This document shows positions 1 through 64,000 of a stretch of 64,000 nucleotides of DNA, piece by piece. Both the position numbers and the translations under genes were made by a program. Source of the DNA: an uncultured bacterium. Its GTDB lineage: Bacteria > Planctomycetota > SZUA-567 > JAKLDR01. The notes under the pieces were generated by a model that saw nothing but the letters and a program-made list of their open reading frames with translations, searched no databases and was not told where the DNA came from. The stretch's first letter is position 1; every line of letters begins with the position of its first letter. The stretch lies in contig CALGYR010000100.1 of the NCBI GenBank assembly GCA_937935355.1, positions 3,566 to 67,565 on the forward strand, given 5' to 3'.

Positions 1-45
1 TTCGACATTCGATGTTCTGAGGTTCGCCGTTCGTAGAGCTTAAGG
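1..45. repeat. family B element, partial at the window edge
   Basis: 'ttcgacattcgatgttctgaggttcgccgttcg' matches the right arm of the 26300-26420 element. Confidence 0.45.
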
Positions 46-119
46 AAGGGCCGTTCGGTGCAGCATCCGGCCTTCGTGATTGGACATGCGATGTTCGTCA
101 ATCTGCGGCTGGCGGTCCC

Positions 120-3029
120 TCATCCCTCCCCCGGCCGGTCCAGGATGCTGCGCACCTTGTCGGCCAGGTCCTCGAGCGTGAAGGGCTTGCTGATGAAGTC
201 GACGCCGGCCTCCAGCACTCCATGGCTGACGATGTACTTCTCGGTGTGTCCGGACATGTAGAGCACCCGCCTGACCTGTCCCCGGGAGGTGAGCATGTCG
301 GCCAGCCGGCGGCCGCTGACGGCCGGCATGACCACGTCGGTGAGCAGCAGGTCGATTGGGGCGGGGCTCGACTCGGCGGCCTGCAGGGCGTCGCCCACGT
401 TCTTGCAGGCCAGCACCTCGTAGCCGAGGTCGCGGAGCTCGGCCGCCACCAGGTCGCAGACCTCGGGCTCGTCCTCCACCACCAGGACCGATTCCGAGCC
501 CCGAGCCGCATCGCCGGCCTGCGCCGGGCTGGCGGACGCGGGCTCCTGCCCGGTTTTCTCCTCGGCGAGGGCCGGGAAGCAGACCTTGAAGGAGCTGCCT
601 TTGCCCGGCTCGGTGTCCACCTCGATGTGGCCGCCGCTCTGGCTGACGATGCCGTAGACCGTCGAGAGCCCGAGCCCGGTGCCGGCCCAGGGTTCCTTGG
701 TGGTGAAGAAGGGTTCGAAGAGGTGCTCGCGAACCTCCGGAGTCATGCCCGTGCCGGTGTCGGAAACCTCCAGCCGCACGTAGCGTCCCGGCAGGACCTC
801 CGGATGTCTGCGGCGCCGCTGCTCGCCGTGCTCGACATTGGCGGTGCGCAGGGTGAGCCGGCCGCCCTGGGGCATGGCGTCGCGGGCGTTGGTGGCCAGG
901 TTCATGATCACCTGGCTGACCTGAGTGTGGTCGGCCAATATCGGCCAGGGCTCCTTCTCGAGCGCGACTTCCAGCAGCACGTCCTCGCCCAGGACCGAGG
1001 GCAGCATCTCGCGCATCTCCGCGACCACGTCGTTGAGGTCGAGCCGCACCGGCTGCAGCACCTGCTTGCGCCCGAAGGCCAGGAGCTGCCGGGTCAGCGC
1101 CGCCGAGCGCTCCCCGGCCCGGACCATCTGCTCCACGGCGGCGCGCCGGAAGCCGGTCAGGCCCGGGTCGCGCAGCAGCCGGTTGCCGTAGCCGGTGACC
1201 ACGGTCATCATGTTGTTGAAGTCGTGGGCCACGCCGCCGGCCAGGCGTCCGACGGCGTCCATCTTCTGGGCCTGGAGGAGCTGGGCCTGCAGAAGGTCCC
1301 GCTCGGCGTCAGCGCGCTTGTGCTCGGTGAGGTCGTGGACCACGCTCATTACCAGGCGGCGCCCCTCGACCTCCACGATACGCGCGTGGACCTCCACGGG
1401 CATGATCGAGCCGTCCTTGCGGCGGTGGGCGGATTCGAAGACCATGTGCCCGGTGCGCTGCAATTCTTCGATCCGGGGCTTGACGAGCGCGGCCGAATCG
1501 GGGGCGTCGAGCTCCATGATCGTCATGGCCAGGAGTTCCTCGCGGGCGTAGCCGCGCGCTTCGCAGGCCGCCTGATTGACGTAGATCATCCGGCCCCCGG
1601 TGTCGTGCACGAAGATGGAGTCCGACGCCATGTCCAGCATCATGGAGCGGAAGCGGGACTCCTCCTCGGCCTTGCGGATCTTCTCGCGGTCCAGGACCTG
1701 GGCGGTCACGTCCTCCAGCGACAGGACCAGGAACTCGACCCGGCCGGCGGCGTCGAGGATGGGAGCCAGCGTCCAGTTCCAGTAGGTGACCCCCCGTTCG
1801 GGGCGATCCGGGAAGGTGAATGGTTGGGCCCAGGCCCGGTGCGGCTGCCGGGTCCTGACCACCCCCTCGAAGATGGCCCGGTTCTCCTCGTGCGGGCAGA
1901 GCTCGAAGTGGTTGCGGCCGGCGAAGTCAGTCGCGGGCCTCCCGCAGGCCTGGGCGTAGGCCTCGTTGACCCGGATGAAGTCGAACTTCGGGTCCAGGAA
2001 GACCGTCGGGGTGAGCGAGTGCTCGAACGACGCGTCGAGCTTGCGGGATTGCTCGCGCAGTTCGGCGGTTCGTATGGTCACCAGCCGCCGGAGGGACCGC
2101 GACCAGAGCAGGGCGATGGTCAGGAGGGCCAGCAGCGGCACCAGGACCCAGGCGGCGTAGGTCAGCACCGTCCGGGCCGAGGGCCCCTGCGGCTCGAACT
2201 GCTCCAGCCACTTCCGGCGGATCTCGTCGTATTCGCCGTCGGTCTTGATGGCGGCCAGGCCCCGGTCGAAGGGTGCCAGCACGGGGGAGTTGCCCTTCCT
2301 GACCGCGTAGCAGCAGTCCAGGGTCATGACCGTCATGCCCGCGACCACGGTCCCGTCCAGGTCCATCCGCTGGACGTAGTGCATGCCCACCGCCCGGGAG
2401 GTGACGAAACAGTCCCCCTGCCTGGAGAGCAGGAACCGGATGGCCTGGGGCACGTTCTCGACCACCAGCAGTCTGCCGGACACGCCGTTCTCGCGCAGCT
2501 GCTCCTCCATGGGGCTGCCGCGCACGACGACGACGCGATGGCCGCGCAGTTCCTCGAGCGAGTCGTACCGCCCGTTCTTCCGGCAGGAGAAGACGGCGAA
2601 CTGCACGGTGGTGATCGGCGCGGAGAAGTCCAGGCTCTTCTCGTACTCCCGGGTGTGGAACATGCCCTGCATGACGTCGACGGTGCCCGACTGCAGGGCC
2701 TGGCGGGTGGCCGCCCGGGAGGCCATCCGGAACTCGACGTCCAGGTCCGTGGCCCGGGCGATGGCCCTGGTCGTGTCGGTTATGAAGCCGGTGGGACTGC
2801 CCTCGTGGACGAACTCGTAAGGCGGGTAGCTGGCCAGCCCCCCGACGACCACGCGCGTGCGGCCGGCGGCCGCTTCCGGCCTTCCGGCCCGGGCCGTCCG
2901 GTTGGCGGCGTCTCCTCCTCCTGCCGCGCCCAGGGCCAGGAGCGCCGCGAGAAGGAACGCAGCGAGGAGCACCGGCGTGGTCAGAAGCCAGCTGCTCCGC
3001 GGGAGGACCTCCGTCCGGCGGCTAGCCAC
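120..3029 (-). CDS. hybrid sensor histidine kinase (periplasmic solute-binding domain, TM, PAS x2, HisKA/HATPase, C-terminal receiver)
   Basis: Translation shows an N-terminal TM and an SBP_bac_3-like domain. A second TM is followed by PAS regions. The H-box is 'GGVAHDFNNMM', the HATPase motifs include 'DTGTGM...GTGLGLS', and the receiver is 'LVVEDEPEV...DLLLTDVVMP'. Confidence 0.85.
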   Translation of the reverse strand: MASRRTEVLPRSSWLLTTPVLLAAFLLAALLALGAAGGGDAANRTARAGRPEAAAGRTRVVVGGLASYPPYEFVHEGSPTGFITDTTRAIARATDLDVEFRMASRAATRQALQSGTVDVMQGMFHTREYEKSLDFSAPITTVQFAVFSCRKNGRYDSLEELRGHRVVVVRGSPMEEQLRENGVSGRLLVVENVPQAIRFLLSRQGDCFVTSRAVGMHYVQRMDLDGTVVAGMTVMTLDCCYAVRKGNSPVLAPFDRGLAAIKTDGEYDEIRRKWLEQFEPQGPSARTVLTYAAWVLVPLLALLTIALLWSRSLRRLVTIRTAELREQSRKLDASFEHSLTPTVFLDPKFDFIRVNEAYAQACGRPATDFAGRNHFELCPHEENRAIFEGVVRTRQPHRAWAQPFTFPDRPERGVTYWNWTLAPILDAAGRVEFLVLSLEDVTAQVLDREKIRKAEEESRFRSMMLDMASDSIFVHDTGGRMIYVNQAACEARGYAREELLAMTIMELDAPDSAALVKPRIEELQRTGHMVFESAHRRKDGSIMPVEVHARIVEVEGRRLVMSVVHDLTEHKRADAERDLLQAQLLQAQKMDAVGRLAGGVAHDFNNMMTVVTGYGNRLLRDPGLTGFRRAAVEQMVRAGERSAALTRQLLAFGRKQVLQPVRLDLNDVVAEMREMLPSVLGEDVLLEVALEKEPWPILADHTQVSQVIMNLATNARDAMPQGGRLTLRTANVEHGEQRRRRHPEVLPGRYVRLEVSDTGTGMTPEVREHLFEPFFTTKEPWAGTGLGLSTVYGIVSQSGGHIEVDTEPGKGSSFKVCFPALAEEKTGQEPASASPAQAGDAARGSESVLVVEDEPEVCDLVAAELRDLGYEVLACKNVGDALQAAESSPAPIDLLLTDVVMPAVSGRRLADMLTSRGQVRRVLYMSGHTEKYIVSHGVLEAGVDFISKPFTLEDLADKVRSILDRPGEG

Positions 3030-3240
3030 GCAGTGCCCGCCACTCGTCGGGTTTGCGGCTTTCGCTGGAAGCGTCGGGAACTGAGCCGGAATTCATCGCG
3101 CCCACCAGGAGAGAAGGAGCGACGTGCGGAACCGGACCGCCGCCGCAAGAGAACCACCCTGATCCTCAGGGAATCAAGGTGGTTCCAGAACAGGGCCTAC
3201 TCGCCCCTTTAGCGGAACTTTCGGCCCTGTTCCATATCTG

Positions 3241-4077
3241 TTAACCGGATGGCGGTGGCGGATTTTCCCGGAAACTCCGGAACGGATCTCCTGCGTCGTT
3301 CCCGGAGAACGACCGGCGCAGCTCGCCCGGAGGCATTCCGAACTCCCGGCGGAAGAGACGGGACAGCTGGTATTCGTCGCCGACGCCAACCTCGGGGGCG
3401 ATGGCCTTTAAGGGCAGGTCGGTGGTCAGGAGCAGGAGCTTGGCCTTCTCCAGGCGCAGGAGGCGGAGCTCACGCATGGGCGTGTGCCCGGCCGAGCGCC
3501 GGAAGGCGCGCAGGAAATGGTAGCGGTCCATGCCCGCCTCCCGGGCCAGGTCGTCGAGGGAGAGGCGCTCGCCGAGCCTCTCGCGCATCCAGGCGCGCAT
3601 CCTGGGGGCCAGGCCGTAGGCGTCGGTGCCGGCCTCGGAGGCGGCGCGGAGCGCCTCGGCCGCCGCGGACCGGAAGAGGTTCGCGGCCGACTCCCGCTGC
3701 GCCGCGGTCGTTGCCGGCCGCTCGGCGCACAGCCAGGAGATGAGCAGCGCCACGCGTCCGCGGACGTCGCGGAACTTCACGGGCAGAGCGCCGGCGAAAC
3801 CGGGATGTTCGAAGGCCATGAACCACGTCTCGACCGGACGGCGCCGGTCGCTGGTCTCTTCGTGGAGCGTGCCCGCCTGATATAGCAGCAGCTCCCCCGG
3901 CCCGGCGGTGATGGCCTGCCCGCGCATCCGGACCTGCATCCGGCCGCGGACCACCGCGATGACCTCGTGAAACGGGTGGGAGTGGGCCGCCATGGCCCAG
4001 CGCGGGTCGGGCCGGACGTGCCCGGCGGATATCAGGCGTTCGGCGGCAGGCTGCTGCATTCGCGCAATTCCTGACAA
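3241..4077 (-). CDS. AraC family transcriptional regulator with N-terminal cupin domain
   Basis: The C-terminus carries an AraC HTH: 'LSLDDLAREAGMDRYHFLRAFRR..GHTPMRELRLLRLEKAKLLL'. The N-terminus has a cupin-like His motif 'HSHPFHEV'. Confidence 0.8.
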   Translation of the reverse strand: MSGIARMQQPAAERLISAGHVRPDPRWAMAAHSHPFHEVIAVVRGRMQVRMRGQAITAGPGELLLYQAGTLHEETSDRRRPVETWFMAFEHPGFAGALPVKFRDVRGRVALLISWLCAERPATTAAQRESAANLFRSAAAEALRAASEAGTDAYGLAPRMRAWMRERLGERLSLDDLAREAGMDRYHFLRAFRRSAGHTPMRELRLLRLEKAKLLLLTTDLPLKAIAPEVGVGDEYQLSRLFRREFGMPPGELRRSFSGNDAGDPFRSFRENPPPPSG

Positions 4078-4240
4078 AAGCCGTCAACCCCGGCCATTGT
4101 CCGCGCCCCCTCCGGCCGGCTAGGCTTGCTCTGAGGCCGGAAGAGAGGCCCCGGAGCCGGCGGCCGGCCGGGATTGTAGGCGGCCCCGGCCGCGGGCACA
4201 AGCGAGCCACGGAGGAAACGCGGCCATTGCAGAAGACGAT

Positions 4241-4361
4241 GCTCACCGCTGAGTCGCGGAGACGCAGAGACAGGATGCTGTCCGCGGCTGAGGCCTGCCC
4301 CATCAAAAGCCCTCGGCCACGTTCTGGAGGCAACTCTGCGACTCTGCGCCTCGGCGGTGAA
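4241..4361. repeat. family C hairpin element (GAGACGCGGAG-type arms, conserved loop)
   Basis: 'tcaccgctgagtcgcggagacgcagagac...tgtccgcggctgagg...ctctgcgactctgcgcctcggcggtgaa'. Confidence 0.75.
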
Positions 4362-4396
4362 GGCGTCTCTCGAAGAGGCCCTAACGGAGGATAGGC

Positions 4397-5452
4397 ATGG
4401 ACAGAGTCAGGATCGGTTTCGTGGGCGTCGGCGGGATGGGCCAGTGCGCCCACCTGCGCAACTACGCGGTGCTCCCGGACTGCGAGGTGGTGGCCATCGC
4501 CGAGCTTCGCGAGAAGACCGCCCGGGCGGTGGCCGGGAAGTACAACGTGCCGCGAGTCTACCGCTCGCATGAGGAGATGCTCGGACAGGAGCGGCTCGAC
4601 GGCATCGTCGCCAGCCAGCCGTTCGGCCGCCACGGCGTGCTGGTGCCGGGGCTGCTCGAGGCCGGCGTGCCGGTCTTCATCGAGAAGCCCCTGGCCGGCT
4701 GCATCGAGGCGGGCGAGAAGATCCTCTCGGCGCTCGCCCGGAGCAAGGCCTGGGTGATGGTCGGCTACCACAAGCGCAGCGACCCGGCCACCGCCGCGGC
4801 CAGGGCCGAAATCGACCGCCTGAAGAGCACCGGCGAGCTCGGCGGGCTCAAGTACGTGCGCATCCTGATGCCGGCCGGCGACTGGATCGCCGGCGGCTAC
4901 AGCGAGCTCATCAGCATCAAGGAGGACGCCAAGCCCGAGCTGGCCTGGGACGCGCCGGCCTCGGACATGTCCGCCGAGCTCTTCAAGCAGTACACCGCCT
5001 TCGTGAACTACTACATCCACCAGGTGAACCTGATGCGCTTCCTGCTCGGCGAGAGCTACAGGGTGACCTACGCCGACCCCTCGGGCGTGGTCTTCGCCGG
5101 CCAGAGCGCGAGCGGCGTCGCCTGCGTCATCGAGATGTCGCCCTACCGCACGACGGTCGACTGGCAGGAGTCGGCGCTGGTGGCCTTCGAGAAGGGCTAC
5201 GTGAAGCTCGAACTCCCGGCGCCGCTGGCCCACAACCGCCCGGGCCGCGTCGAGATCTTCAGGGATCCGAGCAAGGAAACTGCGCCTCAGACCGTCGTCC
5301 CGCAGCTGCCCTGGGTCCATGCCATGAAGCAGCAGGCGGCGAACTTCATCGCCGCGATCCGCGGCGAGAGGAGGCCGCCCTGCGACGCCGCCGAGGCGCT
5401 CGAGGACCTCAAGGTCGCCCGCGAGTACACCCGGCTCTGGAAGGGAGCGTGA
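4397..5452 (+). CDS. Gfo/Idh/MocA family oxidoreductase
   Basis: N-terminal Rossmann motif 'RIGFVGVGGMGQ..H' followed by 'EKPLA' and 'GYHKR'. The RBS 'ggaggataggc' precedes the ATG. Confidence 0.85.
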   Translation: MDRVRIGFVGVGGMGQCAHLRNYAVLPDCEVVAIAELREKTARAVAGKYNVPRVYRSHEEMLGQERLDGIVASQPFGRHGVLVPGLLEAGVPVFIEKPLAGCIEAGEKILSALARSKAWVMVGYHKRSDPATAAARAEIDRLKSTGELGGLKYVRILMPAGDWIAGGYSELISIKEDAKPELAWDAPASDMSAELFKQYTAFVNYYIHQVNLMRFLLGESYRVTYADPSGVVFAGQSASGVACVIEMSPYRTTVDWQESALVAFEKGYVKLELPAPLAHNRPGRVEIFRDPSKETAPQTVVPQLPWVHAMKQQAANFIAAIRGERRPPCDAAEALEDLKVAREYTRLWKGA

Positions 5453-5456
5453 CCAC

Positions 5457-6557
5457 GTGCCCCTCAAGTGGAGGAAGGAACTCATCGCCGACGAGCGCTA
5501 CGAGTCGGCCGGGGTCTTCGACGTCGACGGCGACGGAGTGCCCGACATCGTTTCCGGCGCCTGGTGGTACAAGGGCCCGGACTTCAAGCAGGCCTTCAAG
5601 ATCGGCGAAGTCCGGGCCGAGGGCGAGTACTTCGACGACTTCTCGACCATCCCCATGGACGTCAACGGCGACGGCCGCCTCGACTTCATCACCGGCGGCT
5701 GGTGGGGCAACACCCTGCGTTGGCGCGAGAACCCCGGCGAGTACGACCCGAAGAAGAAGCCCTGGCCCGAGCACGTCATCGCCGAGACCGGCAACATCGA
5801 GACCACTCGTGCCTGGGACGTCGACGGCGACGGCGAGCTCGAGATCGTGCCCAACACCCCCAACGGGCCGCTCGTGGCCTACAAGCTCGTCCGCGATGCG
5901 AGCGGCAAGGGCACCGGGAAGTTCGCGGGTTACAAGCTCTGGAGCGCGAAGCAGGGCCACGGCCTGGGCTTCGGCGACATCGACGGCGACGGGCGGGGAG
6001 AGTTCATCCTGAACACCGGTTGGTTGAAGGCCCCGGCCGCCGGGCTCTTCTCCGGCGAGTGGACCTTCCACGAGGAGTTCAAGCTGATGCCCTGGGCGGC
6101 GAGCGTCCCGGTCCTGGTGGTCGACTTGAACGGCGACGGCCGCAGCGAGCTCATCGTCGGCAACGCCCACGGCTACGGCCTCGACTGGTGGGAGCAGTCC
6201 CCCGAGGCGGGCGGCAGGCGCTCCTGGAAGAAGCACCCCATCGACCCCTGGAACGCCCAGTACCACGACCTCCAGTGGGCGGACATCGACGGCGACGGGC
6301 AAGCCGAGCTCGTGACCGGCAAGCGCCACCGCGCCCACAACGGCAACGACATCGGCGAGGCGGACGACGTCGGCCTCTACTATTTCAAGTGGACGGGCGA
6401 AAGCTTCGCCAAGCAGGTCATCGACTACGGCCCGATCCGACAGGGCAAGGGCTGCGGCATCTTCTTCCAGTTGGCCGACCTGTCAGGCACCGGGCGGCTG
6501 GACATCGTGGCACCGGGGAAGGACGGGCTCTACGTCTTCCGAAACCTGGGGCTGTAG
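5457..6557 (+). CDS. FG-GAP/VCBS repeat-containing protein
   Basis: Repeated 'DVDGDG', 'DIDGDG' and 'DLNGDG' calcium-binding FG-GAP motifs. The start lies 5 bp after the oxidoreductase stop, suggesting an operon. Confidence 0.8.
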   Translation: MPLKWRKELIADERYESAGVFDVDGDGVPDIVSGAWWYKGPDFKQAFKIGEVRAEGEYFDDFSTIPMDVNGDGRLDFITGGWWGNTLRWRENPGEYDPKKKPWPEHVIAETGNIETTRAWDVDGDGELEIVPNTPNGPLVAYKLVRDASGKGTGKFAGYKLWSAKQGHGLGFGDIDGDGRGEFILNTGWLKAPAAGLFSGEWTFHEEFKLMPWAASVPVLVVDLNGDGRSELIVGNAHGYGLDWWEQSPEAGGRRSWKKHPIDPWNAQYHDLQWADIDGDGQAELVTGKRHRAHNGNDIGEADDVGLYYFKWTGESFAKQVIDYGPIRQGKGCGIFFQLADLSGTGRLDIVAPGKDGLYVFRNLGL

Positions 6558-6574
6558 GCACAAGATGGATCCCC

Positions 6575-6706
6575 ACCACAGAGCACACGGAGGGCACAGA
6601 GGACGGCCACAGTTGCTCATCTGCGGAGACACGGCCATGCCGCCCAAGGCTCTTGCCACAGTGAAAAGTCACGGTCGTCCTCCGTGTCCTCTGTGTCCTC
6701 TGTGGT
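6575..6706. repeat. family D hairpin (CACAGAGG-type arms)
   Basis: 'ccacagagcacacggagggcacagaggacgg-N68-cgtcctccgtgtcctctgtgtcctctgtgg'. Confidence 0.75.
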
Positions 6707-6766
6707 GAAGATCGCAGTTGTAGCCTTGGACGTTTCTCGAAACGGCCCTGGGAGGATTCCGGAGTC

Positions 6767-7885
6767 ATGACCAACCGCGAGAGACTCGTCGGGACCCTGA
6801 TCGGCCGGCCGGTCGACCGCGCGCCGCTGCCCTGGTGGATGGGTTTCAGTCCCTGGGGCGAGACGCTCGAGCGCTGGCGCCGGGAGTCGGGAGACCCGAG
6901 CCTGGACGTCCGCGCGCGGCTGGGCTTCGAGCCATTCTTCGCGGCGGTCCCGGCCGAGTACGGGCCCTTCCCGCGCTTCGAGAGGCGCGTCCTCGAGGAG
7001 ACTGCAGAGCACGCGACCTTCACCGACTGGCGCGGCATCACCGTCCGCCAGCGGAAGGGCTCGAGCGACATGCCGGAGTTCGTCGACCATCCGGTGAAGG
7101 GGCCCGACGACTGGAAGCGCTACAAGGAGGAGCGGCTGCTCCCGCGCGTCGAGGAGCGCCTGGCCGCGCTGCCGGAGTGGCTGGCCAGGGTTACGCCGGA
7201 GACGGCCGTGCAGGTCGGGGTCTTCCCCTGGGGCGTATTCGGCACGGCGCGCGACCTGCTCGGCGCCGAGGAACTGCTGGTCGGCTTCTACTCCGAGCCG
7301 GAGATGGTCCGCGACATCATGGAGACGAACGTCAGCCTGTGGCTGGCGCTATACGAGCGGATCGCCGATCACGTCCGGATCGACCACATCCACGTCTGGG
7401 AGGACATGTCGGGCCGGCAGGGCAGCCTGATCTCCCCGGCGATGGCCGAGGACTTCATGATGCCGCAGTACGACCGCATCGCCGACTTCGCCCGGCGCCG
7501 CGGCGTGCCGGTGGTCTCGGTGGACTCCGACGGGCAGGTCGACGAGCTCGTGCCGCTCATGATGCGCCACGGGGTCAACGCCTTCATGCCCTTCGAGGTC
7601 CAGGCCGGCTCGGACGTCGAGGAGTTCGGCCGGCGCTACCCCGGGATCGGCCTATTCGGCGGGCTCGACAAGCGCGCGCTGGCCGGTGGCCGGGCCGAAA
7701 TGCACCGCGAGCTCGACCGCGCCGAGCGGTTGCTGGCCCGCGGCCGGTGGGTGCCGGGCTTCGACCACCTCATCCCGCCCGAGGCGTCCTGGGAGAACTT
7801 CAGCTGGTTCGTAGGCGAGCTTCGGAAGCTGGTTATGCAGGCGGCCGGCGCCGCCCCCGCCACTGGCGCGGCGAGCACTTCATGA
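6767..7885 (+). CDS. uroporphyrinogen decarboxylase (URO-D) family protein, MtaA/CmuA-like methyltransferase family
   Basis: URO-D fold signatures, including 'HIHVWEDMSGRQGSLISP' and 'VDSDGQVDELVPLMMRHGVNAFMPFE'. Confidence 0.75.
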   Translation: MTNRERLVGTLIGRPVDRAPLPWWMGFSPWGETLERWRRESGDPSLDVRARLGFEPFFAAVPAEYGPFPRFERRVLEETAEHATFTDWRGITVRQRKGSSDMPEFVDHPVKGPDDWKRYKEERLLPRVEERLAALPEWLARVTPETAVQVGVFPWGVFGTARDLLGAEELLVGFYSEPEMVRDIMETNVSLWLALYERIADHVRIDHIHVWEDMSGRQGSLISPAMAEDFMMPQYDRIADFARRRGVPVVSVDSDGQVDELVPLMMRHGVNAFMPFEVQAGSDVEEFGRRYPGIGLFGGLDKRALAGGRAEMHRELDRAERLLARGRWVPGFDHLIPPEASWENFSWFVGELRKLVMQAAGAAPATGAASTS

Positions 7886-8747
7886 CCCGCTGGAAGTGGC
7901 GGTTGAAGCTCGAGAGGGTGGGGTAGCCCACCCGGCCGGCCACGTCCAGCACCCGCAGGCTGGTGCTCTCCAGGAGCGTCGTCGCCATCTGAAGGCGCAG
8001 ATAGGTTAGATAGTCGCGCGGGCTGCGCCCCGTCGCCCGGTGGAACATCCGGCGCAGGTTGCTCTCGCTCGTGGCGCAGAGCTCGGCGAGCTCGGCCATC
8101 CCCACCGGCTCGGCGTAAGTCCGCGAGAGGTGCTCGAGCGCCGGGGCGATGGCCTCGGCTGGACCGGCCCGCTCGCGCGGTGTCGCGTCAGGCTCGGCTC
8201 CCGGCAGCCGCTGGAGCAGACCCATGGCCGCCAGCACCAGCCCCCGGACCACCGTCCGGTGACCGGGCCGGGCGCCTCCGCCGGCGGCCTCCAACTCGGC
8301 GACGAGCTGCCTGACGGCCCCGACCAACTCCGGATGGGCGCCCGGCTTCACGATGTTCGGGAAGCCCGGTCCGCCGAGCGGGGCGATGCGCAGCGCCTCT
8401 CGGTCGTCGCTTGCGGCGCTCAGGAGCTTGGCGGGGTCGAGCATTACGAAGCTCCAGGAACTGCCCGTGTCGGGCGCGCTCTGGGCCCGGTGCATCTCGC
8501 GGTCGTTGATCACCGACACGTCGCCGGATGCGAAAGGCAGGACCTTGTCCTCGACCACGAAGATGCCGGCGCCCTGGTGGCAGTAGCCCAGTTCCAGGCA
8601 GTCGTGCAGGTGCAGCCCGGTGATGGGCTCGGTCGAGGGGGAATGGCGCCTGCCCATGGCTATCGGGAAGTCAGCTGGCAGCACGGACGGCATGAACTGC
8701 TGCTCGGCCGGCTGTCGTGAGCGATTCTGCACGGTTTTTGGCCGCAT
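7833..8747 (-). CDS. AraC family transcriptional regulator (cupin N-terminal domain)
   Basis: C-terminal AraC HTH 'MAELAELCATSESNLRRMFHRATGRSPRDYLTYLRLQMATTLL'. The true start may be the internal Met near 8693. The 3' end overlaps the convergent URO-D gene. Confidence 0.75.
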   Translation of the reverse strand: MRPKTVQNRSRQPAEQQFMPSVLPADFPIAMGRRHSPSTEPITGLHLHDCLELGYCHQGAGIFVVEDKVLPFASGDVSVINDREMHRAQSAPDTGSSWSFVMLDPAKLLSAASDDREALRIAPLGGPGFPNIVKPGAHPELVGAVRQLVAELEAAGGGARPGHRTVVRGLVLAAMGLLQRLPGAEPDATPRERAGPAEAIAPALEHLSRTYAEPVGMAELAELCATSESNLRRMFHRATGRSPRDYLTYLRLQMATTLLESTSLRVLDVAGRVGYPTLSSFNRHFQRVMKCSPRQWRGRRRPPA

Positions 8748-8814
8748 CTGCGTGGACCTCCGCCAATACGGCAGTGTAAGCTATACCGAGACGAGCGCAA
8801 GTCCCGTGGGTGGT

Positions 8815-8900
8815 CAACCACAAAGTCACCAAGGCACAAAGGGGCACAAAGCAGAAAAAGGCGTTCCTCTTGGTGTCTCTTCGTGTCTTGGTGTCTTTGG
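8815..8900. repeat. family D hairpin (CACAAAGG variant)
   Basis: 'ccacaaagtcaccaaggcacaaaggggcacaaag-N18-ctcttggtgtctcttcgtgtcttggtgtctttgggg'. Confidence 0.7.
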
Positions 8901-8928
8901 GGTAAGGAGAGAATTGGGAGGAGAGAAG

Positions 8929-10230
8929 ATGGCTTACCCCAAGGTGGCGGACATCAAGAAGACGGCCGAGCTGTTGGAACTCTACAGCCAGCTCCAGCAC
9001 GAGTACGGGGCCAGGGGCGTCGAGCGCGAGCTTGCCGGCGTGCGCCGGGCGATGGACGCGGGCCTGAAGCGTCTGCGCGCACTGCCGGCCGACGCGAAGC
9101 TCGCGGCCAGAGAGCCCAACCGCCTCGCCGACATCAAGCGGCTCCGCCCGGCCGGCCCGCGCCGGATGTGGAAGACGTTCGACCGTGCCGGGTACCTCGA
9201 CCGGCTGGAGGGCGCGCTGCTCGCGCGCATGGCCGGCTGCACGCTCGGGGCGCCGGTCGAATTCTGGGACATCGAGAAGATGCAGGAACTGGCCCGTGAG
9301 AACGGCCAGAACTTCCCGCCCACCGAATATTGGAGCCGCGTGCCGGAGCCTTTCCGGAAGCGCTACGGCTTCAGCGAGCGCCGGGACTACACCCGCGACC
9401 GGATGAACGGCGTCCCGGTGGACGACGACATCGTCTACACGCTCCTCGGGCTCCTGGTGGTCGAGGAGTACGGTCCGCGTTTCTCTGTCGCGGAGAACGG
9501 CAGGGCCTGGCTCAAGCACCTGCCCTACGCCTGCACCGCCGAGAAGGTGGCCCTCGAGAACCTGGGCAGGGGCGTGGCCGCGATGCAGGCCGGCTGGCGC
9601 GACAACCCCTACTGCGAGTGGATCGGCGCCGACATCCGCTCCGACCCCTGGGGCTACATGGCCCCCGGCATGCCGGAGTTCGCCGCTGACATGGCCTGGC
9701 GCGACGCCTACCTCAGCCACCGCCGCAACGGCGTCTACGGCGAGATGTACTTCTCGGCGGCCATCGCCGCGGCCTTCGCGGTGGACGACCCGGTCGAGGC
9801 CCTGAGGATCGGGCTCACCGAGATCCCGCGCGACTGCGCCATGGCCGGGGCGGTGCGCTGGGCGCTGAAGGTTGCCCCGAAGATCCGCAACTGGCGCCAG
9901 GCCCGCGACGCCGCCGAGCGGAAGTTCGCCGGCATGCACCGGGTGCACACCATCATCAACGCGGTGCTGACCATCTGGGGCATCACCATCGGCCGGACCG
10001 ACGTTTCGAAGGTGATCGGCGAGACCGTGGCCATGGGCCTGGACAACGACTGCACGGCGGCGACGGCCGGCTCCATCGTGGGCGCAGTGGTGGGCAGGAA
10101 GGGCGTTCCCGCGAAGTGGACCAAGCCCTTCAACAACACCGTCCACTCGTACCTCAAGACCTGCAGGAAGTTCCGGATCGACGATCTCCTCCGGCGCTTC
10201 GCGAAGCAGGCCGAGAGGGTGCACGGGTAG
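8929..10230 (+). CDS. ADP-ribosylglycohydrolase family protein
   Basis: The ATG at 8929 follows the RBS 'ggaggagagaag'. Conserved motifs include 'GCTLGAPVEF...DDDIVYTL' and 'GLDNDCTAATAGSIVGA' (ADP-ribosylglycohydrolase Mg-binding D/T-rich motifs). Confidence 0.8.
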   Translation: MAYPKVADIKKTAELLELYSQLQHEYGARGVERELAGVRRAMDAGLKRLRALPADAKLAAREPNRLADIKRLRPAGPRRMWKTFDRAGYLDRLEGALLARMAGCTLGAPVEFWDIEKMQELARENGQNFPPTEYWSRVPEPFRKRYGFSERRDYTRDRMNGVPVDDDIVYTLLGLLVVEEYGPRFSVAENGRAWLKHLPYACTAEKVALENLGRGVAAMQAGWRDNPYCEWIGADIRSDPWGYMAPGMPEFAADMAWRDAYLSHRRNGVYGEMYFSAAIAAAFAVDDPVEALRIGLTEIPRDCAMAGAVRWALKVAPKIRNWRQARDAAERKFAGMHRVHTIINAVLTIWGITIGRTDVSKVIGETVAMGLDNDCTAATAGSIVGAVVGRKGVPAKWTKPFNNTVHSYLKTCRKFRIDDLLRRFAKQAERVHG

Positions 10231-10275
10231 GGGGTGGAAGGCTGGAAGGCTGGAAGGCTGGAAGGTTGGAAGGGC
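10231..10275. repeat. family A oligomer repeat (GGCTGGAAGG x4 direct)
   Basis: 'gggtggaaggctggaaggctggaaggctggaaggttggaagg' lies between the ADP-ribosylglycohydrolase stop and the URO-D start. Confidence 0.7.
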
Positions 10276-10296
10276 GGGGGAGATGAGGGCGGAAGC

Positions 10297-11334
10297 GTGA
10301 ACGCCAAGGAAAACGCCCTGCGGATCATCCGCTTCGACCGCCCGGAGCGGATCGTGGGCGGGCCGCCATGTCACGGGCTCGCCTACCTGGGCTGCAACCA
10401 CGAGGGCTACGAGGGCGGCGGCCACCACCTGCCGGTGGGCTCGAAGTGGACGGACATCTGGGGGACCGTCTGGCACCGCGAGCACGAGGGCGTGATGGGG
10501 TTCCCTCGCGGCAATCCGCTGGCCGACCTGGTCGGCGGACTGGCCCGTTTCCATTGGCCGTCTCCCGACGACGAGCGCATCTGCGGCCCGCTCCGGGAGC
10601 AGGCCCGGGCCTGGAACCGCGAGGAGTCTTTCCTGACCGGCCGGCATCGGGACACGCTCTGGGAGAAGGGCTACATGCTCGTGGGCATGGAGGAGCTGAT
10701 GTGCTCCTTCCACACCGAGCCGGGAGCGGTGCGCGAGCTCTTCCGCGGCATCATGGACTTCCAGCTGGGCATGGCCCGGCACTACCTGGAGCTGGGCGTC
10801 GAGATGGTCTCGATGGGCGACGACCTCGGCACCCAGTCGGGGCTGCTGCTCTCGCCGGAGATCCTCGAGGAGTTCCTGGTGCCGGAGTACCGCCGGCTCT
10901 TCGACCTGTACCGGAGCCGCGGCGTCATGATCGGCTTCCACAGCTGCGGGCACGTCACGCCGGTCCTGGAGATGTTCATGGACCTGGGCGTGGACGTCCT
11001 GAACCCGATACAGGCCACGGCCAACGACCTGGCCGAGGTCCGGCGCATCACCCGGGGGCGGATGGCCCTGCAGGGCGGGGTCTCCTCGGGGCTGGTCATG
11101 GAGGGCCCGACGGAGCGGATCCGGGCGGAGGCCCGCCGCTGCATGCGGCTGCTCGGCAGCGACGGGGGATACTTCTGCGGTCCCGACCAGGGCATGCCCT
11201 ACCCGCAGGAGCACCTCGACGCGCTCAAGGACGAGATCGGGCGCTTCGGCCGGTATCCGCTGTGCGAGGCAGGAGATCGCGCCGCGTCGGTCCCGGGCCA
11301 TTGCGGGAAGGAGGTTTCACCGCCGAGGCGCTGA
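10297..11334 (+). CDS. URO-D family protein (second paralog)
   Basis: Motifs 'DIWGTVWHRE', 'GDDLGTQSGLLLSPE' and 'GFHSCGHVTPVLEMFMDLGVDVLNPIQ'. A GTG start at 10297 is preferred. The upstream in-frame ATG at 10234 would translate the GGCTGGAAGG repeat. Confidence 0.7.
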   Translation: MNAKENALRIIRFDRPERIVGGPPCHGLAYLGCNHEGYEGGGHHLPVGSKWTDIWGTVWHREHEGVMGFPRGNPLADLVGGLARFHWPSPDDERICGPLREQARAWNREESFLTGRHRDTLWEKGYMLVGMEELMCSFHTEPGAVRELFRGIMDFQLGMARHYLELGVEMVSMGDDLGTQSGLLLSPEILEEFLVPEYRRLFDLYRSRGVMIGFHSCGHVTPVLEMFMDLGVDVLNPIQATANDLAEVRRITRGRMALQGGVSSGLVMEGPTERIRAEARRCMRLLGSDGGYFCGPDQGMPYPQEHLDALKDEIGRFGRYPLCEAGDRAASVPGHCGKEVSPPRR

Positions 11335-11435
11335 GGCGCAGAGCGCGCTCATGAGCGCGGCGGACGTTCCTTGGCGGCCTGGGTCCTGGCCGCGGACGGA
11401 ATCTTCTTTCTGCGTCTCCGCGCCTCGGCGGTGAA
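11317..11435. repeat. family C element whose left arm overlaps the stop codon of the URO-D paralog
   Basis: 'tcaccgccgaggcgctgaggcgcagagcg...ggtcctggccgcggacgg...ctgcgtctccgcgcctcggcggtgaa'. Confidence 0.6.
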
Positions 11436-11513
11436 ATCGGCCTCCTGCCGTGGTCCTGGTTCCCGGTCGCAGGCAGTTGACCGGGCCGCGGCTCGGTGGT
11501 TATACTCCGAGCC

Positions 11514-12224
11514 ATGAGATCGACTTTCGTCGCTGCCGCCTTCGCGGCCCTGACGCTGGGCCTGCTCGGGGCCGAAGGGCCGTCGGGGTCCGCCCCGGCC
11601 AAGCCTGCGCCGCCGGCCGCCGGCGCGCTCAGCGAAGCCCCCGCCGACAGGCAGGAGAGCCTGAGGGACCGGCGCCTGCACGTGTCGGTGACTCTCAAGG
11701 ATGGCAAGGCGGTGGCCGGCGTTCTCGAGAGCTACACGCCGGGCAAGGACGGCCTGCCCGGGACCTTCGTGCTCACCGTCGAAGGCGGCAAGCCCGTCGC
11801 CATCTACGATCTCAACGTCGTCAGGCTCGAGGTGGTCAAGGTCGAGGCCGCCGAGCCGGCCAAGGAGCCCGCGCCTCCGCACAGCCGGCTTCTCCCGGAA
11901 CTGATGGAAGCCATGCGGGCGGGCACGGTCCCGGCCTTCATCGCCAGGCACGAAGCGGCTTTGAAGAAGGTCGCCGACATCCAGGACGGTCGCGCGGAGC
12001 TGTGGGCGCTGGCCGCCGCCTACCGGCACCAGCAGCCGGAGGCGGACCGCAAGCAGCTTCGGGAGCGCCTCCGCGCCGGCGTGGACGGCGTCGAGGACGC
12101 GCTGGTCCGGGCCGATCTCCACCGGCTGCTGCAGGAGGAGCGCATCCTGCAGGGCCGGCCGCTGAGGCCTCTCGGCGGCAGAGGCCTCGGTCCGGGCGGA
12201 GTCCGGGAGCCGGAGAAGAACTAA
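11514..12224 (+). CDS. hypothetical secreted protein (signal peptide)
   Basis: 'MRSTFVAAAFAALTLGLLGAEG' resembles a signal peptide. No recognisable domain was found. Confidence 0.55.
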   Translation: MRSTFVAAAFAALTLGLLGAEGPSGSAPAKPAPPAAGALSEAPADRQESLRDRRLHVSVTLKDGKAVAGVLESYTPGKDGLPGTFVLTVEGGKPVAIYDLNVVRLEVVKVEAAEPAKEPAPPHSRLLPELMEAMRAGTVPAFIARHEAALKKVADIQDGRAELWALAAAYRHQQPEADRKQLRERLRAGVDGVEDALVRADLHRLLQEERILQGRPLRPLGGRGLGPGGVREPEKN

Positions 12225-12646
12225 CGCCCGGAAGCCAGGAAGTCCCCGGCTTTCCGGAGCAGCTCGCGCGTATTGTCGAAGGTCAGCAGAGCCAGAGCCT
12301 GGTCGAAGGCCGCCCAGCGCAGCTCGGCGATCTCGTCCGCGTCGCCGCTCGCGGGTTGCGAGTCCGGCGCCGAGCGGGCCAGCAGGTAGACCGACTCCTT
12401 GAGAGCGGTTCCGTCGGGCAAAGGGTAGCGCAGGGTCTCGCCGAAGCCGGGGACGATCTCCAGCCCGGTCAGGCCGACCTCCTCGGCCGTCTCGCGCAAC
12501 GCGGCGGCCTCGTCGCTCTCGCCGGGGTTGAGGTGGCCCTTGGGAAAGCCCCAGGCCCCGTGACGGCGGCTCCTGACCAGCAGGAATTCGCGGCGGCCGT
12601 CGCTCTCCCGCACGACTATCAGTCCGGCGGAGCGTTCGGTCTTCAT
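12221..12646 (-). CDS. NUDIX hydrolase
   Basis: Nudix box 'GFPKGHLNPGESDEAAALRETAEEVGL'. Confidence 0.85.
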   Translation of the reverse strand: MKTERSAGLIVVRESDGRREFLLVRSRRHGAWGFPKGHLNPGESDEAAALRETAEEVGLTGLEIVPGFGETLRYPLPDGTALKESVYLLARSAPDSQPASGDADEIAELRWAAFDQALALLTFDNTRELLRKAGDFLASGR

Positions 12647-12650
12647 GGTG

Positions 12651-13367
12651 TCAGCCTTTCCGTCCCTCGTCCTCGAGCCGCGCGAGGGTCGCCATATGGT
12701 GCGCCCTCCGCGCCGGCTCCGGCAGGCGGTACCCGGCCGTCGAGGCGAGCACCAGGCGTGCCGCGCCGGCGAGGTCGATGAGGTGTCCGACCGAAACGTA
12801 GACCGGCGTCACCCCGTCGCGGGTCCGGAGCGCGAGTCCCACCGTTTCGCCGCGATGCACGAGCGGGCGGCTCGAGCCGCACCTGGCCGGCAGGGGTGCG
12901 TGCTCGCCCACCAGGATGCTCTTGGCGCAGCCTACCGCGGGGATGCCCAGGAAGAGGCCCAGGTGCGAGGCGATGCCCAGCCGCCGCGGGTGGGCGCGGC
13001 CCTGGCCGTCGACCATCACGACCCCTGGCCTGGCCGCAAGCTTTTCCAGACATGCGAGCACCGGCGGGAGTTCGCGGAAGGACAGCAGCCCCGGCACGTA
13101 GGGCATGCCCGGCCGCTCGGAGACCACGTGCTCCTCGACGGTCTCGATGTCAGCCGGGCGGTCGACCGCGCCGTCGTCCGGCAGCCGGCAGAGGACCACC
13201 GCGGCGTAGAGCCGGTCCTCTTGCCGGGAGTAGCCGCAGTCGATCCCGGCCACGAGCCGCGGCAGATTGCGGAGCGGCCGTTCGCGGACCTCCCCGGCCA
13301 GCTTCCTCTGGAGCTCGACGGCCTCCCCCGGAGAGAGGTCCCAGGAGTGCAGGGGAGGGGACTTCAC
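12651..13367 (-). CDS. nfi: endonuclease V (deoxyinosine 3' endonuclease)
   Basis: Alignable with E. coli Nfi: 'GMPYVPGLLSFRELP', 'VDGQGRAHPRRLGIASHLG' and 'GYRLPEP'. The ORF track merges it into a longer GC-artefact ORF. A GTG start at 13367 is chosen. Confidence 0.8.
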   Translation of the reverse strand: MKSPPLHSWDLSPGEAVELQRKLAGEVRERPLRNLPRLVAGIDCGYSRQEDRLYAAVVLCRLPDDGAVDRPADIETVEEHVVSERPGMPYVPGLLSFRELPPVLACLEKLAARPGVVMVDGQGRAHPRRLGIASHLGLFLGIPAVGCAKSILVGEHAPLPARCGSSRPLVHRGETVGLALRTRDGVTPVYVSVGHLIDLAGAARLVLASTAGYRLPEPARRAHHMATLARLEDEGRKG

Positions 13368-13696
13368 TGCGGGCGCACCGGGCCCTCGGCGGACCACCAG
13401 GGGTCCTGCTTGGCCCAGTCGACGCCGAAGTTGTCGTGGGCCAGCTCCTTGAACTGGTCGCGCGAGACCGGTTTCCATTCGTGACGGCACCGGGCGGCCT
13501 CGGGCGTCCGGAGGGACTGGGTCGGTCCTTTGCCGTAGATGCCGCCGTCGAGGCTGTCGCACTTGGCGCAGCAGAAGAAGGCCCGCTCGACCTTGCCGTG
13601 GGACGGCGGCTGGTTCGGGCCGCAGCCCGAGCAGAGCAGTGCGACGGCCGCGACGGCGGTTGCGGAGGCGGAGAGGAGGACGGTTCCGATGCGCAT
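13364..13696 (-). CDS. small lipoprotein, hypothetical
   Basis: Signal peptide plus lipobox 'LLCSGC'. Its stop overlaps the nfi start by 4 bp. Confidence 0.55.
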   Translation of the reverse strand: MRIGTVLLSASATAVAAVALLCSGCGPNQPPSHGKVERAFFCCAKCDSLDGGIYGKGPTQSLRTPEAARCRHEWKPVSRDQFKELAHDNFGVDWAKQDPWWSAEGPVRPQ

Positions 13697-13699
13697 GGG

Positions 13700-14410
13700 C
13701 TATTCCCTTTTCGAGATGTCGGCGCCGCCCAGGAAGGGGGCGAGCTCCCGGGCGTCGACCTGGATGTCGCGGAGGCTGCCGGTCAGGTGGACGATGGCCT
13801 CGGCGCTGCCGGCCTCGCCCTGGAAGCGCTTGTCGAGGCTCTGCACGTGGAAATCGCTGAGCATCACCCGGACGGGGAGGTCGAGCTTCCCGCCCGCGCC
13901 CGGCTCGAAGACGCACGATAGCGTGAAGCGGCCGCGCAGGAAGCGGACCCGGCCGTGCTCCTTGAGCGCGGGGTTGAGCTCGAAGCAGTGCCCGCTGACG
14001 GCCAGCTTCGCCGGGCCGGAGCCGGTCTCCCCGGTAAGGGCGCCGAGGTTGCCGGCCGAGACGTCCACGCCGGTCAGGCGCAGCGGCTCGGTCCCGGGCA
14101 GCTCCAGGCGGACCACGCCCTGGTTCATGGTCAGGGTCCGGAGCCGCCGCTCGGAGAGGTCCCCGGTGGCCACCAGGCGGTCGAATTCCAGGACCGGCCC
14201 AGGGGCCGCGCCCAGGGTCAGGTCGGAGATGGCGATGCCTCCGGACGCCGGCCGGACCGATCCGATCCGGCAGGGCATGCCCGTCTCCCGGGAGATGGCC
14301 GCGGCCAGCCGCCGGCTCGGCGAGAGCGGCCCGAGGAGGAGCCACGCGACCAGCGCGCCGGTCCCGGCGAGCGCGGCGGCGATGGCGGCGAGGCGTCTGC
14401 GGCGGCTCAT
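13700..14410 (-). CDS. hypothetical membrane-anchored protein
   Basis: N-terminal TM 'LAAIAAALAGTGALVAWLLL'. The gene is tightly packed between the lipoprotein and PilZ genes. Confidence 0.5.
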   Translation of the reverse strand: MSRRRRLAAIAAALAGTGALVAWLLLGPLSPSRRLAAAISRETGMPCRIGSVRPASGGIAISDLTLGAAPGPVLEFDRLVATGDLSERRLRTLTMNQGVVRLELPGTEPLRLTGVDVSAGNLGALTGETGSGPAKLAVSGHCFELNPALKEHGRVRFLRGRFTLSCVFEPGAGGKLDLPVRVMLSDFHVQSLDKRFQGEAGSAEAIVHLTGSLRDIQVDARELAPFLGGADISKRE

Positions 14411-15132
14411 TTCTGGGAGACGAACTGCGCGCCGGCCTCGTAGCGGGTGCCCACCCGCCGGGAGCGGATCACCCGGATTATGGAGTTGAGGGTCAGCCGC
14501 GTGCCGGCGCCGCCCGCCGGCGACGGGTTGCTGAAGATGCTGATGGCCGCCACCGAGCCGGACGGCAGCGGCCGGGTGGAGAAGAAGCGCAGGCCGCCGG
14601 CGGAGATGTCGCGGACCTCGCCGCGCCAGGGCCGGGCCGTCTCGCCCGGCAGCCGGAAGAAGGCCTCCAGGCGCACCGGGTGGCGCTTCGTCCGGCGGCG
14701 CTCGGAGGCCTCGAACCGCCGGGCCGGCACGGGGGCGAAGCGCGCCCCTATCTCCCAGACCTGCGCGACCTGGCGGCAGCGGACCACCTCGAGGTAGAGC
14801 TCTCCGCCGAAGTCCCGGACCTTGCCGCCCCGGCGCTGCAGCGTGGCCTGGAGGATCTCGCCGATGCCGAGCTCCTGCGAGGCCGCGAAGCGCAGGCCGC
14901 TGCGGGAGAGGTCCCGCACCCGTCCGACCAGCGGGGTCATCCGGCCGGGCGCGCGGTAGCGCACCAGCAGGTCGGCGTTGAGCCTCTCGAAGTTGCGGCG
15001 CTCGCGGCCGCCGCCGGAATCCAGGCGGGCCTCGAGCCGGGCCAGGAGCCGGTCGACATCCTGGAGCTTCTGGCGCTCCAGGGCCGCCTGCTCGCGCAGG
15101 CGGTGGGGGCGGGACGAACCGCTCTCGGGCAT
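14407..15132 (-). CDS. PilZ domain-containing protein (tandem PilZ)
   Basis: Two 'RRxxR...D(L/I)SxGG' c-di-GMP-binding signatures: 'ERRNFERL...DLSRSGLRF' and 'RRRTKRHP...DISAGGLRF'. Confidence 0.75.
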   Translation of the reverse strand: MPESGSSRPHRLREQAALERQKLQDVDRLLARLEARLDSGGGRERRNFERLNADLLVRYRAPGRMTPLVGRVRDLSRSGLRFAASQELGIGEILQATLQRRGGKVRDFGGELYLEVVRCRQVAQVWEIGARFAPVPARRFEASERRRTKRHPVRLEAFFRLPGETARPWRGEVRDISAGGLRFFSTRPLPSGSVAAISIFSNPSPAGGAGTRLTLNSIIRVIRSRRVGTRYEAGAQFVSQK

Positions 15133-15136
15133 CCGC

Positions 15137-16369
<1,233 letters not shown>

Positions 16370-16498
16370 CGATCGTCTCCTCCTGGTTATGGCACTGGCG
16401 CGGCGGCTCTTCCGGAGCCGTCGGAGCGATTCTAGCCCCGCTGGGGAGGTTCGCAAGGAACGTGTGGGCACCAACTGCCGGTAATGAGAGGAGCCGGG

Positions 16499-16619
16499 CT
16501 CACCGCCGAGACGCGGAGGCGCCGAGACTGGATTTTGTCCGCGGCTCAGGTTCTTGCCCGCAGAAGCCGTCCGCCGCGTTCCTGAGCCTGCTCTGCGCCT
16601 CTGTGTCTCCGCGGTGAAC
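16499..16619. repeat. family C hairpin element
   Basis: 'tcaccgccgagacgcggaggcgccgagac...tgtccgcggctcagg...ctctgcgcctctgtgtctccgcggtgaa'. The loop core is shared with the 4241 copy. Confidence 0.75.
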
Positions 16620-16698
16620 CCGGGCCACAAAGAACCGCGCGGCCGGATCTCTCCGGCCGCGCGGGCTCTGCCTGGGTTCGTTCTGGACTGCCGCGGCT

Positions 16699-17049
16699 TC
16701 AGCCGCCCACCGACTTCACTCCTTCGTCGACGGAGTCGACCATGGTGACCACCGAGGCCAGGCCCGAGAGCTCGAACGAGCGCCGGGCCACCGTCGGGGC
16801 GCCGGCGACCACCAGCTTGCCGCCGACCTGTTTGAACTGGGCGTTGTAGTAGCCGACCATGGCCACCACGTAGCTGGTCATCCGCGTCACGCCGGAGAGG
16901 TCGAGCACCGCGCGCGGCGGGATGCCGCTGCCCAGGATCTTGTCCATGACTGCCTTGAAGTCGCCGATTTCCTGGACTTCCAGGTCGCCGTTCATGGCCA
17001 CCACGGACACCTGTCCGCGGCTGCTAACCTTGAGCTCCATTGCCGACAT
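16699..17049 (-). CDS. STAS domain protein (anti-sigma factor antagonist-like)
   Basis: '[24 protein letters not shown]...[17 protein letters not shown]' has SpoIIAA-like topology. Start chosen by the RBS 'ggagcgaggtg'. Confidence 0.7.
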
Positions 17050-17077
17050 GCCCATCACCTCGCTCCGTGAGGGGTGA

Positions 17078-19303
17078 CTAGTGGCGCGGGCCGCCACGAC
17101 CGCCGTGGCCACCATGCCCGCCCCGGCCGCCGCCGCGACCGCCGTGGCCGCCGGGACCGCGCGGCCGGAAGCCGCCGCCGCCCTCGCCGCCGGCCGGCTG
17201 CTGGTTCTCCATGCCCTCGGGCACGGGGAGCAGAGCCTTGCGGGAGAGCTTGAGGCGCCCGGTGTCGTCGATGTTGATCAGCTTCACCTCGACGGTGTCG
17301 CCGATCTTGACGTGCTGGCCGATGTCCTTGACGTAGGCGTAGTCCCACTCGGAGACGTGCAGCAGGCCGTCGGTGCCGGGCAGGATCTCGATGAAGGCGC
17401 CGAACTCCTTGATGGTCCGGACGGTGCCCTTGTAGACCGTGCCGACGATCGGCTCCATGGTCAGGGCCTCGACCATGGCCTTGGCGGCCTCGGCCGCGGC
17501 CGCGTCCGTCGAGGAGATGGAGACGATGCCCTCGTCGTTGATGTCGATCTCGGCGCCGGACTGGGCCTCGATCCCGCGGATGGTCTTGCCGCCGGGGCCG
17601 ATGACCTTGCCGATCTTCTCCTGGTCGACCTTGATGGTGATGATCCGCGGGGCGAGCGGGTTGAGCTGCTCGCGCGGCTTGGCCAGGGCCTCGAGCATGA
17701 TCCCGAGGATCTTCATGCGCCCCTGGCGGGCCTGCTCGAGCGCGCGGCTCAGCAGGTCGGTCTTCAGCCCCTTCACCTTGATGTCCATCTGCAGGGCGGT
17801 GATGCCCTGGCCCGTGCCGGCGACCTTGAAGTCCATGTCGCCGAAGTGGTCCTCGTCGCCGAGGATGTCGGTGAGCACGATGCTCTTGTCGCCCTCCTGG
17901 ACCAGGCCCATGGCGATGCCCGCCACCGGGGCCTTGATCTGGACGCCGGCGTCCATCAGCGAGAGCGATCCGCCGCAGATGGTCGCCTGGCTGGACGAGC
18001 CGTTGGACTCGAGCACCTCCGCGGCGATGCGGATGGTGTAGGGGAAGTTCTCGCCGGAGGGCAGCACCGGCTCGAGCGCCCGCTTGGCCAGCGCGCCGTG
18101 GCCGATGTCGCGGCGGCTCGGGCCGCGCGGCATCTTGACCTCGCCGACCGAGAAGGACGGGAAGTTGTAGTGCAGCAGGAAGTCCTCCTCGAAGTCCTCG
18201 TGGAGGGCCTCGACCATCTGCTTGTCGCCGGGGGTTCCCAGCGTGGTGGTGGCCAGCACCTGGGTCTCGCCGCGGGTGAAGAGCGCCGAGCCGTGGGTGC
18301 GCGGCAGCAGCCCCACCTCGCAGGTGATCGGCCGGACGTCCTCGAAGCCGCGGCCGTCGCAGCGTACGCCGTTCTCGAAGATGCTCTTGCGCATGGCCAC
18401 GGACTGCAGTTCGTCGAAGGCCGCGTAGACCTTGCCCTTGGTCGGGCTCTTGGGGTCGTCGGGCTTGACGAACTCGGCCATGATCTTGTCGCGCACGGCC
18501 TTGAGCGCCGCGCGGCGCTCGGCCTTGGTCTTCACCAGGCAGGCCTGGCCGGTCTCGGCGAGGTATTTCGCCTCGACGGCCTTGAAGAGCGAGTTGTCGA
18601 CGGGCGCGGGCACCATCTTCTGGACGCCGCACTGGGCCGCGAGCTCGGACTGCATCAGGGCGATCTCGCGGCAGACGCCGCCGGCCATCTCGAGTGCCCG
18701 GACCATCACGTCCTCGGGCACCTCTTTGGCTCCGGCCTCGACCATGACGATGCTGTCGGCGGTGCCGGCCACGATGAGGTCCAGGTCGCCCTCGGTGCGC
18801 TGGGCGTAGCTGGGGTTGACGACGAACTCGCCGTTCACCCGGCCGATGCGCACGGCGCCGAACGGACCCTGGAAGGGCAGGGGGCTGACCGCCATGCTGG
18901 CGGAGCCCGCGATCATGGCGAAGATGTCCGGGTCGGTCTCGTCGTCGGCCGAGAGGGTCATGACCTGGACCAGCGTGTCGCGCCGGAAGCCGTCCGGGAA
19001 GAGCGGGCGGGTCGGGCGGTCGATGAGCCGCATGGTCAGGATTTCCTTCTCGGTCGGACGGCCCTCGCGCTTGTAGAAGCGTCCGCCGAAGATCTTGCCG
19101 GCCGAGAAGGCCTTCTCGCGGTAGTCGACCGTCAGCGGGAAGAAGTCGTCGAAGCCCTCGCGCGGGTCGGCGTCGGTGACGGCGGCGAGCACCACGGTGT
19201 TGCCCCAGGTCACCAGCGCGGCGCCGGAGGCCTGCTTGGCGAGGCGCCCGGTCTCGATGACCAGTTTGCGCCCGCCGATTTCACGTTCTACGATGAAAGC
19301 CAA
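17078..19303 (-). CDS. pnp: polyribonucleotide nucleotidyltransferase (PNPase)
   Basis: Two RNase PH domains plus KH and S1 domains. The N-terminus is 'MAFIVEREIGGRKLVIETGRLAKQASGA'. There is an unusual Gly/Arg/His-rich C-terminal tail. Confidence 0.92.
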   Translation of the reverse strand: MAFIVEREIGGRKLVIETGRLAKQASGAALVTWGNTVVLAAVTDADPREGFDDFFPLTVDYREKAFSAGKIFGGRFYKREGRPTEKEILTMRLIDRPTRPLFPDGFRRDTLVQVMTLSADDETDPDIFAMIAGSASMAVSPLPFQGPFGAVRIGRVNGEFVVNPSYAQRTEGDLDLIVAGTADSIVMVEAGAKEVPEDVMVRALEMAGGVCREIALMQSELAAQCGVQKMVPAPVDNSLFKAVEAKYLAETGQACLVKTKAERRAALKAVRDKIMAEFVKPDDPKSPTKGKVYAAFDELQSVAMRKSIFENGVRCDGRGFEDVRPITCEVGLLPRTHGSALFTRGETQVLATTTLGTPGDKQMVEALHEDFEEDFLLHYNFPSFSVGEVKMPRGPSRRDIGHGALAKRALEPVLPSGENFPYTIRIAAEVLESNGSSSQATICGGSLSLMDAGVQIKAPVAGIAMGLVQEGDKSIVLTDILGDEDHFGDMDFKVAGTGQGITALQMDIKVKGLKTDLLSRALEQARQGRMKILGIMLEALAKPREQLNPLAPRIITIKVDQEKIGKVIGPGGKTIRGIEAQSGAEIDINDEGIVSISSTDAAAAEAAKAMVEALTMEPIVGTVYKGTVRTIKEFGAFIEILPGTDGLLHVSEWDYAYVKDIGQHVKIGDTVEVKLINIDDTGRLKLSRKALLPVPEGMENQQPAGGEGGGGFRPRGPGGHGGRGGGRGGHGGHGGRGGPRH

Positions 19304-19356
19304 GTTGTGCTCCTTGTCTACGGATTCCTCTCGAAAACCAGAATGCTTCCCCCGCG

Positions 19357-19626
19357 CTACTTGCGCAGGTTGAGGCGGTCGATGAGCCCCTTGTAGCGAT
19401 TGAAGTCCTCGCGGCGCAGATAGCGCAGCAGCCGGTTGCGCCGGCTGACCATCAGCACCAGCCCCCGGCGGGAGTGGGCGTCCTTCTTGTGCTTCTCCAG
19501 ATGCTTGGACAGGTCCGTGATCTGCTCGGTGAGGAGCGCGATCTGGACCTCGGGCGAGCCGGTGTCCTTCTCTCCGATGCGGTTGTCGGCGACGATCTGC
19601 TTCCTGCGTTCCTTGGTTACGGCCAT
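19357..19626 (-). CDS. rpsO: 30S ribosomal protein S15
   Basis: 89 aa, '[12 protein letters not shown]...[29 protein letters not shown]'. This is the classical rpsO-pnp arrangement. Confidence 0.92.
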
Positions 19627-20050
19627 GGTCTCCTCGACTCCTTCCTGCCCTTTCGCTTCTCGGGATCGGTCGGCCGCGCCCGCACGGGCGGACGCGGAGA
19701 ACGCGCCAGAACCCGGCCGGGAAAGGGACCAGCCGGATCCGGAGTGTCGCTCAGAGCGGCGCCGGAACGACCGGCGCGGTCGCAATGGAGTCAGTAGCTT
19801 CGGTGGAGAAGGGGGCGGCACGCCGGACGGCGGCGCCCGAAAACTTCGGCCTCGAACTCTACATCCTCGCCCGCGGCACGCGGGCCGACACTCTCATCTT
19901 TCATTCGGCCGCCAGTATAAGCGGGCCGTCCGGAGGCGTCAAGGACGGATTGGGGGCGCAATTCCCGGGATTTGCGTGGCGCGCGGGCATCGGGCGCGAG
20001 TAATATCCGGAGGGCGCCGGACGGCGGCGCACCGGCACCGGAGGGAGGCC

Positions 20051-23000
20051 ATGACCGACCGGGAGCTCCTCGACGCCTACGCGGCCGGAGGCTCGCAGAC
20101 AGCCTTCGCCGAACTGGTCGCGCGTCACGCCGGGCAGGTCTACGCGACCTGCCTGCGCGTCCTGGAGGACCCCCACGCCGCCGAGGACGCCGCCCAGGCG
20201 ACATTCCTGGTGCTCGCCCGCAAGGCCGGCGCCCTCGGCGGCGGGGCGGTCCTGGCCGGTTGGCTGCACCTGGCGGCCAGGCGCTCGGCCCTGGCGCTCA
20301 GGGAGCGGGAGCGCCGGCGCGAGCGGCGCGAGAGGGAGGCGGCGATAATGCGCGAACGCGAGTCGGCAGGGTCGGAGGCTTCCTGGGCGGAGGTCCGGCC
20401 CAGGCTCGATGCGGCGCTGGCCGCCCTGAGCGGGCCGCAGCGCGATGTGGTTCTGTTGCGCCATCTCTACGGCTGCTCCGAGGAGGAGGCTGCGAGGGAG
20501 CTGGGGTGGAAACGCAGCCGCGTGTCCATGACCCTGCTGCGGGCCATGGAGCGCCTGCGCGAGCGGCTGGGGCGCGACGGCGCGCGGCTTGGCTCGGCGG
20601 CCCTGGCCGGCCTGCTCGCGTCCGAGGCTGCGGGCCCGGCGGCCCCGGCCGGCCTGGCCGCATCCATCGTCGAGACCTGCTCCGGAGGGGCGGCGGCGTC
20701 ATCCCCGGTGGCATTCGCTGCGGAGGGAGTCATGAAGACCATGTTCCTGGCGAAACTGAAGGCGGCGGCGACGGTCCTGACGGCTGCGGCCGTGGCGGGA
20801 CTCGGCGGAACGGCGGCCGTGCTGCTCGCCGCCGAGGGGCCTGCCGGTCCGCCTGCCCCGGAGAGCCCCGCGCTTAAGGCCGCTCCGGCCAACACCTGGG
20901 TGAAGCTCGCCGAGGAGCCCGACGGCGCCCGGGACGGGGCGCTCTTCTGCTACGCGCCCAACGCCGGCCGCTTCATCCTGGCCGGCGGCGTGGCCGGCAA
21001 GCCCCAGCACTTCGACACCGAGCTCTTCGACGCCGGCGCCGGGAAGTGGGTCAACGCCCACCCCAAGGACGGCCCCTACAAGAACGAGTCGGGGCTGACC
21101 GACGCGCCCAGCTCCGGCTACACCGGCTGGCCGACGCCGGCCTTCCAGACCGACAAGGCCGGGGTCACCCGCATCCGCATGGACGGAGAGAACGCCGCCT
21201 ACGGCACGGACACGCGGCTGGGCTTCCAGTACGCCTTCGACCCGGCCGGCGGAAAGCTCTACGCCTACTTCTGCGACATCACCGCGGCCTACGACCCGCT
21301 CGAGCGCAAGTGGACCGACCTGAAGGCGGAGAAGTTCAGCAAGACGCCGCGCTTCGCGCTGATGTACGGCTCGCTGGCCTACGATCCGGTCAACAAGGAG
21401 GTCCTGTCGATCGGCGGCACCAGCAACGAGCCGGGCGGCACCCCCGGCACCTGGGCGTTCAACATCGCGGCCGGCTCCTGGAAGAAGGTGGAGACCGGCT
21501 CGAAGGAGCTCCGGGCATTGGGCGCCGGGGCCGAAGACTTGCGAAAGGGCGCCGACGCGCTGGCCAATGCCGCCCGCAACCGCTTCTACGTCGCCGAGAG
21601 CGAGGCCGAGGCCAAAGACGACCTGGCCGGCCGCGCCGCGAAGCTCGCCGCCGAGGCCGAGGCCTTCGTCGGGAAGCTGAAGGCGGCGAAGCTCTCCGGA
21701 GTCGAAGAGCGGGCGCCCGCGTCCGCCGCCGAGGAGTTCGGGAAGCTCGCCGCCGCGCTCAAGGCGCTTGGCGGCAGGCTCGGCGGCAAGGTCGGGCAGG
21801 AGGCGCTGGCCGAGGCTCAGTCCATCCAGGACCTGGCCTGGCGGGCGGCGCGCCGGCTCGACGCCGAGCCCTGCGGCCGGGGCTATTCCCAGATGGCCTC
21901 GGACCTGGCCGCGGGGAAGATAGTGCTCTTCGGGGGCAGCCGGCTCGACGGCTTCCTCTCCGACACCTGGGTCTACGACTGCAAGTCGCGATCCTGGGAG
22001 CAGCGCCGGCCGAAGCTTGCGCCCTCGCCGCGCGCCGGGCACACGCTGGCCTGGCTGCCGGGGAGCGGCAAAGTCGTCCTGGCCGGCGGCAGCGCCCGGC
22101 ACGGCGCCGCGCCCCAGGACCTCTGGGCCTACGACCTCAGGGGCGACGAGTGGAGGCTGCTCGCCCGGTTCAAGGACGGCCCGGCCGGTGGACCCGGCGC
22201 GGTCGACACCTCCGACCAGCTGATCGTGGTGAGCGTCGACCCGAAGAAGGGGCGCTCGCGGGTGACCTGGGGCATGCGCGTGGATCCGGCCGCGCCGGCC
22301 GCCGGACTGGACGCGGCCTCGGCGGGAGGCGCTCCGGGGACCGTGGCCTTCGGGCTCGCTCCGGCCGACTACGACAAGGCCGCGACGCCCGATCCGGACG
22401 GGGTCGGCAGGGTCCTCAAAGAGCTGCCGGCCAACAAGTGGAAACTCATGCCCAAGCCGCCGAAGGGCACGGCCACCCGCGACTGGGGGACGCTGCCCTA
22501 CGATACCGACCGCCACCAGATCCTTCACTGGGGCGGGGGGCACTCGACCTACATCGGCACGGACCTGGCCCACTACAGCCTGCGCACCGCCACCTGGAGC
22601 ATCGGCTATCCGGCCGAGAACCCGCCGACCCGCGGCTTCTACGCCATGGCCGACCAGAGCTTCAACGACCGCCCGATGGTGCCCAACCACGTCTGGGATG
22701 CGGCGGCCTACGACCCGGTCTCGAAGAAGGGCGTGTGGATGGTCCGGGGCGGCACCTGGACCTACGATCCGGCCAGGCGCGAGTGGGACTACCCGCCGGC
22801 GGCGAGCATCGGAGGTGAGCTCAAAGTCGCGCTGGCCGCCACGCCCAAGGGCGTGGTCTGCTGGGCCAACGAGGCCCTGCAGCTCTTCGACGCCAAGGCC
22901 GGGGCGTGGAGCAAGCTGCCGCTGGCCGGCGGCAAGGTCGGCGGCGCCTACGGGGACACGTCGGGCATCTGCCACGACTCGAAGCGCAACTGCCTGTGGC

Positions 23001-23410
23001 TCGCCCACCGCGGCGGGCCGATGATGCGCTACGACATGGATGGCGGCGCGCTCACCGTCATCGACGTCAAGGGCCCGGCCGGGATCTTCATGCGCGAGAC
23101 GGTCTACGTCCCGGAGATCGACATGCTCTTGAACGAGGTCCGGGTGCAGGGCGAGGGCGGGGCCGGCAACCTGGCCTTCGACATCGAGGGCGGGAAGTGG
23201 CTGGGGCTCGATCTGCCCTACGATGGCAAGGATCAGTACCTGTCGAGCCGCGAGTACTGGGCCACCACCGGCAGTCGGTCGCTGCACTACGACCCGGCCC
23301 TAAAGGTGGCCATCTTCCTCTACGGCGCCGAGGAGGTCGGCGTCCTTCGTGCCGAGAAGCCGGGCTTGAAGACCTTCGAGGTCAAGCTCCAGGAGCCGAA
23401 GAAGAAGTAG
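20051..23410 (+). CDS. ECF (sigma-70 family) sigma factor domain fused in frame to a TM segment and a large Kelch/beta-propeller domain
   Basis: Sigma region 2 ('FAELVARHAGQVYATCLRVL') and region 4 ('DVVLLRHLYGCSEEEAARELGWKRSRVSMTL') are present. They are followed by a hydrophobic segment and repeated Kelch-like units. There is no stop between the parts. A strong internal SD 'ggagggag' precedes the ATG at 20732. Confidence 0.7.
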   Translation: MTDRELLDAYAAGGSQTAFAELVARHAGQVYATCLRVLEDPHAAEDAAQATFLVLARKAGALGGGAVLAGWLHLAARRSALALRERERRRERREREAAIMRERESAGSEASWAEVRPRLDAALAALSGPQRDVVLLRHLYGCSEEEAARELGWKRSRVSMTLLRAMERLRERLGRDGARLGSAALAGLLASEAAGPAAPAGLAASIVETCSGGAAASSPVAFAAEGVMKTMFLAKLKAAATVLTAAAVAGLGGTAAVLLAAEGPAGPPAPESPALKAAPANTWVKLAEEPDGARDGALFCYAPNAGRFILAGGVAGKPQHFDTELFDAGAGKWVNAHPKDGPYKNESGLTDAPSSGYTGWPTPAFQTDKAGVTRIRMDGENAAYGTDTRLGFQYAFDPAGGKLYAYFCDITAAYDPLERKWTDLKAEKFSKTPRFALMYGSLAYDPVNKEVLSIGGTSNEPGGTPGTWAFNIAAGSWKKVETGSKELRALGAGAEDLRKGADALANAARNRFYVAESEAEAKDDLAGRAAKLAAEAEAFVGKLKAAKLSGVEERAPASAAEEFGKLAAALKALGGRLGGKVGQEALAEAQSIQDLAWRAARRLDAEPCGRGYSQMASDLAAGKIVLFGGSRLDGFLSDTWVYDCKSRSWEQRRPKLAPSPRAGHTLAWLPGSGKVVLAGGSARHGAAPQDLWAYDLRGDEWRLLARFKDGPAGGPGAVDTSDQLIVVSVDPKKGRSRVTWGMRVDPAAPAAGLDAASAGGAPGTVAFGLAPADYDKAATPDPDGVGRVLKELPANKWKLMPKPPKGTATRDWGTLPYDTDRHQILHWGGGHSTYIGTDLAHYSLRTATWSIGYPAENPPTRGFYAMADQSFNDRPMVPNHVWDAAAYDPVSKKGVWMVRGGTWTYDPARREWDYPPAASIGGELKVALAATPKGVVCWANEALQLFDAKAGAWSKLPLAGGKVGGAYGDTSGICHDSKRNCLWLAHRGGPMMRYDMDGGALTVIDVKGPAGIFMRETVYVPEIDMLLNEVRVQGEGGAGNLAFDIEGGKWLGLDLPYDGKDQYLSSREYWATTGSRSLHYDPALKVAIFLYGAEEVGVLRAEKPGLKTFEVKLQEPKKK

Positions 23411-23499
23411 GCTCGCGAAGCACGCGCGCGGGCTCTTCGCGGTCGGCGCGATCACGCCGCTGCGCGGCGCGCGGCCATTGCTGAGCCGCTCCCGGCCGC

Positions 23500-23529
23500 G
23501 GCTAGTTTGCGCTCGGGCGCAAACTAGCC
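23500..23529. terminator. perfect hairpin between convergent genes (bidirectional terminator candidate)
   Basis: 'ggctagtttgcgc-tcgg-gcgcaaactagcc', a 13 bp stem with a 4 nt loop. Confidence 0.5.
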
Positions 23530-24045
23530 CCCGTCGAAGCTCCAGCGCTCCTGGACCATGAACCAGTTGCCGGTGTTCTCGAGGTACTCGAGCGTGCCGG
23601 AGAGGATCCTCCAGTGGTCCTCCTCCTCGGCGGCCAGGCGCTCGCAAAGCGTGCGGGCCTCGCCGGAGGCGGCCTTCTTCGCCCACGTGCGGTAGAAGGC
23701 CAGGGACTTGTCCTCCATCTCGATGCCGACTTTGAGGGCCTGGATGTCGTCGGGGGTGCCGGCCGCCTTGGAGCGCAGGCTCTCGGGCATGTCCTGGAAG
23801 ACGTTGCGGAGAGCCGCGGCGAACTCGCCCGCGTAGGGGGCGACCTTCAGCTTGCCGGCGGCCAGCGCCTCGATGAACTCGATGTGCTTCTGCTCGGCCT
23901 CGGCCAGGTAGTCGAACATCTTCCTGGCCAACGGGTTCGAGGTCTTGGCGGCGGCGCCTCCGTAGAACTGCTTGCCGTCCTGTTCCGTGTGGCGGGCGGT
24001 CTCGAGGATGGTGCGGAGTTCCTGGCTGCTGTCCTTCTCGGGCAC
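23524..24045 (-). CDS. ferritin-like/rubrerythrin-family domain protein
   Basis: Two 'E..H' di-iron-like helices: 'AEAEQKHIEFI' and 'AAEEEDHWR'. Confidence 0.65.
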   Translation of the reverse strand: MPEKDSSQELRTILETARHTEQDGKQFYGGAAAKTSNPLARKMFDYLAEAEQKHIEFIEALAAGKLKVAPYAGEFAAALRNVFQDMPESLRSKAAGTPDDIQALKVGIEMEDKSLAFYRTWAKKAASGEARTLCERLAAEEEDHWRILSGTLEYLENTGNWFMVQERWSFDGG

Positions 24046-24189
24046 GGTCCGGCGCTCCTTTCGTGGCTCTGGGTCGATCGGTCCCGGCCGCCGGCGGGGC
24101 GGTCCGGGCGCGAGGCTTCGGCGGTCGTAACCGGCCCGTCGCGCCGGGTATTCCTATAAGGGCGGCCCTCTGCATGCGCAAGTGCGTTC

Positions 24190-24240
24190 TCAGCGCAGAG
24201 ACGCGGAGGTCGCAGAGCGAGCGCGGAGAGAGCGATGGGC
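24190..24240. repeat. family C partial (left-arm-like)
   Basis: 'ctcagcgcagagacgcggaggtcgcagagcgagcgcggagag'. Confidence 0.4.
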
Positions 24241-24340
24241 GAACCCGGATCTTCTGCCACGGCGATTGCGGCGGCAACCGGTTCTTGCAGCCCCGGCGGC
24301 TTTTGGGTATAAGCGGCGTGTCGACCCGGAGGGACGAGGG

Positions 24341-25243
24341 ATGCCCAAGGAATACGGCGACCAGCGCGGCACCAGGCGCTATAACGTCAGGGACTTCCAG
24401 CTCTACTGGACCCCGAGCGGGCTGCTCTCCTTCCTGAGCGCCGGCAAGCAGGCCAAGAACAAGCTGCCGGTGGTGAACTTCAGCGTGGGCGGCGCCCAGT
24501 TCCTCTCCGCCAAGGATCTGCCCCGGGGCGAGCGGGTGCGCATCCACCTGACCGGTCCAATCCTGCCGGACGCCATGACCGTGGAGGCCGAGGTCTGCTG
24601 GTCGCGGCAGATCCCGCGCCGCTCGGCCTACCGGGTGGGCGTGCGCTTCAGCTCGAAGGCCTCGCGCCAGGAGAGGCTCCAGGAGCTCGAGGCCAGGCTC
24701 GGGGACATGACCATCCGTCTGCGCTGCGCAGGGTGCGGCACGCCGTTCTCGGTCAAGAAGAGCTTCGAGGGCGAGGCCGGTCGCTGCCCGCGTTGCAAGG
24801 CGGTGGTGGAGGTCCGCGAGGAGGAGCTGCTTCCCGAGTTGCCCGAGGAGAAGAAGACCGTCGAGGAGAAGCCGGGTGCGTCCGCGCCGGGGCCGGTGGC
24901 CTCGGGGGGGCTCTCCAAGGCCATGACCCTCTTCATCCGCTCGACGATCCCCAGCCGGCTGCACCTGGAGCTCATCCAGCACTTCACCAAGCGGCCGGCC
25001 GGACAGGTCTTCGGGGTGAGCGAGCTGGCCATGCTGGTCAGCGTGCCCGAGCCGCGGGTCCACGCCACGCTCAAGGAGATGACCGCCCGGGGCATTCTCA
25101 AGGAGCTCGGGGCCAAGACCTTCAACTACGACCCCTCGCCGGACGCCAAGCGCAAGATCGCCGAGCTGGCCTCGCTGCTCAGCAACCCGCTGCGCCGCAG
25201 CGAGGTGCTGGCCGCGGTGCTGGCCTGCGAGAAGGGCAAGTAG
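24341..25243 (+). CDS. PilZ domain protein with zinc-ribbon and C-terminal winged-helix-like region
   Basis: 'RGTRRYNVRDF...NFSVGGAQF' (PilZ) and 'CAGCGTPF....CPRCK' (Zn ribbon). RBS 'ggagggacgaggg'. Confidence 0.7.
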   Translation: MPKEYGDQRGTRRYNVRDFQLYWTPSGLLSFLSAGKQAKNKLPVVNFSVGGAQFLSAKDLPRGERVRIHLTGPILPDAMTVEAEVCWSRQIPRRSAYRVGVRFSSKASRQERLQELEARLGDMTIRLRCAGCGTPFSVKKSFEGEAGRCPRCKAVVEVREEELLPELPEEKKTVEEKPGASAPGPVASGGLSKAMTLFIRSTIPSRLHLELIQHFTKRPAGQVFGVSELAMLVSVPEPRVHATLKEMTARGILKELGAKTFNYDPSPDAKRKIAELASLLSNPLRRSEVLAAVLACEKGK

Positions 25244-25258
25244 CGGGGTTCGCTGATC

Positions 25259-26233
25259 GTGAAGGTCGAGCACGCCCTGGTCACCGGCGGCGCCGGGTTC
25301 ATCGGCAGCCATCTCTGCGAGCGGCTGCTGGCCTCCGGCTGCCGGGTGACTGCGGTCGACGACCTCTCCACCGGCTCGATCCGCAACGTGCGCGCGCTCG
25401 AGGGCAACCCGGACTTCCGCATCCTGGTGGGCTCGGCCGGCGACCGCGAACTGCTCCAGAGCCTGGCGGTCGGCGCCGACGCGGTTTTCCACCTGGCCGC
25501 GGTGGTCGGCGTGCGCAAGGTCATGGAGAGCTCGGTCGAGACCATCGAGAAGAATCTGCACACCACCGAGACGGTGCTGAAGGTCTGCAACCTGCTGCGC
25601 CTGCGGCTGGTGGTGGCCTCGACCAGCGAGGTCTACGGCGCCAACCCCCGGGCCTCGTTCCGCGAGGACGACGACTCGATCATCGGCACCAGCCGCCACC
25701 GGCGATGGTCCTACGCGGCCAGCAAACTGCTCGACGAGTTCCACGCCTACGCGTACTACCATTCGACGGCCCTGCCGGTGACCATCGTGCGGCTCTTCAA
25801 CACCATCGGGCCGCGCCAGGTGGGGCACTACGGCATGGTCGTGCCCACCTTCGTGGGCCAGGCCCTGGCCGGCGCGCCCATCACCGTCCACGGCGACGGC
25901 AGCCAGCGGCGCTGCTTCACGGCGGTCGCTGATGTCGTCCGATGCCTGGCGGAACTGGCCGCGCGCGAGGAGACCGCCGGGCAGGTCTACAATATCGGCG
26001 GCACCCAGGAGATCTCGATCATGGACCTGGCCAACAAGGTCAAGGCCATGACCGGGAGCGCCTCGCCGATCGTCACGAAGAGCTACGCCGAGGTCTACGG
26101 CGAGAACTTCGTGGACATGGAGCGCCGCGTGCCGGACGTCTCCAAGCTCCGCTCGGCCATCGGCTTCGCGCCGGAGACGGGGCTCGAGGACATGCTCCGG
26201 ACGGTGATAGAGCACCTCAGGGCCGGGCAGTAG
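25259..26233 (+). CDS. NAD-dependent epimerase/dehydratase (SDR family, UDP-sugar epimerase/decarboxylase-like)
   Basis: 'VTGGAGFIGSHLCERL' Rossmann motif and the catalytic 'YAASK' motif. Confidence 0.85.
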   Translation: MKVEHALVTGGAGFIGSHLCERLLASGCRVTAVDDLSTGSIRNVRALEGNPDFRILVGSAGDRELLQSLAVGADAVFHLAAVVGVRKVMESSVETIEKNLHTTETVLKVCNLLRLRLVVASTSEVYGANPRASFREDDDSIIGTSRHRRWSYAASKLLDEFHAYAYYHSTALPVTIVRLFNTIGPRQVGHYGMVVPTFVGQALAGAPITVHGDGSQRRCFTAVADVVRCLAELAAREETAGQVYNIGGTQEISIMDLANKVKAMTGSASPIVTKSYAEVYGENFVDMERRVPDVSKLRSAIGFAPETGLEDMLRTVIEHLRAGQ

Positions 26234-26299
26234 GCTTCTCGCTACCTCCGGGCCCGGCCAGCCAATCCGGGATGCCTTTGAATGGCACTTCCGTAAGCC

Positions 26300-26420
26300 C
26301 TGCGAACGGCGAACCGCAGAATGTCGAATGTCGAAGTCAGAATTACGAACGACGTGGAGTGGCCGGGAGTTGCCACTTCGACATTCGTCATTCGGTGTTC
26401 TGCGGTTCTGCGGTTTGCTG
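26300..26420. repeat. family B hairpin (AATGTCGAA-type arms)
   Basis: 'gaaccgcagaatgtcgaatgtcgaag-N42-cttcgacattcgtcattcggtgttctgcggttc'. Confidence 0.7.
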
Positions 26421-27035
26421 TGGGTTCGCCAGGGGGCTGGCATGGCCTAGGGAAGCGCCATTCGGGCGCATCCCTAACGGCTCTTGCTCCGCGCGGATGC
26501 CGCCATCCGCTTCAGGGTGCTCCCACGCCTCTGCAACTCTCGCCATCCTGGCCACCAGCCAGTCCTGGACCGGCTTGGGGAGAGACGCCCCGAAGCAGAT
26601 GCTGCCCTGCGGGCTCGTTATCGCGATGCGATGGATCGGAGGTCCAAGGCCATGTCGTCTGGCCCCATAGTGGTCGACGACCTTTTCTGCTCGCACGTCC
26701 GTACCGTGAAGGCGCTGAACGCCGGATCCCCAGATGCTCCGCGTTCTGATTTCCACCATGCCCCGGCACATGGTCAGATCGTAGACCAGCGTGCTCAGCC
26801 GCAGGGCGTGGATGTCCAGAGCCGCCGTAAGCGTCCCGAATACCCCGACCAGCAGGTAAGCCAGAAGCGGGTTGCTTTGCCTGCTCGCGATAACGCCGGA
26901 CGCCAGAAACAGCATCGGAGGCGTTGCGACGGCGCCTGCGCAGAGCAGGACCCAGGGCTTCTTTCCGGTGAGGCGCACGGCCAAACAGCCAGGGCTTTCC
27001 TCGAGGACAGCGGCGTGTCTGCCGATCGCGTTCAT
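26388..27035 (-). CDS. hypothetical membrane protein
   Basis: Several hydrophobic helices. It sits in a lower-GC patch. The start is placed at the internal Met 'MNAIGRH'. Confidence 0.4.
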   Translation of the reverse strand: MNAIGRHAAVLEESPGCLAVRLTGKKPWVLLCAGAVATPPMLFLASGVIASRQSNPLLAYLLVGVFGTLTAALDIHALRLSTLVYDLTMCRGMVEIRTRSIWGSGVQRLHGTDVRAEKVVDHYGARRHGLGPPIHRIAITSPQGSICFGASLPKPVQDWLVARMARVAEAWEHPEADGGIRAEQEPLGMRPNGASLGHASPLANPQQTAEPQNTE

Positions 27036-27389
27036 GTCCCCGCCACCTGTTGCACTGCCCCCGTCTTGCCGGCCATTGTGCGTCTGGCGGCATGTTCTAT
27101 CCGCGCCTCTCAGACCTGCAAGTGACGGTGGATGTATCGGACCGGCGCCCATGCGGCATATGCCGCCGCTGAGGCTTTACGTTACGGTTACTCGCCGGGA
27201 GGCGGAGAAGACGGTTCCAGATTCGCTGGGAGGCACTTGCGACGCCGGCGACGGCGGGGAGAATGCCGGCAGGAGGTCGTCATGGCCAACGGACTTCGTC
27301 TCGCGACTATGTGGGTCGGGGAGATCGCAGCCCGGCCGGTGACGCTGGTCGTTCCGGCGAAGAAAGAGAAGCAGGCACCATAGCAGCCC

Positions 27390-28115
27390 GTGCCCGAAGA
27401 GCAGAGCGAACTTGATGCGGTTCCCGGGGCGGTGTTCCCCGGAGAAGACGGAGGTCGTTCGGTGGATGGCCAGCTTGGCGTTCCGCGAAGTGAGCCCTCT
27501 GAGGACGGGCGTGGCGTGCTGAGGAAGGGCCCTTGGGGGCGGGTAGGATGTGTGCTGGGGGCTGGCGTCTTCGTCTGCCTGCTGGCTGTCGGCGGACTCG
27601 GGGCCTGGCGGCATCTTGACGCGGAGGCGTGCAGGGGCAATCTTGAGATGATAGGCCGGGCCTGCCTTAGCTATGCGGCGGAGAATGGTGGGAGCTTCCC
27701 AGCCGACTGGGATGGTGTTCTTTCCAAGCGACGGTTTCCGGAGCCATTTGTGTGCCCTTCTGACCCGCGGGGATATGGCTACGCTGTGAAAGACAACCGA
27801 GTGGTTCCAGACCGCGTGAGCTATGAGTATGTGGCCGGGCTCAGGCTGGACAAGTCGAGGGAACTCGTGGTGGCATACGACAGGCATGGCAACCACCGGG
27901 GAGGTCGCAACGTGCTCATGATCTCCGGTGGTTCGGTGGAGGTTGTCTTCTGGCCCACGGCGAGAAATGGGGAGTTGGAGACCAGGCTGGCCGAGCAGAG
28001 GGCGCGGAGTTCGAACGACCGCGATGCCCCGGCTGTTCCAGCCAAGTCGCACGCGACCGGGCCGGACGTCGAATTAACCAATGACGTGGGGCATGGCAAG
28101 CCCCTCTCGCCCTGA
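27390..28115 (+). CDS. DUF1559-like (planctomycete pseudopilin-like) protein
   Basis: 'CRGNLEMIGRACLSYAAENGGSFP' matches the DUF1559 'C.NL+.IG.A...Y...G.FP' motif. The C-terminal 'HRGGRNVLMISGGSVEVV' matches the H-X9-DG(SV) box. The N-terminus is hydrophobic. Confidence 0.55.
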   Translation: MPEEQSELDAVPGAVFPGEDGGRSVDGQLGVPRSEPSEDGRGVLRKGPWGRVGCVLGAGVFVCLLAVGGLGAWRHLDAEACRGNLEMIGRACLSYAAENGGSFPADWDGVLSKRRFPEPFVCPSDPRGYGYAVKDNRVVPDRVSYEYVAGLRLDKSRELVVAYDRHGNHRGGRNVLMISGGSVEVVFWPTARNGELETRLAEQRARSSNDRDAPAVPAKSHATGPDVELTNDVGHGKPLSP

Positions 28116-28157
28116 GCCGGTGCCTTCTCGCGGAGAGAATGATGCCCCGGCAGCATC

Positions 28158-28355
28158 GTGAGCCTGCGCACCGAGCAGGTCGAGGCCGTTGAACGTTTGG
28201 GGGGGCAGGAACTGGTCGCGTTGGGAGAGATCGGACCGGCTGCCGCGCAGGCCATTCCGGACATCGAGCCGCTCCTGGAGGACCGGGATCAGGAAGTTCG
28301 CGCGGCCGCCGCCGATGCGCTTATGAAGATCCGGCGCGAGGCGATTGACGAGTAG
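28158..28355 (+). pseudogene. orphan HEAT/PBS-lyase repeat fragment
   Basis: The 65 aa sequence 'LGEIGPAAAQAIPDIEPLLEDRDQEVRAAAADALMKI' is a single HEAT-like repeat without a surrounding protein. Confidence 0.3.
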
Positions 28356-28525
28356 CGCTCCAACTCCGCGCAGCGATCTGATCGTGCTATCAGCCTGCCG
28401 TTTGCGCTCTGAACTAGAGTGCTGGTTCGGGGAGTGTAACGCCCGTCGATCGCCGCCGAATTCATAAGTGACTGTATATTGGGCCGTTCCGTGCCCATTC
28501 GTCTGTCTTCACCCTTCCATCGGAA

Positions 28526-28540
28526 TACCCCCGCCGGGTA
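28526..28540. promoter_or_regulatory. predicted CsoR operator (TACCC-N5-GGGTA pseudo-palindrome) upstream of YHS/csoR/cusCBA
   Basis: 'TACCCCCGCCGGGTA' lies about 90 bp upstream of the YHS gene. A near-identical box occurs at 37431. Confidence 0.5.
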
Positions 28541-28631
28541 CCGGGTTGACACCACAAGGAGGAGAGGGCCGGTCCGGAGGCCGTCCCTGCGATCATCCTG
28601 GACAGAGGTGCACCGGTGAGGAGGAGCTGAA

Positions 28632-29054
28632 ATGTTCAGCCTGCAGTTGAGGTCTCTGGGAGTGATGGCGTTGGGCTTGGCCTTCTCGTTTGCGGCCGTC
28701 GCCGCCGAGGGAGACAAGCCTCAGGCGGGCGACCAGGACGGGGCGAAGAAGGAGGTCAAGGTCCAGACCACCTGTCCGGTCATGGGCAACAAGATCAACA
28801 AGGACATCTACGTCGATCACGACGGCAAACGGGTCTACCTGTGCTGCAAGGCCTGCGTGGCCGCCTTCAACAAGGACCCCGGGAAGTACATCAAGAAGCT
28901 CGAGGACGAGGGCGTGACCATCGAGAAGGCCCCGGTGCAGACGGAGTGCAAGGACAAGTGCGATGCCAAGGACGGCAAGGCCGGAGGCGGCTGTTGCTCG
29001 GACGCCGGCAAGACCGTCAAGGAAGGAGCGGGGGAAGGCGGGTGCTGCAAGTAG
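28632..29054 (+). CDS. secreted YHS/TRASH-domain metal-binding protein with Cys-rich C-terminus
   Basis: Signal peptide, YHS-like 'CPVMGNKI.....YVDHDGKRVYLCCKACVAAFNKDPGKY', and a C-terminal 'GGGCCS...GGCCK' motif. Confidence 0.7.
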   Translation: MFSLQLRSLGVMALGLAFSFAAVAAEGDKPQAGDQDGAKKEVKVQTTCPVMGNKINKDIYVDHDGKRVYLCCKACVAAFNKDPGKYIKKLEDEGVTIEKAPVQTECKDKCDAKDGKAGGGCCSDAGKTVKEGAGEGGCCK

Positions 29055-29156
29055 CGCCCGCGCGGTTCTACGGGCGGTTCTCCCCGCAGAGAACCGCCCG
29101 TAGAACTTCCGCCGCAGAAGGCGTCATGAACCCCGGTCCGGGTACGGAGGCTGAAT

Positions 29157-29441
29157 ATGCTTGACGACGACCTCTCACGCGAGCTCGACCGCCGGCTCCT
29201 CAAGATCGAGGGCCAGGTCCGCGGCATTCGCAAGATGATCGAAGATCATCGCTACTGCGTGGACCTGCTCGACCAGCTGGCCGCGGCGCGCGCGGGCTTG
29301 GGCGCGGTCGGCCAGGGGATACTCAGGAACCACATCGAGACCTGCGTGGCCGCGGCCCTGTCCGGGACTAACCAGGCCGACCGGCAGGCGAAGGTCGAGG
29401 AACTGGTCAGGCTCTTCCCGCGGTTCTGCCGCGGAGGCTGA
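29157..29441 (+). CDS. csoR: CsoR/RcnR family metal-sensing transcriptional repressor
   Basis: 94 aa, 'LKIEGQVRGIRKMIEDHRYCVDLLDQL...H..C'. This is the CsoR fold with a Cys-His-Cys ligand set. Confidence 0.8.
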   Translation: MLDDDLSRELDRRLLKIEGQVRGIRKMIEDHRYCVDLLDQLAAARAGLGAVGQGILRNHIETCVAAALSGTNQADRQAKVEELVRLFPRFCRGG

Positions 29442-29483
29442 GGAGGATTCCAATGCGCCGAGGGCACTGCGACCGGAGGGGAA

Positions 29484-29640
29484 CTGCGGCACCGAACGTT
29501 CAACATGCAACACGCAACATTCGACACGCAATGAATCAGCGGAAGGGGCCGATTCATCGGTTTCATTCCTCAAGATCGTGCTCCTTCCCTGATTTGCTCT
29601 GTATGTTGCATGTTGCATGTTGGACGTTGCGTGTTCGTCT
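29484..29640. repeat. family B-like hairpin (CAACATGCAAC arms) with an inner stem-loop
   Basis: 'gaacgttcaacatgcaacacgcaacattcgacacgcaatgaatc...gattcat...tgttgcatgttgcatgttggacgttgcgtgttcg'. Confidence 0.7.
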
Positions 29641-29671
29641 CTTCCCCGAAATATCCTGCAGGGCCATCGCT

Positions 29672-31096
29672 GTGCGCACTTCGAGGACTGGTCTCGCTCT
29701 GCTCGCGCTTCCCCTGGCCCTGGCGGCTGGCTGCGCGCCTGACGGTTCGCCGGGCGCTTCGCCAGGCGTTGGGATCGGCGGTTCGGCGGGGACCCCGCCC
29801 TTCAGCAGGGCCGGGATCGTTCGCGACCGGGGGATGGGGGGCGAGGTTCGCGCCGAGCCGCCCCTCGCGACGCTCGACGACTATCTGGCGTATGCGGCGA
29901 TCCACAACCCCGGCCTGGAGGCGGCCTACTACCGCTGGCAGGCGGCGACCGAGCGCGCCCCGCAGGCCCGGAGCCTTCCCAATCCGGTGCTCAATTACGG
30001 GTACTACATCCGCTCGGTCGAAACCAAGGTCGGCCCGCAGCGCGAGCGAGTGGGCCTGTCCCAGGCCATTCCATGGCCGGGCAAGCTCATCGCCGCCTCG
30101 GCGGTGGCGGACAGAGAGGCCGAGGCCGCGCGGCTCGGCTACGAGGCGGCCAAGTTCGAGCTCTTCTATCGGGTCAAGGACGCCTGGTACGAGTACTACT
30201 ACCTCGGGCGTCAGACCCAGGTGACGGAGGCCGTCGCCGACCTGGTCCGGAAGATGGAGGAGGTCGTCAGGGCCAGGTACGCGGCCGGCGCTGCCGGGCA
30301 TCCGGACCTGATCCGCGCGCAGGTTGAGCTCGGACGGGTCGAGGACCGCGTCAGGAGCCTGCGCGACCTGCGCTCCGCGGCGGCCGCCAGGCTCAACGCC
30401 GTGCTCGGCCGTCCGACGGACGCGCCGGTGCCCTGGCCCGGGGAGGCGCCGGCCGTCTCCAGCCTCGCGGCATCGGACGAGTCGCTGGTCGCCGAAGTCC
30501 TGGAGCGCAACCCGGAACTCGCCGCGCTCGGCGCCCAGGTCGAGCGGGACCGCAGGGCGGTGAGCCTCGCCAGGCAGAACTACTGGCCGGACATCACCGT
30601 CGGCGGCGAGTACATCTTCACCGACAAGGCCAGGAGCACCATGCCGATCGAGGACAACGGCAAGGACCCGGTGGTGGTGAGCGTGGGTCTGAGCCTGCCC
30701 ATCTGGTTCGGGCGCTACCGGGCGGCCGAGCGCGAGGCCCGCGACCGGCTGCGCGGCACGGAGCTCTCGCGCGAGGACCGGGGCAACGCGATCGCCGCCC
30801 GGCTCAAGCGCGTCCTCTTCGAACTGCACGACGCCGAGCGCAAGGCCGAACTCTACGGCCGGACGCTCATACCCCGGGCCGAGGATTCCCTGGCGGCGAA
30901 TGAGGCGGCCTTCAAGGCCGGCCGCACGGACTTCTCGGCCCTGCTCGACGCCGAGCGGGTGCTGCTCGACTTCCGGCTGAGCTACGAGCGGGCGGTGGCC
31001 GGCCACGCCCAGCGCCTCGGCGAGCTCGAGATGCTGCTGGGCCGGCCGGTGGCCACGGATGCGGTGTCCGACGCTCCCAAGGAGGTGGGCCGATGA
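29672..31096 (+). CDS. cusC: TolC-family outer membrane efflux protein (CusC-like)
   Basis: Lipoprotein-like 'LALLALPLALAAGC' followed by two OEP repeats. A GTG start at 29672 is chosen because the upstream part of the ORF is occupied by a hairpin repeat. Confidence 0.75.
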   Translation: MRTSRTGLALLALPLALAAGCAPDGSPGASPGVGIGGSAGTPPFSRAGIVRDRGMGGEVRAEPPLATLDDYLAYAAIHNPGLEAAYYRWQAATERAPQARSLPNPVLNYGYYIRSVETKVGPQRERVGLSQAIPWPGKLIAASAVADREAEAARLGYEAAKFELFYRVKDAWYEYYYLGRQTQVTEAVADLVRKMEEVVRARYAAGAAGHPDLIRAQVELGRVEDRVRSLRDLRSAAAARLNAVLGRPTDAPVPWPGEAPAVSSLAASDESLVAEVLERNPELAALGAQVERDRRAVSLARQNYWPDITVGGEYIFTDKARSTMPIEDNGKDPVVVSVGLSLPIWFGRYRAAEREARDRLRGTELSREDRGNAIAARLKRVLFELHDAERKAELYGRTLIPRAEDSLAANEAAFKAGRTDFSALLDAERVLLDFRLSYERAVAGHAQRLGELEMLLGRPVATDAVSDAPKEVGR

Positions 31097-32949
31097 TCGA
31101 CTTCAGAAGAATTCTGGTGAGCGGCCGGTTCCGCCTGGCATTCGCCATCGCCGGGGTGCTGCTTCTCGGCGGCCTGGCGACGATCGTTCTGCACGAGTCC
31201 GGCGGCAGCCATGCGGCCGAATCGTCCGTGGCCGGCAAGGCCGGGGCGCAGTACTACACCTGCGGCATGCACCCCTGGGTGATTCTGCCGAAGCCCGGCG
31301 ACTGCCCGATCTGCCACATGAAGCTCGTGCCCCTCGATCCCGCGAAGTTCACCGGCCAGATCGCCATCGACCCGGTGGTCGTCCAGAACATCGGCGTCCG
31401 AGTCGCGCCGGCGACGGTCGGAGAGGTGACCCGCACCGTCCGGACGGTCGGTTCGGTCGAATACGACGAGACCCGCGTCCGGGACGTGAACCTCAAGATC
31501 GCCGGCTGGATCGAGAAGCTGCACGTCGACTCCCTCGGTCAGCCGGTGAAGAAGGGCGAGCCGCTCCTCGAGATCTACTCGCCCGAGCTCTACTCGGCCG
31601 AGGCCGAGTATCTCGCGGCCTTTCGGCGCGCCAAGGCCGGGCAGAACGCGGACAGGGCCGACAGGATGGACGCCGAGTTGCTCGCGGCCGCCCGGAAGCG
31701 CCTGGAGTACTTCGACGTCCCGGCCGGCGAGGTCCGCGAGCTCGAGCGGACCGGCGAGGTCAGGAAGGCCCTGACCATCCGCAGCCCCTTCGACGGCGTG
31801 GTCGTCGAGAAGATGGCCCAGGAGGGCATGAAGGCCGATGCCGCCATGCGCCTCTACCGCATCGCCGACCTCTCGACCGTCTGGGTGCAGGCCGCGGTCT
31901 ACGAGCAGCAACTGCCCTACGTCCGGGAGGGCCAGGCGGCGGCCATGACGCTGCCCTACCTGCCCGGCCGGAAGTTCGACGGCAAGGTGGCCTACGTCTA
32001 CCCCTACCTGGACAGGAAGCTCCGCCAGGTGAACGTGCGCCTGGAGTTCGCGAACCCCGATCTCACGCTCAAGCCCGGGATGTTCGCGAGCGTCGAGTTG
32101 CGCGGCGCCGAGGCGAAGCAGGGCCTGCTCGTCCCGCGCGAGGCGGTGATCGACACCGGCGAGCGGCAGGTGGCCTTCGTGAGCCTGGGCAAGGGGAGGT
32201 TCGAGCCCCGCGACGTGAAGCTCGGCGTCGAGGCCGACGGCGGCAAGGTCGAGATCCTCGAGGGCCTGAAGCCCGGCGAGATGGTGGTCACCAGCGGCCA
32301 GTTCCTGCTCGACAGCGAGTCGCGCCTGCGCGAGGCGCTGGCCAGGATGATGGCGGGGACGACGGGAGGGGTGGAAGGTGGAGGGTGGAAGGTGGAAGGT
32401 TCCGCCTCGCAAGCCTCCACCATCCACCATCCACCTTCCACCCTGCTTGTCCTTCCGGCGCCCGCCGGCAAGGCGCTCGCCGGGATGCTCGACGGCTACT
32501 TTGCGATCGGTGCGAAGCTGGCCGACGACACCGCTGCGGGCATCGCCGAGCCCGCGCGACAAGTGGCCTCGAGCGCCGAGGCTCTGCTCAAGGTGGAGAT
32601 CCCCGGCGACCCGCACTTCTGGCACAAGCACATGGAGGCCGGCGAGGTCCGCGCCAGGGCGCTGGAGCTGGCCGGCGCCGGCGATCTGGCCAAGGCCCGC
32701 TCGGTCTTCGCCGACCTGGGCACGGCGCTCGAAAAGCTGCTCAAGGCGACGGGCGTCCCCGCTGGCTACGGGAAGGAGGTCTACGAACTCCATTGCCCGA
32801 TGTATCGGGAGGAGCAGGGCGGCGCCGTCTGGCTGCAGACCAACCAGGATGTCACCAACCCATACTACGGCAAGGCCATGCTGAACTGCGGGGACGTGGT
32901 GGGGGCTGTCCCCTCCCACGCCGCTCCGGACGGGAACGGGAAGAAGTAG
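31093..32949 (+). CDS. cusB: efflux RND periplasmic adaptor (CusB-like) with N-terminal heavy-metal-binding motif and C-terminal DUF3347-like domain
   Basis: 'YYTCGMHPWVILPKPGDCPICHMKL' (HMBD), then an MFP barrel/lipoyl region and a C-terminal 'YYGKAMLNCG'. A GGTGGAAGG hairpin repeat sits in frame in the linker at 32368-32444. Confidence 0.75.
   Translation: MIDFRRILVSGRFRLAFAIAGVLLLGGLATIVLHESGGSHAAESSVAGKAGAQYYTCGMHPWVILPKPGDCPICHMKLVPLDPAKFTGQIAIDPVVVQNIGVRVAPATVGEVTRTVRTVGSVEYDETRVRDVNLKIAGWIEKLHVDSLGQPVKKGEPLLEIYSPELYSAEAEYLAAFRRAKAGQNADRADRMDAELLAAARKRLEYFDVPAGEVRELERTGEVRKALTIRSPFDGVVVEKMAQEGMKADAAMRLYRIADLSTVWVQAAVYEQQLPYVREGQAAAMTLPYLPGRKFDGKVAYVYPYLDRKLRQVNVRLEFANPDLTLKPGMFASVELRGAEAKQGLLVPREAVIDTGERQVAFVSLGKGRFEPRDVKLGVEADGGKVEILEGLKPGEMVVTSGQFLLDSESRLREALARMMAGTTGGVEGGGWKVEGSASQASTIHHPPSTLLVLPAPAGKALAGMLDGYFAIGAKLADDTAAGIAEPARQVASSAEALLKVEIPGDPHFWHKHMEAGEVRARALELAGAGDLAKARSVFADLGTALEKLLKATGVPAGYGKEVYELHCPMYREEQGGAVWLQTNQDVTNPYYGKAMLNCGDVVGAVPSHAAPDGNGKK
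32368..32444. repeat. family A hairpin (GGTGGAAGG arms) inside the cusB linker
   Basis: 'ggtggaaggtggagggtggaaggtggaagg-N17-ccaccatccaccatccaccttccacc'. Confidence 0.75.
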
Positions 32950-32953
32950 TCCC

Positions 32954-35900
32954 ATGATCGGCAAGCTCATCGACTGGTGCGTCCGCAACCGCCTTCTGGT
33001 GCTGCTCCTGACGGCGCTGTTGGCCGTCGGAGGCATCTGGTCGGCCAGCCACATCACCATCGATGCCATCCCGGACCTCTCCGACGTGCAGGTGGTGATC
33101 CGTACGGAGGCGGCGGGCCAGGCCCCGCAGATCGTCGAGGACCAGATCACCTATCCGCTGACCACGGCGATGCTGGCCGTGCCCAAGGCCAAGGTGGTGC
33201 GCGGCTACAGCATGTTCGGCACCAGCTTCGTCTACATCATCTTCGAGGACGGCACCGACCTGTACTGGGCGCGGAGCCGCGTCCTCGAGCAGCTCAGCAC
33301 CGTTTCGGCGAAGCTCCCGGCCGGCGTGAGCCCGCAACTCGGGCCGGACGCCACCGGGGTGGGATGGATCTACGAGTACGCGCTCGTCACCGGCAGGTAC
33401 TGTCCGGACCATCCGAACGGCGCCTGGCACGACCCCGTGACGGACAAGTGGTACGCCGATCCCGGGAAAGCCCCCGGCGACGAGGCTGTGCAGAAACGGC
33501 TCGTCCATCACCGGGTCTTCCAGGAGAGCCGCGATGCCTGCCCTCTCGACGGCAAGCCTCTCAAACCGAGCGACCAGAGCCTGGCCAACCTCCGCAGCCT
33601 CCAGGACTGGTATCTGCGCTACGAGCTGACCGCGGTCGACGGGGTCAGCGAGGTGGCCTCGCTCGGCGGCTTCGTCAAGCAATACCAGGTGGTGGTCGAC
33701 CCGGTGAAGCTGCTGGCCTTCCACATGCCGCTCGGCAAGGTCAAGTCCGCGATCCAGCGCTCGAACCTCGACGTTGGCGGCCGGCTCGTGGAGATGAGCG
33801 AGACCGAATACATGGTTCGGGGCGTGGGCTACCTCGGCAGCCTCTCTGACCGGGAGGTCGTCGTCGCCCGCGCCGCAGGCAAGTCCGTCGGGGAGCTGCG
33901 CACCGCCAGGGCGCTCGATGAGCTGGGCAGGGTCGCGCTCGGCGCCACGGAGAGCGGATCTCCCATCCGGCTCTCGGACGTGGCCGAGGTGCGCCTCGGC
34001 CCGGACATCCGCCGCGGCGTGGCCGACTGGAACGGCGGGGGCGAGACCGTCGGCGGGATCGTGGTGATGCGCTTCGGCGAGAACGCCCGCGCGACCATCG
34101 ACAACGTCCGCCGGAAGCTCGCCGACCTCGAGAAGGGCCTGCCCGCCGGCGTGGCGGTCGAGACCGGCTATGACCGCAGCGACCTGATCGACCGCGCGGT
34201 GGATACGCTGCGGCACACGCTCTTCGAGGAAATCGCCATCGTCGCGCTGGTGTGCATTCTGTTCCTGCTCCATGCCCGGAGCGCGCTGGTGGCCGCCTTC
34301 GTGCTGCCGACGGGAGTGCTGGCCACGCTTGCGGTCATGCACCTGCTGGGCATCAATGCCAACATCATGAGCCTGGGCGGCATCGCCATCGCCATCGGCG
34401 TGATGGTGGACAGCTCCATCATCATGGTGGAGAACGCCCACAAGCACCTCGACTACGAGAGACAACGCGTGGCCGAAGGGGGCGGGCCCCGCCCGCGGTC
34501 CGCGGTCATAGCCGAGGCGGCCCGGGAGGTGGGCCCGAGCCTCTTCATCGCGCTGCTCATCATCGTGGTCAGCTTCCTGCCCATCTTCGTGCTGGGCGAG
34601 CAGTCCGGGAGGCTCTTCAAGCCCCTGGCCTACACCAAGACCTTCGCGATGATCGGCGGCGCGGTGCTGGCCGTGACCATCATCCCGGTGCTCATGACCT
34701 TCTTCGTGTCGGAGCGGACGCTGCCCGTGGAAATGAGCCGGCGCAGGCGCTGGGCCACCTACGCGGGCATCGTCTTCGTCCCCGCCCTGGTGTTGGCGGC
34801 GATCCCCTTGCCGCAGCTGGACGGATACCGGCTCCCGCTGGCTCTGGGCTGGGCCGTCCTCTCCGCCCTGGCGATCCTGCCGCAGCGGCTCCCCTCGGAG
34901 GAGCGGAACCCGATCAGCCGCTTCCTGGAGGCGGTCTACAACCCGCTATTCGCGCTGGTGATGCGCTTCCGCTGGGCGGCGATGATCGGGGCGGTCGTGC
35001 TGGTGGCCGTGACATGGGTCCCCTTCAGCCGTCTGGGCAGCGAGTTCATGCCGCCGCTCGAAGAGGGCGACCTGCTCTATATGCCCACGACCGACCCGGG
35101 CATCAGCATGGGCAAGGCCCGCGAGCTGCTCCAGCAGACCGACGCGCTCATCAAGAGCTTCCCGGAGGTCGAGAAGGTCCTGGGCAAGGCCGGCCGGGCC
35201 GAGACCGCCACCGACCCGGCGCCGCCGAGCATGCTCGAGACCACCATCACCCTCCGGCGCGACAAGGACCTCTGGCGACAGGTGCCGGCCGGGCGCTTCT
35301 TCGCCTCCTGGCCGGGGTTCCTGCGCGGGCCGCTCTCGCACATCTGGCCGCTCAACCGGCCGATCACGACCGACGAACTGGTCTACGGCTACGAGCTGCC
35401 GGTGGCCGGCCGCGAGCCGCTCCACGTCCCCGGGCTCAACGAGGCGGTCCAGATCCCGGGGCTGACCAACTCCTGGACCATGCCGATCAAGACGCGCATC
35501 GACATGCTCTCCACCGGCATCAAGACCCCGGTGGGCGTCAAGGTCATGGGGCCGGACCTGGGGACGCTGGGCCGGATGGCCGACCGGATCGCCCAGGTGC
35601 TGAAGACCTCCGAGGGCACCGGCGCCTACACGGTGAGCGCCTTCCCGGAGAAGACCGTCGGCGGCAATTACCTCGACGTGCGCATCGACCGCGACGAGAT
35701 CGGCCGCTACGGCCTGACCGTGGGCGACGTCCAGGACGTGGTCATGAGCGCCCTGGGCGGCGCCAACGTCACCTACACGGTGGAGGGGCTGGAGCGCTAT
35801 CCGGTGAACCTGCGTTATCCCTCCGAGTTGCGCGACCGACGGGACGCGCTCGCCGGCATGCTGGTGGCCACGCCCTCCGGCGCGCAGGTGCCGCTGGGGC

Positions 35901-36688
35901 AGCTCGCCGAGCTCCAAATCCACAAGGGCGCGCCCATGGTCAAGAGCGAGAACGCGCGGCTGACCAGTTGGGTCTACGTGGACATCGCCGGGATCGACGT
36001 GGGCACTTACGTGGCCAACGCCCAGCGGGCCGTCGCCGAGAAGGTCGATCGGCCCGAGGGCTACTCCATCGTCTGGTCCGGACAGTACGAGTACATGCAG
36101 GCAGCCAGGCAGGACCTGATCGTCGCCGGAATACTTGCGCTGGCGGCCATAATCCTGCTGCTCTACGTTTCGACCCGGAGCTGGCTGCGGACCTTGCTAG
36201 TGATTCTGGCCGTGCCCTTCAGCCTGGTGGGGGCGGTCTGGCTGCTCTACCTGATGGACTACAACCTGTCGCTCGCGGTGGTGGTGGGCCTGATCGCGCT
36301 GGCCGGGCTCGACGCCGAGACCGGGGTGGTCATGCTGCTCTACCTCGACACCAGCTTCGCGCGCTTCAAGTCCGAGGGGCGGATGCGTGACGCCAAAGAC
36401 CTGTGGCGCGCCGTCCACGACGGGGCGGTCAAGCGCATCCGGCCCAAGATGATGACGGTGGTCTCGACGGGCGCCGGCCTCCTGCCGCTGCTGTGGGCCT
36501 CGGGCGCCGGCGCCGACACCATGCGGCGGCTGGCCGTGCCCATGATCGGCGGGCTGGCCACGAGCTTCCTGATGGAGCTCCTCATCTACCCGGCGATCTA
36601 CTACACCGCCAAGAGGATGGCCCTTGCCGGTCAGTTACGGGACAAAGGTGCGCGCACCGGCGAGGCACTGCCCTCCTCGGCGCAGTAA
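32954..36688 (+). CDS. cusA: heavy-metal efflux RND permease (CusA/CzcA family)
   Basis: 1244 aa, 12 TM HME-RND topology, starting 'MIGKLIDWCVRNRLLVLLLTALLAVGG'. Confidence 0.9.
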   Translation: MIGKLIDWCVRNRLLVLLLTALLAVGGIWSASHITIDAIPDLSDVQVVIRTEAAGQAPQIVEDQITYPLTTAMLAVPKAKVVRGYSMFGTSFVYIIFEDGTDLYWARSRVLEQLSTVSAKLPAGVSPQLGPDATGVGWIYEYALVTGRYCPDHPNGAWHDPVTDKWYADPGKAPGDEAVQKRLVHHRVFQESRDACPLDGKPLKPSDQSLANLRSLQDWYLRYELTAVDGVSEVASLGGFVKQYQVVVDPVKLLAFHMPLGKVKSAIQRSNLDVGGRLVEMSETEYMVRGVGYLGSLSDREVVVARAAGKSVGELRTARALDELGRVALGATESGSPIRLSDVAEVRLGPDIRRGVADWNGGGETVGGIVVMRFGENARATIDNVRRKLADLEKGLPAGVAVETGYDRSDLIDRAVDTLRHTLFEEIAIVALVCILFLLHARSALVAAFVLPTGVLATLAVMHLLGINANIMSLGGIAIAIGVMVDSSIIMVENAHKHLDYERQRVAEGGGPRPRSAVIAEAAREVGPSLFIALLIIVVSFLPIFVLGEQSGRLFKPLAYTKTFAMIGGAVLAVTIIPVLMTFFVSERTLPVEMSRRRRWATYAGIVFVPALVLAAIPLPQLDGYRLPLALGWAVLSALAILPQRLPSEERNPISRFLEAVYNPLFALVMRFRWAAMIGAVVLVAVTWVPFSRLGSEFMPPLEEGDLLYMPTTDPGISMGKARELLQQTDALIKSFPEVEKVLGKAGRAETATDPAPPSMLETTITLRRDKDLWRQVPAGRFFASWPGFLRGPLSHIWPLNRPITTDELVYGYELPVAGREPLHVPGLNEAVQIPGLTNSWTMPIKTRIDMLSTGIKTPVGVKVMGPDLGTLGRMADRIAQVLKTSEGTGAYTVSAFPEKTVGGNYLDVRIDRDEIGRYGLTVGDVQDVVMSALGGANVTYTVEGLERYPVNLRYPSELRDRRDALAGMLVATPSGAQVPLGQLAELQIHKGAPMVKSENARLTSWVYVDIAGIDVGTYVANAQRAVAEKVDRPEGYSIVWSGQYEYMQAARQDLIVAGILALAAIILLLYVSTRSWLRTLLVILAVPFSLVGAVWLLYLMDYNLSLAVVVGLIALAGLDAETGVVMLLYLDTSFARFKSEGRMRDAKDLWRAVHDGAVKRIRPKMMTVVSTGAGLLPLLWASGAGADTMRRLAVPMIGGLATSFLMELLIYPAIYYTAKRMALAGQLRDKGARTGEALPSSAQ

Positions 36689-36711
36689 CCGGAGTGAATA
36701 GGGGCGCGAAA

Positions 36712-37326
36712 GTGAGCGACTGCTGCGCTTCGTGTGTCGGGGAACTGGAGAAACTCCAGGGCCGCCAGCGCTCGACGCTGCGCGTCGTGCTGGCCATCAA
36801 CGCGGTCATGTTCGCCGTGGAGGCGGCGGCCGGCATCCTGGCGGGCTCGACCGCCCTCTTGGCCGACTCGCTGGACATGCTGGGCGACGCGCTGGTCTAC
36901 GGCTTCAGCCTGTACGTGGTGGGCCGCAGCCAGTCCTGGAAGGCGGCCGCGGCCCTGGCCAAGGGCGCGGCAATGGCGCTCTTCGGCCTCTTCGTCCTGG
37001 GGGAGGCGCTCTGGAAGCTGTTCCACCCCGAGGTGCCCGCCCACCTCGCGATCGGCGGCGTCGGGCTTCTGGCGCTGGCCACCAACCTGGTCTGCCTGGG
37101 CCTCCTGTGGCGTCATCGCGCGGAGGACATCAACATGCGCTCGGTGTGGCTGTGCTCGCGCAACGACATCGTCGCCAACGTGTCCGTGCTGGTCGCGGCG
37201 CTCGGGGTGTGGGCCTTCCGGTCGCAGTGGCCGGACCTGCTGATCGGCGTGGGCATCGCGGCGCTCTTCATCGCCTCGTCGGTCCGCGTGCTGCGCGAGG
37301 CGTGGAGGTGTCGCGCTCCGCGCTGA
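36712..37326 (+). CDS. cation diffusion facilitator-like membrane transporter (TM domain only)
   Basis: The GTG at 36712 is the first start after the cusA stop (36688). Six TM helices carry CDF-like 'LLADSLDMLGDAL' and 'HRAEDINMRSVWLCSRNDIVANV'. Confidence 0.6.
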   Translation: MSDCCASCVGELEKLQGRQRSTLRVVLAINAVMFAVEAAAGILAGSTALLADSLDMLGDALVYGFSLYVVGRSQSWKAAAALAKGAAMALFGLFVLGEALWKLFHPEVPAHLAIGGVGLLALATNLVCLGLLWRHRAEDINMRSVWLCSRNDIVANVSVLVAALGVWAFRSQWPDLLIGVGIAALFIASSVRVLREAWRCRAPR

Positions 37327-37430
37327 TCCGGGTCTGGTCGCAGCGGCCGGTTGCCTTCGGGGCGTCGATCCCGGGCTGTGCCGATGCGCCCGCCATGCCT
37401 CCTCCATGTCTTTGTCGGCTGCCGCCGGAA

Positions 37431-37445
37431 TACCCCGGCCGGGTG
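37431..37445. promoter_or_regulatory. second predicted CsoR operator
   Basis: 'TACCCCGGCCGGGTG' lies about 55 bp upstream of the HMBD-protein ATG. The flanks are shared with the 28526 box ('GGAATACCCC.GCCGGGT'). Confidence 0.45.
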
Positions 37446-37498
37446 GTGGGTTTTGCCCACGAAGGGGACGGCTCGGGCGGCAAGGAGGAGGTGCTGCC

Positions 37499-37786
37499 AT
37501 GAAAGCGAAAAACCGACCGATCGGGTGGCTGTGGCTTTTCGCGGCCGGATGCGTGGTGCTGGCCGTGGGATTGGCTGCCGGCCATATGCTGCTGGCCGAC
37601 AACCAGCTGGAGCGGCCCAAACACGCCGCGCCGTTGTGGAACGCTCCGGAGAGCACGCAGTCCTGGCGCTGCCCGGCCCACGTGGAGGATAGGCTCTCCG
37701 GCCCGGGCAAGTGCCCCAAGTGCGGCATGGACCTGACCTTCCCGAAGCCCGACGAAGCGGAAGCCCGGGACTGCGCCGCGCGGTGA
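37499..37786 (+). CDS. membrane-anchored heavy-metal-binding domain (HMBD) protein
   Basis: RBS 'aaggaggaggtg', TM 'WLWLFAAGCVVLAVGLAAG', and 'WRCPAHVEDRLSGPGKCPKCGMDL' (CPxH...CPxCGM motif, as in the CusB N-terminus). Confidence 0.65.
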   Translation: MKAKNRPIGWLWLFAAGCVVLAVGLAAGHMLLADNQLERPKHAAPLWNAPESTQSWRCPAHVEDRLSGPGKCPKCGMDLTFPKPDEAEARDCAAR

Positions 37787-37967
37787 CCTGGGGTGACATG
37801 GCATCCCGCGGAAAAGGTTTCCGGTGCGACGCCAATCCTGAGGCATGGCAAGCATCGGATTGAAGCCTCATTCTTGACGCGCCGCCGGCAGTCGATACCA
37901 TGCGACCGTCCGGCCGAGGCCCTTCGCGGGCCATTTCCCAGGCGCCGTCAAGGAGGGGAACAACGCG

Positions 37968-39632
37968 ATGTCAGATGGTGGTCCGACCGCCGATTCTAAC
38001 CGCCACGGCTCCGTCCGCGGCCGGGACGCCGTCAGGCGCGTGCTTCAGGACGCCGCCGCGCGCGACCCGAACAGCATCGATCCACAGAAGCTTCTGGGTG
38101 CGGTCCTGGCGGGCTCGGACGATCCGGGGGGCGATCTGGCCTGGTTGGTGGCCTACGACCTGGACAAGGGCGTCTGCGACGTGGGAGTCCCTCTGCTTCA
38201 CTTCGTGGCCACCGATAAGGATGCCCTGGCCGCCGCCGGCGCCGGCAAGGTCCGGAAGTCCGCCAGGACCGCCTTGCTCAAAGCCTTGCGCGACCGGCGG
38301 GTGCCCGATGACCGGAAGCTGCCTCTGGCGCCGCTTTTCGAGATGCTCGGGGGCCGGCTCTCGGAGGGCGACTATCGCTCCTTCTTCAGCGACTACGATG
38401 CCGTCGTTCGCAGCATAGCCAGACGGGTCGCCTCCTCCGTGATGGACACTCCGGAAGGCATCGAAGGCGTGTTCGAAGCGATCGGACTGATGGAGACGGG
38501 GCGCGGCGCCCCCTCCGAGCGGGACGTCGCCCAGCTTCTCCAGTTGCATGGGGACGCTCGCGAGGCCAACCCGGCCGCCGCGGCCGCGCTGCTGGGCGCT
38601 CTCGTGGCGCTCGAGATCGAGCACGGCCGGACGGGCGAGGAGACCGCCGCCATGGTCGACCTGCTGGCCAAGGACGCCTCCCCGCGCGCCGCGTGGTGCA
38701 TTGACGAGCTGGGCCGCTGGCCGGCGGCCGGCCCGATCGGCGCGCGGTGCCGGGCGCTCGCCGGCGCTCTCCGGGAAAAGGGCGTGCTCCCCGGGGGCGT
38801 GCGCCCGCCCGAGTTCGTGTCCGGCCTGTTCAGCGCCGTGGACGGGGCGGGCTCGCGCAACCTGACGATCATCACCAAGTCGGCGGACGGCGGCCTGGAT
38901 GGCCTGGTGTTGATGCCCAACGATCAGGTCGGCATCAAGGACGCCTGGTGCGCCTTCGGCGATGGGCGGGAGGCGGAGGCTCGCTTCAAGTCCGCCAAGG
39001 AGATCGTCGCGGTCCGGTGCTCCATGGAACTGGCGCGCGAGCTGGTGGCCGACGCCCTGGCGATCCACGAGCAGACCCGGCGGCCCCCGCCCGGCCGGTT
39101 CTTCATCTATCGTCCGGTCTTCGGCGCGGAGCCCATTGTCCCGCGCCGACGCAGTCCGGATCTGGGCGCCTATGGAGTCCCCGGGCCGGAGGCGGCGTCT
39201 CCCGTGTCCGAGCGCGAGGCCTTCGACATGCTCGACTGCCCCGGCTACCGCGAGCTGTGGTTCTGCTCCGACTTCGTCTATGAAACCATCTCGAAGATGA
39301 CGCGTGGAGGGCGACAGCGGCTCTCCGACATCCAGCTCGAGAAGCTCATGGTCGAGGTCCTCCCGCAAGAGAGGGAACGGCTGCTCTCGCGGCTGGCGGC
39401 GAACCTGGAGATTCTCGCTTTGGCCGGGAAGGCGTCCAGGCGGGAGAACCGGCTGGCTTTCCGGGTCTGGCGCGAGTTGTCGAAGGGCGACGCCAACCCG
39501 GCCGCCATCCCCTTCCTCCGGGCGCTGTGCCGGCGCACGGCGGAGATCGTGGGATATAACCTCGCCATGGGCTTCCGCAGCCAGGCTCAGGCCAACCGGG
39601 TGGTGGAGGAGATGGAGGAGGGGAGGGAGTAG
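37968..39632 (+). CDS. hypothetical protein (554 aa, no recognisable domain)
   Basis: RBS 'ggaggggaacaacgcg' before the ATG. Same strand as the rtcR-like gene, 85 bp upstream of it. Confidence 0.55.
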   Translation: MSDGGPTADSNRHGSVRGRDAVRRVLQDAAARDPNSIDPQKLLGAVLAGSDDPGGDLAWLVAYDLDKGVCDVGVPLLHFVATDKDALAAAGAGKVRKSARTALLKALRDRRVPDDRKLPLAPLFEMLGGRLSEGDYRSFFSDYDAVVRSIARRVASSVMDTPEGIEGVFEAIGLMETGRGAPSERDVAQLLQLHGDAREANPAAAAALLGALVALEIEHGRTGEETAAMVDLLAKDASPRAAWCIDELGRWPAAGPIGARCRALAGALREKGVLPGGVRPPEFVSGLFSAVDGAGSRNLTIITKSADGGLDGLVLMPNDQVGIKDAWCAFGDGREAEARFKSAKEIVAVRCSMELARELVADALAIHEQTRRPPPGRFFIYRPVFGAEPIVPRRRSPDLGAYGVPGPEAASPVSEREAFDMLDCPGYRELWFCSDFVYETISKMTRGGRQRLSDIQLEKLMVEVLPQERERLLSRLAANLEILALAGKASRRENRLAFRVWRELSKGDANPAAIPFLRALCRRTAEIVGYNLAMGFRSQAQANRVVEEMEEGRE

Positions 39633-39717
39633 GCCCGCGAGGGACCTCGGATGCCCGTGTAGCCGTCCGGGGAAAGATCGTTGTGAAACCATAAAGCCTC
39701 TTGTACACTTCCGCGCC

Positions 39718-41217
39718 ATGCGCGAAGTGCTTTTCGCCTGGATAGGCAATACGGACCTGAAGGCGGCGGCCGGCCAGACGGATGTTGGACTCGGCCCGAT
39801 CGGCCAGGCGGTCAAGGCGAAGAGCTACGACAAGCTCGTCCTAATCAGCAACTACCCCAAGGCGCAGGCCCAGGAGTACGCCAAGTGGCTATCCGGGCAG
39901 ACCAGGGCCGAGACGCTCGTCCTCCACGAGAAGCTGAGCAGCCCCACGAACTTCGGCGAGATCTACCTGGCGGCCAGGAAGGCGGTCGATGCTGAACTTG
40001 CCTCCGCCCCCGGCGGCGGGGCCCGCCCGACGTTTCACCTGAGCCCCGGCACTCCGGCCATGGCCGCGGTCTGGATCATTCTGGCCAAGGCGTTCTACGG
40101 CGCGGAACTCATCCAGTCGTCCCGCGAAGAGGGGGTCGTGACGGCCTCCGTGCCTTTCGACCTCTCCGCCGAGTTCATCCCCGACCTGCTGCGGAGGCGG
40201 GACGAGGCCATAGAGCGGCTCGCGAGCGCCACGCCGCCGGAGGCCCCGGAGTTCGCCGACATCGTCCACCGGTGCGAGGAGATGAAGCGCGTCGTGGCCA
40301 AGGCGCGCCGCGTGGCCGTCCACGGCGTGCCCGTGCTCATCGAGGGCGAGTCCGGGACCGGCAAGGAGCTCCTGGCCCGCGCCATCCACGACGCAAGTCC
40401 GCGGCGCGATAAGCCTTTCGTCGCCATAAACTGCGGGGCCATCCCGGCGGGCCTGGTGGAGTCGGAGCTTTTCGGCCACGTGAAGGGCGCCTTCAGCGGA
40501 GCCACGGCCGACCGCCAGGGCCGCCTTGAGGACGCCGATGGCGGCACCGTCTTCTTGGACGAGGTCGGCGAGCTTCCGGCCGACGCGCAGGTCAAGCTCC
40601 TGCGCGTGCTCGAGACCGGGGAGGTGACCCCGGTCGGCTCCGGCAAGACCGTCGAGCTCGACGTGCGGGTGCTCGCGGCGACCAACCGGGACCTCATGGC
40701 CGAGGTGACTGCCGGCCGCTTCCGCGAGGACCTCTTCTACCGGCTGGCGGTGGCGGTGCTGTTCCTGCCCCCGCTGCGGGCCAGGAAGGGCGACGTTGGC
40801 CTTCTGATCGACAGGCTGCTCGATCAGGTCGGGAAGGAGCTTCCCGAGGCCGGCAGCAAGAAGCTTTCTGCGGGCGCAAGAAAGCTTATGCTGGCCCACC
40901 CCTGGCGCGGCAACGTCCGGGAACTGCTCAACACTCTGCGGCGGGCGGCGATCTGGTCCGCCGGCGAGGTCATCGACGCCGACGAGATGCGCGAGGCGCT
41001 CCTGAGCGCCGGCGCCGCGCAGGGGACGGAGGTGCTCGGCCAGCCGCTCGGGAACGGCTTCAACCTTCCGGAAACGCTGGGTTTGGTCGCGCGGCACTAC
41101 CTGGAGCGGGCGCTCCAGGAGTCCGGTGGCAACAAGACCAAGGCGGCCGAGCTGCTCGGGCTGCCCAGCTACCAGACGCTGACCAACTGGCTCAAGCGGT
41201 ACGGGGTTGAGGGATGA
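39718..41217 (+). CDS. sigma-54-dependent transcriptional activator with N-terminal CARF-like (RtcR-type) sensor domain
   Basis: AAA+ sigma-54 domain: 'VLIEGESGTGKELLARAIH', GAFTGA-like 'GHVKGAFSGA', 'FREDLFYRL', and a C-terminal Fis HTH. The N-terminal 'HLSPGTPAMAAVWIILAKAFYGAELIQSS' aligns with E. coli RtcR 'HITTGTHVAQICWFLLAEARYLPARLIQSS'. Confidence 0.85.
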   Translation: MREVLFAWIGNTDLKAAAGQTDVGLGPIGQAVKAKSYDKLVLISNYPKAQAQEYAKWLSGQTRAETLVLHEKLSSPTNFGEIYLAARKAVDAELASAPGGGARPTFHLSPGTPAMAAVWIILAKAFYGAELIQSSREEGVVTASVPFDLSAEFIPDLLRRRDEAIERLASATPPEAPEFADIVHRCEEMKRVVAKARRVAVHGVPVLIEGESGTGKELLARAIHDASPRRDKPFVAINCGAIPAGLVESELFGHVKGAFSGATADRQGRLEDADGGTVFLDEVGELPADAQVKLLRVLETGEVTPVGSGKTVELDVRVLAATNRDLMAEVTAGRFREDLFYRLAVAVLFLPPLRARKGDVGLLIDRLLDQVGKELPEAGSKKLSAGARKLMLAHPWRGNVRELLNTLRRAAIWSAGEVIDADEMREALLSAGAAQGTEVLGQPLGNGFNLPETLGLVARHYLERALQESGGNKTKAAELLGLPSYQTLTNWLKRYGVEG

Positions 41218-41218
41218 A

Positions 41219-41234
41219 TGGCACGGAGGTTGCT
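41219..41234 (+). promoter_or_regulatory. near-consensus sigma-54 (-24/-12) promoter upstream of hsdR
   Basis: 'TGGCACGGAGGTTGCT' matches TGGCACG-N4-TTGC exactly. It lies at the 3' end of the activator gene, 15-55 bp before the candidate hsdR starts. Confidence 0.7.
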
Positions 41235-41287
41235 CTGATGCGCAGATCATGCGACTTCTCGATGGACACGACTGGGGAGACTCGCCG

Positions 41288-43576
41288 ATGAGGAACAGAT
41301 CCTCGGAGGCGGACGCCAGGATCGTTATCGACGACCTGCTCCGTCAGGCCGGGTGGGACCCGGCCGACAAGTCCCAGGTGGTCACGGAGTTCCATGTGGC
41401 CGGTTCCCCCCAGACGATAGCCGAGAGCAATCCGGCCTACGGACAAGGTGCGGCAGTGCTGGACGGAAGTGCCGAGCCTATGTCGGAGGCTGGTCCGGGC
41501 AGAGGCGACTACCTGCTTCAGGACCGGCGGGGCCGGCCGCTGGCGGTCGTCGAGGCCAAGAGGGCTGGGACCAATCCTTACTCCGCCAAGCAGCAGACGC
41601 TGCCCTACGCCAAGAAGGTGGGCGCGCCCTTCATCTTCCTGACCAACGGCGAGCTCATCTACTTCTGGGACTACATGAACGATGACGCCCGGATGGTCAA
41701 CTCGTTCTACTCCCGGCGCGACCTGGAACGGCTGGTCGAGATGCGCGCCACCCGCAAGGCTATGGCGACGGTCGAGATCCCGGAGTACTACCTTCGCCAG
41801 GGCGAGAACCGGCAGGTTCGGCCCTACCAGCGCGCCGCCATGCAGGCGCTCGACCACGCCGTCGAGCTCGGCAAGCGCCGCTTCCTGATCGAGTTGCCAA
41901 CGGGCACCGGCAAGACCGATCTCACCTGCCTCTACCTCAAGCGGTTGATCCAGGCCGGCCGGGCCGAGCGCATCCTCTTCCTGGTGGACCGTGAGCAGTT
42001 GGCCAAGCAGGCTCTGGAGGCGTTCCAGGATGTGCTGAGCCAGCACGGTAGCTACTGGCTCCGTCCGGGGATGGCGAGACAGGAGCAGCAGATCACTGTC
42101 TGCCTGCTCCAGACCATGATCGGGCGCTACAAGGAATTCACCAGCGGCTACTTCGACGTGGTCGTGGCCGATGAAAGTCATCGCTCTATCTATGGCGCCT
42201 GGCAGACGGCACTTACGCATTTCGACGCGCTGCACATCGGCCTGACCGCCACGCCCTCGGCCTACATCGAGCGCAACACCTTCGACTTCTACCAGTGCCG
42301 GGATGGCAAGCCGGACTTCTCGTTCCCCATCCAGCAGGCCTTCAAGGAGGGCTACCTCGCTCCCTACCGGTTCGCGTCGGGCATTACCGTCATCCTGGCC
42401 GAGGGCGCCGAGGTCGGGGAGGAGGACTACGACCCGGCCGAGTTCGAGCGCAAGTGGACCAACGAGGACACCAACCGGAAGATGATGCAGGAGTTCGACC
42501 GGCTGGCCTGGGAGAACTACCGCGAGCTGGCGCCCGGCCAGAAGATCGTCCCGGGCAAGGCGGTGGTCTTCGCCATCACCAAGCACCACGCTGCCCGGCT
42601 GGCCCAGTACCTGAACGAACTGCACCCAGAGCTCAAGGGCCGCTACGCCGAGGTTATTACCAGCGACGTGGCCAATGCCGACGAGCTCATCCGCAAGTTC
42701 CGGCGCGAGGACTACCCGCAGGTGGCGGTCAGCGTCGGCATGCTCGACACCGGTTTCGACTGCCGGGAGATCCTGCATCTGGTGATGTGCCGCCGGGTGC
42801 GCAGCCCGATCCTCTACCAACAGATGCGTGGGCGGGGAACCCGTACCGCGCCGCACATCGGCAAGCAGGGCTTCGTCATTTACGACTTCTTCGGCAATCG
42901 CGAGTACTTCAACGACAGTGACGCCGATGCCTTCACCGGCGCTGGCGGCGGACACGCCTCCGGCGGGCGGCCCAAGCCTCCCAGCGAGCCCCGCGACTTG
43001 GTGGAATTGGGGCTCCAGGACGAATGGCTTCACGCTGTGGCCTATGTCGAGGTCGGACCGGAAGGCGAGCGCGTCGACAAGAAGGACTACATCACCAATT
43101 GGCAGAAGACGGTCCAGGGCTCGGCCAAGGACGACCCGGTTATCAGGAAGGTCCGGGACGGCGAGTCCCTGAGCGAGGGTGAGGAGAAGGAACTCGCCGA
43201 CCGGCTCAACCGGCCGGAGATGTATTTCAACGAAGAGAACCTCCGGAGAGCCTACCGCCAGCCAGGCGGCAACTTGATCGACTTCATCAGGGCGGCCCTC
43301 GGCAGCCTCAAGATCAAGAGCCGCGAGGAAGTGCTGACTGAGAACTTCCAGGCTTGGCTGGTGGCCAAGTCACTTACCGCGCAGCAGGCCCAGTACCTGG
43401 CGCTGCTCAAGAACCGCGGCATCGTTCGCGGCAAGATCGAGATGGAGGATCTCTTCAGCCCACCCCTCTCGATCCTCAACGCTGCAGAACTCGGCGTCGA
43501 ACTCTTCGGTGAGAAGGGCTTGAAACAGGTAGTTGCCGACCTTAATGAATCCGTGTTCGGCAAGAAGGGTGCATAG
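41288..43576 (+). CDS. hsdR: type I restriction enzyme R subunit (HsdR) with EcoEI_R_C-like C-terminus
   Basis: HSDR_N nuclease motif 'DYLL..RPLAVVEAKRAG', helicase motifs 'ELPTGTGKT' and 'DESH', and the C-terminal 'AWLVAKSLTAQQAQYLALL'. The alternative ATG is at 41249. Confidence 0.85.
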   Translation: MRNRSSEADARIVIDDLLRQAGWDPADKSQVVTEFHVAGSPQTIAESNPAYGQGAAVLDGSAEPMSEAGPGRGDYLLQDRRGRPLAVVEAKRAGTNPYSAKQQTLPYAKKVGAPFIFLTNGELIYFWDYMNDDARMVNSFYSRRDLERLVEMRATRKAMATVEIPEYYLRQGENRQVRPYQRAAMQALDHAVELGKRRFLIELPTGTGKTDLTCLYLKRLIQAGRAERILFLVDREQLAKQALEAFQDVLSQHGSYWLRPGMARQEQQITVCLLQTMIGRYKEFTSGYFDVVVADESHRSIYGAWQTALTHFDALHIGLTATPSAYIERNTFDFYQCRDGKPDFSFPIQQAFKEGYLAPYRFASGITVILAEGAEVGEEDYDPAEFERKWTNEDTNRKMMQEFDRLAWENYRELAPGQKIVPGKAVVFAITKHHAARLAQYLNELHPELKGRYAEVITSDVANADELIRKFRREDYPQVAVSVGMLDTGFDCREILHLVMCRRVRSPILYQQMRGRGTRTAPHIGKQGFVIYDFFGNREYFNDSDADAFTGAGGGHASGGRPKPPSEPRDLVELGLQDEWLHAVAYVEVGPEGERVDKKDYITNWQKTVQGSAKDDPVIRKVRDGESLSEGEEKELADRLNRPEMYFNEENLRRAYRQPGGNLIDFIRAALGSLKIKSREEVLTENFQAWLVAKSLTAQQAQYLALLKNRGIVRGKIEMEDLFSPPLSILNAAELGVELFGEKGLKQVVADLNESVFGKKGA

Positions 43577-43589
43577 GAGCAAGCCGGGG

Positions 43590-44102
43590 ATGACCAATCT
43601 GCCGACAGTAGACGTGGCCACCCTCTGGAATAGCCTTGAGTGGGTCCGGGGAGGTCTGCAGCGGACCCGGTCGGTGACCTGCCCGCTCTGCGTGACGGAG
43701 GCCCCGAAGGCGGCAGGGCTGTACCGCGTTGCTTGGATTTTGGATGAGGGCTGGGAACGCCTAAGCAAGGTTTTTCATGCTCGGGCAACCAAGAGGATCG
43801 TTGACCCGTCGGTTGGTTTCGCCGCCCTTCAGCCGCCCATTGTCCTTTCTATTGGGCGCACCACGAACATCTTCAGCAGAATCCGCCAGCACTTCGGTAA
43901 TAATCGGAACAGCAATCGCATTCTGAGCCGTCTTCGGCAGATCTCGCCTTCTGAGTGGACTGACGAAGACGTCCGAGGTGCGGCTGCCAAGAGCCTGCAA
44001 GTTGAATGGGCGGTGGTGCCTAACTGGGTGGAGCGCTGCCTGCTGGAGAGCTACGGCAAGGCGATCCAGTCCCCCATCCTCGACCTCGACGCGGAGCACT
44101 AG
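43590..44102 (+). CDS. GIY-YIG-like nuclease domain protein
   Basis: 'GLYRVAW' (GIY-like), 'VLSIGRTTNIFSRIRQH' (YIG plus the conserved Arg), and 'ESYG' with a Glu. The RBS is 'aggagcaagccgggg'. GC is locally lower. Confidence 0.5.
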   Translation: MTNLPTVDVATLWNSLEWVRGGLQRTRSVTCPLCVTEAPKAAGLYRVAWILDEGWERLSKVFHARATKRIVDPSVGFAALQPPIVLSIGRTTNIFSRIRQHFGNNRNSNRILSRLRQISPSEWTDEDVRGAAAKSLQVEWAVVPNWVERCLLESYGKAIQSPILDLDAEH

Positions 44103-44105
44103 TCC

Positions 44106-45776
44106 ATGAACCAGGATCTAAGACGCAAGCTCAACCGGATTACCGACATCCTCTGGGCCGGGGGGGTCACGAACCCGGTCACCTACATCGAACAACTTTC
44201 CTACCTGATCTACCTGAAGATGCTCGACGAGGAGGAGTCCAGCCGGGAACTCAAGGCCCGGTTGACCGGCGGGCAGGCGAACGGCAACGGCAATGGCCGG
44301 CTACTCTTCGCCAAGCAGGCCGAGCGCTACCGCTGGACCAAGTGGCGTTTCAAGAGCGGGGTGGAACTCCGCGACTTCGTCCGGGACGAGGTCTTCCCCT
44401 ACATGGCCTCCCTGGTGAAGGAGGAGCCGCAGATCGCGGAGTACTTCCGGGACGCCGTGCTCGAGATCGTGGACGCCAACGTCCTCAAGCAGGTGGTGGA
44501 CGAGATCGACAGCATCGACTTCGCGAAGCTCGGCACGGACGTCAAGGGTGACATCTTCGAGTACCTGCTCACCCACCTGGGCCAGTCGGCGCTCAACGGC
44601 CAGTTCCGCACGCCGCGTCAGATCCGCACCATGATGGTCGAAATGGTCGCCCCGGACCTCGGCGATACGGTCTACGATCCGGCCGCCGGCACCGGCGGCT
44701 TTCTGATCGATGCCGTGGAGCATATCCTGGCCAAATACTCCACCGAGCCGCAGGAGGTGCCCATCTACGGCGAGGAGTGGCTGGAGAGCCGGGGCCAGAC
44801 GCTTGCGGAGGCCAGGAAGGCCGTCCCGGCGCTCCAAACCTACCGCAAGGGGCCGGGCGAGCGCGTTCCCGACTGGAAGCTGCTCGAAGGGGCCATTTAC
44901 GGGATCGACGTGTCGCGGCAGATGATGCGGATCGCCATGATGAACCTGGTGCTCCACGGCATCCGCAAGGCTAACGTCAAGCGGGCCAATACGCTCTCCG
45001 ACATGGGCGGCCTGACCGAGGACGACCTGGCCCGCCGGTACAAGGTCATCCTCTCGAATCCACCCTTTGCCGGCGTGCTCCCCAAGGAGTCCGTGAGGAA
45101 GGACCTGCCCACCAACTCCAAGAAGAGCGAGCTGCTCTTCCTGGGAGTCATGATGGAAGCGCTCGCCCCGGGCGGGCGCTGCGCCGTGGTGGTGCCCGAG
45201 GGGCTGCTCTTCGGGTCCACCTCCGCTCACACTGAGCTTCGTCGGAAGTTGCTCGACGACTACCAACTCCTGGCCGTGGTCTCCCTCCCCGCCGGCGTCT
45301 TCAAGCCTTATGCCGGGGTCAAGACCGGCGTTCTGGTCTTCCGTAAGCCGGAAAGCGCTACGAAGGACAAGAAGAAGCCCGAGGGCAAGGTCTGGTTCTA
45401 CGAGATCCGGAACGACGGCTACGACCCGGACAAGATCCAGGGCGGCGGCCGGCCGGAGACGCCGGCGAAGAACGACATCCCCGACCTGCTCGCCCAGTGG
45501 GCGGAGTACCGGAAGTCCGGCTTCAGGAAGCCTCCGGGCGTGGAGGCCGGGACGCTCCTGGAGGCCGGCAGCCCCGAGCCGCGCTCGTGGTGGGCGCCGC
45601 TTAAGGCCATCGCCGAGAACGAGTTCAACCTGGCCGCCGGGCGGTACAAGCCGCAGGTGGCGGAGAAGGCTCCGGAGGATGACCCGGCGGAACTGATCCG
45701 CGAGACGGCCGAGGTCGAGCGGGAGATCCTTGGCGGGTTGGAGAAGCTGCTGAAGGATGTGGAGGCTGCCCAGTGA
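44106..45776 (+). CDS. hsdM: type I restriction-modification system methyltransferase subunit (HsdM)
   Basis: HsdM_N-like N-terminus, AdoMet motif 'VYDPAAGTGGFL', and the catalytic 'SNPPFAG' motif. Confidence 0.9.
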   Translation: MNQDLRRKLNRITDILWAGGVTNPVTYIEQLSYLIYLKMLDEEESSRELKARLTGGQANGNGNGRLLFAKQAERYRWTKWRFKSGVELRDFVRDEVFPYMASLVKEEPQIAEYFRDAVLEIVDANVLKQVVDEIDSIDFAKLGTDVKGDIFEYLLTHLGQSALNGQFRTPRQIRTMMVEMVAPDLGDTVYDPAAGTGGFLIDAVEHILAKYSTEPQEVPIYGEEWLESRGQTLAEARKAVPALQTYRKGPGERVPDWKLLEGAIYGIDVSRQMMRIAMMNLVLHGIRKANVKRANTLSDMGGLTEDDLARRYKVILSNPPFAGVLPKESVRKDLPTNSKKSELLFLGVMMEALAPGGRCAVVVPEGLLFGSTSAHTELRRKLLDDYQLLAVVSLPAGVFKPYAGVKTGVLVFRKPESATKDKKKPEGKVWFYEIRNDGYDPDKIQGGGRPETPAKNDIPDLLAQWAEYRKSGFRKPPGVEAGTLLEAGSPEPRSWWAPLKAIAENEFNLAAGRYKPQVAEKAPEDDPAELIRETAEVEREILGGLEKLLKDVEAAQ

Positions 45777-47041
45777 AGTGGCACTCGCCAAGGCTATCCA
45801 GACTTGCCCAGATCATCCGGGGCGTCTCGTTCGACAGCTCCGAGGCTAGCCCCACGCCAATTGCGGGGCATGTCCCTATCCTGCGCGCCGGCAACATCGG
45901 CCGCGACCTGGACACAGAGAATGACCTGATCTGGGTCCCGGCAGCCAGGGTGTCAGACGAACAAAGGCTCAAGGCAGGTGACATCGCGATTGCCATGTCG
46001 TCAGGAAGCTCCAATATCGTCGGGAAGACAGCACAGTTGAACCAAGCGTGGGACGGCTCCGTGGGGGCCTTCTGCGCGATCATCCGCCCGTTGGAGACTG
46101 TGAGCGCCGCATATCTCGGGTACTGGCTTCTTGGTCCCACCTTCACCGCATGGCGGCAATCGCAGTGTATGGGGCTGAACATCAAGAACTTGCGGAAGGC
46201 GGAGATCGAGTGCCTGGAAATCCCGCTCCCTCCTCCCTCCGAGCAGCACCGGATCGTGGAGATCCTCGACCAGGCCGACGCCCTGCGCCGGAAGCGCGCC
46301 GAGGCCGACGCCAAGGCCGGGCGCATCCTGCCGGCGCTCTTCTACAAGATGTTCGGGGATCCGGCGACGAATCCGAAGGGGTGGCCGGTGGTGCCTATCA
46401 GCAAGCTGGTTGAACCCATCGAACGGAGAGACCCCTCCGTTCAACCCGAAGAGCCTTTCACCTACATCGATATCGCGAGTGTGAATGGCCAGTTAGGCGT
46501 CATCACCGACACCAAAGCCTTGATGGGCGCAGAAGCTCCCAGCAGGGCGCGGCAGATTGTCAGGGCGAACGATGCAATCATCTCGACCGTCCGCCCATAC
46601 CTTCGAGCGACGGCATTAGTGCCTACGCAACATGACAACCAGATTTGCAGCACCGGATTCTGCGTCTTGAGGGCAAAGACAGGGGTGGGATTTGGCTTCT
46701 TGTATGCTCTTTCCCGCTTGCAGTGGTTCACAGACCAGCTTAACGCACGTGCCCGTGGAGCGTCATATCCGGCCGTGACGGATGCAGACGTTCTCAACCT
46801 GCGCGTGCCGCGACAGACCGACCGGGAAACACTTCAGATATTTGATCGCCAGGTGCTCGATGTCCTTGTGCAACAGGACAAGCGACGTGGAGTTGCATGC
46901 AGACTTGGTGTCTTGTTCGAGACGCTTCTCCACCGCGCTTTCACCGGCGACCTAATGGCCGGTTGGCGCGAGGCGCACATGAATGAACTCCAAATAGAGA
47001 TGGAATCACAGGCCAGAATGCTGAAGGGGGGCGATGAATGA
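45773..47041 (+). CDS. hsdS: type I restriction-modification specificity subunit (HsdS), two TRDs
   Basis: A 4 bp overlap with hsdM. The conserved central and C-terminal repeats are 'LEIPLPPPSEQHRIVEILDQADALRRKR' and 'LRVPRQTDRETLQIFDRQVLDV'. Confidence 0.85.
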   Translation: MKWHSPRLSRLAQIIRGVSFDSSEASPTPIAGHVPILRAGNIGRDLDTENDLIWVPAARVSDEQRLKAGDIAIAMSSGSSNIVGKTAQLNQAWDGSVGAFCAIIRPLETVSAAYLGYWLLGPTFTAWRQSQCMGLNIKNLRKAEIECLEIPLPPPSEQHRIVEILDQADALRRKRAEADAKAGRILPALFYKMFGDPATNPKGWPVVPISKLVEPIERRDPSVQPEEPFTYIDIASVNGQLGVITDTKALMGAEAPSRARQIVRANDAIISTVRPYLRATALVPTQHDNQICSTGFCVLRAKTGVGFGFLYALSRLQWFTDQLNARARGASYPAVTDADVLNLRVPRQTDRETLQIFDRQVLDVLVQQDKRRGVACRLGVLFETLLHRAFTGDLMAGWREAHMNELQIEMESQARMLKGGDE

Positions 47042-47673
47042 TCAGGATCAGTCTGAAGGGCCTAGCCAAATTCATGACCGGCAACTCCGCCAAGCAGCGC
47101 AAAGTTCTCAGGGACTACAAATACCCCGATCCAGAGGGGCATGCGCAGGCAACCTACTACCGAGAGGCCAGAGACTTCATCGTGTCCCATCACCAGAGTG
47201 GGCACAGCCCCCTCTGGCTCCCGGAGAGGGCCGCAATTCTCGACACGCTGGCATCTCAGTCGGCAGGGCAAACCAAAGTCCGCCTTCGCAATAATGCCCG
47301 GGCACTTCGAGAGTACGCGAACCACTTTGGGAAGCGGACATTCAAGGTGCTGCGCGATGTGAATCTCGGCATCGAACACGCCGGCGTTCTGGTAACCTTC
47401 GCTCCTGACCTCCACATCAAGGAAGGCGAGAAGGAGAAGATCATCAGACTTGACTTCACCAAGGAACCTCCTGACGACAAGACCGTCAAGATCATCACTC
47501 AGGCGATGTTTGAGGCGCAGGCAACTCTCGGGATGGGCTTGCCAAGTGCCGCAGTGCTCTACCTGGATGTGCCCCGTGGCCAAACGCACAAGGGTGCCAG
47601 GGCGGGGTCTCGGATGCGCACTGAGATCGAAGCGGCCTGCAAGAACATCTCTGCTCTGTGGGATGGAATCTAG
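47038..47673 (+). CDS. hypothetical protein (211 aa) translationally coupled to hsdS
   Basis: ATGA overlap with the hsdS stop. No recognisable domain. GC is lower. Confidence 0.5.
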   Translation: MIRISLKGLAKFMTGNSAKQRKVLRDYKYPDPEGHAQATYYREARDFIVSHHQSGHSPLWLPERAAILDTLASQSAGQTKVRLRNNARALREYANHFGKRTFKVLRDVNLGIEHAGVLVTFAPDLHIKEGEKEKIIRLDFTKEPPDDKTVKIITQAMFEAQATLGMGLPSAAVLYLDVPRGQTHKGARAGSRMRTEIEAACKNISALWDGI

Positions 47674-47682
47674 GGGAACAAG

Positions 47683-49404
47683 ATGCTCACCGCCCTCCAA
47701 CTCGCCCGCTTCAAGGCCTTTGGCGACCTCCAGCGCGTCCCGATCAAGCCGATCACCCTGATCTACGGCCCGAACAGCGCCGGGAAGTCGAGCCTGATCC
47801 ACAGCCTGATCCTGGCCCGCCAGGCGGCCGAGACCGGCGAACTGGACGTCCACCGCACCCCGGTCGGCGGCGACTCGGTGGACCTGGGCGGCTTCCGGCA
47901 ATACGTCCACCGGCGCAACGCCGGCGAGCGGGTCGAGTGGGCCATGGAGCTCGATACCAGCCGTTTCACTGGGCGCCTGGCTACGCTTCTGGCGGCGGCC
48001 AAGGTGGTTACAGCTCGCGTCGAGGTCGGCTTGGCTCACGAGGAGAAGAAGCGCAAGCGTTTCGTCCTCGATCCCCGGACCGACAAGGCAATCGAGATCG
48101 AGGAACCCACCGGCGAGATGGTGGCCGTGGGGCAACCCGCAATCCAGAGCTTCAAATTGGAGGCCGACTCCACGCCACTCCTGGAGATGAGCCGCCGGCC
48201 GAGCGGCGGCTTCCGGCTGGACAGACTGCACCATGGGCATGCCGTGTTCCGGGAGGTGATCAAGGCCATAGTGGCAGCCTCCACGACGACGGAGTCGTTG
48301 CAGCCGTCCGACTACGAAGGTCTGGACAAGGCAATAGACGCCCTTGTCCCCGACATAGTCGCCACCTGCCGCGGTTTACTACCGGATGGTCTGGCGAAAG
48401 CCGAAGGGCCGGATTCGGAGAAGCCTCCCACGTTGTTTCCAATCAGCAAGGGCCGCCGGCAGGAGGACTTGGCCGCCGCAGTCCGCTTCTTCGTGCCCCG
48501 TACTATTGAAGAACTGCTCAAGGGCGTGAGCCAGACGGTGGGCTTCGAGCTCGACCGATTGCATTATCTCGGACCGCTGCGCTCCTACCCGCCGCGACAC
48601 TTGGCATTTGCCCAGCACCACGATCCCAACTGGATCGCGGGTGGTGGATATGCATGGGACGCGGTGCGGCGGGACGGCAGAGTGCGCGCTCAAGTGAACG
48701 AGTGGTTGGGTGCCAAGAACCGGCTGCAGACGCCTTACGAACTTACCCTGCGTGAACTGGTGGGCGTGGATCAACTGGAGACGCCGATATCCGAAGGCAT
48801 CGAGAATCATCTGGGTCGCGAGGCTGAAGCAAGCAAAGGCCCTGTTGAGGTTGCCGATGATCTAGAGATTAGCAGGTTGCCGTTCCCTGACTTGCTGGAT
48901 GAGCTCCTAACGGCCATCAATTCGGCCGACATCGAGAAACTAGACGAACTTATTCTGAAGGACTGTCGATCCAATACGGTTGTCAGCCACCGCGACGTTG
49001 GCATCGGCATCAGCCAAGTGCTCCCGGTGCTCGTCAGCGCCTACGCCTCCCAGGACCGCCTGGTGGCCATCGAGCAACCGGAGATCCATCTGCATCCCAA
49101 GCTCCAGGCCGAGCTGGGCGACGTGTTTCTGGAGTCCGCCCTCGGCGAGCGCCGGAACACCTTCCTGCTCGAGACCCACAGCGAGCACGTCCTGCTCCGC
49201 ATCATGAAGCGCATGCGCCAGATGGCCGACGGCAGCCTGCCCGAGGGCCTGCCCAAGGTGCGCCCGGAGGATGTGGCGGTGCTCTACGTCGAGCCGGACG
49301 GCTCCCGGAGCATCGTCCGGGAGATGCCGCTCAACGAGCGCGGCGACCTGGTCAAAGCCTGGCCCGGCGGGTTCTTCGAAGAAGGCCTCGACGAGATGTT
49401 CTGA
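47683..49404 (+). CDS. AAA_21/OLD-family ABC-type ATPase (RloA/PtuA/AriA-like)
   Basis: Walker A 'IYGPNSAGKSSL' and D-loop/Walker B region 'LVAIEQPEIHLHP...LLETHSEHVL'. No C-terminal Toprim domain was seen. Confidence 0.75.
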   Translation: MLTALQLARFKAFGDLQRVPIKPITLIYGPNSAGKSSLIHSLILARQAAETGELDVHRTPVGGDSVDLGGFRQYVHRRNAGERVEWAMELDTSRFTGRLATLLAAAKVVTARVEVGLAHEEKKRKRFVLDPRTDKAIEIEEPTGEMVAVGQPAIQSFKLEADSTPLLEMSRRPSGGFRLDRLHHGHAVFREVIKAIVAASTTTESLQPSDYEGLDKAIDALVPDIVATCRGLLPDGLAKAEGPDSEKPPTLFPISKGRRQEDLAAAVRFFVPRTIEELLKGVSQTVGFELDRLHYLGPLRSYPPRHLAFAQHHDPNWIAGGGYAWDAVRRDGRVRAQVNEWLGAKNRLQTPYELTLRELVGVDQLETPISEGIENHLGREAEASKGPVEVADDLEISRLPFPDLLDELLTAINSADIEKLDELILKDCRSNTVVSHRDVGIGISQVLPVLVSAYASQDRLVAIEQPEIHLHPKLQAELGDVFLESALGERRNTFLLETHSEHVLLRIMKRMRQMADGSLPEGLPKVRPEDVAVLYVEPDGSRSIVREMPLNERGDLVKAWPGGFFEEGLDEMF

Positions 49405-50345
49405 TGGCTCTGCTTGCCGAATACGCTCTGACCCCGGACGTCTTCGACTCGGCTTCCTACGCCGGCGAGGAGATCGGCGATCTGCACCTGTCCCATCTCA
49501 AGGAGGCGCTCCTGGACGACGGGGTTGTCCGGAGCCTGCGTAACGGCGAGTGGCTGGCGCAGTTTAGCGGTGACGGTCGCATGTGGCACCGCCGCGGCAA
49601 GGAGCTACTTCACAAGCTGGACAAGCAAGGACGGCTGAGGGCCTGCGCCCCCGTGGGCAACGCCTGCCCGGCAGTTGACTGTGACTGGTGCCATGAGGCC
49701 TTGGGTTCTCACGCCCGTCTCCCGCTTGGCGGGATCGTGGTGACAGACTGTGTCGCGTCAGCCTTCGTGGGGAACCCACTGGTGGCCTCGGTCACGAAGC
49801 TCCCGGCAGCACAATGGTGGAGCGAGCGAAGCCCATCGGCCCGTCTGGTACGGACGAAAGTCGAGTACCAGCGGCACCTTGGCCTGCTTCTGGAGTGTTC
49901 GCGGTCCATTGCCTTCATCGACGCACATCTGGATCCCAGCCAAGGCCGCTACAAGGACTTCGTTGCCATCCTCGCCGGCATGGCGGGCATGAAGCGGGTG
50001 CCGCGGATAGAACTGCATCGCGTATGCCACTCGCAGTTGCGCGGAGAGAAGCCCGACAAGAGGCCGGATCCCGAGCTCAGGCCACTGTTCTTGCGAGAGC
50101 TGTCCTCCCCGTTGAAGGCGGCCGGAATGTCCATCGAGGCGTTCTTCTGGGACGACTTCCATGATCGCCACATCGTCAGCAATCTTGCGGTCCTGCATCT
50201 GGGCAATGGCCTGGATACCACCACCCATCCAAGCGCGATGACTACGTGGACTAGGCTAGGTCGACGTGAAGCCGACGATGTGCGGCGTGAGTTCGATCCT
50301 GCAAGCGGTCGCCACACGCTGGTAGAACGCTTCCCCATTCCATGA
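49404..50345 (+). CDS. hypothetical protein (313 aa), partner of the ATPase
   Basis: A 1 nt TGATG overlap with the ATPase stop. No recognisable domain. Confidence 0.5.
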   Translation: MALLAEYALTPDVFDSASYAGEEIGDLHLSHLKEALLDDGVVRSLRNGEWLAQFSGDGRMWHRRGKELLHKLDKQGRLRACAPVGNACPAVDCDWCHEALGSHARLPLGGIVVTDCVASAFVGNPLVASVTKLPAAQWWSERSPSARLVRTKVEYQRHLGLLLECSRSIAFIDAHLDPSQGRYKDFVAILAGMAGMKRVPRIELHRVCHSQLRGEKPDKRPDPELRPLFLRELSSPLKAAGMSIEAFFWDDFHDRHIVSNLAVLHLGNGLDTTTHPSAMTTWTRLGRREADDVRREFDPASGRHTLVERFPIP

Positions 50346-50608
50346 AACGCCGCAAAGCCAATCCCCAACCCGAATTCGAGCCCACCCGCATCTCGGGCTT
50401 CCGCCCCGTGGCGTTCTTCTTCGCCCTGATCGCCTTCTACCTCCTGGGCCTGACCATCTGGAGCCCATTCTACATCCTCTGGCCCCGCCGCTACCCGGGG
50501 ACGAACTGGTTCCAGTCCGTGGCCATCCGCGGCAGCCTGGTCTGGCAGCTCTGGTCGCGGTACGTCTTTGGGCAGGCCTGGGGGCTGCTGCGCGGCCGGC
50601 ACCGGTAG
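50342..50608 (+). CDS. small membrane protein (88 aa)
   Basis: ATGA overlap with the upstream stop. Two hydrophobic helices: 'FRPVAFFFALIAFYLLGLTIW'. Confidence 0.45.
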   Translation: MKRRKANPQPEFEPTRISGFRPVAFFFALIAFYLLGLTIWSPFYILWPRRYPGTNWFQSVAIRGSLVWQLWSRYVFGQAWGLLRGRHR

Positions 50609-50609
50609 G

Positions 50610-50640
50610 GTTCTCAACCACGAAACACACGAAATACACG
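50610..50640. repeat. three direct 9-bp CACGAAANN units
   Basis: 'cacgaaacacacgaaatacacgaaaga', immediately after the stop of the small TM gene. Confidence 0.55.
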
Positions 50641-50739
50641 AAAGAGGCTTCGAGAGCCGCCGAACGGTGAGCAGGAAGTGTTTCGCCGAGGTTAGCTACC
50701 AAGCCTTCGTGAGGGGCCGGAACCGGGGACATGGAGACC

Positions 50740-50860
50740 CGGTCGTTGTTGTTGTTCACACAGAGCCGCGGAGCCACGGAGAACGGCAAACCAGGCCGTT
50801 GTTGTCCTCTGTGTCTCTGCGTCTCCGTGTGAGAAACAGCCGTTGCTGTTGCCATCATCC
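50740..50860. repeat. family D hairpin
   Basis: 'cacacagagccgcggagccacggagaacgg-N25-gtcctctgtgtctctgcgtctccgtgtgagaa'. Confidence 0.65.
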
Positions 50861-50866
50861 TGCACG

Positions 50867-51685
50867 TCACAAGTCCTCCGCCGCGTACACCAACTCCTTC
50901 TGGAGCTTGGTGAGGGCTCTCTGGGCCTGGCTCCGCAGCTGCCAGAGACGGTCCAGATCGCCGGGGTCGCTCACCGCCGCCTGGGCCAGTTCGGCGCTGG
51001 CGCGCAGGAGCGCCAGGGCGGTGCTCTGCAATGCCGGCCCCCCCTTCAGCTTCCGGGTGGTGTTCACGATCCCGTCGATGACGGGCTGCCAGTCAGCGCG
51101 GGGTTTGCTTGCTTTTGTGGGGGCCGGCTGCGCCAGTTCCGGTTCCAGCGTCGTGACGACTTGGTCGCGGCGCTTGGCGGTCGCGTACTCTTCCCTTAAC
51201 CTGGCGCGGATACCGGGGCCGAAGGTCATGGGGTAGGTGGCAAGCCAGCCGTCGTAGACTATCCTGCTCTTGAACGGCAACAGCACCGTTCGCACCATTA
51301 CAGGCATGGGCCCCAGGCTGAACAAGTCCTCGAAGCTCTCGGACAGGCCCAAAACTCCGTAGGCGCGCGAACCGCCGAGCAGGATGGCGTGGTTCTTCAG
51401 AAACCGGAAGACATAGAAGTCGCCGGCCACGAAGCGTTTCCACTTCTGTACGATCTCCAGTTCGTCCGCCGGCAGTTTGTCCGGATTGTCCCTGACGTAG
51501 GCGTCGATCAGGTCCGGTTCCTTCCACAATGCCTCCCTTGTCCGGTACTTATCGTCTTTGGGCAACGCGGCAAACGCCTCCGCGGACGTGGTATCCGGGA
51601 GCAGGCCGCGCTGTCTGCCGACGTAGGACTGAAGTCCCCATATCAAGCGATAGAACAGGGCGGCTTCTTCCTTCTCCAACTTCAC
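50867..51685 (-). CDS. hypothetical protein (about 272 aa)
   Basis: The listed 411 aa ORF has a GC-artefact N-terminus. The real start is probably the GTG at 51685, overlapping the upstream stop (GTGA). Confidence 0.45.
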   Translation of the reverse strand: MKLEKEEAALFYRLIWGLQSYVGRQRGLLPDTTSAEAFAALPKDDKYRTREALWKEPDLIDAYVRDNPDKLPADELEIVQKWKRFVAGDFYVFRFLKNHAILLGGSRAYGVLGLSESFEDLFSLGPMPVMVRTVLLPFKSRIVYDGWLATYPMTFGPGIRARLREEYATAKRRDQVVTTLEPELAQPAPTKASKPRADWQPVIDGIVNTTRKLKGGPALQSTALALLRASAELAQAAVSDPGDLDRLWQLRSQAQRALTKLQKELVYAAEDL

Positions 51686-52078
51686 GTCCTTCCCCTGCCA
51701 GGCCGGCCGGCTGCGTGGTCCCCGGCTTCGCCCTCTCCGGCGTGGCCCCGCCGGAGCCCTTCGAGCGCCTCGATTCTCGCCCGGGTCTCCTCCGACAGGT
51801 TCTCCACATGTTCCGGGCCCAGGAGGTCGTGCTGCTTCAACTGGAACAGCTTGGCGAAGAGCGTCGACCGGCTCCAGTCGTCGAAGCAGTCGGCGACGAT
51901 GCGGTTGGAGTCCTTGAGGTGCCGGTAGAGCCGGCGGTATTTGTCGGCTTCGGACTGCCCGGCGGCCGCGAGGATGTCCATCGACTGCCGGTTGATGCGC
52001 CCGAACAGGGCGGCGAGCAGCTCCTCCTGGGCCTTCCGCATGTACTTCCAGTCGCGCTCGGGGATGTCTCTGGACATG
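51682..52078 (-). CDS. hypothetical protein (132 aa)
   Basis: Starts at 'MSRDIPERDWKYMRKAQEEL'. Coupled to its flanking genes by overlaps. Confidence 0.45.
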
Positions 52079-52079
52079 C

Positions 52080-52607
52080 TTAGCCTCCCGTTCTCTCCGC
52101 ACCCCGGCCGCCCCTCGCCCGGGTCCACTCCCGGGATGGCGGGGGCTCCGCTATGGGCGGCTCGATGCCTGCCGGGAACCATCCGCCGCGGGTCATTTGC
52201 AGCTCCTTGTAGGTTTTGAACATGAAGGCATGTTTGAGGACTTCGGCCGGAGGCCTGGGGTGCTTCATGTTCTCCCGCCAGTGCTTCTTCTCCAGTGTGC
52301 CGAAGACCAGATAGTCGCCGCCGATCAAGTCGGGGTCCAACTCCACGAACAGGTCGGTGAGCAGGCGTTCGATCTCGTGCTTGTGGGCGGCCAACAGGTC
52401 GCAGCCCCGGCAGTAGCGGCAGGTGTAGTTGAGGGCGACCATCCGCTTCTCGCCGACGTCGATCAGCAGGGGAAGCTTGCGCTGTCCGGTCTTGCGGTGG
52501 CAGACAGGGCAGATCGAGAGCCGCACGTCGGGATAGGGGTTCATGATGAACCCGTATCTGCGGGGCGGCTCCCCTGCACTCGGATCCCAGGCCTTGGCCA
52601 TATCCAT
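52080..52607 (-). CDS. hypothetical zinc-ribbon protein
   Basis: 'CPVCHRK...CRYCRGC', a four-Cys arrangement. Confidence 0.5.
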   Translation of the reverse strand: MDMAKAWDPSAGEPPRRYGFIMNPYPDVRLSICPVCHRKTGQRKLPLLIDVGEKRMVALNYTCRYCRGCDLLAAHKHEIERLLTDLFVELDPDLIGGDYLVFGTLEKKHWRENMKHPRPPAEVLKHAFMFKTYKELQMTRGGWFPAGIEPPIAEPPPSREWTRARGGRGAERTGG

Positions 52608-52623
52608 ATGTTGTCTCCTGTCG

Positions 52624-53370
52624 CTACTTGCGTTGTTCTTCGGCGCCCCCCGGTCCCCGGTCCTCCATGTTCACCTCAAGGCCGTTCTCCCGGCACCACT
52701 CGAGAATGGCCGCTCGGGTCGCCTCATTCTCGAAATCGTGCCACTTCTGGAGCAGGCCGTGGCGCTCGAGCAGGTCCTTGTAGCGGCCGTAGGCGCCGCG
52801 CCGGCTGAAAATCCGGCCGACCTCCCCGGCGAGCTGCGGCGCGTGCCGGTTCACGAAGTTCCCGACCAGGTCGGCGCCCAGGTCCAGGTCGTTCTTGTGA
52901 GGGATCGAGAGGTAGTCTTCCCCGCCCGCGTCCTCGGGCATCTCGTCCATGTCCGCCATCTCGGAGGAGAAGAAGGTCTGCCCCGTCTTCCGGTGGATGC
53001 AGGCGGAGTGATCGCCGTACGGTGCAGAACCCACGAAGTCGAACGCCATTTCGACTTCGGAAAACTTGATGGCCATGCGCTTCTCCTTTGACAGGTTGTC
53101 CGGCTTGGAAACTCCAGCGTCCGGGGGCTGCTGCGCGGCTGCGTCTCTGTTCAACTCGTACTGGTAGAGCTCCTCCCACATCTCGTTCTGGGCAAGCCAG
53201 ACGGGGTCGGCGTTCCTGGCGACGAATTCGTCGACGGGCATCCCGTCGATGGTCGGCGGACGCCTTACCCGCTTCTGCTTGCCGTTGACGAAGATGGTCA
53301 TGAACTCGAGCCGGCGCCGCCGTTTCTCGGCCTTCTCCTTGGCGGTCAGCTTGCGCTTGCGGCGTGACAC
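52624..53370 (-). CDS. hypothetical protein with Lys/Arg-rich N-terminus
   Basis: 'MSRRKRKLTAKEKAEKRRRRLEF'. No recognisable domain. Confidence 0.5.
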   Translation of the reverse strand: MSRRKRKLTAKEKAEKRRRRLEFMTIFVNGKQKRVRRPPTIDGMPVDEFVARNADPVWLAQNEMWEELYQYELNRDAAAQQPPDAGVSKPDNLSKEKRMAIKFSEVEMAFDFVGSAPYGDHSACIHRKTGQTFFSSEMADMDEMPEDAGGEDYLSIPHKNDLDLGADLVGNFVNRHAPQLAGEVGRIFSRRGAYGRYKDLLERHGLLQKWHDFENEATRAAILEWCRENGLEVNMEDRGPGGAEEQRK

Positions 53371-53379
53371 GGGGTGCCG

Positions 53380-54078
53380 TCAGCCGTTCTTGGGCCAGGC
53401 TTCCAAGCGTTCAAGCCACGTCCGGAAGAGCGGGCACTGAGCTCTGATGGCCTCCAACCCTATCTCCAGGACGGCTAAGGTCCCCATGACGGGCTTCTCA
53501 TAGCCGGGCAGCAGCGATTCCACGCGCTTCGACGGGGCCGTCTGAGGGGAATCGTTCACCTCCTCGGGGCTGGCGAAATCGTCCCGTATAGCCTGGAACG
53601 CCGGAGCCAGATCGGGGTGTCCGATTCCGCCGGCGAACCGGGAGCAGTCGCTGAAGAGCAGCCCCTCGAACTCGTGCATCATCACATAGGGAATGAACCG
53701 GCCCGGGTTGAAATCCTCGCCCATCCCTCTACAGACATCCGCCAGCAGGGCGTTCTCGACGGTTGAAGCTTTCTGTGGAAACGGCAAGCGGCCCGCATCG
53801 GCCCGACCGGGCCAGGCCCTGGGACCGCTGCAGGGCAGTCCGTAGTAGTCCACCATGGTCGTTACCAGGCATTCCCCATCCTGCTTGAGGTGGTTCCGAA
53901 TGTCGCCCCGTACTTCCCCCCAGCCGCGGATGCCACCGCGGCGTTGGCGCTGCCGTGCGTTGCCGAGGAGCCGGGCGCCGACCGCCGTGTAGCCATGCTC
54001 GTAAAGGTGGGCCGCGAGCACCTGAGTGACGAAGGATTCCTCCGTCTCGCCTTCCACGTGGACCAGCAATCTAGCCAT
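53380..54078 (-). CDS. DUF4276 family protein (Toprim-like)
   Basis: N-terminal 'MARLLVHVEGETEESFV' resembles the DUF4276/Toprim 'VEGxxE' signature. An 8 bp overlap with the upstream ATPase. Confidence 0.65.
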   Translation of the reverse strand: MARLLVHVEGETEESFVTQVLAAHLYEHGYTAVGARLLGNARQRQRRGGIRGWGEVRGDIRNHLKQDGECLVTTMVDYYGLPCSGPRAWPGRADAGRLPFPQKASTVENALLADVCRGMGEDFNPGRFIPYVMMHEFEGLLFSDCSRFAGGIGHPDLAPAFQAIRDDFASPEEVNDSPQTAPSKRVESLLPGYEKPVMGTLAVLEIGLEAIRAQCPLFRTWLERLEAWPKNG

Positions 54079-55189
54079 GGGCGCGTTCCGCCCCAGGCCG
54101 GCCGCCGAACTCGTTCTTTTCCCAGAGCTGGCCGAGGCTGTAGTTCTCGAGCCATGTGGCCAGCTTGGCGGACTCCAGACGGGTGAACTCGGTTCCCCCG
54201 TGTGCCCGGTCGGCCACCAGCACATCCTCCGGTGCAAAATGGTCCAGGAGGAGAGGTGATTGGGTGGAGACGATGGCCTGTGTCTTGATCGAGGCCTGCT
54301 TGATCAGCGAGGCCAGCATGGTTATGGCGTAGGGATGCAGGCCCAGCTCCGGCTCGTCCACGAGAATAACCGAAGGTCTGTGGGCCTCCGGCTGCATGAA
54401 GAGGGTCGTCAGCGCGATGAAACGCAGCGTCCCGTCCGAGAGCGAGGAGGCGTCGAAGTAGGCCTCGGAGCCCTTGTGCCGCCACTCCAGACGGATCTTG
54501 TCCGGATTGAGCTTCTGCGGCTCCAGCATGAAGTCGTCGAAGAACGGGGTGACCAACTGGACCGTCTTGCGGATGAGGTTGTAGGATGTCTGGTGCTTGA
54601 GCCGAAGATAGTAGAGGAAGGCGGCGAGGTTCGAGCCGTCCGGGCGGAGGTAACGGTTGTCGTTCACGTCGGCCGTCTTCTTCATGGGCGACGAATCGCT
54701 GGTGTCGTGAAAATGGTAGAGCCGCCAGCTGCCGAGGCGGAAGCGAACGTACTTGGCGGTTCGCTCGCAGCCCGGATCGCTGATGCCAGCCTCCGCGCCC
54801 CTCGGCGCGATCCCGCTCTCATAGGGCTTTTCGTAGTGGGCCTTGTCCCAGTAGTAGCCGGTCTCGGCGGTACGGCGCAATTGATCGCCGGCTGCGGGCT
54901 CCAGGGTTATGGCGTACTGGTTGACGCCTTCCTGGAAGGAGATGTGAATCTCCAGCTTCTGAGTGGTCTTCGAGCCGAAGTGCAGCACCTTGTCGGCGCC
55001 GCCGGCCTTGGCGACGTAGTCCTGCAGGTGCCCCTCCCGGATGGCGTGGAGGAAGGCGAAGACGCCGATGAAGTTGGACTTGCCCGAGCCGTTGGGGCCG
55101 ATGACCACGTTGATGGGCCCGAGCTTCAGATTCTCGACGGAAGCGATGCTCTTGAAGCCCTTCACGGTGATGCTGTCTAGCTCAGCCAT
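54071..55189 (-). CDS. AAA family ATPase (AAA_21/SMC-like ABC ATPase)
   Basis: Walker A 'VIGPNGSGKSNF' and Walker B/D-loop 'ILVDEPELGLHP'. It is the usual partner of DUF4276. Confidence 0.8.
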   Translation of the reverse strand: MAELDSITVKGFKSIASVENLKLGPINVVIGPNGSGKSNFIGVFAFLHAIREGHLQDYVAKAGGADKVLHFGSKTTQKLEIHISFQEGVNQYAITLEPAAGDQLRRTAETGYYWDKAHYEKPYESGIAPRGAEAGISDPGCERTAKYVRFRLGSWRLYHFHDTSDSSPMKKTADVNDNRYLRPDGSNLAAFLYYLRLKHQTSYNLIRKTVQLVTPFFDDFMLEPQKLNPDKIRLEWRHKGSEAYFDASSLSDGTLRFIALTTLFMQPEAHRPSVILVDEPELGLHPYAITMLASLIKQASIKTQAIVSTQSPLLLDHFAPEDVLVADRAHGGTEFTRLESAKLATWLENYSLGQLWEKNEFGGRPGAERAHG

Positions 55190-55408
55190 TGCGCGATTCC
55201 TCTGCCGGACCGTCCGGCATTGTAGCGGGCCGGGCGGCGGTTGCATGGACATGATACTTCGGGCAGGAGGGCGGTCAAGGATGATCATCTGTCGGCGCCA
55301 TGCCCGCGGCCTGGAGGACCAACACGCCCATACCGATCGGCCGCCCCCGGGATGATTCCCCCCTCCGCCCGTCGTTTAGTCAGTGCGCCGAGGGGGAGCC
55401 GCACTACT

Positions 55409-56389
55409 ATGGAAACCGCCTTCGAACGCGCCGTAACTGCCGCCATCGGCGACGAGCTGCACGCCGTCGAGATCGACACCATCCAGGCCAACCTGGGGCT
55501 GCGCTGCGACCTGGCCTGCGCGCACTGCCACCTGGACGCCTCTCCGGACCGGGTCGAGTCCATGGAGTGGCCGGTGATGGCACAGCTGGTGGAGGCCGCC
55601 CAGAACTCGGGCTGCCGCCAAGTCGAGCTCACCGGCGCCGCGCCCGAGCTGCATCCCGACTTCCGGCGGTTGGTGGCGGCGCTCCGCGAGGCCGAGGTTG
55701 GCGTGGAGTTGCGCACCAACTTCACGGCGCTGCTCGCCGAGGGCAACGAGGACCTGCCGGAGTTCCTGCGCGATCAGGGCGTGCGGGTGGTCGGCTCGCT
55801 GCCGTGCTACATGGAGGAGAACGTCGACGCCCAGAGGGGGGAGGGCGTCTTCGCGCTCAGCATGCAGGCGATGCGGCGGCTCAACGAGCTCGGCTACGGC
55901 CGCGGCATCGACCTGTCTCTCGACCTCGTCCACAACCCGGTCGGCGCCTTTCTGCCGCCCAGGCAGGAGGTCCTGGAGGCCGACTATCGCCTGGAGCTTG
56001 ACCGCCGCTACGGCGTGAGCTTCAACCGCCTGTTCGTCATGAACAACTCCGCCATGGGCCGCTTCCTGACGGCGCTGCGCGAGCAGGGGCGGGAGGGCGT
56101 CTACCAGCGGCTGCTCGAGGAGTCCTTCAATCCGGCGACCCTCGACGGCCTGATGTGCCGCCACCTGGTGGCCGTCCGCTGGGACGGGACGATCTTCGAC
56201 TGCGACTTCAACCTGGCGCTCGGCCTGCCCGTCCACCACGCGGTCCCGAACCGACTGGAGGAGTTCGAGCCTCTGGAACTGGCCGGCCGCAAGATCATGC
56301 TCGGAGAGCACTGCTTCGGCTGCGCCGCCGGCCACGGCTCGGGCTGCACAGGTGCACTCTCGGCGACCACGGCGGGGGAGAGGATGTGA
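55409..56389 (+). CDS. radical SAM/Cys-rich domain protein (ArsS-like, TIGR04167-type)
   Basis: Radical SAM 'CDLACAHCH' and a C-terminal Cys-rich 'CFGCAAGHGSGCTGAL'. Confidence 0.75.
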   Translation: METAFERAVTAAIGDELHAVEIDTIQANLGLRCDLACAHCHLDASPDRVESMEWPVMAQLVEAAQNSGCRQVELTGAAPELHPDFRRLVAALREAEVGVELRTNFTALLAEGNEDLPEFLRDQGVRVVGSLPCYMEENVDAQRGEGVFALSMQAMRRLNELGYGRGIDLSLDLVHNPVGAFLPPRQEVLEADYRLELDRRYGVSFNRLFVMNNSAMGRFLTALREQGREGVYQRLLEESFNPATLDGLMCRHLVAVRWDGTIFDCDFNLALGLPVHHAVPNRLEEFEPLELAGRKIMLGEHCFGCAAGHGSGCTGALSATTAGERM

Positions 56390-56393
56390 GGCC

Positions 56394-56570
56394 TGGTGGA
56401 AGGTGGAAGGTTGAAGGTGGAGGTGAACCGGGTTCGTTAGGCTGAAGCCGGAGGGCGGACGCGCGGAGCCGCCCTCGGCTTCCATCTTTCACCATCCATC
56501 TTCCACCGTAAACCTCCACCCTCCACCTTCCACCCTCCACCTGCCACCTCCCACCCGCCAATCTTCCTTC
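56394..56570. repeat. family A composite hairpin (GGTGGAAGG arms flanking an inner perfect hairpin)
   Basis: Left arm 'ggtggaaggtggaaggttgaaggtggaggtg'. Inner stem 'gaagccgagggcgg...ccgccctcggcttc'. Right arm 'caccatccatcttccacc...ctccaccctccaccttccaccctccacctgccacctcccacc'. Confidence 0.75.
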
Positions 56571-56694
56571 CCCGATTGACATTGTCGTCCCTTCGGTGTA
56601 TCTACTCCGGAGCCAAAGCAGCACGTTGCGGCGTCCGACGCGGCAGACTTGACGGTCGTTCCATCGATACGTAGTCCGGGCCGGGGAACCGCGG

Positions 56695-58908
56695 ATGCAG
56701 TCATTCTTCACAAACCCGTGGATGCTGGCCGCGGCCGCGGCGGTGGCGCTCCCCATCATCATCGAGTGGCTCTTCCGCCGGCGCAAGCGCCAGGTTGAGC
56801 TGCCCACCATCCGCTTCCTGCTGCGCAACAAGGAACAGGAGAAGATCAAGCGGCAGGACCGCATCCTGCTGATCCTGCGCATGGTCGGTATCGGCCTGCT
56901 GGTCCTGGCCGTGTCCCGGCCCATCATCCGGCAGGGCTTGATGGGCGGCGCCCGGCAGCGGCACGTGGTCGTGCTGCTCGACGGCACGGCCAGCACCAGC
57001 CAGCAGGTCGGCGTGACCAGCGCCTTCGGGCTCGCCCAGAAGAAGGCCTCGGCCATGATCCGCGAGCTGCCCGACGGCACGGCCGTCAGCGTGGCGCTCC
57101 TGGGCCACCGGGCCTCGACGGTCTTCGAGGAGGAGAAGGACCTGCACACCGCCGCCGGGCGGGTGGAGGCGCTCCGCGCCGGCTCGGGCGCCGCGCCGAT
57201 CACCGACTTGCTCGCCTGGGCCGACGAGTTGCTGGGCCGCTCGCAGGCCGGCCGGCCGGAGGTCTACGTTTTCTCCGACTTCCAGAAGCACACCTGGACG
57301 CGGGAGGGCCGGCTGACCGCCGATGCCTCGCGGGCGCTCGCGGCGCTCGGCGCCCGGGCCGAGTGCTTCCTGGTGGATACCGGCGGCGAGCCCCAGTTCA
57401 ACTACATGCTCACCGAACTGCGCCCGGCTGACTGGCTGATGTCCGTGGGCCTGCCGGTGCGCTTCCGCGTGCAGGTCGAGCTCTGGGGCAAGCCGCCGGA
57501 GGGCCGCGCGGCCACGGTGACCTTCATGGTCGACGGGGCCAAGAAGGACGTGCGCGACGTGCGGGTCGGCGACGGGCCGGCGGTCCTGGAGTTCGACCAC
57601 CGCTTCGCCGAGCCCGGCGAGCACCTGGTCGAGGCCGTCCTCGAGGGCGACGAGCACCGCGTGGACAACCGGCGCCTGTACATCTGTTCGGTGCCGGAGA
57701 GCGTCAAGGTCCTGGTGCTCGACGACAGCGTCTCGGCCGAGGCCGCCGCCGGGCCGGCCGAGGGGGGCGCCGCGGCGGCCCCCGCTGCGGGTCGGCCGGC
57801 CGAGCGGCTCGACTTCCGGAGTTCCTACCTGACCCGGGCCGTCGCGCCGCCGAGCCATCCGGGGGCCGAGCGGGTCTCGCGCTTCTCGGCGCGGGCCGTC
57901 AACTTCTCGCAGATCGACTACGAGAACCTCGAGAACTACGCCGCGGTGGTGCTCACCGACACCGGGGACCTGGCCGAGGCCACCGCCGTGAAGCTCGAGA
58001 ACTACGTCTCCGACGGCGGCGCGCTCTGGGTCTTCCTCGGGCCTCAAGTCAATGTCTATCAATACAACAAGCTGCTCTTCAAGGACGGCGCCGGCGTGCT
58101 GCCCTGCCGGCTCAAGGCGCCCGCGGCGCCCGAGGCCGGCAAGGAGTCGCCCTACATCCGCTTCGGGGAGTCGACCCACCCGGCGCTGGCCCAGCTCGCC
58201 GGCGGCGGCAACTCCGACGCGAAGTTCCTGCGCTACATGGACCTGGAGGTCAAGCCGGAGACCAAGGTGGTGCTGGCGCTCTCCAACGGGGTTCCGGCCA
58301 TGCTCGAGAAGAGCTTCGGCCGGGGACGGGTGCTGCTGGTCAACTCCACGGCGGGCGTGGACTGGTCCCTGCTGCCGGCCACCATCGAGTTCCCCATCCT
58401 GATGCAGGAGATGATGCGCTACCTGGTGGGCAACCCCGACGCGGCGGTGAACCTCAACGTCGGCGACCGCTTCGAGGAGCCGGTCTACGTCTCCTCGCAG
58501 CACCTCCTGCTCCGGATGCCCGACGGCCGCAAGGAGCGGCTCGGGCCCAAGGCGCGCGAGGGCCGGGCCAACGCCTGGGCCGTATCCTTCGACGGCACCA
58601 TGCAGCAGGGCCGCTACGAGTTCGTGGACGTCTCGCCGGAGTCCCTGCCCCGGCTGCGCTTCGCCGTCAACCAGAAGCCCGAGGAGGGCGACCTGGGCCG
58701 CTTCACCCGCGACGAGTTCGCCGAGGCCTTCGGCCGCGGCGGCGCGCGCTGGATCGGCCAGGAGACGCCGGTCGAGGATTTCGTCGCCAAACTGCACTCC
58801 GTGACCGAACTGGCCCCGGGCGTGCTCTGGATGCTGGTCCTGGTGCTGGCCGTCGAGTCGTACCTGGCGGCGCGCTTCGGCCGCCGGCGCGGAGGGTCCA
58901 CCACGTGA
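56695..58908 (+). CDS. BatA-like membrane protein with vWFA domain
   Basis: BatA_N signature 'FTNPWMLAAAAAVALPIIIEWLFRRRKRQ', then vWA-like 'VVVLLDGTASTS'. Confidence 0.75.
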   Translation: MQSFFTNPWMLAAAAAVALPIIIEWLFRRRKRQVELPTIRFLLRNKEQEKIKRQDRILLILRMVGIGLLVLAVSRPIIRQGLMGGARQRHVVVLLDGTASTSQQVGVTSAFGLAQKKASAMIRELPDGTAVSVALLGHRASTVFEEEKDLHTAAGRVEALRAGSGAAPITDLLAWADELLGRSQAGRPEVYVFSDFQKHTWTREGRLTADASRALAALGARAECFLVDTGGEPQFNYMLTELRPADWLMSVGLPVRFRVQVELWGKPPEGRAATVTFMVDGAKKDVRDVRVGDGPAVLEFDHRFAEPGEHLVEAVLEGDEHRVDNRRLYICSVPESVKVLVLDDSVSAEAAAGPAEGGAAAAPAAGRPAERLDFRSSYLTRAVAPPSHPGAERVSRFSARAVNFSQIDYENLENYAAVVLTDTGDLAEATAVKLENYVSDGGALWVFLGPQVNVYQYNKLLFKDGAGVLPCRLKAPAAPEAGKESPYIRFGESTHPALAQLAGGGNSDAKFLRYMDLEVKPETKVVLALSNGVPAMLEKSFGRGRVLLVNSTAGVDWSLLPATIEFPILMQEMMRYLVGNPDAAVNLNVGDRFEEPVYVSSQHLLLRMPDGRKERLGPKAREGRANAWAVSFDGTMQQGRYEFVDVSPESLPRLRFAVNQKPEEGDLGRFTRDEFAEAFGRGGARWIGQETPVEDFVAKLHSVTELAPGVLWMLVLVLAVESYLAARFGRRRGGSTT

Positions 58909-61241
58909 GACCGACGCTGCTGGCCGGCCAGGGCATGGCCATCTTCCTGCTGGTCGTGGCCGCGGCCCTGGGCTTCTTCTACGTCTACATCTACCGCCGG
59001 GAGGCCCGGCAGGCCCGGCGGCTCACCGGAAGACAGCGCGGCACCCTGCGGCTGCTGCGCATCGTCGTCGGGGCGCTGGCCGTTCTGGCCCTGGCGCGCC
59101 CGGCGGTGACCGTGGTCAAGCACGAGACCCGGCTGCCGGTGCTGCCCATACTGCTCGACGAGTCCACCAGCATGGCCTTCCCGGACGCCCGGGACAACCC
59201 GCTGGTCCAGGCCGGCTCCCCCGACAAACGCCGCCGCTACGACACCGCCAAGACGGTGGTCGAGACGCTCGAGAAGAAGCTGACCCTGACCCACCGGGTC
59301 AAGCTCTTCACCTTCTCGGACTCGGGCAAGCTGCTCAAGGAGCTGCCCGTCCGCAAGGACGAGGCCGACCCGCTGCCCGGCCGCGACGAGCTCTTCGCGG
59401 GGGCGCCGGACCCGACCGGGGACTACACCAACGTCGGCGACGGCCTGCGCGACGTGCTGCGCGAGCTCTCCGGCGACCGGGTCTCCGGCGTGGTGCTGCT
59501 CTCCGACGGCCGCCAGACCGGCGGCGCGGCGCTGCGCGACGCCGGCGCCCAGGCGGCCGACGCCAGGGTCCCGGTCCACGCCCTGGCCCTGGGCTCGGAG
59601 TTCCCGCTGCGCGACCTGCGCATCGACGAGGTCATCGTCGACCCGGAGGCCAGCCTCGGCGACGTGCTCCGCTTCCGGCTGAAGGTCACCAACCAGATCC
59701 GCGCGCCGCTCGCGGCCAAGCTGACCCTCTACGAGGAGGGCCAGAAGGTCAACGAGAAGGAGCTCAACCTCAACCGCGGCGAGAACATGGTGGAGATCGC
59801 CACCATCCCGGAGACCGAGGGCACCCGGGCCTTCCGGCTGGTCCTGCCGGCCTTCGACGACGAGGTGGACACCGCCAACAACGAGGCCACCGTCCACGTC
59901 AAGGTGGTCAAGCGCACCCTGCGGGTGCTGCTGGTCGCCGGCAACCCCAGCCGGGAGTTCTTCTACCTGGTGCCGGGGCTCTTGCGCGATCCGGTGGTGG
60001 ACCTGTCCTGCTTCCTGCAGTCGGCGGACATCGACTACGTCCAGCAGGGCAACACCAGCATCGAGCGCCTGCCGCGGTCGGTGGAGGAGTGGAAGAAGTA
60101 CGACGTGGTCATGCTCTTCGACGTCGACCCCAACAAGATCACCACCCAGCAGGTCGCCGAAATGGAGACCATGGTCCGCACCGGCGGCGGGCTGATGGTC
60201 ATCGCCGGCCGCAACAACGGCCTGGCCAAACTCATCCAGGTCCACGCCGTGAAGGTCCGCGAGCTGCTCCCGGTGGAGATCGACAAGAACGCGCTGCCGG
60301 ACTACTTCCAGACCTTCGAGACGGCCTTCTCCGCCGAGCGCACCCCCATCGGCCGCAGCCACGCGGTCATGCGCCTGGACCGCGACGACCGGACCAACGA
60401 GGCGGTCTGGGCCACCTTCCCGAAGTTCCACTGGGCTCACCCGGTCCGGGGCGTCAAGCCCAAGTCGGTCGTGCTGCTCCAGCGCGCCGGGGAGGGCTCC
60501 GGCCGCGGCGACTGCCTGATGGCCATCCACCGCTACTACGAGGGCGCGGTCTTCTACTCGGGGATCGACAGCCTCTGGCGCTGGCGCTACCCGAGCGAGA
60601 ACTACGACTACGACCGCTTCTGGACCAACGTGATCCGCTACCTGGGCGAGACGCGCCTCAAAGGCGCGCAGCAGCAGGTGGCGCTCTCCACCGACCGCAA
60701 CAGCTACGCGCCGGGCGAGGAGGTCAAGGTCAAGCTGCGGCTGCTCGACCCGGCGCTGATGAGCCAGCTCGAGGGCCAGCAGCTGGTCGTGGCCGTGACC
60801 AGCTCCGAGGGCGAGCGGCAGATGGTGGCGCTCTCGCCCGACCGGAGCGGCGAGATGCTCTACCTCGGCTCCTACCGGGCGCGCCGGGTCGGCAGCATGG
60901 TGGTCGAGGCCAAACAGGCCGCCCCCGGCGGCAGCACCGAGGCCAAGCCGCTCTTCGACGTCAAGTGCGCCTTCCAGGTCAAGATGCAGTCGCTGGAGAA
61001 CAAGGACACCAGCGGCGATCTGGAGGCCATGAAGAGTCTCGCCGAGCAGACCGGCGGCAGGTACTTCGACTACCGCAACATGGGCGGCCTCGACGAGCTG
61101 GTCGCGGCCATCCCCTCCGACCCGCAGGTGCTCAGCCAGGAAGTCCTGGTCGAGGCCTGGGACGGGACCGCCTTCCTGGCGCTCTTCCTGCTGCTGATCG
61201 GCGCGGAGTGGTCCTTGAGGAAACTGTGGGGGCTGCTGTGA
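58905..61241 (+). CDS. vWFA-domain membrane protein (BatB-like) with C-terminal TM anchor
   Basis: An N-terminal TM, vWA-like 'LPILLDESTSM', and a C-terminal TM 'FLALFLLLIGAEWSL'. A 4 bp overlap with the upstream gene. Confidence 0.65.
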   Translation: MRPTLLAGQGMAIFLLVVAAALGFFYVYIYRREARQARRLTGRQRGTLRLLRIVVGALAVLALARPAVTVVKHETRLPVLPILLDESTSMAFPDARDNPLVQAGSPDKRRRYDTAKTVVETLEKKLTLTHRVKLFTFSDSGKLLKELPVRKDEADPLPGRDELFAGAPDPTGDYTNVGDGLRDVLRELSGDRVSGVVLLSDGRQTGGAALRDAGAQAADARVPVHALALGSEFPLRDLRIDEVIVDPEASLGDVLRFRLKVTNQIRAPLAAKLTLYEEGQKVNEKELNLNRGENMVEIATIPETEGTRAFRLVLPAFDDEVDTANNEATVHVKVVKRTLRVLLVAGNPSREFFYLVPGLLRDPVVDLSCFLQSADIDYVQQGNTSIERLPRSVEEWKKYDVVMLFDVDPNKITTQQVAEMETMVRTGGGLMVIAGRNNGLAKLIQVHAVKVRELLPVEIDKNALPDYFQTFETAFSAERTPIGRSHAVMRLDRDDRTNEAVWATFPKFHWAHPVRGVKPKSVVLLQRAGEGSGRGDCLMAIHRYYEGAVFYSGIDSLWRWRYPSENYDYDRFWTNVIRYLGETRLKGAQQQVALSTDRNSYAPGEEVKVKLRLLDPALMSQLEGQQLVVAVTSSEGERQMVALSPDRSGEMLYLGSYRARRVGSMVVEAKQAAPGGSTEAKPLFDVKCAFQVKMQSLENKDTSGDLEAMKSLAEQTGGRYFDYRNMGGLDELVAAIPSDPQVLSQEVLVEAWDGTAFLALFLLLIGAEWSLRKLWGLL

Positions 61242-62533
61242 TGAGCAGATGGCTGCTGGCCTTCGTGGCCGTCGCCTGCCTGGCCGGGCTGGGGCTCTCC
61301 GCCGCCTCGGGAGAGAGGCCGCCCCGGAAGCCCGCCGCGGAGAAGCCGGAGAAGAAGCCCGAGAAGAACGCCGAGAAGAAGCCCGCCGGCAAGGCCAAGG
61401 ACAAGGCCGGTGAGCAGGCTGGCGAGCAGCCCGGCGCGGAGGACGGGCAGCCCAAGGTCGACGAGGCCCAGCGCCTGCTCGCCGAGCGGGAGAAGAAGCG
61501 CGGCCCGACCTTCCCGGGCAAGGACCCGGCCTTCCTGGTGCTGCCGCGGGCCAGCGAGCGGGGCAACACCGCCCAGACGCTCCTGACCCCCCAGGTCAAA
61601 GAGATGACCGAGAAGTCCCTGGAGTACCTGGTGCGCACCCAGGGGCCGGACGGCGGCTGGGGCGACATGCAGTTCAAGCCCTCCAATACCGGCGTGACCG
61701 CGCTGGCCTGCCTGGCCTTCATGGCCGAGGGCAGCCGCCCGCGGGTCGGCCGCTACGGCAAGCCCCTGGACCGGGGCCTGGAGTTCCTGCTCAAGAACGT
61801 CAAGAAGGGCAGCGGGGTCATCGCCGGGGCGGGCAGCAACGAGCTCGGGCCCATGTACGAGCACGCGCTCTCGACGCTGGCCCTGCTCATGGCCAGCGGG
61901 GACATGCCCTGGAAGCCCGAGCTCCACGAGGTGATCGGCGGGGCGGTCGACGCCATCAAGAAGAGCCAGCACCTCGACGGCGGCTGGCGCTACCAGTTGA
62001 CCAACGTGGGCGACAGCGACATGTCGGTCACCGCCAACGTCCTCTGGGTGCTGCGCACCGCCAAGAAGTGCGGCTTCACCGTGCCGGCCGACGCCGTGGA
62101 CAAGGGCGTCAAGTACATCGAGAAGTGCGCCAACCCCGACGGCACCTTCCGCTACCGCTACTGGGGCCTGCACGCCTCGCCGAGCCTGGGCGGCACCGGG
62201 ATCATCGCCCTGGCCAACCAGGGCAGCCTGGACCACCCGCTGATCCCCCGGGCGCGCGACCGCATCGCCTACGACTACCGGCGCTACACCATCGAGGACC
62301 TCAAGGGCCGGCGCTACTTCGTCTACGGGGCCTTCTACGCGAGCCTGGCCACCTACTCCTGCGGCGACAAGTACCTGGTGCCCTGGTTCCGCAAGACCGT
62401 GGACGTGCTGGCCGTCATGCAGCGCAAGGACGGGGAGTTCTGGGACGAGTTCGACAACACCGTGTACCCCACGGCCATGGCCGCGATAATGCTGCAGGCG
62501 CCGCTGGGCTACCTGCCGATCTACGAGCGCTGA
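61241..62533 (+). CDS. secreted prenyltransferase/squalene-oxidase-repeat (alpha-alpha toroid) protein
   Basis: A signal peptide and a Lys/Pro/Glu-rich linker, then repeats 'QGPDGGWGD' and 'QHLDGGWRY' typical of terpene-cyclase-like repeats. Confidence 0.65.
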   Translation: MSRWLLAFVAVACLAGLGLSAASGERPPRKPAAEKPEKKPEKNAEKKPAGKAKDKAGEQAGEQPGAEDGQPKVDEAQRLLAEREKKRGPTFPGKDPAFLVLPRASERGNTAQTLLTPQVKEMTEKSLEYLVRTQGPDGGWGDMQFKPSNTGVTALACLAFMAEGSRPRVGRYGKPLDRGLEFLLKNVKKGSGVIAGAGSNELGPMYEHALSTLALLMASGDMPWKPELHEVIGGAVDAIKKSQHLDGGWRYQLTNVGDSDMSVTANVLWVLRTAKKCGFTVPADAVDKGVKYIEKCANPDGTFRYRYWGLHASPSLGGTGIIALANQGSLDHPLIPRARDRIAYDYRRYTIEDLKGRRYFVYGAFYASLATYSCGDKYLVPWFRKTVDVLAVMQRKDGEFWDEFDNTVYPTAMAAIMLQAPLGYLPIYER

Positions 62534-62547
62534 GGGCGAGATCGAGA

Positions 62548-64000
62548 GATGGATACCAGAGCCCTGGACCGCCTGTGCGCCGCCTTCCGGCGGAGGATCC
62601 GCTCGCGGCTCGTCCAGGCGGGCCTGTGCCGGCTCGTCATCCTGGCCCTCGCGCTGCTGCCTGCCTTCCTGGTCCTCGACTGGTGGGTGCACCTGGAGAC
62701 CCTCTGGCGCGTCCTGGCCCTGGCCGGGTACCTCGCGGCGCTCGGCTCGGTGGCGTGGTGGACCATGCTCGCGCCCATGTCCCGGCGCTGGAGCAACGAG
62801 GAGGTCCTGGCCTACGTCGACTCGACGCTCCCGGGCGGCCGGGGGATGCTCCTTGAGCTCTACCAGCTGCTGCGGGGCGAGGGCATCCAGGAGATGGAGA
62901 CCGCCCTGGGCCGGGACATGGTCGAGGGCGCGCGTGGGGACCTCGCGCCGCTCGTCGAGGAGGCCGAGCGCTCCGAGACGTTGCACGGCCGGAGGCTCGC
63001 GCGCTGGGCCCTCGTCGCCGGGGTCGTGGCCCTGGTCTTCCTGGGCGCGGCCGTGCCGCTTCGCGAGTATCTGTCCATCGGCTGCGAGCGCTTCTTCAAT
63101 CCCTTCTCGTCGCAGCGCTGGCCGCACCGCACGACCATCGCGCTCGACGAGCCGGCCAACGGCTGGACCATCCCGCAGATGGAGGCCTTCACGGTCCGCG
63201 GCAAGGTCACCGGGCTGATCCCGCCCCAGGTGGTCATGGCCTACCGGGTCGAGAGCACCGGCTACTGGATCAAGGAGCGCGTCGCCGTCCGCGACGACGG
63301 GGCGCTGGCCTACACCTTCCCGCAGGTCCGGGAGCCGGTCGACTTCTACCTGAAGGGCGGGGACTACGCCACCGACGAGCACCGCATCGAGATCGTCGAG
63401 CGGCCCTACTTGAAGAAGGTCGCGGCCCACTACAGCTACCCGGACTACGCCGGCATCCCGGACCGGACCGTGCCCGGCGGACAGCTCGCGGGGCTCGAGG
63501 GCACGAGCGTGCGCCTGTCCTTCGAGAGCTCCATGGCGCTCGAGAAGGCGGTGATGATCCTCGACCTCAAGACCGGCAGGACTTCCGAGACGTTGCCGCT
63601 CAAATCCGAGACCGAGTTCGAGAAGACCCTGGTGCTCTCCGCCGACGGGGGCTACAGCGTGGAGCTCTACGAGAAGCACGGCTTCCGCGAGGCCCGGCCC
63701 GAGCGCTACGAGATCCGGGTCACCCCCGACAACCCGCCGGAGGTCGAGCTGCTCGCCCCAGGGCGCGACCTGGTGGTCATCCGCGAGGCCGCGGTGGACG
63801 TGTCCCTGCGGGCCCGCGACGACTTCGGTCTCAAGAAGGTGGAGTTCCTCTGCCAGGTCGACGACGGCGAGCCGACGGTGCTCAGCGACCGGATCACCGG
63901 CCCGATGGATCCCAAGGGGAAGGCCAAGGAGGCCTTCTTCAAGTGGGACCTGCGCAAGATGAATCTGCCCAAGACGGCGGTGCTCCAGTACTTCGTACGG
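62548..64000 (+). CDS. hypothetical membrane protein, 3'-truncated by the window end
   Basis: Manual translation from the ATG at 62548 gives 484 codons without a stop, with two N-terminal TM helices. The gene is absent from the ORF track because it does not terminate inside the window. Confidence 0.55.

Follow-up and report, generated by a model that had tools for sequence, protein, structure and literature searches.

The stretch of DNA that we analyzed (64 kb, which we will call the window) includes a cusB-like gene that encodes an RND membrane-fusion (adaptor) protein. The gene is part of an OEP-MFP-RND (cusCBA-like) operon: an OEP gene (PF02321) lies upstream and overlaps it by 4 nt, and an ACR_tran gene (PF00873, 1244 aa) begins 5 nt downstream. 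The NCBI record calls the same cusB-like gene between the same two neighbors. In the protein, Pfam identifies HMBD at residues 54-80 and, as the membrane-fusion core, HlyD_D23 (PF16576) at residues 112-332 (E = 2.3e-81). Precomputed matches to PF25919, PF25973, PF25954, and PF25975 (the BSH_CusB / beta-barrel core) agree with the HlyD_D23 assignment. Judged by its sequence, the protein has both the membrane-fusion core and the OMF/RND operon context of a CusB-type adaptor.

The C-terminal domain resembles DUF3347 (PF11827). The match of the window's protein to this family, at residues 466-555, scores 17.6 bits (E = 0.007) against a cut-off of 25.5 bits, and 24 of the 30 aligned homologs match DUF3347 in the homologous region (best E = 3.7e-7). 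A sequence search of PDB for the C-terminal domain found no solved structure.

A linker joins the membrane-fusion part to the DUF3347-like domain, and the DNA that encodes this linker contains a hairpin (Table 1). The hairpin belongs to a class that recurs across the window and whose members share an architecture: two short tandem arrays that face each other, with units of 7-9 nt.

Table 1. The cusB-like gene, the parts of its hairpin, and the other hairpins of the class, by position in the window
Feature	Position	Strand	Description
cusB-like RND membrane-fusion (adaptor) gene	31093..32949	+	618 aa ORF
Interdomain linker, T423-V453	32359..32451	+	TTGGVEGGGWKVEGSASQASTIHHPPSTLLV; 31 residues vs 20 in homologs
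Full imperfect stem (inverted repeat I1)	32353..32459	+	32353-32404 / 32408-32459; 52-nt arms, 77%
5' arm	32369..32400	+	Tandem GGTGGAA/GGTGGAG, about 4.4 units; no C; encodes GVEGGGWKVEG
Apical region / loop	32401..32415	+	TCCGCCTCGCAAGCC, with a small inner stem
3' arm	32416..32444	+	Tandem TCCACCA/TCCACCT, about 3.9 units; no G; encodes STIHHPPST
Second GGTGGAR hairpin	56395..56560	+	Intergenic; 5 nt after stop codon 56387-56389
Class hairpin, other unit	6568..6713		CACAGAGG / TCCTCTGTG; 10 nt after stop codon
Class hairpin	8822..8900		CACAAAGG / CTTGGTGT; between divergent genes
Class hairpin	11292..11459		GAGGCGCT-type units; left arm overlaps stop codon at 11334
Class hairpin	26304..26408		GAATGTC / GACATTC; between convergent genes
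Class hairpin	29490..29635		CAACATG / CATGTTG; between csoR-like repressor gene (stop 29441) and efflux-operon outer-membrane gene
Class hairpin	50750..50835		CACGGAGC / CTCTGCGT; intergenic

Sequence and fold of the hairpin in cusB

The original prediction described a hairpin at 32368-32444 that is in frame and separates the codons of the membrane-fusion part from those of the DUF3347-like domain. The sequence, the arms, and the fold confirm that the hairpin is real. At about these positions, (GGTGGAR)x4.4 stands opposite (TCCACCW)x3.9, with a loop of ~15 nt. Tandem Repeats Finder reports 4.4 copies of GGTGGAA at 32370-32400 and 3.9 copies of TCCACCA at 32416-32442, with 91-95% matches. The arms are 88-95% complementary across 19-24 nt, and two units of the 3' arm have A.A mismatches at the same position of the repeat. 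The full imperfect stem extends into the conserved codons on either side.

As RNA, positions 32355-32455 fold at -68.1 kcal/mol, versus -40.9 +/- 3.5 for 200 dinucleotide shuffles (z = -7.76), and none of the 200 shuffles folds as well. A slightly longer segment of 113 nt (32350-32462) has an MFE of -77.8 kcal/mol. The hairpin is also the most stable 110-nt window in cusB (-77.9, compared to a mean of -47.1 and a standard deviation of 7.1).

The position of the hairpin in the reading frame is also as originally described: the ORF has no stop across the hairpin, the frame is identical before and after it, and the Pfam positions agree. The translation across the hairpin reads ...MMAGTTGGVEGGGWKVEGSASQASTIHHPPSTLLVLPAPAGK..., and the read-through would yield VEGSASQASTIHHPPSTLLVLPAPAGK as a predicted tryptic peptide. 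All six frames of the hairpin segment are free of stops; among the eight hairpins of the window, this is true only of the copy in cusB.

We considered other identities for this structure. A Rho-independent terminator was rejected because the tail after the stem, CTGCTTGTCCTTCC, has no U-tract, and a consensus scan of 29000-37000 for intrinsic terminators and promoters gave 0 sites. A G-quadruplex was set aside because no G run in GGTGGAA is longer than GG and because pairing with the complementary arm makes the hairpin much the more favorable structure. No Rfam family passed its gathering threshold anywhere in the window. No direct repeat (target-site duplication) flanks 32353-32459; instead, the flanks are weakly complementary. 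A literature search with an exact 14-mer of the repeat found no matching paper.

The linker in homologous proteins

We compared the protein to 120 homologs (53-65% identity). None of them contains the peptides WKVEG, GGVEG, or HHPPS. An alignment of this kind had been set as the test that could refute a link to the intergenic repeats, and the link withstood it. The distance between two anchors, FLLDSE and HFW, is 98 residues in the window's protein; among the 116 homologs with this measure, it is exactly 87 in 102 and 87 +/- 1 in 110. In the alignment, the homologs' linkers follow the consensus AAxQKxxAAVAGxSELxxLP, and no recognizable remnant of this old 20-residue linker is left in the window's protein. 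Thus, as read from the alignment, the hairpin took the place of the ancestral linker and made the protein longer by a net 11 residues (33 nt). The hairpin had been described as an insert of about 26 residues: that is the length that the hairpin encodes, but the protein gained just 11, as the old linker was replaced.

Downstream of the hairpin, all 24 columns that are invariant among 30 homologs are kept in the window's protein. In three ortholog genes, no comparable hairpin is found at the linker (z = +0.7, -2.5, and -1.2, compared to -6.9 here). The structure is therefore not conserved among these operons.

The segment that the hairpin encodes is predicted to be disordered. In the AlphaFold2 model, residues 414-449 have pLDDT below 50 and residues 422-455 are coil, with confident domains on either side. 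The suggestion that the protein exploits its unusual linker found no support: the segment is predicted to be disordered, and the peptide is whatever any frame of the repeat encodes.

The codons of the linker are atypical for the gene. GC3 is 0.65 in the linker and 0.937 in the remainder of cusB (P = 1.6e-6), and the linker uses codons that are rare elsewhere in cusB (GGA, GGT, GAA, CCA, CCT, and CTT). This codon usage fits either a recent origin or a constraint at the nucleotide level. The nearest homolog in a protein database that includes metagenomes is 65% identical, and clustering at 90% leaves the window's protein a singleton. No empty site or intermediate form of the hairpin was seen among the homologs, of which the best is 65% identical. 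Because the databases contain no closer relative, the event cannot be dated.

Related hairpins in the window, in other genomes, and in the literature

The window contains about eight hairpins with tandem-repeat arms, or about one per 8 kb. The seven besides the one in cusB lie outside coding frames and at most overlap a stop codon. Five of these seven, and a single-arm array at 10235, are within about 70 nt after a stop codon. Most of the window's hairpins have units that differ from locus to locus, and the purine-rich arm comes first (5') in 8/8.

The proposed relationship of the cusB hairpin to intergenic repeats rests on these seven further hairpins and on a 13-mer, GGTGGAAGGTGGA, which it shares with the hairpin at 56395. 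With up to 2 mismatches, this 13-mer occurs 17 times in the window, compared to 2.05 expected, and 0/100 shuffles reach 17. All but one of the 17 occurrences are in two clusters, the cusB site and 56395-56555. The two hairpins have the repeat unit in common, while their loops and flanks are unrelated; the loop at 56395 is longer and contains its own inner hairpin.

The same hairpin, (GGTGGAR)n/(YTCCACC)n, is also found in other MAGs. The scan used the (GGTGGAR)n unit only, so recurrence across phyla is partly an ascertainment effect; among the matches listed, there are MAGs of Planctomycetota, Omnitrophota, Gemmatimonadota, Verrucomicrobiota, Chloroflexota, and Bacteroidota. In these matches, the G-arm comes first in 16/16 distinct foreign hairpins, and the 16 copies share only the repeat unit, with unrelated loops and flanks. 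Some MAGs have several loci: at least 5 contigs in Omnitrophota nzgw332, and at least 2 in Planctomycetota MFD02579.bin.2.36.

Some of the foreign copies are predicted to be translated. Because the repeat itself lacks stops, the length of a stop-free frame says little about coding in high-GC loci, and we judged the coding status of hairpin loci from codon-position GC signatures. The clearest in-frame case is locus L050, where the hairpin's predicted translation falls in the linker between the lipoyl and E3-binding domains of an E2 acyltransferase from Planctomycetota. By predicted translation, in-frame hairpins are also present in an ORF from Verrucomicrobiota (L111) and in very long ORFs from Omnitrophota (L026 and L073). 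Pfam gave no matches for the giant Omnitrophota ORFs or for the L111 ORF. When we searched proteins for the peptide signature, the best 120 matches were all of 38-112 aa, and nearly all were tiny ORFs over hairpins. Stop-free hairpins give rise to many spurious small "hypothetical proteins" in the databases.

One of the two closest known parallels is the inverted heptamer arrays of Xanthomonas and Nostoc, whose units are GGGAATC and GGGGA(C/T)T, respectively (Rehm et al. 2015, PLoS One, PMC4692102). These arrays form convergent inverted pairs (70-75 per Xanthomonas genome) and have about 2-26 units, a length that is not conserved between related species; 89-93% are intergenic, mostly less than 50 bp from a stop codon, and 7-11% are at least partly intragenic. 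Similarly, the cusB hairpin consists of tandem heptamer arrays, and with 4.4 and 3.9 units they have the two or more units that define such arrays. They converge across a gap of 15 nt, the G-rich one being 5', and they can form a stem-loop. The window's class is likewise dispersed and mainly intergenic near stop codons, with the cusB copy as the intragenic exception. Unlike the Xanthomonas and Nostoc pairs, the hairpins are in another phylum, which the best hits suggest is Planctomycetota, and their unit varies by locus within the window. Also, the unit GGTGGAR lacks the G3 tracts that the G-quadruplex interpretation of PMC4692102 needs, of which a three-tetrad G-quadruplex takes four or more, so we group the cusB hairpin with the architecture that Rehm et al. 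described and not with that interpretation. The cusB hairpin joins this already known kind of inverted heptameric repeat pair; a copy that is wholly embedded in a gene and translated as an interdomain linker is not described in PMC4692102.

Rickettsia palindromic elements (RPEs), the other closest parallel, lie in frame in protein-coding genes, at positions judged compatible with the protein's fold, and are translated (PMC10969869). Like them, the cusB hairpin is a palindromic repeat in frame in a gene and is predicted to encode an extra peptide segment. RPEs, however, form families of ~150 bp with conserved sequence and peptide, while the cusB hairpin shares only its 7-nt unit with other copies, and their loops are unrelated. 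It also lacks a target duplication, and it replaced the old linker instead of interrupting it. Of the features of a MITE- or RPE-like family, the cusB hairpin has the in-frame position within an ORF; an internal sequence conserved among copies and a target-site duplication are absent.

REP 3' stem-loops can shield upstream mRNA. REP, REPIN, and BIME elements (e.g. PMC3116915) resemble the window's hairpins in being short dispersed hairpin repeats that are mostly immediately downstream of genes. But REPs follow one consensus across a genome and depend on RAYT transposases for their movement, while the window's hairpins lack a consensus, and the tandem repeats of their arms are particular to each locus. 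Borg proteins, in the parts of PMC9879509 considered here, are another parallel: nucleotide repeats within ORFs, in multiples of three, give new low-complexity or disordered segments. As described in those parts, Borg repeats are direct and tandem with a unit divisible by three, in contrast to the single inverted pair with a 7-nt unit in cusB. The hairpin architecture of inverted tandem repeats does not appear in the portions considered of the intrastrand-triplex repeat paper (PMC4666352).

Origin and consequences of the hairpin in cusB

We think it likely that a hairpin of this class overwrote the disordered linker of CusB and that the gene is still read across it without interruption, which the protein tolerates. 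In this genome, hairpins of the class normally sit in non-coding DNA directly after stop codons, but one copy fills the whole CusB linker, so that the ancestral linker of 20 residues has become a low-complexity linker of 31. The copy in cusB probably arose by the process behind the intergenic copies. The origin that we favor is growth in place, by slippage of the repeat and intrastrand template switching between the arms, rather than insertion of a ready-made element and then deletion. The hairpin would survive because GGTGGAA and its complement have no stop codon in six frames, because the net change of 33 nt is a multiple of three, and because little depends on the sequence of the unstructured tether at this site. 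The peptide presumably has no function of its own. Any effect would be at the level of DNA or RNA, such as a slowing of ribosomes or polymerase, or a change in mRNA stability within the cusCBA operon.

It is possible, but doubtful, that a ready-made (GGTGGAR)n element, similar to a MITE, REP, or RPE, transposed into the linker and that ~44 nt of the old linker were then deleted. Such a deletion would bring the linker back to near its normal length, and the linker length of the homologs appears to be under selection, which could drive a compensating deletion. The GGTGGAR unit is present at a second locus of the window (56395), at several loci within single MAGs, and in many phyla, although this last observation is partly due to searching for one unit; it is also in frame within unrelated genes (the four loci above), and RPEs are a precedent for in-frame insertion (PMC10969869). 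But the copies are alike only in the repeat unit, with wholly different loops and flanks, and no target-site duplication is visible at cusB. Transposition of one family also leaves unexplained why most of the window's hairpins have other units. In the study of Rehm et al., heptameric arrays showed no association with IS or transposable elements (PMC4692102).

Growth in place might be taken further. Under a broader view, which seems to us unlikely, inverted SSR hairpins are self-growing DNA: slippage expands one array, and template switching produces the opposite arm. If so, a hairpin would spread over any unconstrained neighboring sequence, including disordered linkers, and linkers would be rewritten regardless of their sequence in Planctomycetota, Verrucomicrobiota, Omnitrophota, and others. 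Under this view, rewriting of linkers would be general across phyla, and the arm polarity would reflect an undescribed role at the level of the strand or the RNA.

A selected regulatory structure in RNA or DNA is rather improbable. Such a structure might pause ribosomes or RNA polymerase between the two parts of CusB and so aid the folding of its domains, set the ratio of CusB to CusA, or act as a site of processing or stability. The hairpin is very stable, the strongest in the gene, and the operon contains a second member of the class farther upstream, between the genes for the csoR-like repressor and the outer-membrane protein. The fixed polarity of the arms could also point to a role at the level of the strand or the RNA. 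Against this, the three ortholog genes have no comparable structure at the linker, the hairpin lacks a terminator-like tail and a match in Rfam, and translating ribosomes would hold it unfolded.

We consider it very improbable that the hairpin arose as an artefact of assembly or sequencing (a fold-back chimera), or that the gene is a frameshifted pseudogene whose continuous ORF is accidental. The source is a metagenome assembly, library artefacts can generate palindromes, and a repeat that is stop-free in every frame guarantees an open frame across the hairpin. However, identical DNA with the hairpin is present in two different assemblies (NCBI GCA_036768975.1, contig DAIPLX010000026.1; ENA ERZ724101, NODE_4720), which may share source reads and one of which has 7.4x coverage. 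Also, the arms are imperfect, with mismatches that follow the period of the unit, unlike a fold-back copy; the frame is continuous, with all of the invariant downstream residues retained; and there are seven similar structures in the window and many more in unrelated genomes.

The last alternative, a conserved functional linker segment of the protein family that is unrelated to the intergenic repeats, is refuted by the alignment: a few homologs (such as P0023, P0024, P0030, and P0085) have VEG at linker residues 12-14, but any frame of the repeat yields VEG once per 7 residues, so that an in-register match is expected in ~1 of 7 cases. The diagnostic peptides are unique to the window's protein, the homologs' consensus differs, and the intergenic hairpin at 56395 has exactly the same DNA unit.

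Returning to the reading that we prefer, in which the linker was overwritten, the hairpin in cusB is a real oddity with known parallels and is probably harmless. Its harmlessness is an assumption, as a hairpin of -68 kcal/mol inside an ORF could impair translation. For cusB itself, the consequences would be small: most likely, CusB still works, on a tether that is odd and a little longer than usual. The class of hairpins deserves note for its abundance in the window, its strict arm polarity, and its preference for sites right after stop codons. The in-frame recurrence of these hairpins in flexible linkers across phyla suggests that non-coding repeat structures can rewrite disordered segments of proteins and that the gene survives.

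A structured repeat in the linker of CusB

The reading frame of cusB (31093-32949, plus strand), which encodes a 618-aa CusB-type adaptor, runs through a hairpin at 32368-32444 whose sequence matches the original prediction. Tandem Repeats Finder reports 4.4 copies of GGTGGAA at 32370-32400 and 3.9 copies of TCCACCA at 32416-32442. Complementarity between the two arms is 88-95% over 19-24 nt, with a weaker stem extension (32353-32404 pairing with 32408-32459). The RNA fold of 32355-32455 is at -68.1 kcal/mol, versus -40.9 +/- 3.5 for shuffled sequences (z = -7.8); none of the 200 shuffles equalled it, and no other 110-nt stretch of the gene folds as stably as the hairpin. Its motif is enriched in the window (17 matches versus 2.05 expected), and 16 of the 17 matches fall in two clusters, at cusB and at 56395-56555. 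The DNA is identical across cusB in two assemblies (MAG GCA_036768975.1 and ENA ERZ724101).

AlphaFold2, run on the alignment, is confident about the domains on either side; residues 414-449 have pLDDT below 50, and 422-455 are coil. The structure-forming inverted repeat occupies and encodes the disordered interdomain linker. The GC3 of the 31 linker codons is 0.65, versus 0.937 in the rest of cusB (P = 1.6e-6), and several linker codons (such as GGA, GGT, GAA, CCA, CCT, and CTT) are nearly missing elsewhere in the gene, so it is the repeat and not the codon usage of cusB that shapes the linker sequence. Because 7 and 3 have no common factor, every frame of (GGTGGAA)n encodes a permutation of GGRWKVE, and every frame of (TTCCACC)n one of FHLPPST, both free of stops.

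Pfam places HMBD at residues 54-80, HlyD_D23 at 112-332 (E = 2e-81), and, below threshold, DUF3347 at 466-555. Since 24 of 30 homologs match DUF3347 in the homologous region, "DUF3347-like" is a fair label for the C-terminal region. The gene is flanked by those for an outer-membrane factor and a 1244-aa RND pump, in a metal-efflux cluster that also encodes a YHS-domain protein, a CsoR-type repressor (PF02583), a cation-diffusion facilitator, and a small HMBD protein. Directly ahead of the repressor gene there is a perfect 18-bp palindrome (GTTCTACGGGCGGTTCTC / GAGAACCGCCCGTAGAAC, 29065-29106), a candidate operator.

Comparison with homologs of CusB

A search of 5.8 billion proteins recovered the exact protein, and the next nearest was at most 65% identical; the protein is the sole member of its 90% cluster. 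All 29 aligned homologs carry the consensus AAxQKxxAAVAGxSELxxLP at the linker position, where this protein has GGVEGGGWKVEGSASQASTIHHPPSTLLVLP instead. The FLLDSE and HFW anchors lie 87 residues apart in 102 of 116 homologs versus 98 here, and the hairpin-encoded peptides are present in none of the homologs compared. Given these differences, the segment is lineage-specific. The hairpin is 77-107 nt long, yet the net gain is only 11 residues (33 nt), so the ancestral 20-residue linker was replaced and not just interrupted. The observation in the original prediction is confirmed, and its interpretation is supported in part: the homologs lack the segment, but the gain is smaller than an insert of about 26 residues.

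In the alignment with the 29 homologs, all invariant columns of the downstream domain are kept, so the gene is intact. We did not find a comparable linker structure in the DNA of three orthologs, whose linker folds have z = +0.7, -2.5, and -1.2, versus -6.9 in this gene.

Some homologs, including P0002, P0003, P0018, and P0027, are 780-900 aa long, and many exceed this protein by 150-250 residues. The aligned homologs of 590-690 aa often have C-terminal tails rich in Pro, Ala, and Met (...GAMPPMPGM). The termini in this family are therefore quite variable, and the length of the internal linker is tightly conserved.

The hairpin class in this and other genomes

The window contains about eight long imperfect hairpins (roughly one per 8 kb), with arms of short tandem or near-tandem repeats whose units differ from locus to locus. 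With genes called from codon-position GC and NCBI gene calls, five of the seven other hairpins, as well as a single-arm array, lie 0-70 nt past a stop codon. The cusB hairpin belongs to this mostly post-stop-codon class, and it alone among the eight lies wholly within a coding frame and is free of stops in all six frames. The 5' arm is richer in purine (A > T) in all eight. Rfam has no family for these hairpins, and we found no terminator-like tail in 29000-37000.

Features in the window and at loci in other genomes
Feature	Location	Strand	Context
Hairpin	6568-6713		outside coding frames or at most overlapping a stop codon
Hairpin	8822-8900		outside coding frames or at most overlapping a stop codon
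Single-arm array, (C)TGGAAGG x4.9	10235-10273		begins 4 nt past the stop codon at 10230
Hairpin	11292-11459		outside coding frames or at most overlapping a stop codon
Hairpin	26304-26408		outside coding frames or at most overlapping a stop codon
Metal-efflux cluster	28632-37900 (7540-16694 of locus L001)		
Hairpin	29490-29635		outside coding frames or at most overlapping a stop codon
Hairpin	32353-32459		fully inside a coding frame (cusB)
Hairpin	50750-50835		outside coding frames or at most overlapping a stop codon
Hairpin	56395-56560		outside coding frames or at most overlapping a stop codon
E2 acyltransferase	L050, 821-2110	minus	Planctomycetota MAG MFD02579.bin.2.36, contig CAVUNQ010000001.1
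599-aa ORF	L111, 5780-7576	minus	Verrucomicrobiota MAG Yes70-15; ~240-nt hairpin
Stop-free frame	L026, whole 8 kb	minus	Omnitrophota MAG nzgw332
Stop-free frame	L052, whole 8 kb	plus	Omnitrophota MAG nzgw332

The single-arm array has an 8-nt unit similar to that of cusB and no complementary arm close by; it could represent either the "seed" of a hairpin or a remnant. Separately, a GC-rich repeat at 17089-17193 (2.6 copies of a 39-nt period, with nested periods of 9, 12, and 18 nt) probably encodes a low-complexity segment inside a gene.

Heptameric arrays (GGGAATC and GGGGAYT) are known from Xanthomonas and Nostoc (Rehm et al. 2015, PMC4692102). Per Xanthomonas genome, 70-75 of them form convergent inverted pairs. 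Between 89 and 93% of the arrays are intergenic, most of these no more than 50 bp from a stop codon, while 7-11% are at least partly intragenic. They have no link to IS elements (PMC4692102). Architecture and placement are alike, but the cusB unit differs and lacks the G3 tracts that underlie the G-quadruplex reading of Rehm et al. Rickettsia has palindromic elements that lie in frame (PMC10969869); unlike the cusB-type hairpins, these are families of conserved sequence. The tandem repeats of Borgs, which give rise to disordered regions (PMC9879509), are a looser parallel. The kind of repeat to which the cusB hairpin belongs is known, though poorly understood, and the in-frame position of this copy is unusual, with parallels in other phyla.

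We scanned one genome per species for GGTGGARGGTGGARGGTGG. Among the matches listed, arrays occur in many phyla, and at least 16 distinct loci form hairpins, their complementary array being no more than 300 nt away. The G-arm comes first in 16/16 distinct hairpins among these matches (p = 3e-5), and their loops and flanks are unrelated to one another. Several copies are read in frame. L050 offers an independent example of a hairpin-encoded interdomain linker: in an E2 acyltransferase, residues ~84-149 come from a ~195-nt (GGTGGAG)n/(CTCCACC)n hairpin and make up exactly the whole flexible linker that joins the lipoyl domain (12-82) to the E3-binding domain (152-184). At L111, a coding GC3 signature continues in one frame on either side of the hairpin, which reads ...VEGGGWKVEGG...SHLPPST; the ORF has no match in Pfam. 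In Omnitrophota nzgw332, four loci (L026, L052, L073, and L019; ~50% GC) have frames without stops across their entire 8 kb. These are presumably parts of giant genes; they have no match in Pfam, and in at least two (L026 and L073) the frame includes (GGTGGAA)n hairpins. Additional hairpin families, such as CTTTGTCATTGCGAGGCAGC, occur in L052 and L073, and L019 has tandem arrays of a ~40-nt unit, CCTCCCCCGTGTTCTCCGGGGAGGATGTTGGTTCTATTT.

A database search with a two-part peptide signature (GGRWKVE repeats, then FHLPPST repeats) yielded 198 proteins with E <= 1. The best 120 of these (P0121-P0240) are all 38-112 aa, with domains in almost none of them, and most likely represent artefacts of gene calling: small ORFs over stop-free intergenic hairpins. 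It follows that copies within real multi-domain proteins are exceptional.

Possible origin and role of the cusB hairpin

The hairpin is lineage-specific, preserves the frame, and replaced the ancestral linker. We infer that it is a tolerated passenger, one that persists because it brings no stop codons, lengthens the gene by a multiple of three, and lies in an unconstrained tether. Quasi-palindrome correction, or intrastrand template switching between arms, is an established mutational mechanism, and the hairpin may have grown in place by slippage of the array together with such switching. We lean towards growth in place because the units are locus-specific, there is neither a conserved core nor a target duplication, the hairpin has overwritten the old linker, the net gain is on the right-arm side, and VEG at the linker position is shared with some homologs. 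Insertion of a ready-made element into the linker, followed by a deletion, is less likely but plausible: an identical unit recurs within genomes, and linker length is apparently under selection. A regulatory role within the operon is possible but finds no support, given that the three orthologs compared do not have the structure.

What the first reader, a model, noticed from the sequence alone, without database searches (positions are those of the whole stretch)
41219..50608. Near-perfect sigma-54 promoter driving a nine-gene overlapping defense operon
TGGCACGGAGGTTGCT (exact TGGCACG-N4-TTGC) sits in the last codons of the activator gene, 15-55 bp before the hsdR start candidates. Downstream, hsdR, a GIY-YIG gene, hsdM, hsdS, ORF211, the ATPase, ORF313 and the small TM gene are separated by 14 bp or less, or overlap (ATGA/TGATG junctions). 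This implies one inducible transcript. Restriction systems driven by sigma-54 are unusual.
Basis: seen in the sequence. Interest (0 to 1): 0.8.

Follow-up and report, generated by a model that had tools for sequence, protein, structure and literature searches.

The report
Sigma-54 switch driving a restriction operon
A textbook sigma-54 promoter sits directly after the stop codon of a CARF-sensor activator gene and almost certainly switches on a Type I restriction system plus a second nuclease module; the arrangement recurs in more than ten bacterial phyla, and earlier surveys had already predicted this regulator-to-restriction link.

Summary
TGGCACGGAGGTTGC (41219-41233) is the only exact TGGCAC-N5-TTGC in the 64 kb window. 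It lies 1 nt after the activator's stop codon, not inside its last codons. Eight tightly packed genes follow, nine counting the activator.

The activator (39718-41217) has a CARF sensor domain, a sigma-54 AAA+ domain and a Fis-type HTH. It belongs to the RtcR-like family.

In 80 homologous loci from more than ten phyla, 62 carry a -24/-12 match of at least 9/10 at this exact spot. The remaining 1.43 Mb holds only the number expected by chance. The first downstream gene is HsdR-like in 53 of 80 loci. An NsnB-like ATPase with a PIN/PLD-fold partner often follows.

I also found a tandem dyad (AAG-N4-CTT, 20-nt period) in two places: over the activator's own promoter, and inside its coding sequence about 360 nt upstream of the sigma-54 promoter. 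The internal copy is held by extreme synonymous-site conservation. These are candidate enhancer sites.

Makarova et al. 2014 and Bell et al. 2024 already noted RtcR-like regulators heading restriction superoperons. The cis-element map appears to be new. Nothing here is experimentally tested.

The parts
39672..39708 (+). Tandem dyad block 1 (GAAAG-N4-GTTGT ... TAAAG-N4-CTTGTA, 20-nt period). It overlaps a sigma-70-like -35/-10 (TACACT at 39704-39709) 8 nt before the activator ATG. Candidate operator/enhancer and probable leaderless-mRNA promoter.
   Evidence: The pattern AAG-N4-CTTGT-N8-AAG-N4-CTTGTA is found at a fixed distance upstream of the activator start, with at most 3 mismatches, in 43 of 79 loci. 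Coordinates. No Shine-Dalgarno sequence lies before the ATG (sequence).
39718..41217 (+). Activator gene, 499 aa: N-terminal CARF domain, sigma-54 AAA+ domain with a GAFSGA loop (40486-40503), AAA lid and Fis-type HTH. An RtcR-like enhancer-binding protein.
40858..40887 (+). Tandem dyad block 2 inside the activator coding sequence (AAGAAGCTTTCTGCGGGCGCAAGAAAGCTT), about 360 nt upstream of the sigma-54 promoter. Candidate enhancer (UAS).
   Evidence: The four lowest-entropy four-fold-degenerate sites of the whole gene (of 268) fall within this 8-codon stretch. The element is conserved at -353 to -365 in about 65 of 81 loci. A matrix trained only on the upstream dyads of other loci scores it 27.7 bits, against 2.6 bits for the best site elsewhere in 25 kb. 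It is the best non-upstream hit in 74 of 81 loci. It uses codons that end in A/T (CTT, TCT, GCA, AGA, CTT) in a 68% GC genome.
41219..41234 (+). Sigma-54 promoter TGGCACGGAGGTTGCT, with the -24 GG at 41220-41221 and the -12 GC at 41232-41233. Predicted transcription start about 41244-41246.
   Evidence: Only exact match in the window. The same element lies 0-4 nt after the activator stop codon in 62-66 of 81 loci. The unselected G at position +6 is conserved in 52 of 66.
41288..43576 (+). hsdR, 762 aa, with an EcoEI-type C-terminal domain. Shine-Dalgarno GGGGAG at 41274-41279, giving a leader of about 43 nt.
   Evidence: Pfam ResIII, EcoEI_R_C, HSDR_N. PADLOC REase_I 6.6e-80. 66-76% identity to the first gene after the promoter in 17 loci.
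43590..44102 (+). ORF189 (170 aa from ATG 43590). An unassigned insert between hsdR and hsdM, with only a sub-threshold GIY-YIG resemblance.
   Evidence: Pfam GIY-YIG E=0.023, below the cut-off. No PADLOC hit. No homologue in 80 loci.
44106..45776 (+). hsdM, the Type I N6-adenine methyltransferase.
   Evidence: N6_Mtase 1.3e-49, HsdM_N. PADLOC MTase_I 1.6e-138.
45773..47041 (+). hsdS, the specificity subunit.
   Evidence: Methylase_S. PADLOC Specificity_I 3.3e-53.
47038..47673 (+). ORF211, unknown function. It is called as a gene in the public assembly.
   Evidence: No Pfam or PADLOC hit. No homologue in related loci. Gene call in L081.
47683..49404 (+). ABC-type ATPase with a DUF3696 tail, resembling Menshen NsnB, HEC-03B and PDC-M55A.
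   Evidence: AAA_21, AAA_15, DUF3696. PADLOC PDC-M55A 1.4e-42, NsnB 1.3e-41, HEC-03B 2.4e-40. Homologues in 32 of the 80 loci.
49404..50345 (+). ORF313: a PIN-like N-terminal half and a phospholipase-D-fold C-terminal half with an invariant H253-D254-R255. Probable effector partner of the ATPase.
50342..50608 (+). ORF88, a small hydrophobic protein. Last gene before a convergent gene.
   Evidence: ATGA overlap with ORF313. Called as a gene in L081. No family hit and no homologue in related loci.

Best explanation
This is a self-contained inducible expression cassette attached to a defence operon.

Basal state (inferred). The activator gene is transcribed from its own sigma-70-type promoter, probably as a leaderless mRNA. 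A tandem dyad overlaps that promoter, so the activator probably represses itself. No terminator separates the activator from hsdR: the sigma-54 promoter starts 1 nt after the stop codon. Read-through should therefore give a low basal level of the Type I enzyme, enough to keep the chromosome methylated.

Induced state (shown by homology only). The CARF domain binds an infection or stress signal, either a cyclic oligoadenylate-like nucleotide or RNA ends with a 2',3'-cyclic phosphate as in RtcR. This releases the AAA+ domain. The activator then assembles on its dyad sites, looping from the intragenic site about 360 nt upstream. It uses ATP and its GAFSGA loop to open the sigma-54 closed complex at 41219-41233.

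Output. Transcription from about 41245 raises expression of hsdR-ORF189-hsdM-hsdS-ORF211-ATPase-ORF313-ORF88. That is a Type I restriction enzyme plus a Menshen-like ATPase with a PLD-fold effector.

What is shown: the presence and conservation of every cis and trans part. What is inferred: the ligand, the looping, the basal read-through and the single transcript.
For: - The promoter is exact and unique in the window.
- It is conserved at the activator stop codon in 62-66 of 81 loci across more than ten phyla, while matches elsewhere in 1.43 Mb are at chance level (57 observed, about 52 expected).
- The cargo is consistent. HsdR is the first gene in 53 of 80 loci. ATPase plus ORF313-like partner sits directly after the promoter, with no HsdR gene in between, in L010, L037 and L066; L016, L035 and L039 also start with the ATPase. 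Fused methyltransferase systems occur in other loci.
- The dyad sites have extreme synonymous constraint inside the gene, and a matrix trained on the upstream sites finds the intragenic site in 74 of 81 loci.
- In 7 loci a second, divergent sigma-54 promoter lies within about 150 nt upstream of the dyads, consistent with classical enhancer spacing.
- Junctions are tight and terminator-like signals do not exceed chance.
- A GC dip across 41-55 kb marks an acquired island.
- The prediction agrees with PMC4012209 and PMC11090510.
Against: - No transcript, sigma-54 binding or ligand data exist for this family.
- rpoN is not in the window, so its presence in this genome is unverified.
- The activator has GAFSGA instead of the family's GAFTGA. 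From my own knowledge this substitution is tolerated in PspF, but it was not tested here.
- An enhancer 360 nt upstream, let alone 1.5 kb, is farther than the usual 80-150 nt.
- An R-M system that depends on induction risks self-restriction unless basal methylation exists. That basal expression is only inferred.
- ORF189, ORF211 and ORF88 have no homologues, so their place in the operon rests on spacing alone.
Confidence: 0.8

Rival explanations
1. The operon is essentially constitutive. It is transcribed by read-through from the activator's own promoter and from unrecognised internal promoters. The sigma-54 promoter contributes little or is used only rarely.
For: No terminator can fit between the activator stop and the promoter. 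R-M systems need continuous methylation. The sigma-70 scan is tuned to E. coli and could miss promoters in a 68% GC organism.
Against: A vestigial promoter would not stay within 9-10 of 10 consensus positions at the same nucleotide offset in 62 of 81 loci from many phyla. The activator's sigma-54-contact and ATPase motifs are also under strong conservation.
Confidence: 0.1
2. The promoter is functional, but the eight genes are not one transcript. The Type I genes and the ATPase/ORF313/ORF88 module are separate units with their own regulation.
For: The ATPase plus ORF313 pair occurs as an independent module directly behind the promoter, with no HsdR gene in between, in L010, L037 and L066. Variable inserts (ORF189, ORF211; DUF1016 nuclease or a kinase in L083) show that the operon is modular. 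Bell et al. expect internal promoters in such superoperons (PMC11090510).
Against: Gaps are 13 nt or less, with four overlapping stop/start junctions. Terminator-like hairpins do not exceed chance (9 found, 9.5 expected). There is no second sigma-54 motif in the operon.
Confidence: 0.2
3. The conserved intragenic element at 40858-40887 is not the activator's enhancer. It could be the site of another protein or an RNA-level signal in the activator mRNA.
For: It lies about 360 nt from the promoter, farther than usual. In the window it can form a 9-bp hairpin (AAGCUUUCU/AGAAAGCUU).
Against: Only the TTTCT/AGAAA core is conserved, and the flanking hairpin positions neither pair nor covary in other loci. 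The element matches, in sequence and 20-nt tandem spacing, the dyads upstream of the gene. Those dyads sit at roughly enhancer distance from divergent sigma-54 promoters in 7 loci.
Confidence: 0.25
4. The motif is a chance match with no promoter function.
For: 8 of 100 shuffles of the window contain at least one exact match somewhere.
Against: The match is on the correct strand, in the 70-nt gap between an enhancer-binding protein gene and an operon. The same element is at the same place in 62 other loci.
Confidence: 0.02

Closest known systems
RtcR / rtcBA RNA-repair regulon of E. coli and Salmonella
   Same: The activator has the same three-part layout: CARF sensor, sigma-54 AAA+ domain and HTH (PADLOC RtcR models 2e-58 to 9e-191). 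The target is a sigma-54 promoter next to the regulator gene.
   Different: The cargo is a Type I R-M system plus a nuclease module, with no RtcA or RtcB among the eight profiled genes. The regulator is co-directional with its target and the promoter abuts its stop codon, whereas rtcR is divergent from rtcBA (my own knowledge). The ligand is unknown.
RtcR_PspF2 CARF-AAA+-HTH family, 'often associated with R-M systems' (Makarova et al. 2014, PMC4012209), and RtcR homologues heading defence superoperons (Bell et al. 2024, PMC11090510)
   Same: This locus is a full-length match to that family's profile (E=8.8e-191). It shows the described arrangement: the regulator at the 5' end of a co-directional operon containing HsdR, HsdM and HsdS.
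   Different: No CoCoNuT/McrBC genes follow here. In the passages I retrieved, those papers (read by keyword search, not in full) predicted sigma-54 dependence but did not map the promoter, its fusion to the stop codon, or the dyad sites.
PspF / pspA promoter
   Same: A sigma-54 activator that binds tandem upstream sites which also overlap, and probably auto-repress, its own sigma-70 promoter. This is my own knowledge of PspF; the same layout is inferred here.
   Different: PspF has no sensor domain and is controlled by PspA. Its sites lie 80-130 nt from the promoter in a divergent intergenic region, not inside a coding sequence.
Menshen (NsnABC) anti-phage system
   Same: The ATPase has the NsnB layout of an ABC ATPase plus a DUF3696 tail (PMC12065111). 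Like NsnC, ORF313 combines a PIN-like N-terminal half with a nuclease-fold C-terminal half.
   Different: No DUF262/ParB-type NsnA is present, and ORF211 in that position has no detectable domain. ORF313 matches no PADLOC NsnC model. Its PLD-type motif is H-D-R rather than the canonical HxK (canonical motif from my own knowledge).
C-protein (controller) regulation of Type II R-M systems
   Same: A dedicated transcription factor encoded at the head of the R-M operon sets restriction-enzyme levels.
   Different: C proteins are small sigma-70-dependent HTH autoregulators that time establishment in a new host. Here the regulator is a signal-sensing ATPase acting through sigma-54, and the system is Type I.

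Membership tests
Sigma-54 (RpoN)-dependent promoter | GG and GC doublets exactly 10 nt apart within a TGGCAC-N5-TTGC(A/T) consensus | tested here: met
   TGGCACGGAGGTTGCT at 41219-41234 matches 10/10 specified positions, plus the G at +6 and the T after GC.
Sigma-54 (RpoN)-dependent promoter | Located upstream of, and on the same strand as, a gene, with a cognate enhancer-binding protein available | tested here: met
   It lies 54 nt before the hsdR ATG at 41288, and the activator gene ends 1 nt before it.
Sigma-54 (RpoN)-dependent promoter | Conservation of the element in orthologous positions | tested here: met
   62 of 81 loci have a match of at least 9/10 within 3 nt of the same offset. Background matches are at chance level.
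Sigma-54 (RpoN)-dependent promoter | rpoN present in the genome; transcription start 11-13 nt after the GC; dependence on rpoN | not testable with these tools
   There is no RpoN box in the 64-kb window. The source is a metagenome contig. No expression data are available.
Bacterial enhancer-binding protein (NtrC/PspF class) | AAA+ sigma-54 interaction domain with Walker A/B motifs and a GAFTGA loop | tested here: met
   PF00158 E=2.9e-68. GESGTGKE and FLDEVGEL are present. The loop is GAFSGA at 40486-40503, a T-to-S variant, while the family consensus is GAFTGA.
Bacterial enhancer-binding protein (NtrC/PspF class) | C-terminal Fis-type HTH and identifiable upstream activating sequences | tested here: inconclusive
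   HTH_8 E=4e-8. Candidate dyad sites were found by conservation, but binding is untested.
RtcR-like CARF-AAA+-HTH regulators | N-terminal CARF (Rossmann-like) sensor domain | tested here: met
RtcR-like CARF-AAA+-HTH regulators | Control of the rtcBA RNA-repair genes (RtcR proper) | tested here: not met
   None of the eight downstream genes is RtcA or RtcB. The locus therefore belongs to the R-M-associated sister family, not to RtcR itself.
Type I restriction-modification system | HsdR (nuclease plus SF2 motor), HsdM (N6-adenine methyltransferase) and HsdS (two target-recognition domains) encoded together | tested here: met
   Pfam and PADLOC hits for all three. HsdS matches across residues 1-394.
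Menshen (NsnABC) | NsnA with a ParB/DUF262 domain | tested here: not met
   No DUF262 hit in any operon protein. ORF211 has no hit even at E up to 5.
Menshen (NsnABC) | NsnB: ABC ATPase with a DUF3696 tail | tested here: met
   PADLOC NsnB 1.3e-41; Pfam AAA_21, AAA_15 and DUF3696.
Menshen (NsnABC) | NsnC: inactive-PIN N-terminal domain plus a nuclease effector domain | tested here: inconclusive
   The fold search shows PIN-like and PLD-like halves, but there is no sequence-profile match to NsnC.

The most novel reading that the evidence does not exclude
The unit [auto-regulated promoter - CARF activator gene carrying its own enhancer inside the coding sequence - sigma-54 promoter fused to the stop codon] is a portable plug-in switch. 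It has spread horizontally across more than ten phyla and puts DNA restriction under the control of an infection signal. Restriction and a PLD-nuclease module would then be boosted on alarm rather than being purely constitutive. An enhancer maintained by synonymous-site selection within the regulator's own gene would be an unusual cis-regulatory solution.
Probability: 0.5. Interest if true: 0.75.

Novelty: new member of a known kind. Interest (0 to 1): 0.6.

Why it matters
Type I restriction enzymes are generally treated as constitutive housekeeping barriers. If this cassette works as read, restriction and a second nuclease module in many environmental bacteria are wired to a CARF sensor through sigma-54. 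That would link innate DNA restriction to signal-based immunity of the kind known from type III CRISPR and RtcR.

The mapped parts make the long-standing 2014 prediction directly testable: a promoter at a fixed position, two dyad blocks, and a compact 1.6-kb regulator unit. They also offer a tightly off, strongly inducible expression module. The large, highly conserved family (55-63% identity across the 80 fetched loci, 71-74% in the two nearest relatives) gives many candidates for finding the ligand.

Tried and rejected
- **Other sigma-54 sites in the window.** Only one 1-mismatch hit exists (24255), and its GG doublet is broken.
- **GG-N10-GC alone.** Uninformative: 1556 hits, at chance level.
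- **E. coli-type sigma-70 scan of 38-53 kb.** No sites. Terminator-like hairpins are at chance level.
- **Rfam scan of the whole window.** No match.
- **Sequence search of the activator against the PDB.** It matched only the AAA+/HTH part, so the CARF call needed a structure model.
- **Antisense sigma-54 reading of the intragenic element.** Rejected because the spacing does not fit.
- **RNA hairpin reading of the intragenic element.** Rejected because only the 5-nt cores are conserved and the flanks do not pair in other loci.
- **AAG-N4-CTT clusters at -760/-720.** Attributed to ordinary codon conservation, as there is no synonymous-site dip there.
- **ORF189 as GIY-YIG.** Only a sub-threshold hit.
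- **ORF211, ORF88 and the upstream ORF554.** No family, no PADLOC hit and no homologue in 80 loci.
- **Literature.** Searches for experimental work on sigma-54-driven R-M found none. One id guessed from memory for the 2020 CARF classification paper was not held.
- **Start codon error.** My first guess of 39748 for the activator start was wrong by 10 codons. It was corrected to 39718.


Full report
**1. The observation**

The sequence TGGCACGGAGGTTGCT lies at 41219-41234 on the + strand. It is the only exact TGGCAC-N5-TTGC in the 64-kb window on either strand. Dinucleotide shuffles give 0.09 on average, and 8 of 100 shuffles contain at least one. The only one-mismatch hit, at 24255, has a broken GG.

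The motif is not inside the activator gene. That gene ends with TGA at 41215-41217, so the promoter begins one base after the stop codon.

- hsdR stop to ORF189 ATG: 13 nt
- ORF189 to hsdM: 3 nt
- hsdM/hsdS: GTGA overlap
- hsdS/ORF211: ATGA overlap
- ORF211 to ATPase: 9 nt
- ATPase/ORF313: TGATG overlap
- ORF313/ORF88: ATGA overlap

That makes eight genes after the promoter, or nine with the activator. The likely hsdR start is ATG 41288. It has a GGGGAG Shine-Dalgarno at 41274-41279 and aligns with the called start of the closest same-type locus, L083. This gives a leader of about 43 nt from a predicted start near 41245.

**2. The genes**

*Activator.* Its true start is ATG 39718, giving 499 aa. 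It carries a sigma-54 interaction AAA+ domain (PF00158, 2.9e-68), an AAA lid and a Fis-type HTH. It matches NifA, NtrC1, ZraR and PspF structures and has a GAFSGA loop at 40486-40503.

*Restriction system.* The operon encodes a complete Type I system. HsdR has an EcoEI-type C-terminus, followed by HsdM and HsdS.

*Unassigned ORFs.* Three ORFs (189, 211, 88) have no family hit and no homologue in the 80 related loci.

*Island context.* GC content falls from about 0.70 to 0.57-0.66 between 41 and 55 kb. A HEC-01 candidate system lies on the other strand at 53380-55288. The whole stretch looks like an acquired defence island.

**3. Comparative test of the promoter**

A scan of one genome per species returned 80 loci encoding relatives of the activator (55-63% identity). 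By record title they come from Myxococcota, Planctomycetota, Desulfobacterota, Gammaproteobacteria, Acidobacteriota, Latescibacterota, Binatota, Gemmatimonadota, Spirochaetia, Nitrospiraceae and others.

- 71 of 81 loci, counting the window, have a match of at least 9/10 in the window from 30 nt upstream to 200 nt downstream of the stop codon.
- 66 of those lie within 10 nt of the stop codon, most often as TGA|TGGCACG.
- The G following TGGCAC was not used for selection, yet it is conserved in 52 of 66.
- Over all 1.43 Mb of these loci and both strands, 62 matches (at least 9/10, with intact GG and GC) sit at this one position. Only 57 lie elsewhere, where about 52 are expected by chance.

The element is therefore under strong selection at a fixed place.

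**4. What the cassette drives elsewhere**

The first gene after the promoter is HsdR-like in 53 of 80 loci, usually followed by HsdM and HsdS. The NsnB-like ATPase occurs in 32 loci and the ORF313 family in 21.

In L010, L037 and L066 the ATPase and its ORF313-like partner directly follow the promoter with no HsdR gene in between; L016, L035 and L039 also begin with the ATPase. About nine loci carry a fused 1240-1420-aa methyltransferase protein instead. Two carry DUF4007 plus an MmeI/Eco57I-type enzyme.

The two nearest relatives of the activator (74% and 71% identity) have the same layout, with different inserted genes. The cargo is thus consistently DNA restriction/modification plus this ATPase module, with variable accessory slots. 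The window's ORF189 and ORF211 occupy two such slots.

**5. Candidate enhancer sites (new here)**

*Inside the gene.* I built a codon alignment of the 81 activator genes. The four least variable four-fold-degenerate sites of the whole gene (of 268) fall within one 8-codon stretch. In the window this stretch lies within 40858-40887: AAGAAGCTTTCTGCGGGCGCAAGAAAGCTT. It is a run of codons ending in A/T in a 68% GC genome. The consensus AAgAAacTTTCTgcnggcGCAAgaAAtcTT recurs at -353 to -365 from the promoter in about 65 loci.

*Upstream of the gene.* Just before the activator start codon, most loci carry AAG-N4-CTTGT-N8-AAG-N4-CTTGTA. In the window this is 39672-39708. The block also reads as a sigma-70 -35 (TTGyGn) and -10 (TAnnnT) element ending 6-9 nt before the start codon, with no Shine-Dalgarno. 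This suggests a leaderless mRNA and an operator overlapping the promoter.

*The two blocks match.* I trained a position matrix only on the upstream dyads of 42 other loci and scored it as a tandem pair 20 nt apart. It picks the intragenic site as the best hit outside the upstream block in 74 of 81 loci. The median score is 20.6 bits against 1.4 bits elsewhere; in the window it is 27.7 against 2.6.

*Divergent promoters.* In seven loci a second sigma-54 promoter points away from the activator gene and lies within about 150 nt upstream of the dyads, consistent with classical enhancer spacing. About 0.2 such matches are expected by chance.

I therefore read the dyads as the binding sites of the activator's HTH domain. 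Binding itself is untested.

**6. Mechanism**

The best-supported model is an inducible boost layered on a basal level.
- Basal: read-through from the activator's own promoter. No terminator can fit, because the sigma-54 promoter abuts the stop codon. This would keep the chromosome methylated.
- Induced: ligand binding to the CARF domain releases the AAA+ ring. The ring assembles on the dyads and opens the sigma-54 closed complex, raising the restriction enzyme and the ATPase/PLD-fold module together.

The ligand is unknown. The closest structural neighbours bind cyclic oligoadenylates. RtcR is proposed to respond to tRNA fragments with cyclic-phosphate ends (PMC10159003, cited in PMC11090510).

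**7. Relation to what is known**

Makarova et al. 2014 (PMC4012209) reported that a family resembling RtcR, with the same CARF, NtrC-type AAA+ and HTH domains, is 'often associated with restriction-modification systems'. They predicted it to be a sigma-54-dependent activator of the downstream genes.

Bell et al. 2024 (PMC11090510) described RtcR homologues at the 5' end of co-directional superoperons that include Type I R-M.

I found no paper mapping the promoter, the stop-codon fusion or the enhancer sites, and no experimental test. The library does not cover all journals.

**8. Verdict**

The locus is a new member of a kind that has been predicted but not characterised. The added value here is the conserved cis-regulatory architecture. 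All functional steps remain inferences.

Noticed in passing
window 53380-55288 (- strand): A second candidate defence system lies on the opposite strand. An AAA_21 ATPase (54071-55288) matches PADLOC HEC-01A at 1e-141. A DUF4276 protein (53380-54237) matches HEC-01B at 4e-72.
   Followed up: partly
window about 41000-55000: GC content drops from about 0.70 in the flanks to 0.57-0.66. This is consistent with a horizontally acquired defence island spanning both systems. No tRNA gene or integrase was looked for at the borders.
   Followed up: partly
L022, L024, L027, L046, L055, L070, L071, upstream of the activator gene: A second sigma-54 promoter (at least 9/10, exact in L071) lies on the opposite strand, within about 150 nt upstream of the tandem dyads. 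It faces other genes, including a large ATPase and a UvrD-like helicase in L055. In these loci the activator may control two divergent operons.
   Followed up: partly
L003:11511-14252 (also L005, L011, L018, L020, L040, L049, L050, L061, L065): The closest HsdR relatives are about 913 aa and carry an N-terminal Peptidase_S24 (LexA/UmuD-like) domain (Pfam-confirmed only for L003) that the window's 762-aa HsdR lacks. The more distant group (L029 and others, about 1130 aa) carries DUF4145 instead. A conserved TGGCAC-N5-CTGC lies at about +457 inside the S24-type genes.
   Followed up: no
L001, L004, L008, L014, L015, L017, L021, L022 promoters: A subgroup of eight loci, most labelled Myxococcales/Myxococcota or Deltaproteobacteria and all with the roughly 1140-aa HsdR, has TTGA instead of TTGC at the -12 element (TGGCACG-N4-TTGAA). 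The normally invariant GC is replaced by GA.
   Followed up: no
window 39704-39720: The activator gene has no Shine-Dalgarno, and its ATG lies 8 nt after a -10-like TACACT. The same 6-9-nt spacing is seen in related loci, suggesting a leaderless mRNA.
   Followed up: partly
window 37968-39632 (+ strand): A 554-aa ORF immediately upstream of the activator has no Pfam or PADLOC hit and no homologue next to the activator in any of the 80 related loci.
   Followed up: no
window 49404-50345 and 742 database homologues: The ORF313 family is entirely unannotated and has no Pfam domain. It has an invariant H-D-R triplet (H253, D254, R255) in the PLD-fold half, where canonical PLD nucleases have HxK. 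Whether it is catalytically active is open.
   Followed up: partly
L083:15551-16477 and 17790-18671: In the 71%-identical relative, a DUF1016/YhcG PD-(D/E)xK nuclease sits between hsdM and hsdS, and a Ser/Thr kinase follows hsdS. These are the equivalents of the window's variable slots occupied by ORF189 and ORF211.
   Followed up: no
window 45778-45783: TGGCAC occurs at the start of hsdS (GTGAAGTGGCAC) but has no TTGC partner at the right spacing. It is judged to be a coincidence.
   Followed up: yes

Follow-up and report, generated by a model that had tools for sequence, protein, structure and literature searches.

The window analysed here, a stretch of 64,000 nucleotides, contains a type I restriction-modification operon in which a small open reading frame, designated X170, lies between hsdR and hsdM, raising the question of what this gene encodes, how it came to occupy this position and what it may contribute to the operon. 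An earlier note on this DNA had described a 170-aa ORF carrying GIY-YIG-like motifs and had offered three possible roles, a homing-type nuclease, an accessory defence effector of the restriction-linked-ORF (Rlo) type and an anti-restriction factor.

An additional gene between hsdR and hsdM

The genes and ribosome-binding signals of the region are as follows.

41288..43576, + strand: hsdR, 762 aa, ResIII, helicase C and EcoEI_R_C by profile matches; upstream flank
43575..43579, + strand: AGGAG, resembling a Shine-Dalgarno sequence, 10 nt 5' of the X170 ATG and overlapping the stop codon of hsdR (TAG, 43574-43576)
43590..44102, + strand: X170, 170-aa ORF, predicted divergent GIY-YIG-fold nuclease; stop codon included
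44093..44096, + strand: GGAG within the final X170 codons (…GAC GCG GAG CAC TAG), 9 nt 5' of the hsdM ATG
44106..45776, + strand: hsdM, 556 aa, HsdM_N and N6_Mtase by profile matches; downstream flank
45773..47041, + strand: hsdS, 422 aa by profile matches, overlapping the end of hsdM by 4 nt

The position, + strand orientation and length of the ORF described earlier were borne out, reading of the sequence giving a frame that opens with ATG at 43590, 13 nt past the hsdR stop, and closes with TAG at 44100-44102, 3 nt ahead of the hsdM ATG at 44106. Public gene calls report the identical gene on three independent contigs or assemblies. The ATG at 43590 is favoured over an upstream TTG at 43533 because homologues start at the same methionine, the family alignment reading MTNLP, MANLP or MARLP at this point.

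X170 is confirmed as a real gene. It goes beyond a chance ORF because homologues at 26-56% identity are found in hosts of very different GC content (35-68%) with 11-14 invariant columns. The chance that it is nevertheless a spurious frame in GC-rich DNA, or a decaying pseudogene, is negligible: GC-rich windows are rich in long chance ORFs and the copy in one relative (L018) is frameshifted, but this explanation is already refuted by the conservation of full-length homologues with invariant motif residues across that range of host GC, and it is further opposed by a confident structure prediction and the identical gene calls in three assemblies. The earlier note would have regarded the ORF as spurious had both a GIY-YIG profile match and conservation been lacking; a sub-threshold match and clear conservation are both observed.

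The reported lower-GC patch is evident at third codon positions, with a GC of 0.606 and GC3 of 0.731 in X170 compared with 0.639 and 0.865 in hsdR and 0.654 and 0.905 in hsdM, but it is modest in total GC and not peculiar to X170, as hsdS and the next ORF (GC3 of 0.72 in each) are equally low. The region from ~41 to 56 kb as a whole has a GC of 0.63-0.65 versus ~0.69 elsewhere in the window. Similarly, the strong ribosome-binding site attributed to X170 is present, 10 nt 5' of its ATG, but calling it the gene's own needs qualification, as comparison of junctions indicates that the AGGAG occupies the position of the hsdM ribosome-binding site, TAAGGAGCAGCG-ATG, of uninterrupted loci. The GGAG in the final X170 codons is likely a replacement ribosome-binding site for hsdM, judging from its sequence and placement, and the same hsdM-proximal arrangement is present inside the insert of a second occupied locus (L056, below). 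No promoter or terminator signal was found inside the X170 insert.

The hsdR-hsdM junction in orthologous loci

A total of 80 orthologous type I loci was recovered with hsdM and the hsdR-hsdM junction is covered in 74 of these. The claim that X170 splits a canonical gene pair holds, as hsdR and hsdM are only about 9-12 nt apart in 60 of the 74 loci. The uninterrupted junction of related cassettes reads …GCA TAA GGAGCAGCG ATG AAC CAG GAT… (…AAGAAGGTCGCATAAGGAGCAGCGATGAACCAGGATTTGCGCAG…), and the junction sequence is conserved across the sampled phyla. An X170 homologue occupies the junction at a single locus, L056, which is no close relative of the window cassette. The gene is absent from the remaining 73 orthologous loci, and X170 does not count among the subunits of the type I enzyme. 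Ten junctions hold unrelated small ORFs of at least six kinds. The locus presents a natural experiment, one junction in 74 species, of which 60 are empty, one carries an X170 homologue (in addition to the window) and ten carry unrelated ORFs. The other occupants are mostly small ORFs known from multiple contexts, namely four-helix-bundle, GxxExxY, DUF559 and IS200-like; we regard such ORFs as selfish hitch-hikers. No X170 remnants were found in the intermediate-length spacers of three further loci (L044, L091 and L092).

Comparison of occupied and empty junctions indicates that the footprint of the insertion is the ORF only, the operon being left intact. A transposon or MITE origin was considered and rejected, as neither terminal repeats, including inverted repeats, nor target duplications flank X170. 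X170 and the L056 homologue are only ~45-46% identical and both lie exactly at the hsdR-hsdM junction. The two occupied cassettes are not sisters, one ranking 38 of 69 by hsdM and 36 of 65 by hsdR among the neighbours of the other. Co-conversion of the flanks between the two loci was also rejected, as similarity is not in excess near the junction. GC3 of the insert is below that of both flanks in the window and in L056. The later acquisition suggested by the earlier note from codon usage alone is upheld by presence and absence in the 74 loci, the ORF-only footprint and the reduced GC3 at two loci. Embedding in a type I operon is observed at at least three loci, between hsdR and hsdM in the window and L056 and after hsdS in a third (L103).

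A predicted GIY-YIG fold detected below curated thresholds

The Pfam GIY-YIG profile (PF01541) matches X170 over residues 88-120 only, with a score of 15.4 bits and an E-value of 0.023, which does not reach the gathering threshold of 22.6 bits. It is the recurrent Pfam match of the family, detected below threshold in 22 of 27 members with a best E-value of 2.3e-4, and in 20 of 21 members (best E-value 9.7e-5) following excision of a family-specific insertion. No match to X170 was obtained in NCBIfam. When searched against PDB sequences, the insertion-excised family profile recovered UvrC and I-TevI (1MK0) with the GIY, YIG-glycine, arginine and histidine/tyrosine positions aligned. Other matches did not withstand scrutiny. 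TniQ (PF06527, E-value 0.0027, residues 10-51) is matched by only one of 27 members and is ascribed to chance, and the PDB matches of the full-length profile to the grappling-hook protein GhpA, ribosomal P0 and others are artefacts of repeats or low scores within the inserted segment and vanish once it is excised.

The AlphaFold (AF2) model of X170 has a pLDDT of 89.9 and presents the GIY-YIG core fold: strands at residues 43-49 and 84-91 form the beta-hairpin, residues 94-101 the arginine helix, 136-142 the linker strand and 146-160 the glutamate helix. Foldseek comparison with the PDB returned UvrC as the best match (probability 0.97-0.98) followed by R.Eco29kI (0.66), GIY-YIG structures accounting for six of the top seven matches at weak E-values of ~0.06. 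In BFVD, several of the best fold matches are phage endonucleases, some annotated as GIY-YIG or intron-associated. Because the individual E-values are weak, the fold assignment rests on the agreement between methods. On this combination of profile and model, X170 is predicted to be a divergent nuclease of the GIY-YIG superfamily, an identity that holds, though not at curated thresholds. The proposal made in the earlier note is thereby sustained by the profile matches, the UvrC- and Eco29kI-like fold and the conserved catalytic residues described below.

Conserved and substituted catalytic residues

The motifs previously read as GIY-like and YIG-like are present, GLYRV corresponding to residues 43-47 and SIGRT to residues 87-91, followed by R97, H101 and N109. 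The segments concerned are encoded as follows.

43716..43724, + strand: codons for G43-L44-Y45, the 'GIY' strand; G43 and Y45 invariant or nearly so
43737..43838, + strand: codons for residues 50-83, which are inserted in this family between the two motif strands and add two short beta-strands, as predicted by model and alignments
43845..43892, + strand: codons for residues 86-101, LSIGRT (YIG-like strand) followed by the 'arginine helix' with R97 and H101, from Pfam and alignment to UvrC and I-TevI
44025..44084, + strand: codons for residues 146-165, the predicted 'glutamate helix' (W146, R149, E153, Y155) and D165, from model and alignment

Nine residues are invariant or nearly so across the family, G43, Y45, G89, R97, H101, N109, R110, E153 and D165. 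Tyr45 and Ser87 are 42 positions apart with 41 residues between them. The corresponding spacing of the GIY and YIG tyrosines in UvrC and I-TevI is ~10. HMMER places G43 and Y45 opposite the UvrC GCY and the I-TevI GIY, and Y45, the GIY tyrosine, is conserved in at least 90% of the family and invariant in the A4 core alignment. By analogy with the role of the GIY tyrosine as general base (PMC3045582), Tyr45 would be the general base of X170.

The YIG tyrosine is lacking, being replaced by Ser87 in X170 and by Ser or Thr in nearly all members, while Gly89 is invariant. A precedent is provided by Hpy188I, an active enzyme in which this tyrosine is naturally replaced (KIG; PMC3045582). The invariant R97 and H101, which is conserved in at least 90% of the family, align to the corresponding Arg and Tyr/His in UvrC and I-TevI. 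In the model, E153 lies on the helix of residues 146-160 and D165, 12 residues downstream, would place an Asp at the position of the canonical Asn. Glu153 is the putative metal ligand, assigned from topology and spacing. The alignments to solved enzymes stop short of this region and, on the same grounds, UvrC E76 and N88 are the putative counterparts of E153 and D165. Of the catalytic set, the GIY tyrosine, arginine, histidine and putative metal-binding glutamate are conserved.

Distribution and neighbourhoods of the X170 family

The X170 family is rare, ~43 clusters being found among 1.84 billion proteins, and it is captured by no Pfam, NCBIfam or PHROGs model. In PADLOC-DB v2.0.0 the sole match to X170 is UzuA, which is not significant (E-value 0.025 over 26 residues), no other model being listed at an E-value of 1 or below. 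Neither tblastn nor pattern searches detected family members among 50,697 phage records, among 72,556 plasmid records or in IMG/VR contigs, and a PHROG search with X170 gave no meaningful match; a phage, plasmid or viral origin was rejected on these results. A search of GTDB representative genomes with the close-family alignment also returned no family member, and the L056 copy was located only indirectly, via hsdM. A survey of the literature on GIY-YIG proteins with hsdR and hsdM, and on GxxExxY and four-helix-bundle proteins in restriction operons, produced no previous description of this gene.

The majority of family members adjoin no type I system and many have no methylase neighbour. The L103 member belongs to another type I operon, where it lies 3' of hsdS and 5' of an ApeA-HEPN gene, and the L105 member lies 3' of a gene pair encoding an N6_Mtase (961 aa) and a 289-aa protein, within an island that also contains genes for ParE, a reverse transcriptase and E2/JAB/ThiF. 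Z1 and TIR genes are near one further member, an integrase, EACC1 and DUF3825 are near another, and others are found near a WYL regulator, Nmad3 and a T5orf172 gene. Sub-clades have recurrent partners, either a 239-240-aa protein or a small membrane protein together with a phosphatase-like one. A universal partner was sought by all-against-all comparison of neighbours and rejected, the comparison yielding clade-specific partners only, most of those tested being devoid of a Pfam domain.

Relation to known enzymes and embedded genes

The closest likeness is to the N-terminal GIY-YIG (URI) domain of UvrC (PDB 1YD6, 1YD3, 1YD4, 1YCZ), which is the best fold match of X170 (target-normalised TM 0.62-0.64) and the best PDB sequence match of the family profile. 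The two share the signature 'G-x-Y … x-I/V-G-K/R-t/a-x-n-L-x-x-R-l-x-x-H/Y-F' with equal spacing, 8 residues from G to R and 4 from R to H/Y. In contrast to the UvrC domain, which is part of a ~600-aa repair enzyme, X170 is free-standing at 170 aa, extends 42 residues further at the N-terminus, has 34 residues inserted between the motif strands, is devoid of the UvrB-interaction, EndoV-like and HhH domains, and has Ser for the YIG Tyr and Asp for Asn.

X170 is also built like R.Hpy188I and R.Eco29kI, small single-chain enzymes in which N-terminal and intra-hairpin additions to the GIY-YIG core serve DNA binding and dimerisation, although a sequence relationship is not detectable outside the core. 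It does not have the organisation of a type II system, in which a cognate methyltransferase of the same specificity lies alongside, as the sole methylase next to it is the type I HsdM, which takes its specificity from HsdS. The catalytic fold is common to I-TevI, I-BmoI and the phage T4 Seg proteins and, as with X170, the Seg genes are free-standing between conserved genes, sporadic and compositionally distinct. The architecture of X170 is nevertheless not that of a homing endonuclease, as the chain terminates directly behind the glutamate helix (…DAEH*) with neither a linker nor a C-terminal DNA-binding domain, and profile searches gave no NUMOD, IENR1 or HTH match.

Uzume/UzuA, PD-T4-3 and PD-Lambda-1 resemble X170 in being stand-alone, GIY-YIG-homologous single-gene defence systems; the UzuA model matches X170 weakly over the YIG-Arg region but differs in length and architecture. 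With respect to genomic setting, PrrC in EcoprrI, the Campylobacter rlo genes and the PADLOC HEC and PDC candidates are extra genes nested among hsd genes, co-oriented and tightly packed as X170 is, and such type I-embedded genes are likewise present in only some orthologous operons and are often nucleases. PrrC and RloC combine an ABC-ATPase with an anticodon nuclease, whereas X170 has no ATPase domain and is unrelated in sequence and fold, and, unlike the HEC and PDC candidates, it lies outside the PADLOC-DB v2 models.

Possible role of X170 in the operon

We tentatively favour, at a little short of an even chance, the reading that X170 is a compact, stand-alone and catalytically competent GIY-YIG nuclease of the defence-island type which was horizontally acquired and embedded in the operon. 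It would have entered as a bare ORF just 5' of the hsdM start codon, using the former hsdM ribosome-binding site and giving hsdM a new one, and it is probably co-transcribed with hsdR-hsdM-hsdS. Its chemistry would be one-metal-ion hydrolysis as in other GIY-YIG enzymes, with Tyr45 acting as general base, Mg2+ anchored by Glu153 and both Arg97 and His101 located on the arginine helix, while the first 42 residues and the hairpin insertion of 34 residues may function in DNA binding or dimerisation, as do the embellishments of GIY-YIG restriction enzymes. X170 would act as an independent nuclease of the restriction-linked-ORF type, cutting invading DNA alongside the restriction enzyme and spreading together with that system. 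In type I RM, BREX, DISARM and Hma systems, embedded genes frequently turn out to serve defence (bioRxiv 10.1101/2024.01.29.577857), and GIY-YIG homology is reported for the three single-gene anti-phage systems named above (bioRxiv 10.1101/2024.10.26.620412). A defence role for X170 is supported because other family members reside in defence-type neighbourhoods, and among the three roles first proposed the Rlo-type accessory nuclease is the best fit. Several observations weigh against it: X170 has no reader domain, cognate methylase of its own or adjacent immunity gene, such that the sparing of host DNA needs explaining; every GIY-YIG sequence match is sub-threshold and the Foldseek E-value is weak; the YIG tyrosine and canonical Asn are both substituted; and no PADLOC match to known or candidate defence families is significant. 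Recurrence at one junction in two non-sister cassettes is, moreover, more directly explained by homing.

Homing, while ranked behind the Rlo-type reading, is a live rival that we consider less probable. X170 would be a selfish, free-standing endonuclease that cuts the empty hsdR-hsdM junction, repair from the occupied allele copying the ORF in, and would parasitise an operon passed horizontally among many phyla, the host gaining nothing from it. GIY-YIG is the classic homing-endonuclease fold, and the insertion is of the ORF only, into a short spacer between conserved genes, without transposon ends and with the operon intact. The junction sequence is conserved across the sampled phyla, homologues of only ~45-46% identity lie at precisely this junction in two cassettes without close kinship, two gains are more parsimonious than one gain and many precise losses, and the 10-nt and 3-nt gene spacing recurs in a third homologue (P0002). 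A sporadic distribution, GC3 below that of the flanks and the frameshifted copy in L018 are also in keeping with homing, as is the filling of the same slot elsewhere by other small nuclease-type ORFs; by analogy, X170 could be a hitch-hiker rather than a defence gene because those occupants are mostly hitch-hiker-like. However, X170 does not have the separate DNA-binding domain used by GIY-YIG homing enzymes (PMC3664794), the family was not found in the phage, plasmid and IMG/VR collections searched, and the flanks of the two occupied loci carry no co-conversion signal. Most members are found in contexts that differ but are of defence type, some with recurrent partners, which a pure homing element would not predict. 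A PrrC-like guard, in which latent X170 is held by HsdRMS and freed by a phage anti-restriction protein as a backup, abortive defence, is improbable. It has a precedent in PrrC embedded in EcoprrI (PMC12707154; bioRxiv 10.1101/2024.01.29.577857), it would solve the problem of self-toxicity, and both the embedding at at least three independent loci and the tight packing between operon genes, which is consistent with translational coupling, agree with it. Conversely, most family members are away from any type I system, the 60 orthologous systems with empty junctions manage without X170, its position varies among type I operons and it has neither an ATPase nor a sensor domain. The anti-restriction role, or one in restriction alleviation or operon regulation without nuclease activity, is suggested only by small size and the position between R and M and is disfavoured as very unlikely: the full GIY-YIG catalytic set except the YIG tyrosine is conserved, the composition is not that of a strongly acidic DNA mimic, no HTH is matched, and the gene is chromosomal, in the host's own operon, with no copy found in the mobile-element or viral collections searched.

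The embedded defence nuclease that we favour would be a modest finding, as accessory nucleases embedded in type I systems are well documented and current understanding is not contradicted. The X170 family belongs to a known superfamily, though no model covers it, and its context is of a known kind; X170 itself has the look of a commonplace accessory gene within a defence operon. A more far-reaching interpretation is possible but doubtful, namely that the family is a new minimal GIY-YIG class specific to conserved junctions of defence operons that circulate horizontally, here the hsdR-hsdM spacer of a type I cassette present in many phyla, and is in effect a homing-type parasite of immune systems, or else a new single-gene defence nuclease that tells self from non-self with neither reader domain nor methylase. 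In either case X170 adds to the GIY-YIG superfamily an unannotated and structurally distinctive family, characterised by the N-terminal extension, the 34-residue hairpin insertion, SIG for YIG and Asp for Asn. The natural experiment at the junction makes testable whether genes embedded in restriction operons are defence add-ons or selfish hitch-hikers, and whether a nuclease drives its own insertion at such junctions. A 170-residue site- or modification-specific nuclease could also serve as a useful enzyme.

A separate observation concerns the four-helix-bundle inserts of other loci, which, when their ends are read by eye, appear to be bracketed by palindromic sequences.

Conservation and genomic position of X170

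X170, the 170-aa ORF lying between hsdR and hsdM, begins at an ATG at 43590 and ends at a TAG at 44100-44102 on the + strand, exactly where the earlier note had placed it. It is present in a single copy in the window and closely packed between its neighbours.

Genes at the hsdR-hsdM junction of the window
5' flank of X170, + strand: HsdR, 762 aa, with ResIII, helicase C and EcoEI_R_C domains
43590-44102, + strand: X170, starting 13 nt past the hsdR stop and ending 3 nt ahead of the hsdM ATG
3' flank of X170, + strand: HsdM, 556 aa, overlapping HsdS

X170 and its neighbours are identical in three assemblies, one being the metagenome-assembled genome GCA_036768975.1, whose contig DAIPLX010000026.1 includes the window. 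Three full-length relatives with 50-55% identity emerged when 5.8 billion proteins were searched by a word index. Exhaustive profile searching of the representatives of 1.84 billion clusters yielded 43 proteins at E ≤ 1e-3, of which 29 reached E ≤ 1e-10, the stronger matches being mostly 148-208 aa in length and the weaker ones often fragments or longer repetitive proteins. These relatives, which with X170 constitute the X family, occur in hosts with GC contents of about 35% to 68%. In a 27-sequence alignment G89, R97, R149 and E169 (X170 numbering) are invariant and conservation is 90% or more at W13, W18, G43, Y45, L86, H101, N109, R110, W146, E153, Y155 and D165; this core largely overlaps the one obtained with 39 sequences. 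Such conservation is not observed in chance ORFs in GC-rich DNA, indicating from sequence that X170 is a genuine gene. No model in Pfam, NCBIfam or PHROGs captures the family, the PADLOC match is only weak, and members are named publicly solely as 'hypothetical protein'.

The proposal that X170 occupies a lower-GC patch holds at third codon positions, GC3 being 0.73 compared with 0.865 in hsdR and 0.905 in hsdM, but the difference in total GC is only modest (0.606 versus 0.64-0.65). hsdS and the next ORF are as low in composition as X170, and GC of the entire 41-56 kb segment is below that of the rest of the window. Similarly, an AGGAG is indeed present 10 nt 5' of the X170 ATG, but this supposed own ribosome-binding site overlaps the hsdR stop codon, and in the junction alignment it occupies the position of the hsdM ribosome-binding site of loci lacking an inserted ORF. 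Promoter-like or terminator-like sites were not found between X170 and the neighbouring genes.

X170 is a divergent GIY-YIG-fold protein

The motifs on which a GIY-YIG nuclease had been proposed are present, G43-L-Y-R-V and S87-I-G-R-T followed by R97, H101 and N109, and the assignment is borne out by the convergence of independent lines of evidence, each weak alone. Against PF01541, X170 itself scores 15.4 bits, under the 22.6-bit cut-off, yet 22 of 27 family members are matched, making this by far the commonest Pfam match in the family (best E 2.3e-4 among the 27). Excision of a family-specific insertion, residues 51-83, extends the PF01541 matches to 20 of 21 members, and six of the eight matches of the excised core profile to PDB sequences are UvrC or I-TevI. 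In this core alignment G-l-Y is matched to GCY/GIY and s-I-G to YVG; R97 coincides with the catalytic Arg and H101 with the UvrC Tyr or I-TevI His. A confident AlphaFold2 model of X170 built from 39 input sequences (mean pLDDT 89.9, pTM 0.85) has its secondary-structure elements in the canonical GIY-YIG order.

Elements of the X170 AlphaFold2 model
Residues 43-49: GIY strand
Residues 84-91: YIG strand
Residues 94-101: 'arginine helix'
Residues 136-142: linker strand
Residues 146-160: 'glutamate helix'

In a Foldseek search of the PDB with this model the top three matches are UvrC N-domain structures (probability 0.97-0.98, TM 0.62-0.64 per target), followed by R.Eco29kI, the remaining matches not being credible; the best viral predicted-structure matches include several phage endonucleases, some annotated as GIY-YIG or intron-associated. 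Relative to the canonical domain, the X family adds a 42-residue N-terminal extension and a 34-residue stretch, inserted between the GIY and YIG strands, that contributes two short strands, substitutes Ser or Thr for the YIG tyrosine, and has Asp165 at the expected Asn site, a position deduced from the 12-residue spacing to the Glu rather than from alignment. By analogy with Hpy188I, an active enzyme in which KIG replaces YIG (PMC3045582), the active site is plausibly functional. Combined, these results firmly support that X170 is a real protein of the GIY-YIG fold, divergent in sequence but conserved in its active site. Its closest structural match is the GIY-YIG domain of UvrC, and its architecture is nearest to that of the small GIY-YIG restriction enzymes.

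Small genes land repeatedly at the hsdR-hsdM junction

Eighty orthologous type I loci were fetched via HsdM (53-85% identity) from GTDB representative genomes of Planctomycetota, Desulfobacterota, Nitrospirota, Verrucomicrobiota, Bacteroidota, Acidobacteriota, Firmicutes and other phyla, a distribution indicating that the cassette is widely exchanged. Junction counts rest on the 74 loci in which both the hsdR and hsdM sides are covered.

hsdR-hsdM junctions in 74 orthologous loci
Gap of ≤40 nt: 60 of 74, typically '…GCA TAA GGAGCAGCG ATG AAC CAG GAT…'
Spacer of 41-150 nt: 3 of 74
Inserted ORF: 11 of 74

Inserts other than X-family genes
L019, L023, L054, L085: four-helix-bundle protein TIGR02436
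L021, L067: GxxExxY protein TIGR04256
L065: IS200-family transposase-like
L087: DUF559
L081: ORF that we take to resemble an ORF6N domain; no match in the family search
L062: small ORF that we take to resemble a HicB antitoxin; no match in the family search

The junction is thus mostly empty. When all six-frame ORFs were searched with the family profile, L056 of Gemmatales bacterium KatS3mg105 was the sole locus of the 74 with an X-family gene, which shares about 45-46% identity with X170 and occupies precisely the same junction; unrelated small ORFs are found at the ten remaining occupied junctions. The window junction reads '…GCA TAG GAGCAAGCC|GGGG ATG…X170…GCG GAG CAC TAG TCC|ATG AAC CAG GAT', an ORF-only footprint which places X170 behind the old hsdM ribosome-binding site, with a GGAG in the last X170 codons 9 nt 5' of the hsdM ATG. 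The L056 junction is constructed similarly, and GC3 of its X gene (0.62) is under that of both flanks (0.72 and 0.83). Neither terminal inverted repeats nor target duplications were found around X170. The two occupied cassettes are not closely related, that of L056 ranking about 36th-38th of 65-69 neighbours of the window cassette, and their flanks have no extra similarity near the junction compared with elsewhere; two independent gains are therefore more parsimonious than one gain and dozens of precise losses. Later acquisition, previously suggested from codon usage, is supported by the absence of X170 from most orthologous loci, the ORF-only footprint and a GC3 below both flanks. These observations firmly support that X170 does not belong to the conserved type I cassette and that it arrived by insertion of the ORF alone, at a junction which recurrently receives small genes. 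Inserts between hsdR and hsdM/S are a recognised arrangement, 'R-MS' (PMC12255300).

The TIGR02436 inserts are bracketed by stretches translating as 'IDDRRLPIDDW…' and '…INRQSSIGD', judged by eye to be DNA-level inverted repeats, and L044:2465-2593 appears to be a palindromic remnant without an ORF, resembling MITE or rRNA intervening-sequence stems.

Genomic context and possible role of the X family

Context was legible for approximately 15 distinct members. The gene for P0002 has the X170 spacing, 10 nt and 3 nt from its neighbours. That for P0019 lies 2 nt past hsdS in another type I operon (locus L103), ordered hsdR, hsdM, Fic, hsdS, X, ApeA-HEPN, a 240-aa gene, DUF3825, ABC ATPase and a 291-aa gene. 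At L105 genes for a 961-aa N6_Mtase and a 289-aa protein lie 5' of the P0017 gene, and one for a homologue of the 240-aa protein lies 3' of it, in an island also containing ParE, reverse transcriptase and E2/JAB/ThiF genes. The 239-240-aa proteins (L103:9208-9930 and L105:7666-8385) are 54% identical in otherwise different islands and lack a detectable Pfam domain; they may be X partners in this sub-clade. Other neighbours are Z1 with TIR, an integrase with EACC1 and DUF3825, Nmad3, a WYL/WCX regulator and T5orf172. In a distant low-GC clade two partners are constant, one a Cys-phosphatase-like protein and the other a predicted membrane protein of 70-74 aa, and the genes may form a separate multi-gene system.

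Loci of the low-GC clade
L009:3625-5909
L012:3188-5805
L013:2775-5352

The phosphatase signature in this clade is HC(S/T)AG(I/V)SRSG, and two of the three loci also encode a metallo-beta-lactamase-fold protein. A further X-family copy, L018:31-551, is frameshifted over two frames, reflecting a pseudogene or an assembly error.

We favour X170 as an embedded, stand-alone defence-island nuclease, a role suggested by X-family neighbourhoods that are mostly of defence type whatever the exact neighbours and by the recurrent partner genes in sub-clades. Embedding in type I RM, BREX, DISARM or Hma systems has been found to predict defence function well (bioRxiv 10.1101/2024.01.29.577857), and Uzume, PD-T4-3 and PD-Lambda-1, each an anti-phage system of a single gene, are reported to have GIY-YIG homology (bioRxiv 10.1101/2024.10.26.620412), both of which argue for this reading. 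The main rival, a selfish homing-type endonuclease aimed at the conserved hsdR-hsdM junction, would explain the double occupancy of the junction and the company kept there, but not why X170 is without a DNA-binding domain, why contexts are defence-biased, or why the family is absent from the phage and viral collections searched (50,697 phage records and IMG/VR contigs, as well as 72,556 plasmid records). The 74-locus presence/absence series makes the choice between defence and selfish function directly testable.

For members embedded in type I operons a PrrC-like guard function is possible but cannot be general, and an anti-restriction role for X170, also raised previously, is unlikely. Every nuclease model must account for how a 170-residue enzyme spares the host genome, X170 having no reader domain, methylase of its own or immunity gene. 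The closest biological analogues are genes embedded in restriction systems, namely PrrC, the rlo genes and the HEC and PDC candidates of PADLOC, together with the single-gene systems with GIY-YIG homology, although Pfam, NCBIfam and PADLOC searches did not place X170 in any of these at the sequence level. The X family belongs to a known superfamily, has no model of its own and occurs in a type of context that is already known.

The surrounding defence island

Features flanking the hsd genes
37968-39632, + strand: 554-aa ORF just 5' of the RtcR-like regulator
39718-41217, + strand: RtcR-like sigma-54-dependent activator
47038-47673, + strand: 211-aa ORF in the hsdS-ATPase gap, GC3 0.72
47683-49404, + strand: ABC ATPase with AAA_15/AAA_21 and DUF3696; PADLOC PDC-M55A, NsnB and HEC-03B at about 1e-40
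49404-50345, + strand: 313-aa protein, no match in the domain search
50867-53370: several ORFs, no match in the domain search
about 53380-55288, - strand: DUF4276 protein and AAA_15/AAA_21 (SMC_N) ATPase pair

Neither Pfam nor NCBIfam gives a match to the 554-aa ORF, and none of the 80 loci has a homologue of it. The activator, whose best NCBIfam match is RtcR (E 6e-99, under the equivalog cut-off), contains sigma-54 AAA+ and HTH_8 domains and an N-terminal region that is putatively CARF-like. It lies immediately 5' of hsdR in at least 40 of the 80 loci, across phyla, which suggests signal-dependent, sigma-54-driven control of the type I cassette. The 211-aa ORF has no significant family match (best PHROGs, E 0.031), and homologues of it are absent from the 80 loci; it occupies a second variable slot, the distance from the hsdM end to the ATPase start ranging from 1.2 to 4.5 kb between loci. 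Of the orthologous loci, 51 have the ATPase 3' of hsdS and about 20 have the 313-aa protein; regulator, hsdR, hsdM, hsdS, Menshen-like ATPase and effector therefore make up the conserved unit. The RM cassette, the ORFs at 50867-53370 and the DUF4276/ATPase pair form a ∼15-kb defence island with a GC of 0.63-0.65, compared with 0.69 in the surrounding DNA.
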